DNA from: Thecamonas trahens ATCC 50062
Lineage: Eukaryota > Protista > Apusomonadida
DNA length: 64,000 bases
Direction: 5' to 3'
Assembly (NCBI RefSeq): GCF_000142905.1
Contig: NW_013657657.1
Span: 392,396-456,395, forward strand
A model generated the notes under the pieces. That model worked only from the letters and a program-made list of their open reading frames with translations. It was not told the origin of the DNA and did not search any database. Position numbers and translations under genes: made by a program. This document shows, one piece after another, positions 1 to 64,000 of the stretch. Numbering within the stretch: the stretch's first letter is position 1; each line of letters begins with the position of its first letter.

Positions 1-1
1 G

Positions 2-3000
2 GTGCGTGGTTTTGTCCTCGACCTGGTGCTGTTTGAGGACTGCATCAAGCACGTAGTCAAGATCTCGCGCATCATCCGGCGGCCGCGTGGCTGCGCGCTG
101 CTGGTGGGTGTGGGCGGTAGTGGCAAGCAGTCGGTGACCAAGCTGGCGGCGTACATTGCGGGCCACGAGACGTTCCAACTCCAGATGACGCGGAGCTACA
201 ACGTGTCCAAGCTGATGGAGGACCTGCAGGTCCTGTACCGCAAGGCCGGTGGCGAAGGCAAGAAGGTCACGTTCATCTTTACGGACAACGACATCAAGGA
301 GGAGCGGTTCCTCGAGTACATCAACTCGATCCTGACGAGTGGCGATGTGGACGTGATGGCCAAGGACGAGCGCGACTCGATTCTGCTTGAGCTTCGCGAG
401 GTGATGAACAAGGAGCGACCGGAGCTGGAGGACAACATGGTGAACCTCAACAAGTTCTTCATCGAGCGTGTGCGGCAGAACCTGCACATTGTGCTCTGCT
501 TCTCGCCTGTGGGCGAGAAGTTCCGGACGCGGAGTCTCAAGTTCCCGGGCCTTGTTTCTGGAGTGACGATTGACTGGTTTGACCCGTGGCCGCTCAAGGC
601 GCTCAAGGCAGTGTCGCGGCGGTATCTGGTCGAGTTCCCGATGGTGTGCGAGGCGTCGGTCCGCGAAGCGCTCATCGAGTACATGTCGAACGTGCACTTT
701 TTGGTGGAGCGGACGTCGAAGCGGTACTTTGAAAAGTACCGCCGCAACGTGTTTGTCACGCCCAAGTCGTACCTCTCATTCCTCTCGTCGTTCCGGGCAG
801 TCTACGAGCAGAAGAAGGCCGAGATCGACGCAGAGGACTCGCGGATGAAGATCGGTCTGCAGAAGCTCGAGGCTGCCGAGATTTCGGTCTCGAAGCTCAA
901 GGAGAAGCTCGATGAGCAAGAGGTGGAGCTTGTCAAGGCGCAGGAGGTGGCGCGCCAGCAGCTCGACAAGATTGTGACCAAGACGGCCGAGGCGAAGAAG
1001 GAGAAGGACAAGGTCAAGGCGGTGAAGGACCAGGTCCTTGTCCAGCAGCAGGAGGCCGAGGCGGCGTCGCAGGCTGCTGACGCGGAGCTTGCCAAGGCGT
1101 TGCCGCATCTCAAGGCTGCAATTGCGGCGCTGGAGGTCATCGACCCAAAGGACATTAACGAGCTGCGGGCGGGTAACCACCCGGTCCACTTTACCAAGCG
1201 CGTCCTCGACTGCGTGCGAATCATGCGGTACCTGGGGATGGAGCCTGTTGAGATGGAAGAGAACGGGAAGATCCGGACCTCGTGGGTGGAGTCGAAGCGG
1301 ATGATGAACAAGAAGGACTTTCTGGACTCGCTGCTCAACTTTCCGCTCACCACGCTCAACGGCGAAATCATCGAGCTCCTCGAGCCGTACTTTGACGACG
1401 AGGAGTTTATGGTGGGCTCGGACCGTGCTGCGACGGTGAACCTGGCGCTGAAGGGCCTGTTTGAGTGGTGCGAGGCTATCATCAAGTACTACCACGTCTC
1501 GCGCGACATTGAGCCGAAGCAGATGGCGAAGAACAAGGCGCAGAAGCGGCTGCAGCAGGCAAACGAAGAGCTGTCTGACGCGCAGAAGCAGCTCGACGAG
1601 AAGGAGGCTGTTCTCGCGGCGATGCAGGCCAAGTACGACGCGTGCCAGGCGGAGGAGCAGCGGCTGGCGAGCATTGCCGAGAAGACGAAGCGGACGATGA
1701 CGGCTGCGCTTGCGCTCATCGACGGGCTTGCCGGCGAGAAGGAGCGGTGGACGGCAAAGAGTCTGACGTTTGGCGACGTGGTGACCAAGCTGGTGGGCGA
1801 TGTGGCGGTGGCGACGGCGTTCCTCTCGTACGCGGGACCGTTTATGCAGGAGTACCGGAACCGGCTGGTGAAGCAGTGCCGGAGCGACCTCAAGTCGAGC
1901 CACATTCCGTTCTCGTCGGAGCTCGACGTGGTCAAGCTGCTGACGGACGACAACGAGGTCGGGCAGTGGAACCTCGAGGGTCTGCCGACGGACGGACAGT
2001 CGACGCAGAATGGCATCATTGTTGTGAACGCGGCGCACATGTACGCGCGGTTCCCGCTCATGATTGACCCGCAGGGCCAGGGGCGGGCTTGGATTCTCAA
2101 CCACGAGGCAGCCAACGGGCTCAAGGTGGTGACCTTTGACACGCGTGGGTTCAAGGACACGCTCGAGACGTGCGTGCAGACGGGCGTGCCGCTCCTCATC
2201 GAGGATGTGGGCAACGAGCTCGACCCGATTCTCGATCCTGTGCTCGAGCGCGGAGTCAAGCTTCCGGGCGCCAAGCACTACATCTGCAAGATTGGTGACA
2301 AGGAGGTTAACTACGCCGAGGGCTTCCGGCTGTACATGACGACGAAGATTGCCAACCCCAAGTACTCGCCCGAGGTGTGCGCCAAGACGGCACTGGTGGA
2401 CTTTACGGTGACGCGGTCAGGGCTGGAGGATCAGCTGCTCGGGCGGGTCATCCGGCACGAGCAGGAGTACCTCGAGACGAAGCGGGCTGCGCTGTTGGAG
2501 GAGCTCAACACGAACAAGCAGCTGATCAAGAGCCTTGAGGACAACCTGCTGGCGAAGCTCTCTCAGACAGAGGGCAACCTTGTGGACGACACGGAGCTCA
2601 TCAACGTGCTCCGCAAGTCGAAGACGACGTCGGAGGAGGTGAAGGAGAAGATTGTGAGCTCTGTGGAGAACGAGCGGATCATCAACCAGGCGCGTGAGCA
2701 GTACCGGCCCGTGGCGACCCGCGGCTCGATCCTGTACTTTATCGTGTCGGAGATGGCCATGGTCGACCACATGTACGAGACCTCGCTGGCGCAGTTCCTC
2801 AACGTGTTCGACGAGTCGATGGTGCGTGCGGCGCAGACGCAGCTCGCGGCGCAGCGGATCTCGAACATCATCGAGGAGCTGACGTACTCGACGTTTACCT
2901 TTATGACGCGCGGGCTGTTTGAGGAGCACAAGCTGCTGTTCCTCCTTCAGTGCGCGCTCAAGATTGATCTCGAGGCGCGCGAGATTGACGGGCTGGAGTA

Positions 3001-5329
3001 CCGGACGTTTGTCAAGGGTGGGGCGAGTCTTGATCCAAAGACGGGCAAGGCGAACCCGGATCCGAGCGACATTCCGGAGGATGTGTGGCTCAACCTTCGT
3101 GCGCTGCACGAGATCCCGATTTTCCACAACATTCTCGAGCAGATTGAGAACAACGTGGCCGGGTGGAAGGCGTGGTACAACAAGGCAGAGCCCGAGAAGG
3201 AGGTTATTCCGGACGGGTACAACGAGATGCTCAACCCGTTCCAGCGGCTGCTGCTTGTGCGGTGCTGGTGCGTGGACCGGATGTACTTTGCGGCGGAGCC
3301 GTACATTGCCAAGACGCTTGGCGAGCAGTACACGGCGCCGCCACAGCTAGGCGTGGCGTCTGCACTGGAGGACTCTGACCCGCTTACGCCTGTGGTCTGC
3401 CTCCTCTCGATCGGGTCGGACCCTAGTGAGCAGATCCGGCAGCTGTCGAAGAAGCTGTATCGGCGCGTGCCGCTGGAGGTGTCGATGGGCGCGGGGCAGG
3501 AGGTTGTGGCGCGAAAGCACATTGCGACGGGCATGGCGAGCGGGCAGTGGGTCCTGCTCCAGAACTGCCACCTGGGCGTGGACTTTATGGACGAGGTTGT
3601 GGCGATTCTGACTGCTGCGACGGAGGCAAAGGAGCGTGCTTCCGAGGCGTACGCCAAGGGTAGCGGCGGCGGCGACGGCGACGACGACGACGACGACGAT
3701 GAGGGCTCGTCGGGCGGCGGGCTTGGGGCAAAGGAAGCCGGGCCTGTGGTCCATGACGACTTCAGGCTGTGGATGACGACGTCGCCGACGACGGAGTTCC
3801 CGATTCTCCTCCTGCACCGCGGGATCAAGGTGACGAACGAGCCGCCGCAGGGCGTGCGTGCTGGCCTGCAGAAGACGTTTGCGGACGTGAGCCAGGACGA
3901 GCTCGAGTACGTGGACCGGCCCGAGTACCGGTCGCTGCTGTACTCGATCACGTGGTTGCACTCGATTGTGCAGGAGCGGCGCAAGTTTGGCCCGCTCGGG
4001 TGGAACATCCCGTACGAGTTTAACTCTGCGGACCTTGCGGCGTCGCTTGCGTTCCTCCGCAAGTACATGTACGACCTTGATCCGAAGGCCAACGTGGACT
4101 GGAAAACGGTGCGGTACATCATTACCGAGGTCCACTACGGTGGGCGAGTGACGGACGACTTTGACCGGCGGCTGCTCAAGAGCTACGGGACCAAGTGGCT
4201 GTCAAACGCGGTGGCTAACAGCGGGGCGTCGGGCGTGCACTACGAGTTTGCACCCGGCTACTGCGTTCCGCCGGACAAGAGTCTGGAGGGGATTAAGGAG
4301 TACCTGCTCTCGCTGCCTGCGACCGACTCGCCACTCGTGTTTGGGCTCCACCCGACGGCTGAGATTGCGTATCGGCGGGCGCAGTCGCTCGCGGTGCTCT
4401 CAACGATTTTGGCGATCCAGCCGAAGGACTCGACCAGCGGCGACAAGCCGCGCGAGGTTGTGGTGGACGAAATGTGCGCCAAGTTCCTGGAGCAGCTGCG
4501 GCCGGACTTTATCGAGTCGCAGGTGCGGGCCAAGATCGACGCGCAGTCCGCCCAGGCGGCGCAGGCTGCCGAAGAGGCCGGCGAGGCGAGCGGTGCGGAC
4601 AAGGCGCCGCCGCCGCTCAACATTTTCCTCTTTCAGGAGGTGCAGCGGATGCAGATTGTGCTCAATCTGGTGCGGACGTCACTGACGGACCTGCGGCTGG
4701 CGATTGCGGGCACGATTGTGCTCTCAGAGCGGCTGATGGACATTCTCAGTGCCATCTACGACGGTCGAGTGCCGGAGGAGTGGGCGCGAGTGTCGTGGAA
4801 GTCGACGACGCTCTCGTTCTGGATGGCTGCGCTCGACTCGCGGTACACGCAGTACGAGGACTGGCTCAACAAGGGCCGGCCGCTGAAGGTCAAGATGGGA
4901 CTGCTGTTCAACCCGCAGGGCTTCCTCACGGCGGTCCTGCAGGAGGCCTCGCGCAAGATGGGACTCCCGCTCGACATGGTCGACTCGTACACCACGATTC
5001 CCAAGGACGGCAAGGAGATCAAACGGACCGAGATGGGCGTGTACCTCGAGGGCCTCACGCTCGAGGGTGCGCGGTGGGATCGGCGTAACGGCAAGCTGGA
5101 GGACCTTGGCGACCGCGGCAAGCAGACCATGGTCGAGATGCCGTGCATCTTCTTCTCGGCGCGGCCCAAGGAGGAGCGTGACCTCACGCAGTACGCATGC
5201 CCAGTGTACGTCAGTCCGCGGCGGCAGGACCTCGAGTATGTGACCACCATCTGGCTCAAGACGGACCACGAGGAGGGTCCTGGATTCTGGGTCCGGCGCG
5301 GCGTTGCGCTGCTGACGACGCGCAATTAG
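2..5329 (+). CDS. DNAH5: Axonemal dynein heavy chain, outer-arm gamma/DNAH5-DNAH8 type; 5'-truncated by window edge (AAA4, stalk/MTBD, AAA5, AAA6, C-terminal domain)
   Basis: P4 loop GVGGSGKQS; RVRQNLHIVLCFSPVGEKFRTRSLKFPGL; stalk coiled coils; PLMIDPQGQG (AAA5); WVLLQNCHLG and QERRKFGPLGWNIPYEFN (AAA6); C-terminal WVRRGVALL. Continuous ORF to TAG at 5329. Confidence 0.95.
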   Translation: MRGFVLDLVLFEDCIKHVVKISRIIRRPRGCALLVGVGGSGKQSVTKLAAYIAGHETFQLQMTRSYNVSKLMEDLQVLYRKAGGEGKKVTFIFTDNDIKEERFLEYINSILTSGDVDVMAKDERDSILLELREVMNKERPELEDNMVNLNKFFIERVRQNLHIVLCFSPVGEKFRTRSLKFPGLVSGVTIDWFDPWPLKALKAVSRRYLVEFPMVCEASVREALIEYMSNVHFLVERTSKRYFEKYRRNVFVTPKSYLSFLSSFRAVYEQKKAEIDAEDSRMKIGLQKLEAAEISVSKLKEKLDEQEVELVKAQEVARQQLDKIVTKTAEAKKEKDKVKAVKDQVLVQQQEAEAASQAADAELAKALPHLKAAIAALEVIDPKDINELRAGNHPVHFTKRVLDCVRIMRYLGMEPVEMEENGKIRTSWVESKRMMNKKDFLDSLLNFPLTTLNGEIIELLEPYFDDEEFMVGSDRAATVNLALKGLFEWCEAIIKYYHVSRDIEPKQMAKNKAQKRLQQANEELSDAQKQLDEKEAVLAAMQAKYDACQAEEQRLASIAEKTKRTMTAALALIDGLAGEKERWTAKSLTFGDVVTKLVGDVAVATAFLSYAGPFMQEYRNRLVKQCRSDLKSSHIPFSSELDVVKLLTDDNEVGQWNLEGLPTDGQSTQNGIIVVNAAHMYARFPLMIDPQGQGRAWILNHEAANGLKVVTFDTRGFKDTLETCVQTGVPLLIEDVGNELDPILDPVLERGVKLPGAKHYICKIGDKEVNYAEGFRLYMTTKIANPKYSPEVCAKTALVDFTVTRSGLEDQLLGRVIRHEQEYLETKRAALLEELNTNKQLIKSLEDNLLAKLSQTEGNLVDDTELINVLRKSKTTSEEVKEKIVSSVENERIINQAREQYRPVATRGSILYFIVSEMAMVDHMYETSLAQFLNVFDESMVRAAQTQLAAQRISNIIEELTYSTFTFMTRGLFEEHKLLFLLQCALKIDLEAREIDGLEYRTFVKGGASLDPKTGKANPDPSDIPEDVWLNLRALHEIPIFHNILEQIENNVAGWKAWYNKAEPEKEVIPDGYNEMLNPFQRLLLVRCWCVDRMYFAAEPYIAKTLGEQYTAPPQLGVASALEDSDPLTPVVCLLSIGSDPSEQIRQLSKKLYRRVPLEVSMGAGQEVVARKHIATGMASGQWVLLQNCHLGVDFMDEVVAILTAATEAKERASEAYAKGSGGGDGDDDDDDDEGSSGGGLGAKEAGPVVHDDFRLWMTTSPTTEFPILLLHRGIKVTNEPPQGVRAGLQKTFADVSQDELEYVDRPEYRSLLYSITWLHSIVQERRKFGPLGWNIPYEFNSADLAASLAFLRKYMYDLDPKANVDWKTVRYIITEVHYGGRVTDDFDRRLLKSYGTKWLSNAVANSGASGVHYEFAPGYCVPPDKSLEGIKEYLLSLPATDSPLVFGLHPTAEIAYRRAQSLAVLSTILAIQPKDSTSGDKPREVVVDEMCAKFLEQLRPDFIESQVRAKIDAQSAQAAQAAEEAGEASGADKAPPPLNIFLFQEVQRMQIVLNLVRTSLTDLRLAIAGTIVLSERLMDILSAIYDGRVPEEWARVSWKSTTLSFWMAALDSRYTQYEDWLNKGRPLKVKMGLLFNPQGFLTAVLQEASRKMGLPLDMVDSYTTIPKDGKEIKRTEMGVYLEGLTLEGARWDRRNGKLEDLGDRGKQTMVEMPCIFFSARPKEERDLTQYACPVYVSPRRQDLEYVTTIWLKTDHEEGPGFWVRRGVALLTTRN

Positions 5330-5408
5330 AGGCTGTGTGTGTGTGGCAGAGCGAGTAACACCAACAAAGGCCCAACTAACTAGCTAAAGTGGATAGAGGC
5401 AGGTACAT

Positions 5409-6692
5409 TTACATGACAACGACAAGCTCTTCGTCGTCGTCATCGTCATCGCCGTCGCCGTCGCCGTCGTCGCCGACGCTGCCGATGCGTGGACGCGAGA
5501 GCGAAGACGGCGAGAGAGCGCGGGCCACCTTGTTGACGGTAAACGCGCCGTCGTTGTCGGACCGCTTGCGCTTGCTGGATGGATGAGCGGCGGCAGCGAC
5601 GGCCGAGGCGACCGAGACCTTAACAGTTGGGCCGGCGGCGGCGGCGGCCGGCACAGACGAGTGCAGCGGCGGCGGCGGGCTGGGGACGGGCTGCGGGCGG
5701 GCCGCCGCTGACACGCCAGCCACAGTGGCTGCCAGTGCAGTGACGGAGACGACGTTGGGGTAGGGCGTGGTGAGCGAGACCGGGACCGGGGTCGGGGTCG
5801 GAACCGGCGCCGGTGTTGTTGGCGCGGGAACCGGCGGCGGCGGCCGAGTCAGCGAGGCGATGGGAACCGGGACCGGCGCAGGAGCAGGGGCGATGATCGA
5901 CGGCGCCGGCGGGGACAGTGCACGCAGAGTCGGCGGGACCGGAGGCGTTGGCAGCGGTGCCGGTGGAGCGACAGGAGTGGGAGCAGGCAGGGCGGAAGCG
6001 TCCGGAGGAGCAGTAGGCGGAGCAGAAGCGGAAGCGGTGGAAGTAGTGGTAGTGGAGGCAGTAGCGGTAGCTGTGGAGGTAGTTATAGCGGAAGCAGGAG
6101 CGGTAGCGGGAGCAACAGCAGGAGGCGGCATGGCAGCAGCGTCAGCGTCAGCAAAGGGATCATGTCCGTGATGAAGCGAGTTGACACGGATCTGCAAGGT
6201 GTGGAGGAGCGAGCGAGAACCAAAGGCTTTGAGCAGAACAGGAGCAATGCGCATGGCCAGAGCGGCGGAGAGGGCCTTGTCCGAGTTTGTGATCCTGTTT
6301 GGCCTCTTCTTTGCCGAGACCGAGGCGTTGGGAGGAAAGACAAACTCCCAGACGGAGATGGAGAGCGGACAACCGACCTTGACACTTGCTCGCTTGCGGA
6401 GAGGGACAGAGCCCGAGGCGCGAGTTTTTCGTGACCGACCAGCTTTGCACTGAAAAAGCGAACGAGCCACTTTGCCCACCACAGCTCCAGGCGCCTTTGA
6501 TGCCCTCGGCAATGCCTTTCGATGCATTTCTGCGTAGAGCATGGTAGCGGCCGCCGACTCGAGCTCCTCCTTCACGGCCTCCCACTCTGCCCATGAGCCC
6601 ACATACCCCACAGACACATCCCCATCCTCCTCATACCCATACAGTCGCCGCCCAAGCACCTCCTCTATTGCCTGGTTTGCTCCTTTCTCCAT
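5409..6692 (-). CDS. Putative transcription factor with FAR1/AFT/WRKY-like (C..C..HxH) DNA-binding domain and Pro/Ala/Thr-rich tail
   Basis: FQC...RKRASVKVGCP...HHGH pattern; KRKR NLS-like motif; acidic C-terminus. First ATG at 6692; true start uncertain because a gap lies upstream. Confidence 0.6.
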   Translation of the reverse strand: MEKGANQAIEEVLGRRLYGYEEDGDVSVGYVGSWAEWEAVKEELESAAATMLYAEMHRKALPRASKAPGAVVGKVARSLFQCKAGRSRKTRASGSVPLRKRASVKVGCPLSISVWEFVFPPNASVSAKKRPNRITNSDKALSAALAMRIAPVLLKAFGSRSLLHTLQIRVNSLHHGHDPFADADAAAMPPPAVAPATAPASAITTSTATATASTTTTSTASASAPPTAPPDASALPAPTPVAPPAPLPTPPVPPTLRALSPPAPSIIAPAPAPVPVPIASLTRPPPPVPAPTTPAPVPTPTPVPVSLTTPYPNVVSVTALAATVAGVSAAARPQPVPSPPPPLHSSVPAAAAAGPTVKVSVASAVAAAAHPSSKRKRSDNDGAFTVNKVARALSPSSLSRPRIGSVGDDGDGDGDDDDDDEELVVVM

Positions 6693-6903
6693 GGCTGTGC
6701 CCACTCCACCCGGGGAGAGGAGAGGTCCGCTGGCCGTGTGCGTGATCAGTGGGTGATCGATCGGGCAACGGACGGGGGGGAGGAGGGGAGGTGGGGGAGG
6801 GGGGAGGAGGGGTGGAGGGGGGGGGTAGTGGGGTGGGAAGTGGGGCGGGGGGTGGGGTGGGGGAGGGGGAGGAGGGAAGGGGAAGGAGGTGGCGGGGGTG
6901 GAG

Positions 6904-7003
6904 NNNNNNNNNNNNNNNNNNNNNNNNNNNNNNNNNNNNNNNNNNNNNNNNNNNNNNNNNNNNNNNNNNNNNNNNNNNNNNNNNNNNNNNNNNNNNNNNN
7001 NNN
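6904..7003. other. Assembly gap (N run) flanked by G-rich and C-rich tracts
   Basis: 100 N between G-run-rich 6770-6903 and C-run-rich 7004-7070. Confidence 0.95.
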
Positions 7004-7097
7004 CACGGCACCCACGCCCTTCACCCCCCCCTTACCCCCCCAACCCCCCCCCCCCCCCCTCCCCTCCCTTGCGGCGGAAGCAGCAGAGAGGAAGGAC

Positions 7098-9578
7098 ATG
7101 TCGCGTCTGTTCGGACGGCGGGGACGACGTGCGGTCAAGCGACATGCACGAGTCACTGTTCATGCTGTGCAGAATGTGTGTGTGGGAGAAGGCGGGACGG
7201 TGTCCGTCCGCTATGCTCGTGGCTCTCATTCGGGAACGACGGCAGCTGTGTTTGCAAGTAATAGTGTGGCTTTTTTTGACACTGTTTTTAACTTTCCTTG
7301 CACTCTCTACCAAAGAATAGACTCGGGCAAGTACGATGACAAGATATTGACCTTGACTGCAGTGGCAAATGGTACTCGCCATGCAAAGAGCAAGAGTGAG
7401 AGAAAAGATCGCGTTCTTGGCTCGGCTACCGTCAATCTGGCAGACTTGGCAAAGTTGGACCATCTCGTCACTCGTGTCTACCTCTGTGAAGCTGCTCCTG
7501 TTCCTGGCACTGCCATCAAGGTCTCGCTTGTTTTGTGGGATCCATCGCTTCCCGAGCCAGCCCTTGCCCTCGCTGCTTCTTCTGTTGCTTCGTCCAGCGA
7601 CGATCATCCCCGGTCGGGTCCGCCGCCGTCCTCGGCCTCGCTCTCAGCCGACGCCTCGTCAGATCGCCTGGACCCACCACCTCGCCCGCGTGCGAGTCCA
7701 AAGAAGCGCCGCAAGAGGCGCCAGGTCTCGCCGCTCGTCGCTGCTGCCGCTGCAGGCAACGTGACCGCCACCACCCCCACCCCCACCCTCTCGTCGCTCT
7801 CGTCAATGGACGACGAGAGTACCTTGCCCAACTACCTCGAGTCCGACCCGGACTCGCACGCCACAGAGACGTTCTCCGGCGAGGTCTCGCCATCGGCCAC
7901 GGGTGAGTTTCGCTCCACCGGGCCTGTCTACCCGGCCTCTCTGTTCATGCCGGGTGACGGCGGCCGCCCCAGTCCAGCCCGCCCGCGCGCAACCTCAATC
8001 ACCACTGCTCGCTCGCACTCGCGCCAGCCGTCGCTCCCCTCGCCGCACGTCCCGGCCCGTCGCTCGTCGGTCACCGCTTCGCGCGCACACCGCCGCTCGC
8101 TCTCGTCGTCGGTCCAGATCAACGCCGAGCTGCCGGTGGCCCAGCGGAGCATCGGCGAGCTCGGCGAGCTGCCCGAGCCCGACCCGGCTGGCGCCATCTC
8201 GCAGGAGCTCGGCCGGATCAAGGCCCGCCTCCGCGAGCGCCGGCTCAAGCTTGTCGGCCGCCGTGTCGCCCTCCTTGTCGACGGCGCCATCGCCTCGGTC
8301 TATCTCAACCCGGACGACCGCGCCGCCGCCCTCTCCTCGGCCGCCCTCGTCACCGTCGGCATGTCCTCGCGTGGGCTGCCGGATTCCATCTTTGAGCCCG
8401 AGGCCTGGGACCACGAGTCGGTCGCCACTGCCGTCGCCGCCTTTTCCAACTGGTACCAGCACGGCCTGCCGATCTCGGAGCGTCTTGTCTTTGCCGCCAT
8501 GGTCGACTGGAACTTTGGCTTTGAGTCGCAGGAGGCTCTGGCGTCTGCCACAGAGCTCCTGCGCAACTCGCCGGCTGCCCTCGTTGTCCACGATCTCCCG
8601 GCCGCCCTCGACGCCAAGGTCCGCGCCTCGCGCGCCAAGCCGCTCGAGCTCGCATACTTTCTGGCCGTTGCCGCCCTCCTCGTCCACGACGTGAGCAATG
8701 AGCTTGCGCTGGCCGTCGGCGGTGCTCGCTCGCGCCCGGCCTGGGCCCGCTCGCTCGAGGACGCCCTCGACGCCGCCGCCTACACCGCGTTTTCACTACT
8801 GGTCGGCCACTACAACCAGCGGCTCGAGAGCGCTGTCGTTGTCGGCGCCTTTCTCGACGCGCCGTCCACGCTCGAGACCGCATCGGCCCGCGCCGCCGCC
8901 GCCGCCGCCGTCGGCTCGGCCACTGTGCCCTCGCTCCCGCGCCCGGCACTCTCGCCAGCCACCGTCATTGCTGTCCTTGACGAGCTCGCCGCCGTCGTCG
9001 CGCCGTGGCACCCAGAGGTGTTTGGTGACACCCGCGCTGCCGTCGTCTCGGCCGTTTTCAAGCACATCAACGCCGTCCTTTGCAACGCTGTCCTTGTCGA
9101 TTCGCGCGGCGCGACCGTAAGCGGCGGGCTCAAGCTCAAGATGGCCGTCTCGGAGCTCGAAGAGTGGCTTGCTCAGCACCCGGAGCTGAGCGGTGGCGAG
9201 CTGCCGGCTCGCGAGCGCCTGGTCCTTGTCCGCGAGCTGGCCGACGTCCTCGTCATGCCCAAAGACGCTCTCCTCGTGGCTGAGACGCGAGGCCAGGTCG
9301 CCCCGCACCTCTCCAGCCACCAGCTTGTTGCCCTCCTCCACGCTGTGCAGACAGACGACTACGACCAGGTCGGCGTCGAGCCCGGCCTCGTCGAGTCGCT
9401 TGCTGACGAACTCGGCGTCGAGCAGGCCGGCGTCGCCTCGTCACGCGTCGCCGTCCCAGACGTCATCGAGCCGCCGCTCTGCGACGCCCTGCCCGCACCA
9501 GTCCTCGACATTGACCTCGGCCAACTCGTCCTCCCTGTTTGCTTTGTTGGGCAAGAAGGCTACGAGTTTCTGCCGTAA
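7098..9578 (+). CDS. NT-C2 (EEIG1/EHBP1-type) + Dilute (DIL) domain protein
   Basis: N-terminal VSVRYARGSHSGTT...FPCTLYQ...YDDKILTL...LGSATVNLADLA (NT-C2). C-terminal VFKHINAVLCNAVL...GLKLKMAVSELEEWL...RELADVLVMPK...APHLSSHQLVALL (DIL). ATG at 7098 in frame with the ORF track. Confidence 0.8.
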   Translation: MSRLFGRRGRRAVKRHARVTVHAVQNVCVGEGGTVSVRYARGSHSGTTAAVFASNSVAFFDTVFNFPCTLYQRIDSGKYDDKILTLTAVANGTRHAKSKSERKDRVLGSATVNLADLAKLDHLVTRVYLCEAAPVPGTAIKVSLVLWDPSLPEPALALAASSVASSSDDHPRSGPPPSSASLSADASSDRLDPPPRPRASPKKRRKRRQVSPLVAAAAAGNVTATTPTPTLSSLSSMDDESTLPNYLESDPDSHATETFSGEVSPSATGEFRSTGPVYPASLFMPGDGGRPSPARPRATSITTARSHSRQPSLPSPHVPARRSSVTASRAHRRSLSSSVQINAELPVAQRSIGELGELPEPDPAGAISQELGRIKARLRERRLKLVGRRVALLVDGAIASVYLNPDDRAAALSSAALVTVGMSSRGLPDSIFEPEAWDHESVATAVAAFSNWYQHGLPISERLVFAAMVDWNFGFESQEALASATELLRNSPAALVVHDLPAALDAKVRASRAKPLELAYFLAVAALLVHDVSNELALAVGGARSRPAWARSLEDALDAAAYTAFSLLVGHYNQRLESAVVVGAFLDAPSTLETASARAAAAAAVGSATVPSLPRPALSPATVIAVLDELAAVVAPWHPEVFGDTRAAVVSAVFKHINAVLCNAVLVDSRGATVSGGLKLKMAVSELEEWLAQHPELSGGELPARERLVLVRELADVLVMPKDALLVAETRGQVAPHLSSHQLVALLHAVQTDDYDQVGVEPGLVESLADELGVEQAGVASSRVAVPDVIEPPLCDALPAPVLDIDLGQLVLPVCFVGQEGYEFLP

Positions 9579-9591
9579 AATGAACAGCTCG

Positions 9592-11277
9592 CTACCCGAG
9601 CAAGACATCGCCCTCGGGGCCGCGGCCGGCGCCATGGCTGCGGAGCCACCACGCGCCGCCGGCGATGAGAATCATGAGGCCAGCAACGCCAGCGGCGACC
9701 GCCAGTGCCACAGTTGCTGCGTGCGACTTGGACTTGTGGGCAGGCGATGGCGCCGGGCCAGAGGTGTTGACCTCCAGCATGGCGAGAACCATGTTGTCGA
9801 TGATGGCCCGGGCCGACGACGCGTGGTCGGCGTAGCCGGTGACGATGACCGAGAAGACCAGCCGCGACTCGTCGCCGCCGAGTCCTGTGCGGTTGATGTA
9901 GCCCGAGAGCGCCGAGACGCCCGTAAGCGTGCCGGTCTTGGCCGAGACCCGGCCCTGGGCCGGCGTGCCCACAAAGCGCGAGGCGAGGGTCCCGCTCTCG
10001 CCGGCCACCGGAAGTAGCGGCGCGAGGGAGTCGTTGCCGTAGCCCGGGCCGTGGCGAGCCATGCCGATGAGAGTGCCCACAAGCGCATCAGCTGAAATAA
10101 GGTTCCGCCGAGAGACGCCCGAGCCATCGGCCTGCACAAACGAGTCGGCTCGAACACCGAGCTGGCCGACGAGCGTGGCATGAACGCGTGCCAGGCCAGC
10201 AGCGACAGCTGAGCGCGGAAGATCGGCCAGAGTTGGGACATCAAGCCGGCTCGCCGCAAGGCCATCATTTCCAACCAGGCGAAGAAACGACTCTGCGTAC
10301 GTGTTGTCTGAGACGAGCAAGCAGTGATGAGCGAGGCTGGTGACCGCGTCCGAGGCGGTCGAGGCAACGACCGTGTCGTCGGTAGCCAAGCCGCACGGTC
10401 TCGAGACGAGCGTGACGTCGGTAACAGTCACACCAGCCGAGTTCATGCCCATGGCAAAGGTGTTGGCAAAGAGCTCGTCACCACGGACGGTGACATACCC
10501 ACTCACGGGCGTCTCCTTGCCTGCCGGGACCGAGCCGGTGATGACGAGGCCAGAGCGACCAGGAAGGTAGCGAGCAGAGAGGCTGGGCGAGGACGAGGAG
10601 GGGCCAATGACAAGACCAGAGAGGTCAACAGGCATGGCTGAGGCGGCAGACGGCGGGTAGACAACGGTGATGTTGGTACTGCCCGCAAGCCCGGCTGCGA
10701 GCGCAAAGGTGACCCTGTTCTCGTCCACAATGGCGCCGTTGATGCCCGAGCCGTAGTCAAAGACAAAGTCATCGAGCTCCCAGGTTGCCGGGAAGACGTC
10801 GACGGCGGGGTAGTAGCCAGACCAGACGTGGACGGCGGTCGAGGTGACACTGCTCTCACCCAGCTTGTCAGCTGCTGCAGATGCCAGTCCAGTCAGGCGA
10901 TCGGCGGTCATCGACGGATCGCCGCGGCCGTTGATGCACACGCGTCCGCTATCGGCCGACCACCACACCTGCGTCTCGAGAGCAGTCTTCTCTGGCGACG
11001 TTGCCGAGAGGAGCGCCGTGGCAAGCGTCAAGATCTTAGTGTTGGAGGCAGGCGGATAGAGCCGGCCAGCGTTGGCCGAGACCAGGATGTCATCAGAGCT
11101 CGCCGCATCCGCCCGCGCCACAGCATACGCCCACGATGCAGCCACAGACGTCGGCGTCGACATTGCGAGCTCCTCCAGCTGTTGGGCCAGCTCCGGAATC
11201 AAGCTCGCCTGGCCTGCACCAGCAAGGCAGCAGGCGAGGGCAGTGAGGGCGAGAACGACCGAGAATGCCTTGCCCAT
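9592..11277 (-). CDS. dacB: D-alanyl-D-alanine carboxypeptidase/endopeptidase (PBP4/DacB, peptidase S13) with signal peptide and C-terminal TM anchor
   Basis: Catalytic motifs PASNTK (SxxK), SDN (SxN), AKTGTL (KTG); DGSGVSRRN; GRGDPSM. Hydrophobic N-terminus from M at 11277; TM segment near C-terminus. Confidence 0.9.
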   Translation of the reverse strand: MGKAFSVVLALTALACCLAGAGQASLIPELAQQLEELAMSTPTSVAASWAYAVARADAASSDDILVSANAGRLYPPASNTKILTLATALLSATSPEKTALETQVWWSADSGRVCINGRGDPSMTADRLTGLASAAADKLGESSVTSTAVHVWSGYYPAVDVFPATWELDDFVFDYGSGINGAIVDENRVTFALAAGLAGSTNITVVYPPSAASAMPVDLSGLVIGPSSSSPSLSARYLPGRSGLVITGSVPAGKETPVSGYVTVRGDELFANTFAMGMNSAGVTVTDVTLVSRPCGLATDDTVVASTASDAVTSLAHHCLLVSDNTYAESFLRLVGNDGLAASRLDVPTLADLPRSAVAAGLARVHATLVGQLGVRADSFVQADGSGVSRRNLISADALVGTLIGMARHGPGYGNDSLAPLLPVAGESGTLASRFVGTPAQGRVSAKTGTLTGVSALSGYINRTGLGGDESRLVFSVIVTGYADHASSARAIIDNMVLAMLEVNTSGPAPSPAHKSKSHAATVALAVAAGVAGLMILIAGGAWWLRSHGAGRGPEGDVLLG

Positions 11278-11423
11278 GGTCGCTGTCGAGAAAAACGAGT
11301 CAGGTGTGGCGAGACGAGTACTCATGCCCGCACCGTGCTTGAACTGCCAGCCGCCCTCACCATCATCAGTATTGGACCTCATCTATCACTTGTCTCTTCT
11401 CTCCTTCCTCGTCGATCCCACAT

Positions 11424-11696
11424 TCTCCTCCTTCCACCCTCCAGGCCTCCCAGCCTCTTCCAGCCATCCGCGCCGTCTTCCAAAAAAAAAGAGACTCGCC
11501 CCTCCTTTCCCTACCCACAACCCAGCAACTTGGCCAAGCCGCCTTCCCTTCTCTCCTCCCTCGCAACCATGGTCAACCATTTTAAACCCATCATCGTCCA
11601 TCATCGCTCTCCTCGCCGATTCCATATCGTCCTCCTCCCACCCTCCAGGCCTCCTAGCCTCTCCATCCATCCGCGCCGTCTTCCAAAAAAAAAAGT
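11424..11696 (+). repeat. Imperfect direct duplication (~65 bp unit, ~200 bp apart) ending in an A-run
   Basis: ccaccctccaggcctcc..agcctct..catccgcgccgtcttccaaaaaaaaa at ~11433-11490 and ~11638-11694. Confidence 0.75.
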
Positions 11697-11726
11697 GTCC
11701 CGCCACTTCCCCCCCCCCCCCCCCCC

Positions 11727-12307
11727 NNNNNNNNNNNNNNNNNNNNNNNNNNNNNNNNNNNNNNNNNNNNNNNNNNNNNNNNNNNNNNNNNNNNNNNNNN
11801 NNNNNNNNNNNNNNNNNNNNNNNNNNNNNNNNNNNNNNNNNNNNNNNNNNNNNNNNNNNNNNNNNNNNNNNNNNNNNNNNNNNNNNNNNNNNNNNNNNNN
11901 NNNNNNNNNNNNNNNNNNNNNNNNNNNNNNNNNNNNNNNNNNNNNNNNNNNNNNNNNNNNNNNNNNNNNNNNNNNNNNNNNNNNNNNNNNNNNNNNNNNN
12001 NNNNNNNNNNNNNNNNNNNNNNNNNNNNNNNNNNNNNNNNNNNNNNNNNNNNNNNNNNNNNNNNNNNNNNNNNNNNNNNNNNNNNNNNNNNNNNNNNNNN
12101 NNNNNNNNNNNNNNNNNNNNNNNNNNNNNNNNNNNNNNNNNNNNNNNNNNNNNNNNNNNNNNNNNNNNNNNNNNNNNNNNNNNNNNNNNNNNNNNNNNNN
12201 NNNNNNNNNNNNNNNNNNNNNNNNNNNNNNNNNNNNNNNNNNNNNNNNNNNNNNNNNNNNNNNNNNNNNNNNNNNNNNNNNNNNNNNNNNNNNNNNNNNN
12301 NNNNNNN
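11727..12307. other. Assembly gap (N run) after poly-C tract
   Basis: ~580 N. Confidence 0.95.
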
Positions 12308-12412
12308 TCCTCCTCCTCCTCCACTTCCCCCTTATCATCATCATCATCGTCATCATCATCATCATCATCAGCAACATCATTGTCATGTGGCACAGAGTCC
12401 AAGGACAAGACC

Positions 12413-14001
12413 ATGGTCAAGACAGAGAACGGCGACAGGAGACGGAAGCGGAAGCGGAAGCGGAAGCGCAAGCCGAGTCGAGATGATCAACATCATCATA
12501 GTTCTGATCATGATTCTGATCAACATCATCGTGATCATCATTCTCTCGCAAAACGGGCAAAGGGTCTGGTCGATGACTTGGGCTACCTCTCGTCCGGATC
12601 AGACTCGGGTTGTGTCGTGGTGGTGATGGGAAGAAGGCAAGTCGGTCGTCAATGAGAAGTTCGACGAGGCCTTCGCCGTCGTCAAGATCATCACGGTCAA
12701 CAAGGTCATCACGGTCATACGCAAGGCAGAGTGCTGGGACAAGAAATGCCAGAGGCAAGAATCTGGCTATCGAGAGCGAGTCCGACTCGGAGTCTGGCTC
12801 GTTGTTCTCGTCATCAGACTCCAACTCGGAATCTGGCCGACCGCCGCCGTCTTGGAGCAGGAGGACAGCGCTTTCGGCTACGGCCAGAGAGGCACTTTCG
12901 CGGGCCTCCAACGCCATGCACGAGCTCGATGAGGCCGTCATGGGTGTGGGCGAGGTGGCCATGGAGGAGACCACCGCAGACGAGGCCGTCAGGTTCGAGC
13001 TGGCGCAGGTCATCCAGCCGCCGCTCCCATCGCTGCTCTCGGCCCATGACCCCAACGTCGACCCACTCAACTATGTCCGCATTCAGCTCTTGTGGCGCGC
13101 TAGTGAGACCGAACGTGAGCTCTCGCGCTGGGTCCACATTCGGCGGACCGCACCCATGCTCGCTGTGCGGATGGAGATGGCGCTCATGGTCGAGACCGTG
13201 GCGTATGGAGTCCAGATCTTTTACCTCGGCCTCCCTGTCGACGACAATGCCACTCCCGAGTCGCTCGACATTGAGTCCGGTACCATCATTGAGGCCTACA
13301 TTGACGGGCCGACCTGGACATGGGCCAAGAGAGCCCTTCTCTCGCGCAAGTCGCCGAGCACACTGCTCGTTGCCCTCTGGCCAGCATCGGCTCAGACTCC
13401 GCCAGCTGCCATAGAAGCCAAGCCGGTCCGGGCATCTGTCCTCACCACCATCGGCTCGTTGGTCAACGCCTACGCGGCGGCAGTCCAGGTCCCGGCCTCC
13501 TCGCTCGCTTTCGACTGCGGTGGTCTGTTCCTCGCAACTCACTGGCCGCTGTATCTCATCGAGCCGGCCGAGCTTGTGGCCGCCTTGGTGGCCAAGGGTA
13601 TCGGCGCCGGCCGCTGGCTCAAGGGCAAGGCTCCGCGCATTGCCGTAGCCGTCACCAATGCTGCCACGCCGCGATCGTCCTTTGTGCCCATCCCCTTGGC
13701 GCCATCGCTCGCCAAGCGCGTCCGCGCTGCCACCGCCACCGCCCCGGGCCCCTCCACTGCTCTCAATCACAACGACGACGGCGACTCGATCACCGTTATC
13801 CTCCGCATGAGCAAGCGCAAAAAGGGCTACCGCATCAAGCCGAGTGACAAGATCGGCAAAGCTATGGCTCTCTTTGCCGATTTCGTCGGCGTCGCTGGCG
13901 ACCAGCTCCGCTTTGTCCTTGATGGCGATCGTCTGACCGGCAACGAGCTCGTCGAAGACTTGGATCTCGAGGACATGGACATCATCGACGCCATGCCATA
14001 G
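12413..14001 (+). CDS. Rad60/Esc2/NIP45 (RENi family) SUMO-like-domain protein; apparent -1 frameshift at ~12628
   Basis: C-terminal SLD ITVILR...YRIKPSDKIGKAM...LRFVLDGDRLTGNELVEDLDLEDMDIIDA with no di-Gly. Internal SLD IFYLGLPVDDNATPESLDIESGTIIEAY. Upstream frame from ATG 12413 (RKRKRKRK NLS, SIM-like SDSGCVVVV) joins if one G is added at GGG 12628-12630. Confidence 0.75.
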
Positions 14002-14346
14002 TTTATCCATACACACGCAAATGTCAGCCAGGGCAAGCCTTGCCACTCTTGCCGCTTCACACCGTTTGCGCCTCCCCTGGCAGCAGCTGTCCAGCAGCCG
14101 ACATCACCATCGCCATTGCAATTGGCAAGCTTTTCATCGACATCCAACTCCTCCCATCCCTTTCCTTCCCCATCTCTCCTTCACGACCCAACAACATGGT
14201 ACAGTGCTGCATTGCGAGACACGAACATGCTACCTCCTGCCGCTCCATCATGTCCGTCCGCTGCGCGACGCGCGATCGCCATTTTTCCCCCTTTTGCGCG
14301 CCACCCTCCTCCCCGCGCGCAAAATCAGTGTGCCCAGTCATGTTAA

Positions 14347-17300
14347 TCACGCCCATGCACCACGATCCACAGTGCCGCCATCAAGGTCGATGGTGACCAC
14401 GTTGCGGATGGCATATGTCAGCTTGCGACGCATGATTTCCTTGGACGAGTAGCGGATCAGATCGAGCGAGTTGAAGCACGAGTGCGACGACGGCAGATGC
14501 TCGTCAGTTGCGCCCGAGGGCGACGCATTGATCTTGAACGGTTGGGTAAACGCGGCGTCCGAGACCGGGAGCCGCGTTCGGCCCCAAACGTACTTGAGGA
14601 AGAGCGCTTGTTCCTCGGTCGAGTACTCCTCAAGGATCTCAAAGAGCCACTGGACATGCTCCTGCTCCATCGAGACGCCGTCGGCAAAGACCGTGTGTCG
14701 CTTGAGCATCTCCACGTCCAGCTCCGGCCGTCCGCACACCAGCAGCTCGACTTGCTCCCATGTGAAGAGCGAGAGGACTGGCAGCGGCACAATGTCCGCC
14801 ATTCCGCTGCGCATCTCGGCGAGCGCGGCGTCGTAGGCGTGGGCGTGCGCCTTCAGCACCAGCTCCACGTACTCGCCACGGTTTTCAAACGTGAGCGCCC
14901 GCTCGCGCCCGCCAGGCAACAGCTCCACCTCGGTCCCGTCCGAGAGGTGCGTGGTAAAGGTCTCAAAGAAGGTGCCGCTAAAGGTCTCGGCGGTGATGCC
15001 CTCGTCCTCGATGTGGAGCATCTTGTCCATGTTGGTCACCGTTGTCACGTCCGCCTCGGCGAGCACCTCGCGGGGCTCGACATCCTGGCCGAGCAGCGCC
15101 CGCCAGACCACCGGCGAGAGCGAGAGCGGGACGCACTGCCGCGTCCGGAGCGAGACGCCAAGCAGGCGGCCCACAAACCGGAACAACTCCGGGTGCTTGT
15201 TTCCGAGCGACGCAATCGGGACATGCATGCCCTGGTACGCGCCGACGCCGAGCTTGCCGTTGGGGCAGAGGGTGAAGAGGCCGACCTTGGGGTGTTCGAG
15301 CTCGTTCGCCATGACCGTCACAGACTCGCGCCACGGTCCACCGGCGTCTACAGAGCCCTCGCCCTTAAAGTACACCTTCCATGCTCGGTCGTTGAGCCGG
15401 ATCCGTGAGACCATCTCTGGCGAGGCCAGAGCCCGCGCAAACTGCCCGTACAGCGTGTCGACCAGCGACGGATTCTCGGCCTCCATCTGCTTTGTCGCCA
15501 GGATGCGCGAGACGTGAATCGACGGCTTGTTCTCCTTCGACGCGGTCTTCTCGATGAGCATGTACAGGAACTCGACCTTCATGTTGACAAAGATGATCGA
15601 CGAGAGCCCGGCCAGCCGCCCCGAGAGCGTCAGCGATCCGGCCCGGCCAGCCCGAAGGTCCACAAGCGGCAACGCTTCCTTGACCAGCGCGTTAAACAGC
15701 CGCAGAATCGGGATCCGCGCAAGCGCATCCTCGAGCTCGATGCCGTGCGGCGCACGCTCGGGTGCGGCCCACACCTCCTCCAGCATCTTACGGAGCTTGG
15801 CCGGCGCGGCGCTCCATGGCTCCTCGCTCCGGCTCTGCGCCGCAAGCTCGTTGAGCATCTGTGCCAGCGCCGCGTCGTCGCTCAGTCGCCACCCGCGCGA
15901 CACAAACTGGCCTCGCATGCTCTCCACGTCGACCTTTTCGCTTATCGACGCCACGTCCTTCGACGGCGCCTCCACCGTGAACCGCACGCCCCAATCGTTG
16001 TTCGAAGAGTCAGAGTGGAAGTGTGCAAACAGCCGGTCGCCCTCCACCCGCAGCGGGCTCGACGGGAAGCTCGTCCCGGTAAACTTGGCCTCCTGGACCG
16101 GCCGCTGCTTCTCGCGATCGTGGTACAGCATGAGGTAGTCGTAGTTGTTCTCCGTCTTGCAGTTCGAGTCAAACGTCACCGTCAGGTACTCCACACCCGG
16201 GCACACAAAGCTCCACTCGGTGTCGAGGTTGTGGTCGTACGGGTGGCCTGTCTCAAACACATCGCTCGACTTGATTTCCGGGTTGTACGCAGCCTCCAGC
16301 AGCTGCGGCGAGAACGCCTCGGTCGAGCCCGACGCAAGCGCCTTGGACGCCGCGTTGAGCAGGAGTGTCCGCTCCCACCACACCGGCACCGACGAGCCGC
16401 CCGCCGAACCGCCCTCCTCTGCGGCAGGGTACGACGCCAGGTCGTACGCCCACGGCCGCGCCTCTAGGTCGTCGCCAAAGTTGAATTCAAACTGGTTGTC
16501 CGACGCCCGTAGCGTGGCCGATGCCCGGAACGGAATCGACACGTCCCAAGTCTGGATCCGGTCGCCAAGCAGGTTGCCGTTCTTGGTAAAGAAGACCACC
16601 GACGCGGCAAAGTCGACGCCAACTCCGATGACATCGCCCGTCGAGTACGACTGCCCGGTCCCGCCGCGTGTGTTGTTGCAGTACAGAGCGCCATCATCAG
16701 AGTGCATGGCCACAGTTCCGCCGCACACCCCGATCGTACGCGTGGTAAACTCGGACGACTCCGAGTTGATGAACCCAATGCCGCAGAACGAGGTGCCCGG
16801 CTGGAGCGAGACGACTCGGACCTCGTAGTATCCGACCCGGCTCCCACCGCGGGGTGCAAACTCGACGTCGGCGCTCACCACGCACCGCTCCGACGCCAGC
16901 CCGCGCGCCACCCACCCGTCGACCGCCGTGTGGGGCGTCCGCGGCTCCAGCGCGGATGGGAGGAGCGACGGCACCTCGCCGACATCGATGGCCTCCTCGT
17001 CGATGGCATCGTCGCCGCCCACGCCCTCGGCCTCGGCCTTGCCCTTGGCACCCGCTGGCGCCGCTGCAGGCAACGCCTTGACCTCCTCCCACACCAGCAG
17101 CGTCTCCACCATGTTCTGCACGTACACCGGCGCAATGGCGTCCTTGACAGAGTGGGTGGCAAACATGTGCTTCTTGAGCAGAACGTACGCCCGCGCAAAG
17201 CGCTTGTCCGGCCGCATGCCCGTGCGCAGCATCTCGCCGAGGAACTTGACGAGCGCGTTGAGAATGACCCCGCGGGTCTTGACAGACTCGCTCCGCCACA

Positions 17301-20300
17301 GCCACCGCAGCAAGACCTCGTGGACCTCGTCCGCCGCTCCTCCCACCGCCTCGGGATATTCAAACACCACCTGGGTGAGGATCACGATCGCTGCCGCCCG
17401 CTGCAGCTCGTCGTCCTTGGCGTCGGCCACACACAGCTTCAGCAGCGCCTGCACAAGCTCCAGCCCGGCGGCCGGGCCCGAGTCTGCCACAAGCTTGCGG
17501 ACCTGCGCCAGGAACGAGGCCAGCGGCACCTTTGCCTTCTCCTTCACCAGCAGGAACTGCATCGGCTTCTGATTCTTGGCGGTGGCAAGGAGGAACCGCG
17601 CGACGGCATCAACCTCGCCGAGCGCGTCCACCGTCAGCGGCACTTGTGCCGGCCACGCCGCAACAATCTGCGAGACTAGCGCCTGCCGCGCGTAGGATGC
17701 CACCTTGCGCGCCGCCAGCACCGCAATCTCGCCCAGCGGCTCGTGCACAACGCCCGAATCCATCGTGCCCAGCGCGCCGTGGACCTTTTTGAGGAGCCCA
17801 GTCTCGGCCCCGGAGCCCTTGGCCAGGATGGACGCGTCACTCTCCTCGTCGCAGTACGTCCGCATTCCGGTGACCGGCGCGAGGAAGCTCGGCTTCCACG
17901 ACGAGTCGCTACCGGAGCTCGTCACCACGCCCGAGCCGTCGGCGCTGAGGCATCCGGTCACGCCGCGGATGAGCAGTCCACGCGACTTGCCGCTTGGCGC
18001 ACTCCCTTCGAATACAACGGTAAGGACAGCGCCCGCCAGTGGCGGGTCAAACGTCTTGGCCACCATCTGCGTCTCGCCCACCACACACAGCTCGATACCC
18101 TCTGACTTGCTGCTTCCGTCGCTCGCGGCAGCCGAGACCACTACGCGCTCAATGCCGTCACCCACATGGGCCACAATTGAACCAATGAGGAAGCCGGCCT
18201 GCGGCTGGTAAGTCAGCGTGATGGGCACGTTGAGCGCCACGTCGAGCTCCATGCTCGGTGTCCCGTCGCAGAGCGAGGCCATGGCCACCGAAGGCGGATT
18301 ACCGTCAACAGCAACCTGGAACGCGCCGTTGATGACAGCGGTGCTCTTGCCTGACAGCAGACCTGGAACCGAGCCGTAGGCTTCAATCCGCGCGTCCGGG
18401 CCAAGTGGGCCGTCACCATCGCGGTCGTCGCGCGGAACCCGCACCACAACGGCCTCGGCGACCACGTCGTCGGCGTCGTCAGGGAGCATAGCGGCAAGCT
18501 CAGCGACCACACACCGTGCCGCGTGATCGCCAGCGGCGGTGCTGGGGTTGAGCACGCCTGACGTCCACACGCTCTTGCCAGCGGCAAAGACCTCGACCTC
18601 GACATCGACGAGCGGGCCAGTGCCGCGGACCACAATCGACGAGAGCGCCACAGGCGTGTCGAGCACCACCGCCCGTGACCACCCGCCGGCTGCTGACACT
18701 GCCGGCCGCTCCGCCGCCGCCTGGACAAGCGAAGTATCCGATGCGAGCGCCGAGATAAGGCTGGTACCGGCACTATTTCCATCGTTGCTCTCTAGAAGCA
18801 GCGCCACTGCCGTGTCGAGCGTGCCGCCAGTCTTGCGCAGCGCGCCGTAGCAGTTGTCGATGCGGAAGGCACCAAGCTCGAGCATGGCCCGCACTTGTCC
18901 AGCGTCGACCATGGCCTGGATGATGCCACGGAGCTCGTTGGCGACCATGGCCAGGACCGGAATGCCAAACTCGGCGTCGCCGAGCGTGTCTAGCGCCGCG
19001 GCAGGCTCGTGCCGTGCTGGGGCTGTGCAAATGAGAATGACGCCAACCGCGCCAAACGCCTCCATCTGCCGCACTTGAGCCACCAGGGCCTTGCGGACCG
19101 CAGCTTCCGAGACCGCACCCGACGAGTTGTTCGGATGGAGCAGGAGCACAACCTTGCCAGCCACCGGGATTGCGTCCTTGGGTGTTGGCGATGAGTCCTC
19201 CAGCAAGTATGCGTCCTTGGTCGAGCTCACAACTGCCGCAGCATCGAGCTCGATCACGCTCGTGGCCTCCGGCTCGTTGGCCATGCGACCGCACATGCGC
19301 GCCTCGCCGCGCGCCGCCACTGGTGCGTCCACCACCCGAGCCACAATAGGCGCCATGATGCCGCCAAACGCCGGCTCGGTCATCTCGCCAGAGTAGACGC
19401 GGATGTTCGAGATGAGGCCAGTCATCGAGCCAGCTGAGCCTGCAGCCGGCATGCCTACCGAGACCTGGGTAAAGGCCTCACCAGGGGCATAGATGCCCGG
19501 TTCGAGCAGCCGCGTCGCGTGTGCCATGCCGCTGATGAGGACCGCGACTGCCGTTCGCGACGCATTACCCAGCACCGACATGGTGATGATGTGTGTGGTA
19601 GCATTCGAGAGCCCCTGGTCCGGGCCGGGGAGGACGCCGAGATCGAGCACATGCGCATCGCTGGCGCCCAGAGCAATCTCAAGCGTTGCTGCGCCGCCAC
19701 GTGCCTCGGAGAGGACTCCAGTCCGAACGGTGACCGGCACGCTTCCGTCCCAGGCCACGACGACCGAGCCCGGCGCGGTGTTGGCGATGGCTGCGCCATT
19801 GAGGGCAAAGACGAGGGTGAATGCATAGCCAGCATCGTCGCCGCTGACCGGAACGAGCTCGGTCGACCCTATGGCCTGCGCCGGGACAGCCGCGCCATGG
19901 ACCGCCCACGGCGGCAGGCAGCGGCCCTTGCCAGACCAGAGCTCAAGCTGAAGGTCGGCAGCGTACGGCAAGTTCTCGTCCGAAAGCGGCACCTCTGTCC
20001 GGACGACCTCGGCCACAATGGGAGCGGCCAGACCGCCGGCTGGGTACTTGTGGGCATGGTCGAGCGGGGTGTCGGCGCCGACTTCGGTGGCGATGCCGTT
20101 GGCGATGCGCATGTAGGGGGCGCGGATGGTTGTCTCCCCCGCGCGACGCTCGACGCTCGGGAGGAGGCGGACGAGCGCTTCGCGCTCGTCGGCGGTGACA
20201 GTGCCGGCGTTGAGAGCGCGCCGGACGAGGGCGGGCACAAGGCCGCTGGCCACAAACTGGTCGGCAAGCACGCCGCCGGCAGCCTCGGCCACGCACTGCA

Positions 20301-23300
20301 TCCGGACGAGCAGATCGGTGTGGACAAGCTCGAGCGCCTTGTCCTTGATGGCAAATGATGGCGCAAAGACGAGCTGCTTGACAAAGTCAAACTCAAGATC
20401 GAGCTCCTTGAGGGCGGGCGCAATCCGGTCAGCGACGCGGACGACATCAGACGGTGGGATGGTGATTTGCCGCCGCGACGAGCCCGAGCCCGCGGCGACG
20501 TGGACGGGCGCAGTGGGCGAGCGGACGTCAACGTCGAGAACAGTGACGATCTCGCCGCTGGACGTGGTAGCCTGCGCGCCCACAAAGATCGGCGGCGACG
20601 CGATGCCGCCGGCCACTGCAAGAGCACCAACGGCGGCGAGGAGCTGCTTGCCCTCAACAGGGGAGAGCGGCGCGGGATCGAGCGCGCTGGCACGCATACT
20701 GATCCACGACAGCACATCCGGCAGCGAGTCGAGTGCAGCCTTGACGCCTGACACGACCATGGCCTTCCAACCGGCGCTTGCCTGCAGAGCGCGAAGGAGT
20801 GCGACGGCAGCGTAGGCGACGTGCAGGTTGGCCTCGCGCATGGCGTGGCGCAGCGTCTCGGCGCTGTCGAGCGCCCGGGCCTCAGCCGGCACCACCCGCG
20901 GCACCGGAGCAAGAAGCAGCGAGCCAGCGAGGTGGAGAAGGGCGTCAACAAGCGGCTTGCCGCCGACAGTCAGTATGGTCTCCATCTCGACGCCGTCGGT
21001 AGACGGCAGGAGCTCGACAAGAATGTCAAAGAGGACCAGCTGGGTGGCGAGCGTCCGAGTCTCGAGGAGCATGGAGAGAACAAACTTGAGGTTGTCCGGC
21101 GAGCACGCGATGCCGCGGATGTCCTTGGCGGTCTGCGGCTCGCCAGAGAGAATGACGAACCGGAGGAGCGATGCGAGGTCAAAGACGTAGCTCGACGAGA
21201 GCTGCGCGGCCTCGGCACATGCCTCGAGCCGGACGAGGAGCACGGAAATGAGTGTCCGTGCCCGCACAATGGCGGCGTCGGTCGGCTCGGAGACGTTGGA
21301 GCGGACGACGACCTGAGCAGCAAGCGAGCAAAAGACGGCAAGGGTGGCGCGGCGGACGACGGACGAGTTCTCGTCGCCAGCCGCGATGGGGGCGAGGAAC
21401 TTGAGGAGCGACGAGAAGACGCGCGCGTTCATAAGCGCGTCCTTGTCAGTGTCGCGGACGTCCATGTTGAGGATGTGAAGAATGACGAGCGCAGCGTCGG
21501 TCGACGGTGCGGCGGCAAGCTCGCGGGCAGCGGCGGCGACAACCGCAAAGTACGCATCTGAAAGCTGACTGGCGACGAGGCTGCGGACACCAAAAGTGGC
21601 GTCGCGGTACGAGCTGCCGAACGCTTCCCACATGCGCGAGAGGAGCTCGCAGAGGGTAAACGACGAGACTGAGACCGAGGTGATGAGGCGGTACATGGCG
21701 GTGAGGCCCATGGTCCGCTGGCGAGCGTTGGCCTCGTGGTGCGCCACGAGGCGGGCGAGGACGTCGGCCGAGACCTGAGTATCTCCCGCCAGGAACGACG
21801 CGACCTCGCTGTAGAGGCCCTTGTACACGTTGACCTGAGACTCCATCTCCTGAGCCGAGAGCTTGCGCTTGAGTCCGCGCATCATGGCCGAGCGCCAGAA
21901 GGTCCACGACGACATGGCGCGAGCGGCCTTGATGGCTGCCTTCCACCGCTGCTTGGCTTTGGACGGCCCAGTTGAGCCGGCCATCGGCGTTGCCACCTCC
22001 ATGGTCGGCAGCATGGCGCGGGCAGCGGCGAGGAGGTGCTGCTTGACCTGCGGCTCAACGGCGGGGACGAGACCGGTCAGCAGCACAACCTTGGCGCGCA
22101 GCCTGCCGAGTGTTGTCCGCACCAATGTCGCGAGCGGAGCAAGGGTAGAGACGACTTCGGGTTCAAGCCCGAGGTCGGCGGCCGATGGCAGCGGCGAGTC
22201 AAGGGCCGCGTTGGCGGGCGCGAGGCCGACGACCGCCGGCAGGTACTCGAGCGTGGCCGACGGGAGCGGGGCGGCGAGCGGGGAGAGGGCACGGCGAAGC
22301 TCGAGGGCGACGTCAGTGGCGGAGCGGAAGGCGTGAATGACTGCTGATGTCGGCGATGCGTTTGAGCCGACAGCCAAAATGGGCTTGGGCCGCTTCTTGG
22401 CCTTGGCGGCCTTGGCAGCGTCGCCCGCGTCTCCACTTGCGTCTGACGCCGGCGACGAGCCGAGCGAGCCGCGATGAAAGTCGAGGAACTCGCCGAGCGA
22501 GCGCGAGTGGTAGAGGTGTGCGACGAGCGCAAGGTTAAGGGCGGTGAGGACGTAAGGACCCATGATGGTGTCACGAGCATTGCCGGTCAGCTGGAGCTCT
22601 TGCGGCGGCGATAGCGAAGCCAGTAGTGAGTCCATGGCCTTGGCCCACGGGTTGTCAGCGTTGTCGACAACGTCGGGCTCCAGGGCGGCGGTAACAAGGG
22701 CCTGCTCGGCCGGGCGAGTTCGATGGTCTCGAGGCCATCGCTTTGGCCGTTGGCAAAGAGCGAGGTACTGAGCCACTTGGTGTGGTTGCTCACGACGTCG
22801 GTGCCCAGGTCGGAGGGATAGACGCCTGGGGCGAGGAGCTCGGTGCAGGTAGCGACGTAGACCGACGAGAGCATGTTCTGCAGCGAGACAATCCACGGGA
22901 CGGAGAGCGCCGGCTCGACGTAGGCGAGCACGCCCCATTCGACGTTGGAGCCATCCGAGTGGAACTTGATGTGGACGTCGGGCCCGGAACCGAGATGGGC
23001 TTGGACCAAGAGTCGGTGCCAGACATGCGGTGCTCGACCGAGTCCGAGCCGGTGATGGCAATGTAGTCGTGGGTCCGCTCCGTCCGACACTGTGGGTCGA
23101 AACGGACGGTGATGGAGAGCGAGCCTGGGAAGGAGAACGACCACGAGAGGTTGAGGTTGTTGGTGTACGGGTGCGGCGTTTCGATGGTCTCACACTGGGC
23201 GGCGCCGATGTCAAAGGCCGGAAGTGCGGCGAGCGCGCGCTCCATAGCGAGGGTGGCGGCGACGAGGGCGTCGGCAAAGACACGCGAGACGCTGGCGTCA

Positions 23301-26300
23301 GCGGCGGCGCTGTGAACGTCGATCAGGACGACCGGGACGAGGGTGCCAAACAGCCGCTCAAAGGCGGTGCAGAGCGTGTCGCGGTAGCCGGTCTTGATCG
23401 CGACCGGTGCATCATCCCATCCGGCTGGGAGCACGGCAAGGTCCTCGAGAACCGTGGCGGTGCGGGTGAGGAGGTGGACGCCGTAGCTGCGGCGGAGGCT
23501 GGCGAGGGCAGGCTCATCCGAGGCGCGGACGACAGCCTGCACTTCTTTGAGAAAAACAACCAGCGGCGAGGGGGCGTCAAAGGCGGCAGCGACCTTAGCG
23601 AGAGCGTCGGGTGTGGCGTCGGCGAGGTTGCTCGGCAGCACTGAGGCGAGGCTGGCAGACGCGGCGGCAGCGGTCTCGTCCACGATAGCCTCAAGGAGCT
23701 GAGAGGCGACGGCGACGTTGTCGGGCTTTGCGAGGGCGGTGACCAGCGGGTCCTTGGCGTGGCGGAGAAGCGCATCGAGGAGCATGTGCCGACCGGCAGT
23801 GAGGCCGTCTTTGGCCTGGAGAAGGGCGGCAAAGAGGGTGATGCGCGCCGATTCGGAGGGAATGAGAACGGTGTAGCCCGAGGCGAGCATGCCGACGGTG
23901 GTGGCCTTGACAAAGGCGAGCGCGTTTGAGTCACCGACCTCCATGTCGAGAAGCGCGTAGCAGATGTCCATGAATGAAGCCGCAAGCTCGTCGGTCATAC
24001 CGTAGAGGCCAGCGGATGCGTCAAAGAGCGCGAGCTGGGCGAGGTTAGCGTGGAGCATGTGCATGCAGACGACAAGCTGGTAGACGGCGATCGGGGTGGC
24101 ATCAGCCGGATCGGCAAGTACCGGGTTGGCTGCCGAGGCCACCAGCTCATAGAGAGTGGTAAAGGTCGACGAGACGAGGTCCCACACAAACGGCGAAGAC
24201 GGCTTGAAGACGGTGAGCTCGGCGACAGTCGGAAAGCGCGGAAGCGAGCGGGCGGCGACGTAGTTGTCCATCAGCACAAAGAGGAGCGGAACAAGCTCGG
24301 CGACGGTGAGCGAGTCGTCGGTAGCCCCGCTCGCGAGCCTGTCGAGAATGGAAGTGCGGACGGTGGCAACAAACGGGTCCGAGACGGCGTTGGCGCCATC
24401 AGGACGATCGTAGCCTGGGTTAGGGAACGCGAGCATCTTCTTTCCACCGTCGACGCACCAGAGCAGGTTGTTGACGACGTCGTAGGCGCGAAGCGAGTAA
24501 CGGAAGCCGCGGTTGGTCGACTCGCGAGTGTCCATCTCGGCCGAGAGGCCGTCGGGCAGTTGGAGCTGCTCGGCGGCAGGCACGGCGTCGGAGGCAGCGG
24601 ACGGCTCGCGCGGAATGCGGAAGCGTGCGAGGCGGGCCGGGCTGGTGTCGGAGAGGCACATGTGAACAAGCTCGATGCCGTTGGTGTAGATGCCAAAGAC
24701 GTGGGTTGCGGGCGGCGGTGGAAAGTCGGCGGTGTACTTGACGACGAAAGTGGGAAGGACCGGGCCGGCAAACTCGAACCAGGCGGCGCCGTCGGCTCGG
24801 CGCGGGATGACCTTGACTACCTGCAGGCCGGAAAAGGCAGAGGCAAGCGGTGGGGTGCCGCTATCAGCTGCGGCCGGGACAACAGACTCGTAAAAGTAGA
24901 GGGCGAGGCCGTCGGAGGCTGGGCGATTGCGAAGCGGGAGACGGAGGAAGCGCGAGGTGTCGGGAACAAGCTGGGCGGCGGCGTCTGCGGGAGCGCCTTC
25001 GGGCGAACCTCGTTGACAGCCCAAAGCGCGGTGTCACCCGAGGTGGATGCAGCCGGGTAGAAGTTCTCGGCTTCGAGGGTGGCCTTGGAGACCCAGGTGA
25101 TGATGACGACCGGCTCAAAGGTGAGAAGCAGGATGTGATCGGGCTCAGAGGCAAAGGCAAAGACCATGGCGCGGCTGAGGTTACCCTGTACCCCGGGAGG
25201 CCGGACGCGGGGATCGAGAACCGAGTCGTAGACGTAGCCGGCCTCGGTGAGGTTGATGCCGGTTCCAATTTTGGAGAGGTAGGAGGAGTCAGCGAGAGTG
25301 CCAAAGGCGTAGATATGGCTCCCGTCCGAGGCGTACGACGCGACAGGGATCTCGGGCCGCGAGCCCCAGTCGATGACAAAGTCTGCAACCGAGTTCTGGT
25401 CAGGGGCATGCATGGCGAGCTGGGCCGAGACGGTGGTTGACGATGAAGCCCACTCGGCGAGCTGCGCACGGAGCGGGAGCGAGGTGTCCGGCGGAAGGGC
25501 GAGGAGGGTGGGCAGGAGCTTGACAATGTCGAGTTGCGAGCCTCGAGCAATGGCCATTGAGAGCATCATCTTGACCAGCGACGCAGCGCTGCCGGAGCCG
25601 CCTGATTCGGAGAGAAGCTCGATGAGGTACGACTGGAACTCTGCGAGTGAGGTCGAGATGAGCGGTGAGACGTCCGAGAGCGAACCCGGCGGCGAGGCGT
25701 TGAGCAGCGAGTCAAAGATGCCGAGGACCGAGGCGGTGAGGCCCGGATCGGACTTTGACTGCGACTTGAGGAGGGCAACAACAGTCTTGACCATGGCACC
25801 GACGGCGAGCGACTCGTGCGAGTCACCGGCGGCGACAGGCGCCGAGGCGCGCTGCACGGTGCCGCTCACCACGCACTTGAAGCCCCAGTCGTTGCGCGAG
25901 CCGTCCGAGTGAAAGTGAAAGTACACCCGGTCACCCGGCACGACGATCGGCCCGGACGGCCAGTTGGACGACGGTCCGGTCAAGCGCTCGCCGATCTGTC
26001 CGATGCGGCCAGGCGCGGAGTAGAGCTGGAGCCAATCGCACCCGTTCTCGGTGACGCACGCCGGATCAAAGAGCAGCGTCAGTTCGGAAGCGCCTGGGAC
26101 CGAAGCTTCATAATCAACGTCCATGTTGTCGGAATAGTTATGAGGTGTCTCGACGATGACCTCAACAACTTCACCGGGGCGAGTTGTCGGCTTTGACTTC
26201 TTCTCCACATTCTCCATCTGGGCGGCCACCTGCTGCCGCCTAGCCATTGCTGCCTTGTCCAGCAACTTTGCCATGGCATGATGGGCGGCTTCCCGCAGCG

Positions 26301-26809
26301 ATGGTGATGCTGTCCGTGCCCAATCTTCCGCCTCGAGTGCTCGGACGACTTGATCAGGGCTCTGTGACTCGAGGGAGGTAGGGAGCGGGGAGAGGGGGAG
26401 GAAAAAGAAAGACACGCACACGCCATGACAGCCACCGCAAGTTGTTTTCCGCACGACAGAAGGTATTGACCAGAGCCATGGAAATGGAAAACCATGTATT
26501 TCCATACAACGATGTTCAGGGTTATGGGAGGGGAGGGAATGGTGAGTTGCTCGTGGTGGCAGGGGGGGGGGGGGGGAAGGGGAGGGGGAGAGGGTGGCAG
26601 TGGCGCGGGGGAAAAAGGGGGCGGCGGCGGGAGGAACAAGAAGGGTGACGGGGAGGAGGACGGGGTGAGGGGTGTGGGGGGTGTGGGGGGGTGGTGGTGG
26701 TGGTGGGGGGAAAGGGGCGTACCATAGATGACACGTAGTTGTTATCAAACATGTTTGCAAGGATGGGGGGCGCCGTGGTGGTGGCGCCACTCGACTCGGT
26801 GTTGCCCAT
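14347..26809 (-). CDS. Giant HECT E3 ubiquitin ligase (~4000 aa; HERC/HECTD4-like HECT) with three CUB-like domains, LamG-like, PA-like, UBA-like and SPRY domains. Exon 1 26809-26723, intron 26722-26362, three apparent -1 frameshifts (~25002, ~22981, ~22713)
   Basis: HECT: FKGEGSVDAGGPWRES, FLKYVWGRTRLP, catalytic LPSSHSCF. SPRY: YYEVRV...MHSDDG...GDVIGVGVD..VFFTKNG. Three ETPHxY...FHSDxS..xWG units. UBA-like QVRAMLELGAFRIDNCYGALRKTGGTLDTAVALLL. Exon 1 MGNTES joins SPDQVV in phase 0 via GTACGC...CAG. Confidence 0.88.
26362..26722 (-). other. Spliceosomal intron (phase 0) of the HECT gene
   Basis: Donor GTACGC, pyrimidine tract, acceptor TCACAG; splicing restores the frame. Confidence 0.75.
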
Positions 26810-26956
26810 GGTGGCAGGCGTAGGAGGAGTGTGTGTGTGTGTGACTGGCGTGGGTTAGCGCATGTGAAAGGATCATAAGGATGATGATGAGGAACTGCGA
26901 TATTGAATGTGTGCTACAAGTACTTTCTTTTCCTGCGTCAGTGTCAGCCAATCAAT

Positions 26957-27028
26957 TCCCCCATAGTACAATGGCTAGTATATGAGCTTCTCACGTTCAA
27001 GATCAGAGTTCGATTCTCTGTGGGGGAG
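26957..27028 (+). tRNA. tRNA-Glu(CTC), copy 1
   Basis: Cloverleaf: TCCCCCA/TGGGGGA acceptor, GTAC/GTAT D-stem, TGAGC-TTCTCAC-GTTCA anticodon arm, CAGAG-TTCGATT-CTCTG T arm; followed by a T-run Pol III terminator. Confidence 0.9.
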
Positions 27029-27302
27029 TTAACTTTTTTTTTGTCCAGCTCGCGACCCTGCCTTTGCAGGAAGGAATGCAGATCAAGTGGACGGTGTGAT
27101 GGGAGGAGAGAAAGAAACAATGATAGATGTGCGATTGCCGTTGAATGTAAAGGGCGGTGATGGGATGGTAGTGGAGATGGCGTTGGATAGGACGCGCTGT
27201 GCACCGGTCGTGGGGCACCAGCGGTGTCTGGGATGAGAGTAAGGCAATAGACAATACTATACAAATGAGTAATTGGTTCGCCGCTGTATTCAGCCAATCA
27301 AT

Positions 27303-27374
27303 TCCCCCATAGTACAATGGCTAGTATATGAGCTTCTCACGTTCAAGATCAGAGTTCGATTCTCTGTGGGGGAG
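27303..27374 (+). tRNA. tRNA-Glu(CTC), copy 2
   Basis: Identical 72-nt sequence plus T-run. Confidence 0.9.
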
Positions 27375-27487
27375 TTACCTTTTTTTTGTCCAGCTCACAA
27401 CCCTGCCTTTGCAGGAAGGAATGCAGATCAAGTGGATGGAGCGGTCGACTTGGAGAAGTAACGGCTTCAATTCGTTGCTGCTGCAAA

Positions 27488-30400
27488 CTAGATCTCGTCG
27501 TAGGCGGCGGTGCCGGTGTCGTCGTCGACAAACTCGGCGAGGCGGACACCCAGAGCCTCGAGCCAGGCCCCGACTTCGCCGAGGAGCTCGGCCTCAACAG
27601 CAACCTTTGTGTCAAGCATCGGGTCTGGCGACCCGGAAGCAGCGGCAGCGGCAGCGGCGTCGGCGTCAGCGGCCCAAGTCGACCAGACAGCGTCGAGGCA
27701 AGATGCAGCCTTGACCCATTCGGACTGGACGCGGGCCAGAGAGAAGGAGGGGACGGCGGCAAGATCCATCTCGCCGAGGCCGTGCGAGGTCAGCTTTGCG
27801 GAGCGGATGGCCGAGGTGGCGGCGTCACGGGCAGCCTGTGCCTCAGACTCTTCTCGGAGAATGCGCTTGATGTGCTCGGCAGCAACGTGGAGGAGATGGT
27901 CAACCTCGAGGAGGGCAGGCGAGCCCGGTGGAGCGGCGCGACGCAGCTGCTCGAGGGCGGCGATGCGAGCACGCTCGTGGTCGATGAGCGCGTCGGGCGC
28001 AGTGCCAACCCCCGCGGTGGAGGCAAGGTCGGCCAGGGCGATGGCGGCCGAGAGAAGGGCGAGCCACTGGTCGCGCTCGCCGGACGAGGCGGTGTAAAAG
28101 TTGAGGCTCCGGGCGCCCGAGGGCGGAGCAAAGACAAAGCCGCGATCGTCGTCGGAGCGGGCGCCGGTCGGGGCGACGCGGGCACCGGCGAGCTTGTACG
28201 CGCCCTGGACCTCAAAGCCGGCCTTGAAGAGGCCCTTGGGCATGGCCCAGAGCAGCAGGTCGTTGAAGAGAAAGAGTGTGGCCGACTTGCGCTTCTTCCC
28301 GGCGCGGACCCAGAGGCCGCCGTCGGTGACAAAGAAGCGGCCACGGGCGAGGAGTTCTTCGGCGTCAAAGTGCGGGCCGGGCTCGATGGCCTCAAGTACT
28401 TTGCGTGTGACGAGGCGGTTGTCCTTGAGGCGTTTGGACTCGTTGAGCGAGTCGGCAACGGCCTTGATGGCGGCGAGGCCGGCGCGGAGTGGAGTGTAGG
28501 CGGCCGAGTCGCGCGGGGTGAGGAGTACAAGATCCTTGAGTAGGAGCTCATAGCGCGGGATGCGCTGGACAGGCATGATGTGGAGGTCGAAGAGGTCAAG
28601 GCCGTGGAGGGCCGAGGCGTACTGGGCCGAGCGCGAGGCGAGAAACTGCTTGAGCGGATTCTTCTTCTTGAGTTTGGAAAGGAGCGCAACCGACTCGTCG
28701 TTGGCGTAAACGTACGGCTTGTAGGCAGCCTCGAGCGCCGGAGCGAGACGGACAAAGACGTCGCCGAGCTCGCCAATGGCGACAGGGCCACCAGCGAGCA
28801 CCCGCTCTACCTCGGCCATCAACCGCGACGAGACGCGAAGCACGTCCTCGATCGAGGTGAACGTGGCCGGCACGTCCTTGTCGCGGAGGACCGAGGCGAC
28901 GGCCGGACGGGTGAAGAGCTCGACCATCGACTTGATGGCCTTGACATAGGAGCGCTCCGAGGTGAGGACCTCACGGGCGACCTTGGTTCGCCTGCGGATC
29001 CGCTTGAGCAGCGGGCGCGTCACCTTCCGCACGGCGTAGCCGCGCCAGACCGACTGGATGACGACGGCGCGGGCGGCGATCTGCTCCCAGACAGGCGGGT
29101 CGAGCTCGCCGGGGACATTCTCGCAGAGCGACTCGTCGAGGTCGAGCGACTCGTCTGCAAACTCGGCGCCGGCATCATCGGCAGCAGCGGCGGCCGAGGC
29201 AGCAGCAGCAGCAGCAGCGGCGAGGCGGGCGCGGGCTGCGCGGCGTTCATCCTCTGCAGCAGCGGCAGCGGCTTTGGCGGCGGCGACGGCCTGCGAGCGA
29301 TGGCGGGCAAAGTCGAGCGAGCGCGAGTTGGCGTTGGCACGAGCTTTGGCGAGGCGCGCGCGGCGCGAGGCGGCGGCTTTGGCGGCGGCGCGCTTGGAGC
29401 GCAGGATGGGGTTCTGAGCCGACGAGCCGCGCTCGCGAAGCTTGGCCTGCCACTCAAGGTAGATGCGGAGGTTCATGGCACGGATGGCGGCAACAGACTC
29501 GGGCGATGAGCCCGAGAGCATGTCTTCCAGTTCGGGGGTGAGCGAGTCGAGAGCAAGGCCGAGATTGACGAGGATAGCTGGGTCCGGGTACTCTGCGGCA
29601 ACTCGGTCAGCGGCGAGGAGGCAAAGGTGTGACGGAGGTAGCGCGGACCCGAGGCCGGCTGGCGGGCGGCGAGCGAGTCAAGGAGCGAGAGCTCGAGCCT
29701 GCGGCGACGCGAAAGCTTGCGCTGCTCAACGCGGACGGCAGCAAGCGCGTCGCGCTCGGCCTCGAGCTCGTTCCACTCCCAGACGCGGAGCGCTGCAAGC
29801 GAGACGCCGCGCTTGACACTTGGGTTCTTCACGCTTTTGGCGAGGAGTGAGGCGTAGAAGGAGGCGTTGCGCGGCTCGGCGTCGCGGCTGGACCTTGCCT
29901 TCTTTGAACGCGATGAGCGGCCGCCGGATTTCCGGAGGCGGGCGAGTGTGTGCTTGGCGATGAGCGCCTGTTGCTTGGAGACAGTCGAGTGGAGGTTGGC
30001 ATCGCGGGCGGCAAGTTGCGAGACAGTTGTTGTCGAGGTAGCCAGGTTGTTGCGACGGGTGGCGAGGCGCTCGAGGAGCAGCCGCTTCTGGAGACGACGG
30101 ACGGTTCGGGCGTGGTTCGACCGGGTGGCGGCGGCTTTGCTCGCCCGGGAGGCACGGCGGTGGGCAAGGAGCCGCTGGGTGTATGGCCCTGGGCCAGTCG
30201 ATGCATCACTGTCATCTGCGTCGGTATCGTACAGCCGCGGCGCGGTGGACGACGACAGAGAGGCCTCACCCCACGCCGGATCGACGAGCTCATTCCAGGC
30301 TGGGCTGGCTTCACGGACTGGGTCTGGCGAGTACGAGGCCGAGCTCGACGATGACGTCGACGCGGCAGTCGAGGCTGAGGATGACGCCGGCTCGGGTGAG

Positions 30401-32913
30401 GGGGTGCGTGGGGCTGGAGCTGGCGGCGACAGTGGCTGAACCTGAGAAGGCTCTGAGGGCGTGGCATGAGCGGATGGAGCTGTGGGAGCTGTGGAAGCTG
30501 CGGGAGCTGCGGACTCATCGAGCTCGTCGGCAAAGTCAAAATCGAGATCGAGGTCAATGTACTCGGGAACGTCAAACTCACGGGTGTCGTCCAGAACAAC
30601 ACGGGTGTCGTCGAGACGGGTGTCGTCGAGACGGGTTTCGTTGAGGCGAGTGTCGTCCAGGCGAGTGTCGTCGAGAGCCGACTCGAGATGAACGGTGAGA
30701 TCGGCAAGGTCCGAGGCAAAGTCTGGAGGTGCGAGGGCGGCAGCAGCAGCGGCAGCAGGAGGGGGAGAGCGTGCAGGCGAGGACGCGTATGCGGCACGGG
30801 CGGATGAGGATGTGGAGGCGGGAGGGGCGACGACATGGGCGCGGAGTCTCGCCTCGGCCCTACGGGCGGCAGCGGCGGCTTCAGCTTTTGCAGAAGTTTC
30901 AGCTTCAGCCTTGGCCTGTGCAGCGGCCTCGGCCTCGGCGTCAGCCTTTGCCTTAGTAGCAGCCTCTGCCTCTGCCTTTGCCTTGGCAGCAGCCTCTGCC
31001 TCGGCCTCAACCATAGCAGCAGCCTCGGCCTCGGCCTCAGCCATAGCAGCAGCCTCGGCCTCGGCCTTCGCCTTAGCAGCAGCCTCGGCCTCGGCCTCAG
31101 CCTTAGCAGCAGCCTCGGCCTCGGCCTCAGCCTTAGCAGCAGCCTCGGCCGCAGCCTTCGCCTTAGCAGCAGTCTCTGCCTCGGCCTTTGCCTTAGCAGC
31201 AGCCTCGGCCTCAGCCTTTGCCTCGGCAGCAGCCTCGGCCTCTGCCTTTGCCTCGGCAGCAGCCTCGGCCTCGGCCTCAGCCTTAGCAGCAGCCTCGGCA
31301 TCAGCCTTCGCCTTGACAGCAGCCTCGGCCTCGGCCTCAGCCATAGCAGCAGCCTCGGCATCAGCCTTCGCCTTGACAGCAGCCTCGGCCTCAGCCTCAG
31401 CCTTAACAGCAGCCTCGGCATCAGCCTTCGCCTTGACAGCAGCCTCGGCCTCGGCCTCAGCCATAGCAGCAGCCTCGGCATCAGCCTTCGCCTTGACAGC
31501 AGCCTCGGCCTCAGCCTCAGCCTTAACAGCAGCCTCGGCCTCGGCCTTCGCCTTGGCAGCAGCCTCGGCCTCAGCCTTGACAGCAGCCTCGGCCTCGGCC
31601 TTGACGTTAGCAGCAGCCTCGGCATCAGCCTTCGCTTTAGCAGCAGCCTCGGCCTCAGCTTTCGCCTTAGCAGCAGCCTCGGCCTCAGCCTCAGCCTTAG
31701 CAGCAGCCTCGGCCTCAGCCTTTGCCTTAGCAGCAGCCTCGGCCTCAGCTTTCGCCTTAGCAGCAGCCTCGGCCTCAGCTTTCGCCTTAGCAGCAACCTG
31801 GGCCTCGGCCTTCGCCTTAGCAGCAGCCTCGGCCTCAGCCTCAGCCTTAGCAGCAGCCTCGGCCTCAGCCTTCGCCTTGGCAGCAGCCTCGGCCTCGGCC
31901 TCAGCCTTAGCAGCAGTCTCGGCCTCAGCCTTCGCCTTGGCAGCAGCCTCGGCCTCGGCCTCAGCCTTAGCAGCAGCCTCGGCCTCAGCCTTCGCCTTAG
32001 CAGCAGCCTCGGCCTCAGCCTCAGCCTTAGCAGCAGCCTCGGCCTCAGCCTTGGCAGCAGCCTCGGCCTCGGCCTTTGCCTTGGCAGCAGCCTCTGCCTC
32101 GGCCTTTGCCTTGACAGCAGCCTCTGCCTCAGCCTTTGCCTTGACAACAGCCTCTGCCTCTGCCTTCGCCTTGGCAGCAGCCTCTGCCTCAGCTTTCGCC
32201 TTGGCAGCAGCCTCGGCCTCGGCCTTCGCTTTAGCAGCAGCCTCGGCCTCATCTTTCGCCTTGGCAGCAGCCTCGGCCTCGGCCTTCACCTTCGCCTCGG
32301 CCGCAGCCTCAGCCTTCGCCTTGGCAGCAGCCTCGGCCTCGGCCTCAGCCTTAGCAGCAGCCTCAGCTTTAGCTAGCAATGCATCCACAGAGGCCAGACC
32401 GTCGTCCTCGTCCTCGTCACTATCCGCCAGCAGGTGCGCGACAGCAGCATGATCACTCCCAGCAACCCAATCATCGGAATCATCGTCATCCAGCACGGCA
32501 AAAGCCATCCGGTGCACTGTCGACGTGTCCCCACCACCAGACTCGGACATAAGGAGACCACTGAGTCCTGTATCGTTGAGCGAGAGCGCATCCAGTGCGT
32601 CACCCAACCCGTCATCGTCGCCATCGTCCGAGTCCATCGCATCCAGCTCAGCCGCCACACTCGCCAACCCGCTAATTCCATCGTTTTTCTTACCACTGGC
32701 CCGTTCTTCACCCGTATCCGGCGAGAGTGAGAGCGAGAGTGAGAGCGAGTCATCAGCAGCCTGCGCAAGCTCATCTGAAGTCACCTCTAGATCGTCATCG
32801 CCGCCGACCGAGCCGGCAGAAGCGTCCGAGTCGGACGACGCCGACGAAGACGACGACGACGACGCGAGCAGGTCGCTGTCGTCATGCGCAAGCAGCTGCG
32901 TCAGCGACGCCAT
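27488..32913 (-). CDS. RhoGEF: acidic N-terminus, long EAEAAAKAK helical repeat, IQ motif, DH and PH domains; apparent -1 frameshift at ~29620
   Basis: IQSVWRGYAVRK (IQ); RTKVAREVLTSERSYV and LHIMPVQRIPRYELLLKDL (DH); LFLFNDLLL...ERDQWLALL (PH). The upstream ORF from ATG 32913 overlaps a coding-like extension (LLAADRVAAEYPDP) of the DH ORF frame. Confidence 0.82.
30875..32375 (-). repeat. Coding tandem repeat, ~30-bp unit (AEAEAAAKAK), about 50 units
   Basis: agcagcagcctcggcctcagccttcgcctt-type units; period of 10 aa with occasional 8-aa units. Confidence 0.95.
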
Positions 32914-33130
32914 GTCTCCTCGTCCGCTGAGACAGGTGTTGACCTCCAGCCCCTGGTCATGGACACGGAGAAGGAGGCGGACTCGGACGCGGGCTCGGCG
33001 TCGGTCTCGGGTTTGGGCTCGACTCGTGGCGCCACACGCGTGTGTTGGGCAGCCGTTGGTTAACGACGAATGGGCATCCAATGTGATATTGAAATAAGCA
33101 GTACTCGTCGATCACTTTCAGCCAATTAAT

Positions 33131-33202
33131 TCCCCCATAGTACAATGGCTAGTATATGAGCTTCTCACGTTCAAGATCAGAGTTCGATTCTCTGTGGGGG
33201 AG
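33131..33202 (+). tRNA. tRNA-Glu(CTC), copy 3
   Basis: Identical 72-nt sequence plus T-run. Confidence 0.9.
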
Positions 33203-33314
33203 TTGCCTTTTTTTTTGCCCAGCTCGCGACCCTGCACCACCATCGCGCGATCTGCCGTGCACATCATGCTCATAATGGTTCCTTCAAGCCTGGTTTAGTG
33301 GCACACGAGCATGT

Positions 33315-34301
33315 CTACACGTCTACAGCGACGTACTCGAAGAAAAGCATTTTGACGACGACCATGACGCCGGCGTGGGCGAGAACAACGAGGCCGACCA
33401 CCCACCATGGCGACGCGACGGCGCGCGAGATGAGTGGGACGAGGTTGCGGACGAGGAAGCCAGCAGAGACGAGGAAGGCGAGGCCGACGGCAGACCAGCG
33501 GATGATCTCATGCGGGATGATGCACGCCATTGCGGCCGGAACGAGTGGAGCCGAGGCGTAGCCATAGAGCGAGTAGGCCGACGACGGAGCGAGCGGCACG
33601 TCGTACCAGTAGGCAAGCCCGGCGAGGACGGTAGGCGCCAGGCCAACATAGCCAGAGATGACCGAAAGGGCCAGCAGCATGTGATGAAAGTTGTACGACC
33701 AACTGGCACCTGAGCTCTGCGCCGCCACGTAGGCAGCAAAGTTGGAGGTGACGGCAATGGTAAAGATGAGGGTGGCCGGAATCCACATCGTAGCATAGAG
33801 ATCGCCAAGCGGTGGATGAGGAGCAATAGGCAGAAAGGCGAGACCAAGTCTCCGAGCAAACTCCACCGAGGAGACATCAAAGTACCTTGCGTAGTACTTG
33901 ATCTGATACGGAGCGTAATTGCCCTCATCCAGGCCACCACCATCCCCACCAGTGCTACCACCAACAGCAGCAGTAGCAGCAGCATGTGATGTAGAAGCTT
34001 GAGCAATAGAGGTGGAGGTATGGCCAAGATCAACATCATCATCAAACTCCAGCAAGAGCAAACTCTCAGGACTTGTTCCATCTCCACCATCTCTACCATC
34101 CATCATGTCATCGTCGAACACCAGCTCCAACTCGCCCATGCCACCCGCAGCTGTTCCTGCCCCTGCCCCTGCTCCTGCCCCAGCTCCAGCTCCAGCTCCA
34201 GCCCCTGTCCCGGTCCCTTCCTCTTCGCTGCTGGCAAACGGATTGGCAAGCCTTGCTTCTTCCTCTGTCTCTGCAAATGGGTTGTCGCTGGGGAGACTCA
34301 T
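33315..34301 (-). CDS. YIPF1: Yip1-domain protein (YIPF1/YIPF2-like)
   Basis: YYARYFDVSS..., DLYATMWIPATLIFTIAV, SLYGYAS; five TM segments; acidic N-terminus with two NPF motifs. Confidence 0.85.
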   Translation of the reverse strand: MSLPSDNPFAETEEEARLANPFASSEEEGTGTGAGAGAGAGAGAGAGAGTAAGGMGELELVFDDDMMDGRDGGDGTSPESLLLLEFDDDVDLGHTSTSIAQASTSHAAATAAVGGSTGGDGGGLDEGNYAPYQIKYYARYFDVSSVEFARRLGLAFLPIAPHPPLGDLYATMWIPATLIFTIAVTSNFAAYVAAQSSGASWSYNFHHMLLALSVISGYVGLAPTVLAGLAYWYDVPLAPSSAYSLYGYASAPLVPAAMACIIPHEIIRWSAVGLAFLVSAGFLVRNLVPLISRAVASPWWVVGLVVLAHAGVMVVVKMLFFEYVAVDV

Positions 34302-34348
34302 GGTCGCGAGGAGTGTGTGGTGTGTGAGGCGTGGCGGTGCCGTGTTGG

Positions 34349-34415
34349 GTGGCGGGCGGCGGGCGGCGGGCGGCGGGCGGCGGGCGGCGGGCGGCGGGCG
34401 GCGGGCGGCGGGCGG
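34349..34415. repeat. (GGCGGGC)n heptamer microsatellite upstream of the YIPF gene
   Basis: About nine copies of gggcggc. Confidence 0.85.
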
Positions 34416-34750
34416 GACGGTCAGACTCGAGGCGATCATGTTGTCATCGGCGAGATCATATGGCTGTGTGTGATGTTTGCTGTGTCGTGGGTGGGCGATG
34501 ATCGGCGGAATTCAGTATCTGGCGGGTAGCGATTGGCGAGTGGCGGGCGTTGCGGTGGGTGCGGGGCGATCGAGACACTGACGGTGCCCAGTGACCAGGG
34601 ATCAAACTCATATGATTGTATGTAATGTGTACGTGGCGTGTGTGATGCGCTCAGCGGGAGCTATCACTTTGTCGCATCCAACGAGTCCGATCGGATCGCC
34701 CCGGGCCAGACGGCGAAGCAAGCCACCACACCTGACTCACGCCAGCGACC

Positions 34751-36526
34751 ATGTCAGCTGAAGCACAGGACAGAAGCCTCTACATCCCATCGGAAGTACG
34801 TTGCTACCTACTTGTCTACCACTTTGGCCATCCCCCCCCTCCATGCTATCTGGTCCCAACTGTTACCCATGCCCGTTGTCCTCGGGTCATACTTACTCTC
34901 CTCACTGACATCTGTGCTCGGTCATTGTTCGTTGGAATCCTTCCATTTATCGTGCCGTCTCGCTCTGTCCATCGTCTTCTCATCTCCTCATCGATCTCAT
35001 GTCGATTGCGTGCTCTCGTCGTCAATCGCATTGTCATTTCCATCATACACACACGCGCGCATGTGTGTGTGCATGTATGTGTGCAAATACATGTGTGTGT
35101 GTGTATGTGCTTGCCCTGCCAACTACTGGGTGTTGCCCTCGCTTCAACTGCCCTCGGATCACCACTGGCACAGGATCCGGACCACGGTCGCCGCTTTGGC
35201 ATTTACTGGGACTATGAGAATGCCCACATCCCCTCGGGCGCCGACATTGGTAACATCTTTGTCCGCATGCGCGCAGAGGTGGAGCGCCACGACGGCCGCA
35301 TCTCCTGCTTCAAGTGCTTCAACGCACCCGAGTCGCACCGGGTGCGGATGCAGGATCTGTCCATCGAGTGCATCAACGCATCCAAGAAGAACCGCAAGGA
35401 GGCTGCAGACCACCGCCTCGTGGTTGACATGTTCCGATTTGCGCTCGAGAACCCCAACACTCACCTCACCTTTGTCCTCATCTCGGGCGACTCGGACTTT
35501 GCCTACCCGCTGGCCACGCTGCGCAACTACAGCCACCGCATCTGGGTCTTTCACCCCAAGCAGGCGTCCAAGGCACTCCGCGATCACGCACATCTTGTTC
35601 GCCCCTGGAAACCCTTTTGCACCGCCGTCCGAACCAAAACCACCCTCATTACCCCGCGCCAGAGCTCCTCGTCCGCACCGGCGTTTGCAGGAGTCCAGTC
35701 CACCGCTCTCCTCCGCCCTGGTCTGATCGGCTCACCCGCGACCTCCCCGCCAGCCTCGGCCTCGACGTCGGCCTCGATCCCGACCTTGCTCAGCAGCACT
35801 GCTGCCGCTGACGCCGCTGCCGCCGATGATGGCAACGTTGTTGACGATGTCGACGACGCTGACGACGCTGACGACGACGACGACAACGATGATGATGACA
35901 ACATCGATGTTGACTCGGAGGCCTCGGCGGGCACCGTCGCCTCGTCGATGCTAGCCACTCACGCCATCGAGGCCCTGATGGAGATCTTCGAGGAGCATGT
36001 CGACGACGACGGCTCGATGCTCCGCTCCACACTCGGCATCAAGCTCCAGGAAAAGTACCCGTCACTGGTCCAGCGCCGCGGCGATGCACGGACACTCATC
36101 AAGCGAGCCATGGACCTTGGCCTCCTCGTCCCGAATCCGCTCTCGCAGCACTCGCTCTGTCACCCGTCGTCGCCCATCGTCGTTGGGACCGACTCGCCGC
36201 TCCCGGGCGATGAGGCAATCGACTCGGAGACTCTTGCCATTCTCCTCATCGAGGCTTCGCGCGAACACGACGAGACTGGCAAACTCAAGTTCTCGCTCGG
36301 CAGCCTCAAGAAGCGGCTCAAGGCGTACAATCACGAACTCGTCGCAAAGTCCAAGATCTCTGAGGCTCTGAACAAAGCCAAGTCGCTTGGCTACATCAAC
36401 GTCATCAAAGAGCCGGTCAACCGCACTCCTCGCTCCGGACAGAGCAAGAAGAGCATGCAGACGATGGTCGTTCTCGAGGCGCAAGGTCTGCGCCTCGCCA
36501 GCTCCCTCGCGGCCCAGTTTGAGTAG
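34751..36526 (+). CDS. NYN (PIN-like, MARF1/Limkain-b1 type) RNase with two C-terminal LOTUS/OST-HTH-like domains. Exon 1 34751-34795, intron 34796-35173
   Basis: GIYWDYEN, KEAADHRLVVDM, FVLISGDSDF catalytic acidic motifs. Two helical units (MLRSTLGIKLQEKYP...LIKRAMDLGLL; FSLGSLKKRLK...ALNKAKSLGYI). GTACGT...CAG phase-0 intron. Confidence 0.85.
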   Translation: MSAEAQDRSLYIPSEVRCYLLVYHFGHPPPPCYLVPTVTHARCPRVILTLLTDICARSLFVGILPFIVPSRSVHRLLISSSISCRLRALVVNRIVISIIHTRAHVCVHVCVQIHVCVCMCLPCQLLGVALASTALGSPLAQDPDHGRRFGIYWDYENAHIPSGADIGNIFVRMRAEVERHDGRISCFKCFNAPESHRVRMQDLSIECINASKKNRKEAADHRLVVDMFRFALENPNTHLTFVLISGDSDFAYPLATLRNYSHRIWVFHPKQASKALRDHAHLVRPWKPFCTAVRTKTTLITPRQSSSSAPAFAGVQSTALLRPGLIGSPATSPPASASTSASIPTLLSSTAAADAAAADDGNVVDDVDDADDADDDDDNDDDDNIDVDSEASAGTVASSMLATHAIEALMEIFEEHVDDDGSMLRSTLGIKLQEKYPSLVQRRGDARTLIKRAMDLGLLVPNPLSQHSLCHPSSPIVVGTDSPLPGDEAIDSETLAILLIEASREHDETGKLKFSLGSLKKRLKAYNHELVAKSKISEALNKAKSLGYINVIKEPVNRTPRSGQSKKSMQTMVVLEAQGLRLASSLAAQFE

Positions 36527-36745
36527 ACTCCCCCCCCCCCCCCCTCTCAGGCATCATCTCGCCTTCTCCATAAATTTTTTCCGCCCCCACCCCCCGCCCC
36601 CCACCCCCACCCCCACCTGGCGCGAACACGGGCGCGAGCGACCTGGCGGGGAGGCCTTGGACCCAGACGAAGTCCACCTGTCACCGTACGGTAGCAGTAG
36701 CCGACCCTCCGTGGTCACCCAACCAAACCTTAGACCATCCCCGCC

Positions 36746-39079
36746 ATGAGCGACTGGCCAACTGAGCCGTCTAATGTACGTACCTTCTCCCATGCCCATC
36801 CCCCTACTAGGGGGGCAACAAGGATAGCCAAGGAAAGTGCCGCCGGGGCAAAGACCTTCAAGTCGCTCAAGAACCGCCCCCCTCCCCCCCCTCCCCCCCC
36901 CCCCCCCCCCCCTCCCCCATTCCCACCATCCCCTCTATTCCGTCCTTCCTTCCTCTCGTCCTCTTCATCATCCACCATTGTGTATGGTGTGGTCTTGTTG
37001 GTGATGGGTGTGGAGGTGGGGGCGGAGGGTGAAAGGGCGCGAGAGGACGACTCGCGAACACCGGCATGAGGAAGGAGAAGGGGAAGAAGGGCAAGGGGGG
37101 GGGGGGGGGGGATACTCACCGACCGACCGACCGACCCACACGTACACATACATATGTGTGTACTCTATGTCTATGTCTATGTCTATGTCTATGTCTATGG
37201 GTTATGGTGCATCCCCCCCCCCCCCCCCCCCCTCATCATCATGGGTATACTCATTACCTCACCTCAACCACATACACATAAGCAGGGCTTCCCACCCCTC
37301 TTCGGTGGTATGTCTCCCTTTACACCCTCGCCATCGCCGCCGGTCATGGCCGGACGCCGGGGAGTGACCACGTCGCCGAGTGCTGACCTTCCGCTCGGCT
37401 TTGAGCCGTTCCTCTCCTCGCCACCTCCGCACTCTCTGCGATCGGTGGCTGGATCGGCTCCTTCGTCGTCGTCCAGGCTGCTAGGCATCATTCTTCAGGA
37501 AGATGAGTCGCCATGGGGCGCTCCGCCTACTCCATCCGACGCCACCGACATGCCCTCTATCCGCGCAGCCGCCGCTGAAGTTGCGCTCTCGTCGTCTCTC
37601 TCGGCTTCGTCGCCAGTCTTTGTACCCTCGGTCGCATCGACCGCTCCGTCGACAAACTCGCCGTCGCGCCCGCGGGCAGCCACCACCACCTCGACCGTCC
37701 ATGTCTTCCACTCGCCGACCACCCGCTCGCCCATTCAGCGGACGCCGACCCACTCGCCGCAGATGTCGTCACCGCCACAGCAGCAGCAGCAGCAGCAGCA
37801 GCAGCCGCCGCCACCGCGCCCCGCCGAGGAGCCGGCCGCCGACGACATCATGATGCTCTGCGCTCAGTTCCCGGACTTTGACCCCGAGTACATCTCGGAC
37901 ATCTACGCCGAGGCTGCCGAGTCGCGCCTCGCTGCCGCCGACACGCTCGCGCAGATGAACTTTTACCGCTCGCACCTCCACGCGCAGGGCCGCGGCCCGG
38001 CGCCTGCGCGCCGCGTCTGCCGCTACTACCAAGAGGGCGGGTGCTACCGCTCCGACTGCGCCTTTGTCCACACCGACACCCAGCTCTCGTGCTCGTACTG
38101 GCTCGTTGGCTCGTGCATGAAGGGTGCCGAGTGCGCCTTCCTCCATGGCCTCGACGACTCACACCGAGACGAGCTCGACGACATGCTTGCCTCACAAGAG
38201 GCTGCCGCCCGCGAGGCCTCCGAGGCCGCCACCGCCGCTGCCCTCGACGACGCCTTCTTTGCCCCGGCCCCGGCCCCGGCCCACGATGCCCCGCCCGTTC
38301 CCTCGATGGCCTCCAAGCTCAAGCGCGCCAAGCTCGGCGAGGAGTTTCCGCGAGTCAACGCCGGCGTCATTGACGAGATCTTTGAGGCCCACGGGTACAA
38401 CTACGACGCGACCAAGGCCGCCCTCATGGCCGAGCACGCCGACGGCTTTGTCGAGGTCTCGGACGTCGTCGGCGGCTCGCGGGCCGGCGGCCGCTCCGCC
38501 AGCAAGCGAACCAAGGCCAAGAGCATGCCGTGGCTCGAGACCGGCGATGCCCTCGCCGCCCTCTACGCCTCGGAGCGCGCGACTGCCGAGGACCTCGCCC
38601 GCACGCGCAACCACTACCTCCAGCAGTCTGCAGCCGCTTTTCGCGCCGGCGACAAGGCGCTTGCCAAAGACCTCTCCCGTAAGGGTCGCGCCATCGAGGA
38701 CCAGATGCACGAGGCCCACGCGATTGCCGCCCGCAACATCTTTGCCGCCCGCAACCCGCCCAGCCTTCTCGAGTCCAAGAAGGTTATAGACCTCCACGGC
38801 CTCCACCCCGATGAGGCCGTCGACCACCTGAGCGCCGTCCTCGACTCGCTCATCGCCTCGGGCATCATGGCCTACGTCCTCGTCGTCACCGGGACCGGCC
38901 ATCACAACGCTCTCGCCAAGAACGGCCTTGTCGAGCCGGCCGTTGCCGACTACCTCGCCGAGTCGGGCCTCGTCTACTCCGACGCCTCCGTGGACGGGCG
39001 CGGCGGCTGTTTGCGGGTCTCGCTCCCTCGGCCTGACCGCTCCGTCCGTACCGGAAGGCATCATGGCGGAAAGCGATAA
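36746..39079 (+). CDS. PAM2-CUE-CCCHx2-CUE-DUF1771-Smr endonuclease (Cue2/N4BP2/CID7-like). Exon 1 36746-36775, intron 36776-37285
   Basis: LSASSPVFVP (PAM2-like); LCAQFPDFDPEYI and LGEEFPRV (CUE-like); two C-x7-C-x5-C-x3-H fingers; IDLHGLHPDEA...VVTGTGHH (Smr). GTACGT...AAGCAG phase-0 intron. Confidence 0.85.
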
Positions 39080-39189
39080 AGTTGAAAAAAGTGAGCAGCG
39101 TCGGCGCGTGCAGCAGGAACGTGCGCGATGAGGACACGTTGAGCTTGTCAGCGTCGGCGAGAAGCAAGTTATCATGCCCTTCTCTTGCG

Positions 39190-40874
39190 TCACCGCCCGT
39201 TCGCCCGCAGCAGCCGCACCACGGCGGCCATCCACGCCTCGGAAATAACCGGCGAGTAGCAAAAGTGAGTGCAATCGCAGCCAAACGGCTGGTCGGGCGC
39301 GTCATGTCGGAGGCCCAGGTGCGCCGCGTTGAGATCGCGCGTCATCTCCCACAGCGGGAGGACATGGAGCCACTCGTGGGCGGCGTCGACCTCGGTGCGG
39401 ACTTCTTCCATGAGACTGTTCCGCACCTGCTTGTCCGTCGAGTTGGTTGGTGAGCAGCGGCACGGGCTACCTGGCTCGGCATGGACCTTGCTCTCAAACA
39501 GGCCCGAGCCATCGGTTGTCTCAAAGTGCTGTGTCGACGTCTCCTGGAAGATGAAGACATGGTCGGGATGCTGGGCCCACTCCTCGACTTGGCCAAACAG
39601 CTCCCGCAGCATGGCCCGGTACTTTTCGCGCTCGTCCTCGGTCCGGATGGTCATGTGCAGCCCGATGTTGACCACAATGACGTCTGCCACCTTCATCGCC
39701 CGCGCCACGTTCTCCACGTTGTGCCGGTAGTGGTCCATCCGGCCCACAAAGCCACCAAACGGGCTGACAAGACCATCAAAGCCCGAGTTGTCGGCAAAAA
39801 TCAGCTTGCCTACATGCATGCCGGCAACCTTGGCCGTGCACCCGAGAAACGCCTGCATTTGCCCCGAGATGGAGTCGCCGCCCTGGATCAGGATTCGTCC
39901 TCCGAGCTCGGCCCAGAACTCGGCGATGCCGACTCGCGGAAAGTGGGCCAGAACAGACGGCATTGCCACCTGCCGGAGCCGGGCCAGCGGCTCCTCACAT
40001 GACCGCGGCAAAACCGACGACGTCCGCAACCCCTCGTTGTTCACAGAGCACGGCGCCGAGTCAGCATGGTCCACATCGGACGGCACACACGAGATGCAAT
40101 GGATGGTGACCGAAGCGAGCTCGGCATTGGTCCGCGCAAGCAGTGCATCTGCGATGTCACTTTGTGCCGGCATACGTCGGCCATCAGCGCACACGCTTCG
40201 ACAGTTGGCCGACACAGCGGGTGGAACTCCGGGCTCGGCAGGCATTCGCCGCGCGGGAGATTGCGGGTCACCGCCGTGTTGACAAAGTCCGAGTCGAACG
40301 CTGGCTCGTCCGACTCGACCACCACCGGCGACAGGACCACTCGATCGCCACCGTTCACGACCGCCACACCACCGCTAGCCATTGCTGCCGCCTGCAACGC
40401 CTCGTACGCCGCTTGGCTCTTCTCACTCAGCACCCCAGGCGCCGAGTCTCCACCAAAGACCAGAAACGACGGAAAGACCTCCACAGACCCGCTCGCGGCC
40501 AATGGAGTCGGAGCCGGAGCCGTAGCCGGTGTAGAGGTGGACGGTGAGCCAACTTGCTCATGATGATCGTCATGGTGATCAAGTTGATCATGTTGGTCGT
40601 CATGTTGATCGTCATGTTGGTCATGTGACTGTGCTTGATCGTCTTGCTGGTCGGGTGGACTTGATGTATGTCCATGTTGTTGATTATGACCATGATCATG
40701 GCCATGATCAGGAGGCGAGTAGGGTGGTGGGCGAAGAGTGACACGTTCAGACTGATGAGCCAAGTTGCGGTCTGAGAACAGGGCGACGACCACCAGTACG
40801 CTCCCCACACACACCATGAGCAGGAAAGGAAGTCTCATGCGTCGTCCAAATACCTTACGGGGGAACCTCACCAT
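39190..40874 (-). CDS. PC-esterase/TBL-like SGNH O-acyltransferase or esterase, type II membrane protein, copy A; apparent -1 frameshift at ~40162
   Basis: N-terminal TM; GGDSIS; VNIGLH; DCTHFC. Colinear with the paralogue across the join CRHK/SDI when one A is added to AAA. Confidence 0.8.
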
Positions 40875-41066
40875 GCCGGAATGCTTGGTGAGGTGTCCGT
40901 GTCTGTGTTTGAGTCCTGTGTCCGTCTCTGGGATGTCTCAGTTCTCTGTCCGACTCGTGCAGCGAGGTCGACCCGTTCAGCGAGGGCGATTCCAATCCGT
41001 ACCACATGCTGTGTCAGTGAGGATCGGTGGATGTGGGGTGATGAGCTTACTGGCGATGGTGGTGTT

Positions 41067-41552
41067 CAGGGCGATGGGGATCTGGTCGTTGGCTGGAGGT
41101 GTGACAGGGCGATGGGGATCTGGTCGTGGGTTAGAGGTGGGACAGGGCGCCGGGGATCTGGTCGTTGGCTGGAGGTGGGACAGGGCGCCGGGGATCTGGT
41201 CGTTGGATGGAGGTGGGACAGGGCGACGGGGATCTGGTCGTTGGCTAGAGGTGGGACAGGGCGACAGGGATCTGGTCGTTGGCTGGAGGTGGGACATGGC
41301 GCCGGGGATCTGGTCGTTGGCTGGAGGTGGGACAGGGCGATGGGGATCTGGTCGTGGGTTAGAGGTGGGACAGGGCGCCGGGGATCTGGTCGTTGGATGG
41401 AGGTGGGACAGGGCGATGGGGATCTGGTCGTTGGCTAGAGGTGGGACAGGGCGACAGGGATCTGGTCGTTGGCTGGAGGTGGGACAGGGCGACGGGGATC
41501 TGGTCGTTGGCTGGGGGTGGGACAGGGCGACAGGGATCTGGTCGTGGGTTAG
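41067..41552. repeat. 38-bp G-rich minisatellite, ~13 copies
   Basis: GATCTGGTCG recurs every 38 bp from 41079 to 41535. Confidence 0.95.
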
Positions 41553-41589
41553 GCCAGCCCACGCATGACACCATGACCGGACAAGAGTC

Positions 41590-43260
41590 TCAGCTAGCTG
41601 CAGCAGAGCGCAGTATCCGAACAATCGCCGCCATCCACGCCTCGCTGAGGGCAGGCGCAAAGCAAAAGTGCGTGCAGTCGCAGTCAACGGGCTCGCCTTT
41701 GGGGTTGATGCGGAGGCCAGAATGGACGGCATGATCATCACGGGTCATCTCCCACAGCGGGAGGATGTGTACCCACTCATGGTCCGGGTCGACCTCGTCG
41801 CGGATCTCGTCCAGCAACGCGTTGCGGATTTGCTTGTCGGTCGAGTTCATGGGCGTGCAGACGCACGGATCTCGCGGTTTGCGCTTCGTGTGGCGCTCAA
41901 AGAGGCCCGAGCCGTCGACCGACGCAAAGTGCTGCGCCGACGTCTGCTGAAAGATAAAGACGTGACCAGGCTCGAGTGCCCACTCCTTCACCTGCGCAAA
42001 CAGCGCCCGGAGCATGTCGCGGTAGGCCTCACACTGTGCATCGTTGAACACATTCATGTGCAGCCCGATGTTGACCATGATGATGTCTGCCACATGCATC
42101 GCCCGCTCCAGGTTGACCGCGTTGTGCTTGTAGTGATCCATGCGGCCAACAAAGCCTCCCGCCGGGCCGATGACTCCATCGACAGCCATGTCGTCTTCGA
42201 TGGTCAGCTTGCCCGGCTGCGCACCCGCAACAGCAACCGTGCACCCAAAGTACGACTGCAGCTGGGCAGAAATCGAGTCGCCGCCTTGGATCAGGATCCG
42301 ACCATCGAGCTCGGCCCAGAACTCGCTGACGCCCGCTCGAGGGAAGCGAGCAAGCAAAGACGGCATCGCTACCTCCCGCAGCCGAGCCCTCGTCGCCTTG
42401 CACGACTGCGGCGAAACATACATACGCGACCCGTCCTCTTCCGCATTGCAAGGCGCACCAGCCGCAGCTGCGATGTCCGGCTGGGGGCACGACAGGCAAT
42501 GCATGATCACGGCGACTGACTCTGTCTCAATCTTCGACATCATTGCATTGACAATGTCGTTCTTCCGCTCACACATGTCCTTCATCACCTTGCATGCCTC
42601 CACTGTTGGGCGGCAGAGCTGATGGCGTTCGGGATTGGGCAAACAGTCATCGCGTGGGAGGACCTTTCCGAGCGCAACGTTGGCCTGGTCCGAGACAAAC
42701 GGCGGCGCATCCGAGTGGACTGTCACCGGCAGTAGTGCAAGCACCTCTTCACCATCAACAACAGCAACGTCGCCACTGGCCGCCGCCTGTGCTTGCATCG
42801 CCTCATACTCGCTCTGGCTCTTCTCTCCCAGCGCCTCAGGCGCCGATCCCCGACCCATTACCATGTACGACGGAAAGACCAGGACCGATCCTCCATCCGA
42901 CGACGGAGAAGACGGCAAGTCGGTGGCGGACACAGTCGACGCTGGCTCTGTCCGCGCGTCGTCCGGGGGCGATGATGATGACGATGATGACGACGGCGAT
43001 GACGACGGCGATGATGGTGGCGATGTGGACGGTGATGTTGATGTCGATGTTGATGGCGAGTTTGAGGATGGCGGCGAGGTTGACGGCGACGATGATGGTG
43101 ACGTCGATGACGACGAATGAGCAGCGACCAAATCCAAACGAAGGACATGGTGACGAGGAGAGGTCCAGACGAGCCTTACCAGGATGACCGAGGCCACACC
43201 GGCAGCAAAGGCTACCAAGAACATGCTACGTCGCCACCGCCATGGCTGCAGCACTCGCAT
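41590..43260 (-). CDS. PC-esterase/TBL-like SGNH protein, type II membrane protein, copy B
   Basis: N-terminal TM, Ser/Pro stem, GGDSIS, VNIGLH, DCDCTHFC; clearly paralogous to 39190-40874. Confidence 0.85.
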   Translation of the reverse strand: MRVLQPWRWRRSMFLVAFAAGVASVILVRLVWTSPRHHVLRLDLVAAHSSSSTSPSSSPSTSPPSSNSPSTSTSTSPSTSPPSSPSSSPSSSSSSSSPPDDARTEPASTVSATDLPSSPSSDGGSVLVFPSYMVMGRGSAPEALGEKSQSEYEAMQAQAAASGDVAVVDGEEVLALLPVTVHSDAPPFVSDQANVALGKVLPRDDCLPNPERHQLCRPTVEACKVMKDMCERKNDIVNAMMSKIETESVAVIMHCLSCPQPDIAAAAGAPCNAEEDGSRMYVSPQSCKATRARLREVAMPSLLARFPRAGVSEFWAELDGRILIQGGDSISAQLQSYFGCTVAVAGAQPGKLTIEDDMAVDGVIGPAGGFVGRMDHYKHNAVNLERAMHVADIIMVNIGLHMNVFNDAQCEAYRDMLRALFAQVKEWALEPGHVFIFQQTSAQHFASVDGSGLFERHTKRKPRDPCVCTPMNSTDKQIRNALLDEIRDEVDPDHEWVHILPLWEMTRDDHAVHSGLRINPKGEPVDCDCTHFCFAPALSEAWMAAIVRILRSAAAS

Positions 43261-43583
43261 GGATGGCGACTTGGTCCTCCCTCTCTTAGAGACGGGTGTC
43301 TTGACCTCTCTCCTTCTCCGCCTCTCCTTCTCTCCGCATCTCCGCTCCGAGTCTCGCTTTGCCGGCGCAGACCCCTGGCGCCGTCCGTCCCTCCCGTCCG
43401 TCCCCCCTTTTGGTTGCCGACCAAGCGGCGGCTCTGCTGGCCAGCCGCATCTTGGCTACGCACTCAGGCAGCCATCGGCAGACTCGTGTGTTCACATCAT
43501 GTCAAGGAGATGTCTGACCGTTGCTGCCCCTCAAGATCACCGCCCATCCCCGTCAAGACATGAGCCTCGATGCCACGATCCTT

Positions 43584-46500
43584 TTACTGCGTCGTCGGAC
43601 AAACACCGATGCCCACGTGGTCCTCGATCCACTTGAGCTCGCGGAGGATTTTGGCCACCGTAGGGTGCTTCGTCGGCACCTGGTTACACACCGCCTCGGC
43701 CACAGCCGTGAGAACCACATCGCGGTATGTCTCATTCTTCAGCTGTAGCACGTCGATCGTCAGGCTGTGGACCTCCACAAAACCCGCAAGAAGCGCAGCA
43801 AGGACGTTGTTCTTGTCCTCCGCATCACCCACCACATCGAGCACAGCAGCCAAGAACTTCTCGCACACTTCCATCGTGCGCGCCACGCTCAACTCTTCCT
43901 CGCTCGGCCGGGGCGCAATCGGCGCCCGCAGCAGCATGCCCGACACTCGCGACAGGCTTGCCAGGTCGACGAGGCCGGCACAGCCACCCTCGATCCGAAT
44001 CGCACTCACAATCCGCAGGGCCATCTCCCGCGTCGCTGCGTCGATTGCTTTGCCGTACTGTGGCGTGTTGGTCCTCGCCTCCAGCACGCGTGCCGCCGAT
44101 CGATCAAGCACCTCGAGCACCCGCGACGTTTCACGGACCGAGTCGGCGTCGTCGCCATAGAGCGGCACTACCTGCCGCTCAACCACAAGCCGCGCGTCCA
44201 GCGTCCGTGCCAGCGGATACATCGTCTTCAGCCTCGGCCGACACAGGTTGCCCTCGTTGAACATGTTGATCGCATCGTACACGCAATACTGCGCATCCTG
44301 TACCACGCTCATCTTCACCCACTTGTTCAGCCGCTCGCCGGTCACCCCAAACGAGTCGAACCACGAGAGAACGACTGCGCAAATCCCGCGCGCCGTCGCC
44401 GCCGAGCCATCCTCAATCGGCACGAGCGACGCCGCAACCGCAAGCGTGTCCAGGTTTTCCGCAATGTTCGACACCGTCACCCCGTCAGACACTCTGCCGG
44501 GGCAGTCGAGAGTGGCCACCGCGGTCATCCGCGCCCCATCTCTCAGCCTCTGCTGCGCATCGGCGGCCTTGATCCCACACCTGGCTCCGCGCGCCTGCAC
44601 TTCCACCCGCAGATCTGCGCCCAGCTTGTCCAGCTCGTCATCAGGGAACGACCGCCGCTTGTACCGCAGCACGTAGCTCGGCAGGTCGTCGCACTCGATC
44701 TGCGCCAGCTCACGGACAACATCCTCGCCTGCGACTTCCAGCCCGTTCTCGGCGCAGATTCGTGCCTCCGTCTCTGCGTCGAGCATGTAGCCGAGTCGCG
44801 CAAGCACCAATGCTTCGGCCGTCATCATCGCCGGCGCTGCTCGGATCCGCGACTCGAAACCAGGGAGGATAAGCTCTTGCAGCGGCGTCGCCTCACCACC
44901 CGGCGTCCGCGGGCAGACCTTGTCTGGCGCAAACTGCCACAGCATCCGCTGCACGTCAATCGTCACTGACCCGGTCTCGGTAACCTCCGTGTACGCAGCC
45001 CGCAGATCGACATCGGTCACCAAGCCCGCCTCGCGCCACGCGCTCAGCGCTGCAGCCGGCTCGGCCTCACCTGCAAGGGCCTCGCCCAGATGATGCGCCA
45101 GCGCAGGCTCATCGCGGAAAGGGATTCCTTTCACGCCAGCCCTGAGAGCGTCAACCACAGCGCCGCATCCACCGCCGATAAGTCGGATCGGCCATGCCCA
45201 CGGTGACTCGCTGTCGATTGTCTCGTTCCGAGCCGCTTCGGACACGGTACGCCGCACAGCTGTCCACCCGGCGAGCCGATGCAGCATCCGCACTCGCTCG
45301 CCCATGTCCGGCGTGGTCGACTCGAGCATTTCCGACGCGATGTCCGTCACAAGCGCCACTGCGTCGTCACTCTGAAGCACGACGCTCAGCCCGTTATCGA
45401 GGCTTTGTGCGCTGACCAGCGCAAGGTACGCCCAGCCGCCTGCGCTGATCTTGCGCAGCTGCGGCCGCAGCTGCTCCATCCGCCCCGACTTCCAGTTGCT
45501 GTCGATCAGTACCGCGTGAAGCATGTCCAGACTGGGATGCGCGCTTGCTCCGGCGCTGATCGTCTCCCGCAGCACCGGTACCCACCCGCCTGCCTCACCG
45601 CTCTCGCACCATCGCTTCATGCAAGCCATCAGCGCCTCGCCGTGGACCGGAGTCCGGTCAAGCAGCTCCGCAAGCTGCTCGGCCGACATGCTGCAGATCG
45701 CGGCAGCAACGGCGGGCGTGAGCAGGACTTTGCGTGCGGCATCGGTGCCGGCACCGAACAGATGCGGTGCAAGCGTCTCAACCTCGACCTCGCGCCGCGG
45801 CGTGAGTGGAACCCGCGCCGCAAGCAGCAGGTCCACATCGTTGGCTGTCACCTCGACCTCGACACCTGCCCGTGCCAGCGACCACCGGATGACCGCCAGC
45901 TGCGTCCGCAGCGGTAGCATCCTCCCCGCACCCGTGCACATGGTTGCAATCGGCGAGTCTGCCCGCGCCATGTCCTGCAAGACAGCGACGGCGCGCGGAT
46001 GCTGCGTCACCCGCAGGTTGCGGAGGAGAGCCTCGAGGACTTCTGGCCGAACACAGGCCATCACAAGCGCAGGCTTGTGGTACGTGGCGATGATGGCTAT
46101 GAACAGACTCGCCGAGTGCGGGAACGACCGCCACGCCACCTTGATTGCATCCCAGTCAAGATGGCCCTGCTCAGCCACACGCTGCAGCACTTCGTCGCCG
46201 GATCCGCTCCGCAGGCTCGGTGCCGCGTACACCGCCGGCCCACGCCGAATCCCTGCTTCATCCGACGCGCAGAGATGCACGCACAGATGCGCAGAGAGGA
46301 CCGGCCGCATCCGCGCCAGCACGTCTTCACACGCCATCAGTGCATTGCTTGTTGCTGCAAGTTCGCGTCCGAGGCTGCTGTTGTCGTCGATGCGGGCGCT
46401 CAGCACGTGGCGCGTCCACATCGCCAGCCGCACGCCCTGTGGCACAAGCTGAAACATGTCCGATCCGAAGCAGCACTCGTAGAACGGGACGCGAATGTGG

Positions 46501-49500
46501 TCGTCAGCAGCCGCAACAGCCATGCAAACCGTAGCCATCCACTCGGCCCAGCACGGCTCGACACGGATCGCTGCCATCATGTCGTCGCCCAGCATGCGCC
46601 TCGCCCTTGCCACCTTGCTCTCCACAACATCGCGCATCTTTGCGACCCGCTGGACAAGCTTCTCGGGGTGTAGATCCTCAGCGAGCGTCTCGAGAACAAA
46701 GGTGAGAAGAGCCACCAGTCGATCACGCGAGACATCGCCACGCGGCGCCAGATCCTTGAGGATCCTGCCCGCCAGCTCGTCAGCCGTCGCCACCAGAGAT
46801 TCTGGCGGCGCCACGCCAAAGAGCAGCATCATCGTCCGCTGCTGCACTGTCTGCGCTGCATCGAACGCCATGTGGTACGGTCGGATCCGAAGGAGCTTTG
46901 CCTCTACATCACTCCGCCCACCGAGCGTGTCGAGCAGCCGAAGATGGTCCGACGTCACGTGTCCGACGCACGCCACGATGGCAAAGCCTGGCCGGCTTGC
47001 AGCCACCTCATCGACCAGTCTCGACCAGCCCGAGACCGACAGTTCAGCGCTGACAAGACACAGCGCTCTTCCCGCCAGGGCATCGGACGAGAGATACCTA
47101 TCAATCTCACTGAACACCTCCGTCGGCGGGTACGTCGAGCGCACCCGGTACGCCTCGGTGGCATCGATCCTGGTCTTCAGCCAGTTGTCGTTGTTGCACT
47201 CGACGATCACAAACCGCCGGAGCGCCTCACCTCGCGGCGCCCGGCACACCGTGTCAAGCTCGAGTAGCGCTCGCGGCACACCATCGGGCGTTGTACCGAG
47301 CTGCCGTGCTTCGGCCTCAACCTTGCGCCTGATCGCACCCTCCACGGCCGGATGCTCGCGGACAAGCGCCTTGGACTCGAGCCCGTCGCTCCCACCGGCC
47401 ACAAACGGCGTCCAGGCGAGGCTCGGCAGCGGACGCTCGAGCTGGATCTTGAGGAGGTCGCCGACGGTGGGCGGCATGAGGATGTCCTTGTCGAGCGAGA
47501 CCTCGACAAAGCTGCGGTGCAGGGCGTCGTCGGCGATGACGATGATGTGGACCAGTCCGCTCGCGGCCCTCATCAGCTGTCGAAGCTGCCCGCCTCCGAG
47601 CTGGCCAGCGACGCGGAGGAGGATAAAGACCATGTTTGGCTGGCAGCTCAGGTGCTCGATGTCCTTGAGCGACGAGTCAAAGTCGGTCTGGCTCACTACC
47701 TTGCGCAGAGCGGAGATGCCGATGCACTTGGCCACCCTCTGCGCCGTCACCTCTTCCATGGACTCGAGGACAAGCCCGTTGTGGATGGCGCCGGGCTCGG
47801 CCTCGATCAACATCCGCAGCATGTACGCCACCTCGCCCTCAACTTCGCCTGTTGCGTTGCAGAGCTGGTTCCGCCAAACCTGATTGTATGCCTGACGGAG
47901 CTCGACGCTCCCGATGATCTTTCGCGCCAAGCTCGAGCTGTGATGCATCATGTAGGTGTCAATCTTCGGCGCCATCCCCCCCTCGCCGTAGCTCTGCCGC
48001 AGCAACTTGACGACCGACTGCGGCGTGTCCACCAGGCCACGGGACATGGGGCCGCTCTCCAGCGCCTTCTCCCGCGCCTGCTTCAGCACCTTCCACATCT
48101 CCTGCGCGGCCGCATCATTATCGTCGGCCGCCCGCCCGTACACGACCATACCGAGCCGCCACTGCGCGCCGGCCACGGTCGACGTCCGGGTCCATGGCAC
48201 AGGGATGGTGGCCATCGCAAGCCCGTCGCTTGCGTGCGGGCTCTCTGCTGCCACCATCAGGCTCTGGCTCGCAACATCGTATTCCAGTACCGCCCCGGCA
48301 ATCGCGCCCGGCACGCTTTGCTCCGTCAGCTCAAAGACCACCGCCTTGGGCGCGCCACCCTTTGGAATCACGGTCAGCAGCTGCTTGACCGGGAACGCGC
48401 ACGGCGTCATGTCCGCCGCCTCGGCCTCGGCCTCGGCCTCCGCACCAGCATCGCCAAGCGGTGGCTCGAGCTTCCATGTCGGCCTGGGCATCCGATGCAG
48501 AACCTGCATGACCGTCGTCTCTCCCGTCAGCGTCGCCCATCCCTGAGGACAGTCGTCGCCGGAGTAGCCGATGTACACGTCGTCCGGGAGGCAAACGTCC
48601 GCCACCACTACCTCCGACCCACTCACCACGACCACCCGCTCCTCGCGCAGCTGGACTCCAAGACAGATTGGACACACTCGCACTGTCCCGTTGGGCCCGT
48701 GCTTGCCGAGAATGGCGCAGTGAGCTTCGATCTGAGCCTTAAGGTTGTCTCGCGCTTCCAGCGCCAGCACCTCACCAACACCCTCGCTGTGCTGCGGCTG
48801 GACAGGGCTTGTCGTGCTGGCGTCGCCGCTGGGCCCCGCGCCGCCATGCGGGAGTTCCGCCGCAGGAGGCTCTGCGAGATCGATCTGCACTCCAATCGCT
48901 GTCGCCACCCGCTCGACGATACGGGAAAACGCCACGCCGCCGTCAGTCTTGCGCCTGAGCAGGGCCACGACGCTGGATCGCTTCATCTGCGCCATCTGCG
49001 GGTCGTACAGTGCCGACTGGGCATCACACAGTGCCGCGAATAGCGCCTTCTTGGACTTGCTCAAGGCGGACTTGACCGCCGTGACAATATCGTCCGCGCT
49101 ACTATCAGCGTTGAGCACCTTGAGTGACTTGACGTCCATCATCGAGTCCGGCTCCGCTTGCGCTGCTTGCGCCTCTCCGGCCGCCCCGGGCGGGCTCACC
49201 TTGTCTGCTGGATCAACTGGCGATGCATCATCCGCTGGCACTGCTGTTGCTGCGTCAGTGGGCGTGCTGTCGTCAGCGGCGCTCCCTTCTTCCTCCTCTT
49301 CCTCCTCAAACTCCTCGGGCTCATCCTCGGTCCCAGCGTTCGCAGCTTCAGCCTCGGGCTCGGTTTCAGCCTCAGCCGCGACATCAGCCTCAACTTCCGC
49401 CTCGGCCTCAGCCTCAGCCTCAACCTCGGCCTCGACCTCAGCCTTGGCCTCGACCTCAGCCTCGACCTCAGCCTCAGCCTCGGCCTCAGCCTCCGGCTGC

Positions 49501-50183
49501 CCGTCGGCGCGTGCATCGTGAAACTCATCGTCACCGTGATCGTCCTTGTCACTAAGGTGCTCGCCACCCTCGTCGCCATCGATCCCATTGCCAACACCGG
49601 ATTGCCCGCGGCAGTTGAGCTCGTAAGGCACATTGCATGGCTTGCGTTCGATCGGTTTGGTGACGCGTGCCTCTGTAGCCCGCGAGGTGAGGAGCATGCG
49701 GGCGACTTTGGTCATCTGCATGTCCATTTGGCCCATGGCGGCGATTTCCTCCTCCACCTTGGCTTGGATCTGGGCGCGATCCGCTTCGTCGTGGATGGCC
49801 ATCTCCTCCTCGTCACTCAGCCCCTTCAGAAGCGTAAGCATCGGAGCAAACGCACGGTTCGAGTTGGTTAGCACTGTCACCGTGCCCAGGACTCGGTCGC
49901 GAATGCCGACACCCCGCCCATCGTTGTTGTCGCTGGTAAGAGTCACAATGGCTGCACCAAGCGCCACAAGCTCTCGCGACGAGACAACCAGCTCGTCGGA
50001 CCTTTGCAGACCGAGTGCGTCAAGTGCCATGACCACAAGACTTTCGCACGTCAGCTGAAGCATCGGGTGCGTGCCGTTCTTCGCCATCACCTCCTCGTGC
50101 ATCTTGTCCATCTCGAGGCGACACGCTTGCAGCGCCCGGCGGATGCGGGCCTTGGTTACAGTCTCCGTGGTTGGACCAGCCAT
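43584..50183 (-). CDS. Uncharacterised 2199-aa protein with acidic EAEAE linker and degenerate P-loop NTPase-like modules; probable distant paralogue of 50642-56704
   Basis: Uninterrupted 6.6-kb ORF with coding-like codon bias. FVIVECNNDNWLKT lies at the Walker-A-equivalent position. Shares the GHLDW...W...S...F...KPALV block with its neighbour. Confidence 0.8.
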   Translation of the reverse strand: MAGPTTETVTKARIRRALQACRLEMDKMHEEVMAKNGTHPMLQLTCESLVVMALDALGLQRSDELVVSSRELVALGAAIVTLTSDNNDGRGVGIRDRVLGTVTVLTNSNRAFAPMLTLLKGLSDEEEMAIHDEADRAQIQAKVEEEIAAMGQMDMQMTKVARMLLTSRATEARVTKPIERKPCNVPYELNCRGQSGVGNGIDGDEGGEHLSDKDDHGDDEFHDARADGQPEAEAEAEAEVEAEVEAKAEVEAEVEAEAEAEAEVEADVAAEAETEPEAEAANAGTEDEPEEFEEEEEEEGSAADDSTPTDAATAVPADDASPVDPADKVSPPGAAGEAQAAQAEPDSMMDVKSLKVLNADSSADDIVTAVKSALSKSKKALFAALCDAQSALYDPQMAQMKRSSVVALLRRKTDGGVAFSRIVERVATAIGVQIDLAEPPAAELPHGGAGPSGDASTTSPVQPQHSEGVGEVLALEARDNLKAQIEAHCAILGKHGPNGTVRVCPICLGVQLREERVVVVSGSEVVVADVCLPDDVYIGYSGDDCPQGWATLTGETTVMQVLHRMPRPTWKLEPPLGDAGAEAEAEAEAADMTPCAFPVKQLLTVIPKGGAPKAVVFELTEQSVPGAIAGAVLEYDVASQSLMVAAESPHASDGLAMATIPVPWTRTSTVAGAQWRLGMVVYGRAADDNDAAAQEMWKVLKQAREKALESGPMSRGLVDTPQSVVKLLRQSYGEGGMAPKIDTYMMHHSSSLARKIIGSVELRQAYNQVWRNQLCNATGEVEGEVAYMLRMLIEAEPGAIHNGLVLESMEEVTAQRVAKCIGISALRKVVSQTDFDSSLKDIEHLSCQPNMVFILLRVAGQLGGGQLRQLMRAASGLVHIIVIADDALHRSFVEVSLDKDILMPPTVGDLLKIQLERPLPSLAWTPFVAGGSDGLESKALVREHPAVEGAIRRKVEAEARQLGTTPDGVPRALLELDTVCRAPRGEALRRFVIVECNNDNWLKTRIDATEAYRVRSTYPPTEVFSEIDRYLSSDALAGRALCLVSAELSVSGWSRLVDEVAASRPGFAIVACVGHVTSDHLRLLDTLGGRSDVEAKLLRIRPYHMAFDAAQTVQQRTMMLLFGVAPPESLVATADELAGRILKDLAPRGDVSRDRLVALLTFVLETLAEDLHPEKLVQRVAKMRDVVESKVARARRMLGDDMMAAIRVEPCWAEWMATVCMAVAAADDHIRVPFYECCFGSDMFQLVPQGVRLAMWTRHVLSARIDDNSSLGRELAATSNALMACEDVLARMRPVLSAHLCVHLCASDEAGIRRGPAVYAAPSLRSGSGDEVLQRVAEQGHLDWDAIKVAWRSFPHSASLFIAIIATYHKPALVMACVRPEVLEALLRNLRVTQHPRAVAVLQDMARADSPIATMCTGAGRMLPLRTQLAVIRWSLARAGVEVEVTANDVDLLLAARVPLTPRREVEVETLAPHLFGAGTDAARKVLLTPAVAAAICSMSAEQLAELLDRTPVHGEALMACMKRWCESGEAGGWVPVLRETISAGASAHPSLDMLHAVLIDSNWKSGRMEQLRPQLRKISAGGWAYLALVSAQSLDNGLSVVLQSDDAVALVTDIASEMLESTTPDMGERVRMLHRLAGWTAVRRTVSEAARNETIDSESPWAWPIRLIGGGCGAVVDALRAGVKGIPFRDEPALAHHLGEALAGEAEPAAALSAWREAGLVTDVDLRAAYTEVTETGSVTIDVQRMLWQFAPDKVCPRTPGGEATPLQELILPGFESRIRAAPAMMTAEALVLARLGYMLDAETEARICAENGLEVAGEDVVRELAQIECDDLPSYVLRYKRRSFPDDELDKLGADLRVEVQARGARCGIKAADAQQRLRDGARMTAVATLDCPGRVSDGVTVSNIAENLDTLAVAASLVPIEDGSAATARGICAVVLSWFDSFGVTGERLNKWVKMSVVQDAQYCVYDAINMFNEGNLCRPRLKTMYPLARTLDARLVVERQVVPLYGDDADSVRETSRVLEVLDRSAARVLEARTNTPQYGKAIDAATREMALRIVSAIRIEGGCAGLVDLASLSRVSGMLLRAPIAPRPSEEELSVARTMEVCEKFLAAVLDVVGDAEDKNNVLAALLAGFVEVHSLTIDVLQLKNETYRDVVLTAVAEAVCNQVPTKHPTVAKILRELKWIEDHVGIGVCPTTQ

Positions 50184-50641
50184 CTTCTTGTCTTGTTGGT
50201 AGTGTCAAGAGAGGTGTGTGTGTGTGTGTGTGGTGGAAGCTTTGCGTTGCGAGCTCGTTATCCCCTGCGCTGAAAAAATGTCACACTTTGTGGAGCACCG
50301 GTTGGTGCCCGCCCGGTTCCTCCGCGGCTCGACTGCGTCTGGGACATACTCATTGCCGCCACGTAGCCCCATACTACCAGCCCTACACTACTAGGATGCA
50401 GGAATGCCAAACTCACTTTATTGGTGCCCATGTCTGTGCACATGGGTGTACAGGGCCCGCTTGACTGGTGCGACCGGTTCCGGCGAAACGTCACAAACTG
50501 CAGCTTCGCGGACAAACACTGTGACGTCGGTACAAACGTCACAGTTGCTGCCACTCGGATCGAGAAAATACAAGCGTCGCAAAGACCAGCCAAGAACAAC
50601 CGCTTCCGACACGCTTCTCTCAAACTACAGACAGACAAGCT
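50184..50641. promoter_or_regulatory. Putative bidirectional promoter with TGACGT/ACGTCA motifs and a 10-bp inverted repeat
   Basis: 458-bp gap between divergent ATGs; ACTGTGACGT-n8-ACGTCACAGT at 50518-50545; an additional ACGTCAC at ~50488. Confidence 0.5.
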
Positions 50642-53600
50642 ATGCCCGGATTCTTTTCCACGACGGAGGTGAGGCCCGCGAACACGTCCGGCAGCGGTAG
50701 CGCTCGGCGGCCTGGTTTGGGCGGCGTCGGCGCGGCGGTCGAGGCGGGGCCGACTCGGACGGCACTCGAAAAGAACCACAGCGACACAACCGTCATTTTT
50801 GCTGACAACCTGCTGGCCATCACCTCGGCAGCAGACTCACCGCGTGGCGTCGCCCTCCTGCAGTGTGTCGGCAGCGGCGGCACGATGTACAACGTCAAGC
50901 CGCGCATGTGCCTGCTCGGCCAACCAACCCGGGCAAAGGTCTTTGTGGCGACGGAGAACGAGGACTGGGTGTTTGGCCTAGACAGAGCTGAGGCCATTAG
51001 GAACATTACTTCCCGCCTCGGTCTCCACGATGCGGTGGCGGAGGATCTGTACGAAAAGCGGGAGTTCGACCAGTCGTACGAGAGCCACGACGCAGCGTGG
51101 AAGGCCATCAACGGCAGTCGGGGCGCAACCACCATTGTCCTCCGCAACGCGCTTCTCTCGCGCCGCCAGGGAACAGTTGTCTCGTACAACCGCAATGCAT
51201 CCAACTCGAGCTCGTGGACCATCCATCTTGTTGCTGCTCACGGCATCGATGCTGATCGTCGGCTGGCTCGGCCGGGCCTCCTCGGCCTCCTCACCGTCGG
51301 CGCCGTTCTCTCGCTGCACATCAACAGCGAGCTCGGCAACCTGCTCTGGTGCATTGCTTTCAGCGGCGCAGCCAGCGCTGGCATTGCGGGCTACGCCAGC
51401 CCGACCATTATCCCCTCCAGCAAGTCCCCGGAAGAGCGGGCCAAGTTCATCCGCATAGCCCGTATGCTCCCCGACGCCGACTGGGACGCCGTCCACACCG
51501 CTGTTGCCGAGATCGGCTCAAGCATCCTCGACAAGCGTCCGTTGCCCGGATTTGTCACCAACTCTGCCGAGCTGAAGTCGGCGGTGGACAACTCGACCGC
51601 GAGGCAGGCGCCCCTCACCGCCGAGCTCCACGCCCTTTTTGCCGACCAGCGGTGGCAGCTCCTCAACCGGCTGGTCAACGCTGAGCAGTCACGAGCGCTG
51701 GCAAAGGAGCTTGAGGCCATCGCGTTGCCTGCGGATGACCATCACGAGCACCGATCGACAACTGGACGGGTCGAGACCCTGTTTCTAGCGCCAAAGACGA
51801 CGGCGGTGTTTGCACCCGTATCAAGCCCGGACCTCATCGGACTGCTGCTCAACGAGGACTTGGCCGGCGGCGACGCCAAGAAGGACGAGTCTGCGCTCAG
51901 CATGGTCGAGTGGATTGAGAAGGTAATCTCTCTTCCGCTCACGCATCACGGGCTCATCCAGTGGATCTTGGGCGTGGCGGCGGGCGGCGGGAGGCGCGAC
52001 ATGGAAGCGTTCGAGGCCATGGACGAGCTGACGGTGGTGGAGAAGATCGCAACGTTCTGCCTTGCGCAGCAGTGTCCGAATGCGATGACCGCCGATGTGC
52101 TCCGCGGCACGTTCAAGCTTCCTCCGCAGATTGAGGCCTTTGCCTTTCGGGTCAACGGACAGTACGGCATCCATGTGATCTCATCACTCAAGCACTCGAC
52201 GATGCGCGAGCTCGGGTTTCCGATGGTGGAAGTGGACGTGAGCTGGCTGGTGGCGAGCTCGTTCCAGGATCAGGAGCTGTACTCGGAGATTGTGCGGCAC
52301 TTTAGCCCCGAGACCCTCTTTGTCTACGTCCGTGGGCTGGAGAGCATCCCGGACCGGACCGTCAAGTGGCTCGCCGAGTACACTCGACGGGCGATCTTCC
52401 ACTACGTGATGCTGGAGGATACGGTGACGGTGTTCAACCACTGCGAAGACCGCGACCGTATGTGCACTCGTCACGCCATTCCGCGCTCGCTCGCCGAGGA
52501 GCGACTGGTGCCCACGAGCACGGCAGCCAAGCGAGTCCTTGCTCTCGTCCCCTACACGCCGATTGACTCGGCAGCGGCGGGCATCAGCCACATCCGCGGC
52601 GCTGAGATGTCGTTCAACTCTGCGCTCAACGCAACGTGGGAGGGCGAGCTGGCAAAGATGCTGCAGCCAAACTCGGGTGTTAACGTGGCGGTTGTGATCT
52701 CGTCACCCGGAGCCGGCAAGACGTACACGGTGACGGTGATGCGCAAGAAACGAGGGGCGGCAGTGGTGCCGATCATCGACGCGTCGTCGCCGGACTTGGT
52801 CAGGGTCTCGCTCAAGAGCTGGCTCGACAACCATCTCGGCGACACGGCGGAGATCCTCATTGTCGACGAGTACCATCGGCTCGACGAGTATCAGAAGGCC
52901 AGTCTCTTTGATTGGATCCATCTCACCCTCCTCGCCCAGCCGCACCTCAAGGTGGTCATGATTGGCAACCGGCATTCAGCCTACGACGATCGGCTCATCG
53001 AAGACTTTTCTGCTGCCAGCAAGATGACCACCGAGCTCCTCTGGTGCCGACTGAGCATCGCCAAGGCCGTGACTGGCATTACGCCGGCCATCAACTCGCA
53101 CAAGCAGGGCATCTTTCTCACCATCTACTTTACCGCCGCGCGCAACCTCTTTGGCGACGAGGCTATCTCGCTCCGCAACCGGTCGGATCTCCTCGCCATG
53201 GCGGCTCAGCCGACCATCTCCGTCTCGAACCTCGCTGCGCTCGTCCTCGACAAGATGCCGACCATCGGCGAGTGTTTTGCCGCCCTCTTTGCCTGCGAAG
53301 TCGTCGAGCTCACCGAGCGTGTGGTGCTTGACATGGACAAGCGCGGCGCATCGTCGACGCCTGGCGAGTACGACATGTACGCCGCCGAGGTTCGCAAGAT
53401 GGCGCTGAGCGAGTGGATCCCGAGGCGCGGGAACGAAAAGCCCGAGGCACTTTTGGTGGGTGCTGCGGTGCTCTCGAGCGATACGCTGAGCTACCCCGAG
53501 CTGAAGGTTGCGTCGCGATCGGAGCTCCATCCGGGCGGGTTGCTGATGGCGTGGGCCAAGATGACGTGCGATGAGGCGGATTCGATAGCGGCCAAAGTGT

Positions 53601-56600
53601 TCAAGTACGACTCGGTGCTGCGGATGAAGCTCGTGGAGCAGGTCGGCTTCCCGCTGGTCGAGGGCGTGGGCCTCGAGTCGACGATGGGCCCCGAGTGCGA
53701 GACGCTGACCTTGGTGGGTGACTACACCGATCTGCCGTTCATGATCGACAACCTTGCTCGCGGCCACACCTTTGATTGGCCCGGGCAGGTCAAGCCGGTG
53801 TGGCAGCGACACTACGTCCAGTCGGCCGAGGCGTTTAATGAGCTTCTCTCGGTTGCTCCGCGCCCGAACCTTGTCCTCGACGCGATCGATTCCCAAAACC
53901 TGGCCAACTTGCTGCAGACGTACCCGGATCCGGCGTTTGCCCACCGCGTGGCCAAGAACCTCACCGCTCACCAGTTTAGCACGGTCATTGCGGGCCTCAG
54001 CGAGACTGACGCGCACTTGATCCCAACCTGGATGCACGAGGCAAAGTGCCACGCCAGCTGGGTGCTCGTCGTCGACGTGTGGGCCCGGGACGGCGGTGAT
54101 GCCAAAATCGAAGAGCTCTTGGCCGACATTAGCCTCTCGCTCGGGGTTATTCTCATGTGGGCGGCCGAGAACGCCGCGCCATTTGCACGCGTTGGCTCGC
54201 TGGCCGAGGCTGAGGCTTGCGAGGCCAAGCTCATCAGCTCACTTGTTCAGCTTGTCCACTCACTCTTTTCCGACTCGCCGGCGAGCGATGGCGATGTCAT
54301 GACACCGCCGTTTGTGGCGCTTTTCCGATCGTGCTTTGCCCCGCTGCTGGGCGAAGTTCTGACTTGCCTCGCCGAGGAGGGGGCATCTGAGAAGGCAGCG
54401 GCTCTTGCGCTTGTCTGCGCCAACGGCGAGTACCCGACCCCAGAGACATGGCCGTCGGCGGTCAAGATCATTGGGCGGATGCTGCACAACAACGCGCTCC
54501 CGCAGGACTCGGAGCTCGAGGTGCAAGGTGTGCTTGATCTGCTCATTGATGACAGCGGGGCATGGCCGTCACTGGTGCTTGCGGGCGCTGAACAGATGAG
54601 CAAGAGCATAGCCGCGATGGCAATCCAGCTCATCGGCAGAGTGCTCAAGATGCAGAGTCTGCCGCGAGTGTGGCAGATCGCATTCTGCCGCGGCGGCGAG
54701 CTGGTCAAGAAGGCGATGGGTGAGACAAGCATGCCAGATTTGCGGCGGCGACTGGATTCTGCCATCAAGGAGCTCCCGGCAGCGGCCATCGATATTGGCA
54801 AGCACAAGCTTGAGGAGGAGATCGTGGGCCTCAAGGCTCGGCACGTTGAGGCAGCAAGGATGCGGATGCAGCGGCGGAGAGATGTGGTCGAGTCGGCGTC
54901 CGCCATCTCATACCAGGCGCAGATGAAGTACATGGATCGGGCGGGGCTAAGCTCGAGCGACAAGGGCCATCGGCGGATCACGCAGTTCTACAACAACTAC
55001 GCCTTGGCCGAGCCGTCCGAGTGGCCAGACGAAGAAGCCAAGGCGTGCAAGAACCCAGCGGATGCCAAGTTTGACCTCGGCCGCCCGGGCGCCTTTGTTG
55101 GCCGACGCATTGTGCTCGGCGTCTTCCTCCGCCGCACGCTAGCCAGCGGCGCCAGCTTTGAAGAAGATCTCGCCTTGTTCAAGATCGCTCTGGAGGCCAA
55201 GGGCTTTGTCTACGAAGTCATCCATGATGAAAACGTGTTCGCCGACCGCCTCCTGGGCGGGAACGTCGACGAGGCGTGGCTCATCTCGGGCTCGGCGAAC
55301 AACGTGTACAAGAAGTATCCGACCGAGGACGGGCGGTCGGCGATGTGGACCAAGCTGGCACATGCGTGCCTCGTGCACCATCTAGCAGGCAAGGGGCTGT
55401 ATCTTGGCGCCGATGAAGATCCATACTTGGCGCACGCCAACGTGGTGCTCTCAGCGCTCTATGCCACCGCTGATGTGGCCGGATCAAGCAGCGGCGCGCG
55501 CGCGGTGCCTTACTTTGCTGGAAACGACCCAGGCCAAGCCATTCTTGAGCCCAAGGGGACGCCCGGTAAGGACGACGATGCCACGTTTAGCACGGGTCTC
55601 TTCCTCACCACGGGCCTGCAGCAGATCTTCGAGGGTGTGACGGTCTCATCAGTGCTTGGCCTCTCGGGCGTGAGTGCCGTGCTCCACCCAAAGCTGACGC
55701 CCAAGAACACGATCGCCTGCCGCGAGAGCCACAGGATCAGGGACGGGATACACGGGCGCATCTTTATGGACGGCGGGTACACCAAGCTGCTGAACGGCGA
55801 GTTTAAGGAGGCTGGAACGGAGCGGATGGTCGGTAACGTGGCAGTTTGGCTGCTCAACATCGACCCTGTGGTCAAGCTCAACAAGAAGCACGGGTTCCGG
55901 CTGCGACCTGTTTTGGATGACGGCGCGCGGGCCGAGTGGGAGGCAGTGATGGAGAAGGCGAAGCAAGTTGCCGATGCGCGGATGGCGACGTGGGTTCTCG
56001 AGGCGCCCGTGCCGAAGGTTGTTCCGGTCGACATCGTCTTTTCTATCGACGCCTCCTCCTCGATGAGGGGTTCCGGGCTGGCTGCAGTCACCTCCTGGGC
56101 CAAGAACTTTGTCGATCGACACAGCCGCCGCTTTGATGTGGGCGAGAAGAAGCCGCGCGGGGCGGTGCCGCGCTTTGCCATCGTCACCTTTGCCGGCCCT
56201 AATGGTATGCACTCGAAGCGGATCTCAGGCTTTGACGACTCGACGAAAACGATCAAGACGAAGCTAGACTCGCTCAAGGCTAGCGGCATGACCAGCTACA
56301 GGACGGGTCTTGGGCTCGCCCACGAAGTCATTGCGGAGGACGCGTCCAACGACGGACGGCGGGCGTATGCAGTGGTCTTCCTCACGGATGGGCAGCCGTC
56401 CCATTGGGATACCGAGATGGAAAGCGTCCACTTGATCCGCACCGAGCTTGAGACGCAATTCAGCGCCAAGATTGTGACGGTCTCGATGGAGATCGCGGCA
56501 GATGCCAAGGCGATCGTGCATGAGCGGCTGACGCACGTGGCTTCGCTCCGTGAGGGGGCAACGGTGGGCAGCACGAACTTGGACGACTACTTGGTGATCG

Positions 56601-56704
56601 ACACCACGTTTGCGGACATGGGCGACGAGTTTGCATCGCAGGTCATGAACCTGGTTGCACCGGACGACGCTCGCGCTTTGCCCGGGTCGAGTGGAGGCGA
56701 GTGA
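50642..56704 (+). CDS. 2020-aa P-loop (AAA+/STAND-like) NTPase with class-I GATase-like domain and C-terminal vWA domain
   Basis: Walker A SSPGAGKT (~52700-52723); Walker B ILIVDEYH; sensor-like VVMIGN. GKGLYLGADEDPY...GRIFMDGGYTKL...AVWL domain. vWA MIDAS DIVFSIDASSSM...T...VVFLTDGQP. Confidence 0.85.
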   Translation: MPGFFSTTEVRPANTSGSGSARRPGLGGVGAAVEAGPTRTALEKNHSDTTVIFADNLLAITSAADSPRGVALLQCVGSGGTMYNVKPRMCLLGQPTRAKVFVATENEDWVFGLDRAEAIRNITSRLGLHDAVAEDLYEKREFDQSYESHDAAWKAINGSRGATTIVLRNALLSRRQGTVVSYNRNASNSSSWTIHLVAAHGIDADRRLARPGLLGLLTVGAVLSLHINSELGNLLWCIAFSGAASAGIAGYASPTIIPSSKSPEERAKFIRIARMLPDADWDAVHTAVAEIGSSILDKRPLPGFVTNSAELKSAVDNSTARQAPLTAELHALFADQRWQLLNRLVNAEQSRALAKELEAIALPADDHHEHRSTTGRVETLFLAPKTTAVFAPVSSPDLIGLLLNEDLAGGDAKKDESALSMVEWIEKVISLPLTHHGLIQWILGVAAGGGRRDMEAFEAMDELTVVEKIATFCLAQQCPNAMTADVLRGTFKLPPQIEAFAFRVNGQYGIHVISSLKHSTMRELGFPMVEVDVSWLVASSFQDQELYSEIVRHFSPETLFVYVRGLESIPDRTVKWLAEYTRRAIFHYVMLEDTVTVFNHCEDRDRMCTRHAIPRSLAEERLVPTSTAAKRVLALVPYTPIDSAAAGISHIRGAEMSFNSALNATWEGELAKMLQPNSGVNVAVVISSPGAGKTYTVTVMRKKRGAAVVPIIDASSPDLVRVSLKSWLDNHLGDTAEILIVDEYHRLDEYQKASLFDWIHLTLLAQPHLKVVMIGNRHSAYDDRLIEDFSAASKMTTELLWCRLSIAKAVTGITPAINSHKQGIFLTIYFTAARNLFGDEAISLRNRSDLLAMAAQPTISVSNLAALVLDKMPTIGECFAALFACEVVELTERVVLDMDKRGASSTPGEYDMYAAEVRKMALSEWIPRRGNEKPEALLVGAAVLSSDTLSYPELKVASRSELHPGGLLMAWAKMTCDEADSIAAKVFKYDSVLRMKLVEQVGFPLVEGVGLESTMGPECETLTLVGDYTDLPFMIDNLARGHTFDWPGQVKPVWQRHYVQSAEAFNELLSVAPRPNLVLDAIDSQNLANLLQTYPDPAFAHRVAKNLTAHQFSTVIAGLSETDAHLIPTWMHEAKCHASWVLVVDVWARDGGDAKIEELLADISLSLGVILMWAAENAAPFARVGSLAEAEACEAKLISSLVQLVHSLFSDSPASDGDVMTPPFVALFRSCFAPLLGEVLTCLAEEGASEKAAALALVCANGEYPTPETWPSAVKIIGRMLHNNALPQDSELEVQGVLDLLIDDSGAWPSLVLAGAEQMSKSIAAMAIQLIGRVLKMQSLPRVWQIAFCRGGELVKKAMGETSMPDLRRRLDSAIKELPAAAIDIGKHKLEEEIVGLKARHVEAARMRMQRRRDVVESASAISYQAQMKYMDRAGLSSSDKGHRRITQFYNNYALAEPSEWPDEEAKACKNPADAKFDLGRPGAFVGRRIVLGVFLRRTLASGASFEEDLALFKIALEAKGFVYEVIHDENVFADRLLGGNVDEAWLISGSANNVYKKYPTEDGRSAMWTKLAHACLVHHLAGKGLYLGADEDPYLAHANVVLSALYATADVAGSSSGARAVPYFAGNDPGQAILEPKGTPGKDDDATFSTGLFLTTGLQQIFEGVTVSSVLGLSGVSAVLHPKLTPKNTIACRESHRIRDGIHGRIFMDGGYTKLLNGEFKEAGTERMVGNVAVWLLNIDPVVKLNKKHGFRLRPVLDDGARAEWEAVMEKAKQVADARMATWVLEAPVPKVVPVDIVFSIDASSSMRGSGLAAVTSWAKNFVDRHSRRFDVGEKKPRGAVPRFAIVTFAGPNGMHSKRISGFDDSTKTIKTKLDSLKASGMTSYRTGLGLAHEVIAEDASNDGRRAYAVVFLTDGQPSHWDTEMESVHLIRTELETQFSAKIVTVSMEIAADAKAIVHERLTHVASLREGATVGSTNLDDYLVIDTTFADMGDEFASQVMNLVAPDDARALPGSSGGE

Positions 56705-57365
56705 GTTTGCGGGCGATGGCTCCGAGGGCGCGGGCAAAGCGGGTGGCGTAAAAGAGCGATGGATCGATGGTCTCCTCGCGCCACGTGAGGATCTTGACGA
56801 CGGCGGCCGATGTGAGCGCAGTAAGAAAGTAGCGGGCGCCCTTGTGTCCAGCGTATAGATGGCCGAGGCTCTCGTCGACAGCCCAAGAGATGAGAACGGG
56901 CGCGGTGATCGTGGCGAGGACGGATGGCGGCGGAGCGACAGGATGGACGACAACAACGGCATCGACTGTGCGCGGGGCGGCTGCAGCGTACTCGAGGGCG
57001 GTCCGGCCGCCGACAGATCGGCCGCCGAGAACGAGCCAGGCGCGCGGTGTCAGGGCGTCGAGGACTGTGTCGAGGACGGTGGCGACGGCGTGGGTCGAGC
57101 GGAAAGCGCGGCGTGAACCAGACGACGCGCCGTAGCCGGGCATGTCGACCATGACGACAGAAGCGTTGTGGATGAGAGGGAGACTCGCCCATGCCTTCCA
57201 GGATGAGCCCCGACCGTCGCCGTGGAGCAGCAGGACGAGCCCGGCATTGTGGGCAGTGTCCGGCGCGGGCAGACGGACGAGATGGATGTCGCCGTGAGCA
57301 GTGGCCACAAAGGCACAATCGCGGACGGGGTCGTCGTCTAAGGGAAGCCAGGTGAGAGCAGACAT
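56643..57365 (-). CDS. Alpha/beta hydrolase fold protein (ABHD14-like)
   Basis: LLLHG oxyanion motif; VDMPGYGAS; nucleophile elbow GRSVGG; LISWAVDE. Confidence 0.8.
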   Translation of the reverse strand: MSALTWLPLDDDPVRDCAFVATAHGDIHLVRLPAPDTAHNAGLVLLLHGDGRGSSWKAWASLPLIHNASVVMVDMPGYGASSGSRRAFRSTHAVATVLDTVLDALTPRAWLVLGGRSVGGRTALEYAAAAPRTVDAVVVVHPVAPPPSVLATITAPVLISWAVDESLGHLYAGHKGARYFLTALTSAAVVKILTWREETIDPSLFYATRFARALGAIARKLTRLHSTRAKRERRPVQPGS

Positions 57366-57647
57366 GACAGATGGAGGAAAAGGCAGTGATGATGGTGCAC
57401 CGGAGGGAGGGAGCGGGTTTTAGGGCAAGGAGGAGTTGTCGGAAGGAATGGGAAGGAATTCCGGATTTGGTGTGATGCGCGCGCCGGCAATGTGCGAGAT
57501 AGCCATCCTCGCTTGCCGGGACAATATCTGTCACCATGCAGTCCTCGCCTCGGCCTACATCATGACGATTGTGTAGACGGGGACACAGCGTTCATTGTAG
57601 AGATCGACCAGCAGTGGCACGGGCAAATGCTCGAGCACGGACATGGC

Positions 57648-59057
57648 CTACAGCTCAAGATCACCAGGGCCATCGGCGGCAAAGACCTTGTTGTCGGCAA
57701 CGTCAGGCATTTCGTCGAGGTTGGGAGGCGCGGCAGCGACCGAGGCCGAGGACTCGGACGGCTCGAGCTCGTAGAACTCAACTAGATCGTCGAGGACCGG
57801 GAAGACGACGCTCCGGGTCGCCGCCATCTCAACATACTCACCAGCAACGACCCTCAGAATAAGATCCGAAGTACAGACGTTGGTGAGGAATGCATTGGCC
57901 AGCGACTGGAAGAGCATGGCAAAGATCTTGAGCAGGTCAAACTTGTACGACGCCGCTGCGTCACCGATGATCTCCAGGAGCTGGAAGAGGCGATCATTGA
58001 GGATGAAGAAGAGCAGGATGAAGATGAAGGCCATACAGTAGCATGCCTTTTGGGCTCGAGAGACCCGCTTCATGATCTTGGCATGAGTCTCGTGGTCGAG
58101 CGCGTGGATGAGCCTGCGCCCAAGAATGAGAAATACGGCTTCAGAGAGGACGACAAATAGCAGGGCCAGCGCCATCCACACATCGCCGATGGTCTGGTAC
58201 GCCGACGACGAGAGTGTGTACATGAGCGGGACAAAGAGAATCGGCTTAGACATGGCCAGAAAGCCCGGCAGCGGATGCCATGGCAGAGCAGCCTTGACAA
58301 TCAAGGCGCCCTTCTGGATGCCCGGGAAGAGTGAGATGACCACCGGTGCGAGTGTGATGAGCGACCGGACGCCGTAGCCGGCGCCGACCACTGTCTCGAT
58401 GTTGACCAGAATCAGATCGTAGAGGTCATTGCAGTTCTTGGGACAGTCCGAGTCCTCCAGCGAGACCAGCTCAGCGCACCGATAGCCCTCGTCGCTGGCC
58501 TTGGCCGACACGCACAGCGCCGTCACCACGTCCTTGGTCACGCCCTCCTTGGCAAACGCATCCGCAATGTCCACAAGCCGGCGATACGGCACAAGCTGGA
58601 GCAGGAACGGCAGCGAGAAGGTCATGAGCCAGCAGATCCGCAGCAGCTTGTTCGGCACATCGCGATTCTTCCACTTGAACAGGGCCACACACATGAGCAG
58701 CCACGAGACGACCAGCACCACCAACTTGATGATGACAATCGCCAGTTCGGTGTTGTACACCGTCTCGAAAATCCGCTTCATGGACTTTTCGGCTTCATCG
58801 CGATCCTGACGCGGCTGATCGAGCGAGAGCACCAGCGAGGTACTCACCAGAATCATGGCCACAAAGAAGCACAGAACCAACAGCAGAATGTTCGAATGCC
58901 GCCAAAGGACAAATGACAGCGAAGCTTTTCCGTTTTCGTGGTCAGCGACATAGCCCATCTCCGACTCAAAGGCCGGCATAGCTTCCCATGAGCCGCAGCA
59001 AGCACGCGCAAGGTGCGAGTGCGGCAAACCTTTCTTCTTTCCGTGTTCCACAGCCAT
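57648..59057 (-). CDS. Uncharacterised multipass membrane protein (~7 TM) with Cys-containing loop
   Basis: Long ORF with repeated hydrophobic 20-mers; start codon uncertain. Confidence 0.7.
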   Translation of the reverse strand: MAVEHGKKKGLPHSHLARACCGSWEAMPAFESEMGYVADHENGKASLSFVLWRHSNILLLVLCFFVAMILVSTSLVLSLDQPRQDRDEAEKSMKRIFETVYNTELAIVIIKLVVLVVSWLLMCVALFKWKNRDVPNKLLRICWLMTFSLPFLLQLVPYRRLVDIADAFAKEGVTKDVVTALCVSAKASDEGYRCAELVSLEDSDCPKNCNDLYDLILVNIETVVGAGYGVRSLITLAPVVISLFPGIQKGALIVKAALPWHPLPGFLAMSKPILFVPLMYTLSSSAYQTIGDVWMALALLFVVLSEAVFLILGRRLIHALDHETHAKIMKRVSRAQKACYCMAFIFILLFFILNDRLFQLLEIIGDAAASYKFDLLKIFAMLFQSLANAFLTNVCTSDLILRVVAGEYVEMAATRSVVFPVLDDLVEFYELEPSESSASVAAAPPNLDEMPDVADNKVFAADGPGDLEL

Positions 59058-59898
59058 CGCTTCCGGACACACGTTGGAGACAAGTGGATGTAAGCTTCAG
59101 TGTCAACGCTGTGCCCCCGCACGTCTCTCCGGTGTCACCCGCGCCTCACCAACCCACGCTGTCAGTGCGGGACTGAACCACAACGGAACAAAGTGTTGCG
59201 ATTGTGCGGACTTTCAACCTAGGCTGACCATGCACCGACCATGCACCTATAGTTAGTATTTGCAGATCACCTTCTGCCCCGATAGTGGTTAGTGTGGGCC
59301 GGTAAGCGCTTGTGCGTGGTCACTATGTGTTGTTCCTGCTTGCTTGCTGATGCTGATGATGCTGATGCTGTTGTCGTCCGCGCCCGTCCGCATTCAACCA
59401 AAACTCGGCCGACGATAGCATGCCTACGATCTCCAGCGCCACAAGGAACTATCGCGACGCGAACCTGTTGGATTGGCATCATGGAGATCATTGTCATGGT
59501 GGATGTCGGCGAGCGTTTGGAGTCGCGTTGCATGGCGGCAGGGACAGGACGGCCAACTGCAGGCGAGTGCGACAATGCGAGGTCAGCCTCTGCCCGGAGT
59601 GTGGCTCGTGCGTATTGTCATCGTGGCGGGCTGGTAAACGCTTGTGCGTGGTCGCTTCGGGTTGTTGATGCTTGCTGATGCTTGCTGATGTTTGCTTACG
59701 TGCTGATGCTGATGCTGCTGCTGCTGCTGCTATCGTCGTCGGCGTGGTGTGACCGACTGCAGACGCGACATATGACTGGCGGCATGCGACAGGAGACCGA
59801 GGACAGGTAATACGCAACCGACAACAGGCTAGCAAGCAGACACCGCACTCGACTGTGCCATACGCACCCTACCACAACAGAGCATAGTCTACAAAGAC

Positions 59899-60309
59899 AT
59901 GGCCATGGAGCTTGACGGTGGGTCGGAGAAGGCGGTGAACAAGTGCGCGGGCAAGGTGAGCCAGTATGTGACGGTCTTGGCCAACGAGCCGTCGTTAGGA
60001 TTGATGAGAGTGAACGAGCACATCGCCAAGGCGACTCCAGAGCTGTTGGACAGGATGGAGAACGTTGATGGAGCTACAGATGGCATTGCTGCTGGAGTTG
60101 TCGACATTGAGTATGCAGGAGAGGCTGTCGAGACGCTGCTGGCGTCGGCGACCGTCTTCGACTCCATCTCGGGCTACATCTCCAGCGCGGCAGGAGCAAC
60201 AGCGTCGATACTCTCCGAGCAAAAGGCAAGGAAGAAGCGCGGCGAAAAGGGCGGGCTGCCTGTGGCCCTTCCAAGCGAGCCGTATGTGCCGCGGGCGGAG
60301 CGATCGTGA
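59899..60309 (+). CDS. BORCS8: BLOC-1-related complex subunit 8 (MEF2BNB family)
   Basis: VTVLANEPSLGLMRVNEHIAKATPEL...DIEYAGEAVETL matches the family signature VLANEPSxxLxRxxEH. Confidence 0.85.
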   Translation: MAMELDGGSEKAVNKCAGKVSQYVTVLANEPSLGLMRVNEHIAKATPELLDRMENVDGATDGIAAGVVDIEYAGEAVETLLASATVFDSISGYISSAAGATASILSEQKARKKRGEKGGLPVALPSEPYVPRAERS

Positions 60310-60984
60310 ACTGCTCACGTTGCAGACCGCGCCGCGCTCAACAAGGCAATGCAAGGCGGATGCGCTACGTTGAGCCGGAGTCTTTCAGCGACATCATGCC
60401 CAACTTGCCCGAGGGCCCCTGCGCGCTTGCCACCGCAGCCGAGAAGTGGGACGCGCTGACAGCCATTAGCAGTGGTGGGAAGCGAAAGCACGAGCGAGAA
60501 GATGCGGGCCAAACGTCAAGAAGATGAAGCAGGCTAAACAGCCAAAAGTGCAGGCCGGGTTGTGGATGGATGGGCTGTGATGCTAGCTGGGGCAGGCGGG
60601 TGGCGGAACTGTAGCGACCCTGAGTCTGGCATTCCAGCTGGAGCGAGCGTGCTGGGCAACAGCGGCAGGCTGGATGGCCACGTCCCGTGGTTCCGCTACT
60701 GGATCAACCAAGCATCTATGGTCTGCAGGCCGATACCAGGCGCGGCCTGTTTGCGGCGCGGAGTATGGGTTCGGCCATGCTGACCCCGCATGGGCCTGGT
60801 CAGCAGCTAATCGTCATCGCGGAGGAGCGGTAGAAGCGGGCTCGTCGCCATATTCTCGCGGCGCGAGTTCGAGGCGCCCGTCCCGCCGTCCGCAGCATGC
60901 CACACCCGGATCATCTTGTCCCACGACCACGAATTCAGGACAGACAGCTGGCCATTCGCACTCGACAGCGCAATCACACCGTGC

Positions 60985-61441
60985 ACACCAATGCTGGTGC
61001 CTGGTTGGTGGCAGGATATACCACCGCGCAGTCATCAAGCTCCTTATCGCCCGGCAGCACAGGCAAGGTTTGCGACTGTGACCCGTTCCACGATGCAATA
61101 GGCAGCAGCGCAGGTAGAAGTTGTGCCGCCAACAGAGATGCCGGCGCCTGCTCGTCAAACTCGTCTCCGGGACCGAGATCATAAGTTGCGACACATGCAA
61201 GCTCAACGTCGACTTCTCCCGCTGTCGAGGCGCCCCGCTGCGTCAAGCACGGCGCGCGTTCCGGTCGAGTGCGGCGCGGTCGAGCGCAGCGCCAACGGCT
61301 GCGTCGAGCAGCGCCTCCTCTTCGACGCAGGGCTCTGTTGCGCGCACAAGCCAGGGGATTTGGGAAAAGCGCATTCAGCGCGCCGCCGCGACGCGCGAGG
61401 CCTTGCTCGAGATCGTGGGTAACACAATGACGAGCCGGTAA
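60985..61441 (+). pseudogene. Possible degenerate RING-IBR (RBR-type) gene relic
   Basis: One frame reads CWC...YHRAVIK...L*PVPRC...*KLCRQQRC...ISCDTCK...SRC with two in-frame stops. Confidence 0.35.
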
Positions 61442-61670
61442 ATCCGTCCGCCAGCCTCGACGCATTCAGGAGCGCCACCGAGCCTCCCCACCGCGCCCTA
61501 TCATGAGCTGGTAGTCAACATCTTGTGCCACGTCGGATGGGCGCCCTTACTATTGAACACCGCCACCCTCACTTCGCCGCCCACGAGTACATACTCTGGT
61601 ACCGCGATGTGCCAGCAGCCCCGCCCGCCCAGCGCCGCCACCCGCCCGCACTTCAAACGCGCGAAGAGGT

Positions 61671-64000
61671 TGTGATGGGCAAGGCCGGAGGAGGGAGGGG
61701 AGGAGTGGGTTGGAGGGCAAACTAGTAGTCATTGTCATTACTGTGGCTATCTCTATGCATCGTCTCCAATGCCCTGTAGATAGCTAGCTTGCTCTCGGTG
61801 GTGCCGGCGGTGGTCGGTGGGCGGCGGGCGGCGGTCAGCGGCGAGCAGCCGGCGGTCGGCAGCGATGCTGTTGACGGGCTGGCGTCGGCTGATGTGCGTA
61901 TCAGGGCAAGTGAAGTGGATCGGTATGTTTGCAGGTATGGTACGTATGTGTGGTGTGGATGTGGTGATTGTGGATGGAGATGGTGGGGAGTGGGGGTCGG
62001 AGATGGGCCCGGGGCGGGGTGGTCAGCAGCATCGAAGGGACACAGGGCCAACAGCTTAGGCCCGAGCCGGCGGAACTCGGATTCTGGAATACTGCAGTTG
62101 TAGATTGGAGACTGTGCCTGGGGTAGTGTGGGCGTGTAGTAGAGTAGTAGTCAAATCAGATTGGTCATATCTTGCAATGGGGTTAGTGGGGGGCGTGTGC
62201 GGGGTCGAGCGGACGAGGGCGTGCTCAACCACCTAGGGAGAACAAGTCGACGCGAAAGTGAGCCGAGGTGGATGAGTATCGATGACAGCGATATTGATAC
62301 TGGTGATAGTACGCGGTGAGTGATGACCTTGGGCGTGGTCGTGGATGGCGTACCTGGTGGTGGGAAGGAGCTAGGTGGTCATGAAGGTGGGCCTGATCGG
62401 GCGAGCGGGCGGCGGCTGGCGGCTGGTGGTCGGCGAGGAGGGGACAGCTGAGGGGGCTGGGTCGGGGCTGGGTGGCTTGACATTGCTGTTGGTTGGAGAT
62501 TGGGCAGAAAGGTATTTGGTGGTTGACGGATGGCAGTGTCGGGGTCGGGGGATGAGGATGGGGGTGACGTAGAGCGGGGAGAGGAGGAGGAGGAGGAAGA
62601 GGAAGCCGAGTGCGCGATGGGATGGTGGTGAGGATGGCCATGGCATGGGGGTGGGAGTTGTGGCTGGGATGGAAGTGATGGTGGTGAGTTAGGGGGTGAG
62701 GGTGGTGGTTGGGGTGACGGGTGGTAATGAGTATGGTAGGGGGGATGAGGGGGGTCGTGATGTGGGAGGCGGGACGGGCGAAGTGATAGTGGGTATGGCG
62801 ATTGGGCTTGAGCATTGATGAAGGTGAGTATGATACGGCTGATGGGTGTGTGTGGGGTGTGGTTGATGAGGGTGGAGGGGCTTGGGCGGCAAGTGTGAGG
62901 AGGGCGGACGGATTGGATTGAGATGGACGTCGATGGAGACGATGGCTTGGGATTGGACAGGGAGGCAGACCACTGCACTGTAGTCCACCACTGCATTGCC
63001 TATCGCTTGCCCTTGCCCCCTCTTGTTCTTCCTTGTCTTGGCCAGCCCGGTGTCTTCGTCGTCTGGCTCGGTGATCGGCAGCAGGGGCGGCGGGCGATGA
63101 GCAGGCCGGCGCGGGCTGTGATGGGCAAGGCCGGAGTAGGGAGTGGAGAAGTGGATTGGAAAGCAGACTGTTAGTCATTGCTATTGATGTGGCTATCCGT
63201 ATGCATCGTCTCCAATGTCCTGTCGATGGCTAGCTTGATCTCGGTGGTGCCGGCGGTGGTCGGTCGGCGGCGGGCGGCGGTCAGCGGCGAGCAGCTGGCG
63301 GTCGGCAGCGATGCTGTTGACGGGATGGCGTCGGCTGATGTGAATATCGGCGGGCAGGGATTGGATGGATGAGGTTGCAGGGATAGTGGGTAGGTGTGGT
63401 GTGGGTGTGGTGGTTGTGGGTGAAGATGGTGGGGAGTGAGGGTCGGATATGGGCCCGGGGCAGGGGGGTGAGCACCTTCGAAGGGACACAGGGCCAACAA
63501 CTTGGGCCTTAGCTGGCAGAACTCGGATTCTGGAATACTACAGCTATGGATTGGAGACTGTGCAAGGGGGTAGTGTGGGCGTGTAGTAGGGTGGTAGTGA
63601 AATCAGATTGGGCATATATTGCAATGAGATTGGTGGGGGGCATGTGCGGGGTCGGGCGGTCGAGGACGTGCTCAACCACCTAGGCAAAACAAGCCGACGC
63701 GAAAGTGAGCCGAGGTCGATGGGTATCGATGACGGCGATATTGATACTGGTGATAGTATGGGGCGAGTGATGATCTTGGGCGTGGTTGTGGGTTGTGTAG
63801 CTGGTAGTGGGAAGGAGCTAGGTGGTGGTGAAGGTGGGCTGATCGGGCGAGCGGGCGACGGCTGGTGGCTGGTGGTCAGCGAGGCGGGGACAGCTGAGGG
63901 GGATGGGACGAGGCTGGGAGGCTTGAGAATGCTGTTGGTTGGTGGATGGGCAGTGTGGCTGGTGATGGTTGAGGGGTATGGGTGTCGAGGTCGGGAATGA
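61671..64000. repeat. ~1.45-kb diverged tandem repeat; copy 1 from ~61671, copy 2 from ~63117 running off the window
   Basis: Colinear blocks such as tgtgatgggcaaggccgga, gtggtgccggcggtggtcgg, gaactcggattctggaatact and gtgctcaaccacctagg recur ~1445 bp apart. Confidence 0.9.

Follow-up and report, generated by a model that had tools for sequence, protein, structure and literature searches.

A head-to-head pair of giant genes in Thecamonas trahens that are probably the two halves of one ancestral AAA+ ATPase

Closest described systems and the locus

Where two genes of one genome correspond to non-overlapping, colinear parts of a single ORF elsewhere (the Rosetta-stone criterion), a functional and often physical link between their products is predicted. 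The gene fusion and fission principle behind this was reportedly set out by Marcotte et al. and by Enright et al., both in 1999. The two genes analyzed here, M and P, resemble such cases in that they match non-overlapping, colinear parts of single, uninterrupted ORFs elsewhere. They differ from them in still being adjacent, mutually inverted and arranged around one promoter region, and in that the same genome has a probably unsplit paralogue with the same promoter elements.

Three groups of multidomain ATPases also bear comparison. Mg-chelatase (ChlI/ChlD) and the MoxR-vWA systems (RavA-ViaA, CoxD-CoxE) likewise combine an AAA+ with a MIDAS-type vWA, Mg-chelatase sets an inactive AAA-like partner (ChlD) beside an active one, and the vWA of P is nearest to cobaltochelatase and CoxE-type models. 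In contrast to these systems, M and P are about ten times larger and contain an undescribed helical module, and the pseudo-ATPase M lacks Walker motifs altogether. Midasin/Rea1, VWA8, dynein and RNF213 share the giant size, the mixture of active and degenerate AAA-like units (here in the proposed ancestral chain) and an acidic low-complexity stretch (here in M), and midasin and VWA8 also share the C-terminal MIDAS/vWA found in P. However, at most four alpha/beta units are visible, one of them with Walker motifs, the acidic stretch is part of the N-half rather than placed before the MIDAS domain, and no AAA_5 match pointing to a six-AAA ring of the midasin/dynein kind was obtained for M, P or their relatives. 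No sequence homology to Midasin/Rea1, VWA8, dynein or RNF213 was detected in Pfam and PDB searches. Paired plant NLRs (RPS4/RRS1, RGA4/RGA5) are, like M and P, divergently encoded, large and distantly related NTPase-fold proteins probably acting together. Unlike them, M and P have no NB-ARC, LRR or integrated decoy that would place them among STAND/NLR proteins, and they appear to derive from a gene split instead of duplication followed by specialization, with no sign of an immune role.

Positions below refer to the window, the whole stretch of 64,000 nucleotides analyzed, which comes from the marine protist Thecamonas trahens (28.7 Mb of genome searched). Gene M (43584..50183, minus strand; 2199 aa) is AMSG_11883 without its annotated 3' extension and gene P (50642..56704, plus strand; 2020 aa) is AMSG_05513, each ORF having an exact cluster match, and the 458-bp gap between them (50184..50641) forms a divergent promoter region common to both. 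This layout of two giant divergent ORFs was already described in the initial annotation and was reproduced; read as plain ORFs the genes are intronless, as it described them, whereas splices are added in the public gene models. The public model of AMSG_11883, in which M is merged with a downstream acyl-esterase gene, is probably wrong, and no canonical GTACGY intron donor was found that would account for the splice annotated between M and the esterase ORF. A literature search on the two genes returned nothing.

An active-looking AAA+ half and a pseudo-ATPase half

The AAA+ core of P (aa 660-810; 52619..53071, plus strand) is supported by Walker A, Walker B and sensor-1 motifs, by PF00004 and by Foldseek. 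Walker A reads SSPGAGKT (aa 686-693) in P and SPPGAGK[TS] in all relatives, a P-loop whose first position in this family is S and not G or A. Walker B is ILIVDE (aa 738-743), with sensor-1 inside the next-strand VVMIGNR, and the patterns hhhhDE[YF]H and hhhANR are kept across the family. PF00004 matches all six P-family members (best E 1.5e-5), scoring 21.6 bits with Q, a paralogue of P in the same genome, 21.7 with the environmental relative L018 and 14.5-15.8 with P against a cut-off of 21.2; the core of P gives weak matches to generic AAA families only (PF00004, AAA_22). In Foldseek, the low-confidence model of this core finds RFC, ORC, RuvB and MgsA at E values of 2e-3 to 1e-2. The MoxR, AAA_3, AAA_5 and Mg-chelatase models (E <= 0.1) match neither P, Q nor four other family members, placing the domain outside the Mg-chelatase/MoxR clade; because of this, the MoxR-vWA analogy first drawn for the pair holds only loosely.

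Upstream of the core, a family-conserved alpha/beta unit (approximately aa 555-600; 52304..52441, plus strand) is visible in the family alignment and as strands in the AF2 model (pLDDT <50). Downstream lies the second copy of the helical module (aa 911-1105; 53372..53956, plus strand), recognized by hhalign and by the M-family HMM, which matches P-family members at this point; AF2 gives pLDDT values of 71-90 for aa 1030-1120. The middle domain that follows (approximately aa 1470-1740; 55049..55861, plus strand) shares 31% identity with the environmental contig L008 and has no match among Pfam (E <= 0.1) or PDB (E <= 1) profiles. The vWA domain (aa 1797-1928; 56030..56425, plus strand) scores above the gathering thresholds with both PF13519 (36.9 bits, cut-off 27, E 6e-9) and PF00092 (35.5 bits, cut-off 23.8, E 1.5e-8), its MIDAS motif (DxSxS, T, D) is intact in the translation as DASSS, GMTSY and LTDG, and among NCBIfam models the cobaltochelatase-type vWA comes nearest (E 9e-5). 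Of what the initial annotation assigned to P alone, Walker A and B and the vWA domain are thus borne out, but the GATase-like domain (aa 1480-1700), which corresponds to the middle domain above, finds no Pfam or PDB sequence support.

A word-based homologue search with the whole of P returned nothing, and only a profile built from the two sequences P and Q gave access to its family. No relative turned up when bacterial and archaeal genomes were scanned with P-family queries, and neither an origin in bacteria nor an operon context could thus be shown. PDB sequence searches with P or with M gave nothing significant.

M has an E- and A-rich acidic low-complexity stretch (approximately aa 196-310 of the translation; 49254..49598, minus strand), within which a repeat is flagged at 49384-49502. 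Because of this stretch, the Pfam PARP and Mediator/eL29 matches of M are spurious, and beyond them M has no Pfam match at all. Unit 1 (aa 780-910; 47454..47846, minus strand) models as an AAA+-like alpha/beta fold, in keeping with the NTPase fold originally proposed for the minus-strand protein, but it has no Walker A or B, and GK[ST] is absent throughout M, making gene M a predicted pseudo-ATPase. No P-loop is present here in any relative and the Walker motifs are missing across the N-half family; their absence is therefore not recent decay. Stray GK[ST] triplets in three relatives (U, L013 and L014) were considered as P-loop remnants and rejected, being mutually unaligned and unconserved. 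Unit 2 (approximately aa 985-1100; 46884..47231, minus strand) is a second alpha/beta unit, drawn from low-confidence AF2 strands and helices, that is possibly the counterpart of the AAA core of P; in Foldseek its model matches the tandem-AAA proteins Rix7 and Cdc48 at E 4e-4. Confidence in the AF2 models is low, with pLDDT values of 45 and 59. The first copy of the helical module follows at aa 1201-1400 (45984..46583, minus strand), identified by phmmer, hhalign and reciprocal module HMMs. As to which alpha/beta unit of M matches the P core, two low-confidence alignments disagree.

The M family was opened only by exhaustive phmmer, which found four foreign homologues, all on the aa 1201-1400 region; a word-based search with M 640-2199 found nothing. 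An HMM of the foreign N-halves in turn matches M at E 3.4e-26, and elsewhere in the Thecamonas genome the M-family module occurs only in U. A language-model feature search with M (Atlas) gave nothing useful (top score 0.75), and a metagenome scan with an M-family pattern yielded no confirmed locus.

An internal repeat and single-ORF relatives

Compared directly, M and P are not significantly similar: BLASTP gives E 1.4, and a Smith-Waterman score of 59 is reached by 7 of 200 shuffles (45 +/- 6). When family profiles were compared by hhalign, M 1201-1390 aligned with P 911-1094 (probability 94%, E 9.5e-8, 169 columns), in the same register as an earlier alignment of the M and P family profiles (E 5.4e-7 over 65 columns). 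The alignment without both window proteins still gives E 9e-4, and reversed-profile controls give E 0.17-0.33. The module HMMs match reciprocally, with two copies per full-length protein. Judged from these alignments, the similarity between M and P is that of an old repeat within one protein, which all full-length members of the family carry. The initial annotation had picked out by eye four colinear peptide blocks, (a) to (d), and proposed HHalign as a check. All four are present at roughly the positions it gave. Blocks (b) and (a), which lie within the helical modules of both proteins, align beyond chance in the family-profile comparison. The other two, both within unit 2 of M, are not significant: the match in (c) of the P Walker A with FVIVECNNDNWLKT in M was not reproduced, and (d), at the sensor-1 position, appears only in a low-confidence extension of the alignment.

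The same annotation read the locus as a paired sensor/executor, immune-like system, in which head-to-head duplicates, one active and one decayed, form a hetero-oligomer for immunity or quality control, much as paired plant NLRs do. We consider this reading improbable. It accounts for a divergent arrangement with a common promoter region and for a distant M-P homology that are both real, and for an M with an AAA-like fold and no P-loop. It is also in the direction of the language-model features of the P core, which lean weakly to bacterial nSTAND NTPases (0.85-0.87, below the level of 0.9 at which weight is given). The homology, however, is an internal repeat of one ancestral protein and not a duplication of neighboring genes, and the Walker motifs are missing from the N-half of every relative. 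Pfam scans of M, P and the P family found no NB-ARC/NACHT or repeat domain (LRR, WD40, TPR) that could act as a sensor, nor is there an effector or death-fold domain; nSTAND3 and nSTAND5 each match only one of the six P-family members (E 0.009-0.03); PADLOC and NCBIfam scans gave no defense-system or named-family match. Finally, the family occupies only two loci in the Thecamonas genome, showing neither expansion nor hypervariability.

The central evidence for M and P having once been a single gene comes from three environmental contigs, short-read assemblies from two samples, on which both parts lie in one uninterrupted ORF. On L013 (3562 aa; ORF 67-10755, no stop codon), residues 1021-1248 match M 1232-1461 (E 8e-7) and residues 2704-3510 match P 473-1347 (E 3.6e-58). 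On L018 (3700 aa; ORF 1385-12487 of a 55-kb contig from the other sample), M-type unit 1 spans residues 753-894 (E 1e-8) and the P core residues 2755-3533, and L014 has the same layout. Each full-length relative has a single Walker A and two copies of the helical module. If P is appended to M, Walker A falls at residue 2199 + 690 = 2889, compared with 2912 in L013 and 3037 in L018. The regions flanking the proposed break, M 1470-2199 and P 1-394, have no detectable similarity to the fused relatives, so that the break point is placed by lengths only. Rather than a paralogous pair of which one member has degenerated, as first supposed, M and P correspond to the two parts of one protein.

The second Thecamonas locus, on contig C59, has a comparable order. 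Gene U (1212 aa) carries the M-type module, which the M-family HMM recognizes at E 7e-4 and the P-module HMM at E 1e-4, and abuts Q (E 7e-26 with P), the two frames overlapping by ~310 nt. U+Q is probably a single fused gene in tandem, and the public gene model at their junction is probably wrong; no canonical GTACGY intron donor accounting for the frame change was found. Such frame problems show what can occur in this assembly and, with the short-read origin of the environmental contigs, leave some room for artefact, either an assembly inversion that produced the head-to-head order or chimeric fused ORFs beside which M and P are unrelated neighbors. We regard this as highly improbable, since the three independent contigs from two samples agree with the U-Q locus on the N-to-C order, a read contig (X1, record 3) crosses both start codons in the divergent order, and contigs from an estuary metagenome cover the gap edges at 95-99% identity. 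Undoing an inversion would, moreover, keep the M stop codon and leave two ORFs all the same.

L008 is the only other contig with the P-type core followed by the middle domain and vWA cassette. The divergent neighbor of its P-like gene is a PD-(D/E)XK nuclease + UvrD helicase and is not M-like, and therefore head-to-head linkage is not universal. (A pairwise match of M to the PD-(D/E)XK neighbor, E 0.023 with 19/53 identities, was judged to be chance.) The C-half may thus work alone. This raises the alternative that the halves diverged after the split, with P functioning by itself as an AAA+ with vWA, M becoming an independent scaffold and their adjacency a historical remnant. The domains that P has gained and its fused relatives lack would suit this alternative, as would short contigs in two metatranscriptomes that match parts of P, with none over the 2.7 kb of M examined. 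We nevertheless think it rather unlikely, given that both ORFs remain intact across more than 2,000 codons, that the break lost no material and that genome-unique promoter elements are retained, whereas L008 is a 1x long-read contig with the P-like gene in three frames and 2.4 kb covered upstream. A complex prediction for P 639-1160 with M 780-1109 scored 0.00 with an uncertain partner fold and counts neither way.

Promoter elements and the proposed origin of the pair

Two elements of the shared promoter region recur at the U-Q locus. A 17-mer leader element (50206..50222, minus strand) precedes the M ATG by 22 nt, and an identical copy precedes the U ATG by 19 nt; no other exact match exists in 28.7 Mb, and both copies are oriented in the sense of the gene they precede. 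A palindromic TGACGT (CRE-like) pair lies at 50520..50543, upstream of both genes at distances of 98 nt from the P ATG and 336 nt from that of M. Genome-wide, the pattern TGTGACGT-N(4-12)-ACGTCACA has just two sites, this one and one located 88 nt before the U ATG, a control pattern giving 0.

Four things were observed directly: relatives with single ORFs to which M and P are colinear, an internal repeat, which nucleotide-binding motifs each half has or lacks, and promoter elements unique to this locus and that of U. Together they make it probable that one ancestral giant ATPase (~3,400-3,700 aa), its gene cleanly split, gave rise to M as its N-half and P as its C-half. The ancestral protein would itself be an internal duplication, each half having alpha/beta NTPase-like unit(s) followed by the ~190-aa helical module, with N-half units that lack nucleotide-binding motifs and a C-half with a working-looking AAA+ site. 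One Thecamonas copy (U+Q) would have stayed in tandem while the other was cut between the halves, the N-half becoming gene M with the ancestral leader and promoter elements and the C-half becoming gene P, 458 bp away on the opposite strand, with an additional middle domain and MIDAS-type vWA.

A fuller account can be offered tentatively, and we hold it to be more doubtful than the split itself. The split would have been made by inversion of a segment carrying the promoter and N-half, which would leave the old promoter between the two genes. The genome-unique CRE-like palindrome might then drive both genes, and the products might reassemble into the ancestral architecture as one machine (pseudo-AAA and helical module, then AAA+ and second module). 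The ATP cycle of P could do mechanical work while its vWA/MIDAS site grips a protein ligand, and M could be a non-catalytic scaffold or regulatory half. The immune-pair interpretation is replaced here by a testable mechanism, fission of a giant gene with the halves kept under one promoter, and if this is true, head-to-head NTPase pairs of an active and a pseudo-enzyme can arise from a single gene and not by duplication. The family and its ~190-aa module have no Pfam model or named relative, and the family appears lineage-restricted, its members so far being confined to Thecamonas and a few eukaryote-like contigs from the environment. With U+Q probably fused and M and P split in one genome under matching promoter elements, the two loci offer a natural split-protein experiment in which reassembly, and the contribution of the pseudo-ATPase half, can be asked about.

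The CRE-like pair is at a U-like distance from the P ATG and not from that of M; because of this, a simple inversion does not predict the spacing without an indel of ~250 bp. Single extra TGACGT-type copies lie at 50486-50495 and 50276-50285.

Relationship between the two divergent ORFs

The two giant ORFs of the head-to-head pair, M on the minus strand (43584-50183, 2199 aa) and P on the plus strand (50642-56704, 2020 aa), diverge from a 458-bp gap. Exact-sequence look-up assigned the window to Thecamonas trahens ATCC 50062 and identified P as AMSG_05513, publicly labeled 'VWFA domain-containing protein' with an annotated length of 1977 aa, and M as AMSG_11883, annotated at 2627 aa; we found no mention of either gene in the literature searched. 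The public model of AMSG_11883 skips the M stop codon (43584-43586) and splices into a downstream PC-esterase ORF (positions 41590-43640). The esterase ORF (41590-43260) starts with an ATG of its own and encodes a hydrophobic anchor at the N terminus, and a GTACGY-type donor is missing from the proposed junction. We regard the merge as a probable annotation artefact.

The initial annotation had matched M and P by eye through four colinear peptide blocks, all of which we located in the two translations. The pairwise comparison gave a BLASTP E-value of 1.4 and a Smith-Waterman score of 59 (shuffles 45 ± 6, with 7 of 200 reaching 59), and whole-genome searches with either protein did not retrieve the other. 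Each protein falls, nevertheless, in a small conserved family. A profile built from P and its paralogue Q retrieved four environmental P relatives, and an exhaustive phmmer search of 1.84 billion proteins with M 700-1899 as the query returned four foreign M relatives, all aligning to M 1213-1470, a region that includes blocks (b) and (a) as motifs conserved across the M family. Profile-profile comparison of the two families, which are small (Neff about 2-4), regained the register proposed by eye (E 5.4e-7, 65 columns), and with profiles enriched with further loci M 1201-1390 aligned to P 911-1094 (probability 94%, E 9.5e-8, 169 columns), compared with E-values of 0.17-0.33 for reversed-profile controls. 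Omitting both window proteins still gave an E-value of 9e-4 over 283 colinear columns, and the module HMMs of the two families matched each other's family reciprocally, at the right positions. The profile-profile and reciprocal HMM results therefore establish blocks (a) and (b) as true homology inside a helical module of ∼190 aa. Block (c), at the Walker A motif, was not recovered by the family comparison, and block (d), at sensor-1, was seen solely in a low-confidence extension of the profile alignment.

Fused relatives and a second Thecamonas locus

Scanning metagenomes with the P-family alignment as the query yielded nine loci. One of these, the 10.9-kb contig L013, encodes a single uninterrupted ORF of 3562 aa, in which residues 1021-1248 form an M-type module (E 8e-7 to M and 2e-75 to the M relative P0007) and residues 2704-3510 a P-type core (E 3.6e-58). 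The M-type and P-type parts follow in the same order in L014, and in a 3700-aa ORF on the 55-kb contig L018, from a different sample, residues 753-894 match M-type unit 1 (E 1e-8) and residues 2755-3533 form the P core. When M and P are joined end to end, the Walker A motif lies at residue 2889, compared with 2912 in L013 and 3037 in L018; the split of the ancestral gene lost essentially nothing. The break point is placed from these lengths because no similarity to the fused relatives could be detected in the regions flanking it. The helical module is present exactly twice in every full-length protein; the similarity between M and P is therefore an internal repeat older than the split. The pair corresponds to one gene elsewhere, and its fused ancestry is shown.

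A second locus in the Thecamonas genome, on contig C59, holds Q, the only paralogue of P in this genome (2193 aa, E 7e-26), with U (1212 aa) lying upstream of it in the same orientation. U has the M-type module, along with a weak match to unit 1. The U stop codon overlaps the Q ATG, and the Q frame is open for another 102 codons upstream. Within the ∼310-nt overlap of the two frames (L004:3853-4162, contig C59 about 53852-54161) the coding-like sequence changes frame, the tail of U appearing out-of-frame and the Q frame coding. It is therefore probable that U and Q form a single gene of about 3,350 aa with a change of frame, due probably either to a frame error of 1 nt or to a genuine frameshift. 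A canonical intron at this junction was rejected, the GTACGY donor being absent.

Closest to the M/P pair in concept are Rosetta-stone gene fission, the AAA+/vWA machines (for example Mg-chelatase ChlI/ChlD and the MoxR-vWA pairs), and midasin, VWA8 and similar giant multi-AAA proteins that include a MIDAS domain. When tested against the MoxR/chelatase, STAND/NLR and six-AAA-ring families, the pair belonged to none of them.

Domains of P and M

The P family conserves Walker A (SPPGAGK[TS]), Walker B (hhhhDE[YF]H) and sensor-1 (hhhANR) motifs, PF00004 matches all six members weakly, and the proteins listed by Foldseek for the low-confidence AF2 model of P (pLDDT 59) include AAA+ proteins of the clamp-loader, ORC and RuvB type. 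P has a conserved AAA+ site. Its C terminus is a MIDAS-competent vWA domain that exceeds Pfam thresholds and has the DxSxS, T and D residues of a MIDAS. Between these domains, aa 1470-1740 are conserved in the environmental contig L008; as neither Pfam nor the PDB gave a match, the earlier label 'GATase-like' is unsupported.

M has no GK[ST] motif anywhere, and Foldseek pairs its low-confidence model with tandem-AAA proteins. Unit 1 is kept throughout the N-half relatives, all of which lack a P-loop. M is thus an old pseudo-ATPase rather than a recently decayed copy. Neither the helical module nor the N-half corresponds to a Pfam family. ARAGORN also called an 81-nt tRNA-Ala(CGC) antisense within the M ORF (45637-45717, plus strand), probably a false positive.

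Origin of the layout, function and neighborhood

The M-P gap contains a palindromic TGACGT pair (50520-50543) and two further single copies. Across the 28.7-Mb genome, TGTGACGT-N(4-12)-ACGTCACA has exactly two occurrences, one in this gap and the other 88 nt upstream of the U ATG, compared with none for a control pattern. A 17-mer precedes the M ATG by 22 nt and the U ATG by 19 nt, in sense orientation for each gene, and has no other exact match in the genome. These elements tie the gap to the U upstream region, and M therefore retains the ancestral leader and promoter. Inversion of a segment with the promoter and N-half would leave M and P head-to-head on either side of the old promoter; we rate this origin at roughly even chances, because the palindrome is ∼250 bp farther from the M ATG than from the U ATG.

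By Rosetta-stone logic, M and P quite likely reassemble; P would provide ATP-driven work and bind ligand through its vWA domain, with M serving as scaffold or regulator. RNA signal was limited to short metatranscriptome contigs on P. The head-to-head linkage does not extend to L008, where a P-type gene with middle domain and vWA adjoins a nuclease and a helicase, not an M-like gene; P may therefore function independently of M. On this GC-rich contig (L008:1-7100; 62% GC, 1x long-read assembly) the P-type gene, with its core, middle domain and vWA, is spread over three reading frames and lies 39 bp from the divergent PD-(D/E)XK nuclease plus UvrD helicase pair. The proposed immune role found no support, and the family is not expanded in the genome. 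The 855-aa product of L007:6354-8921, the convergent neighbor of another P-family gene, has a weak, below-cut-off match (E 3e-5) to the RZ-type zinc finger, otherwise known from RNF213 and ZNFX1.

M and P have eukaryotic neighbors, which encode a HECT-SPRY protein, a RhoGEF, and NYN and Smr nucleases. A giant ubiquitin ligase, with SPRY and a C-terminal HECT domain, is encoded by the 2978-aa ORF at 14347-23283 (minus strand). The plus strand holds three tRNA-Glu(CTC) genes (26956-27375 and 33130-33203), two of them spaced 346 bp. Estuary and marine metagenome contigs match positions 47500-53499 at 95-99% identity, with scattered substitutions and a 4-nt insertion at 50255 in the M-P gap; close relatives of the strain therefore inhabit such waters.
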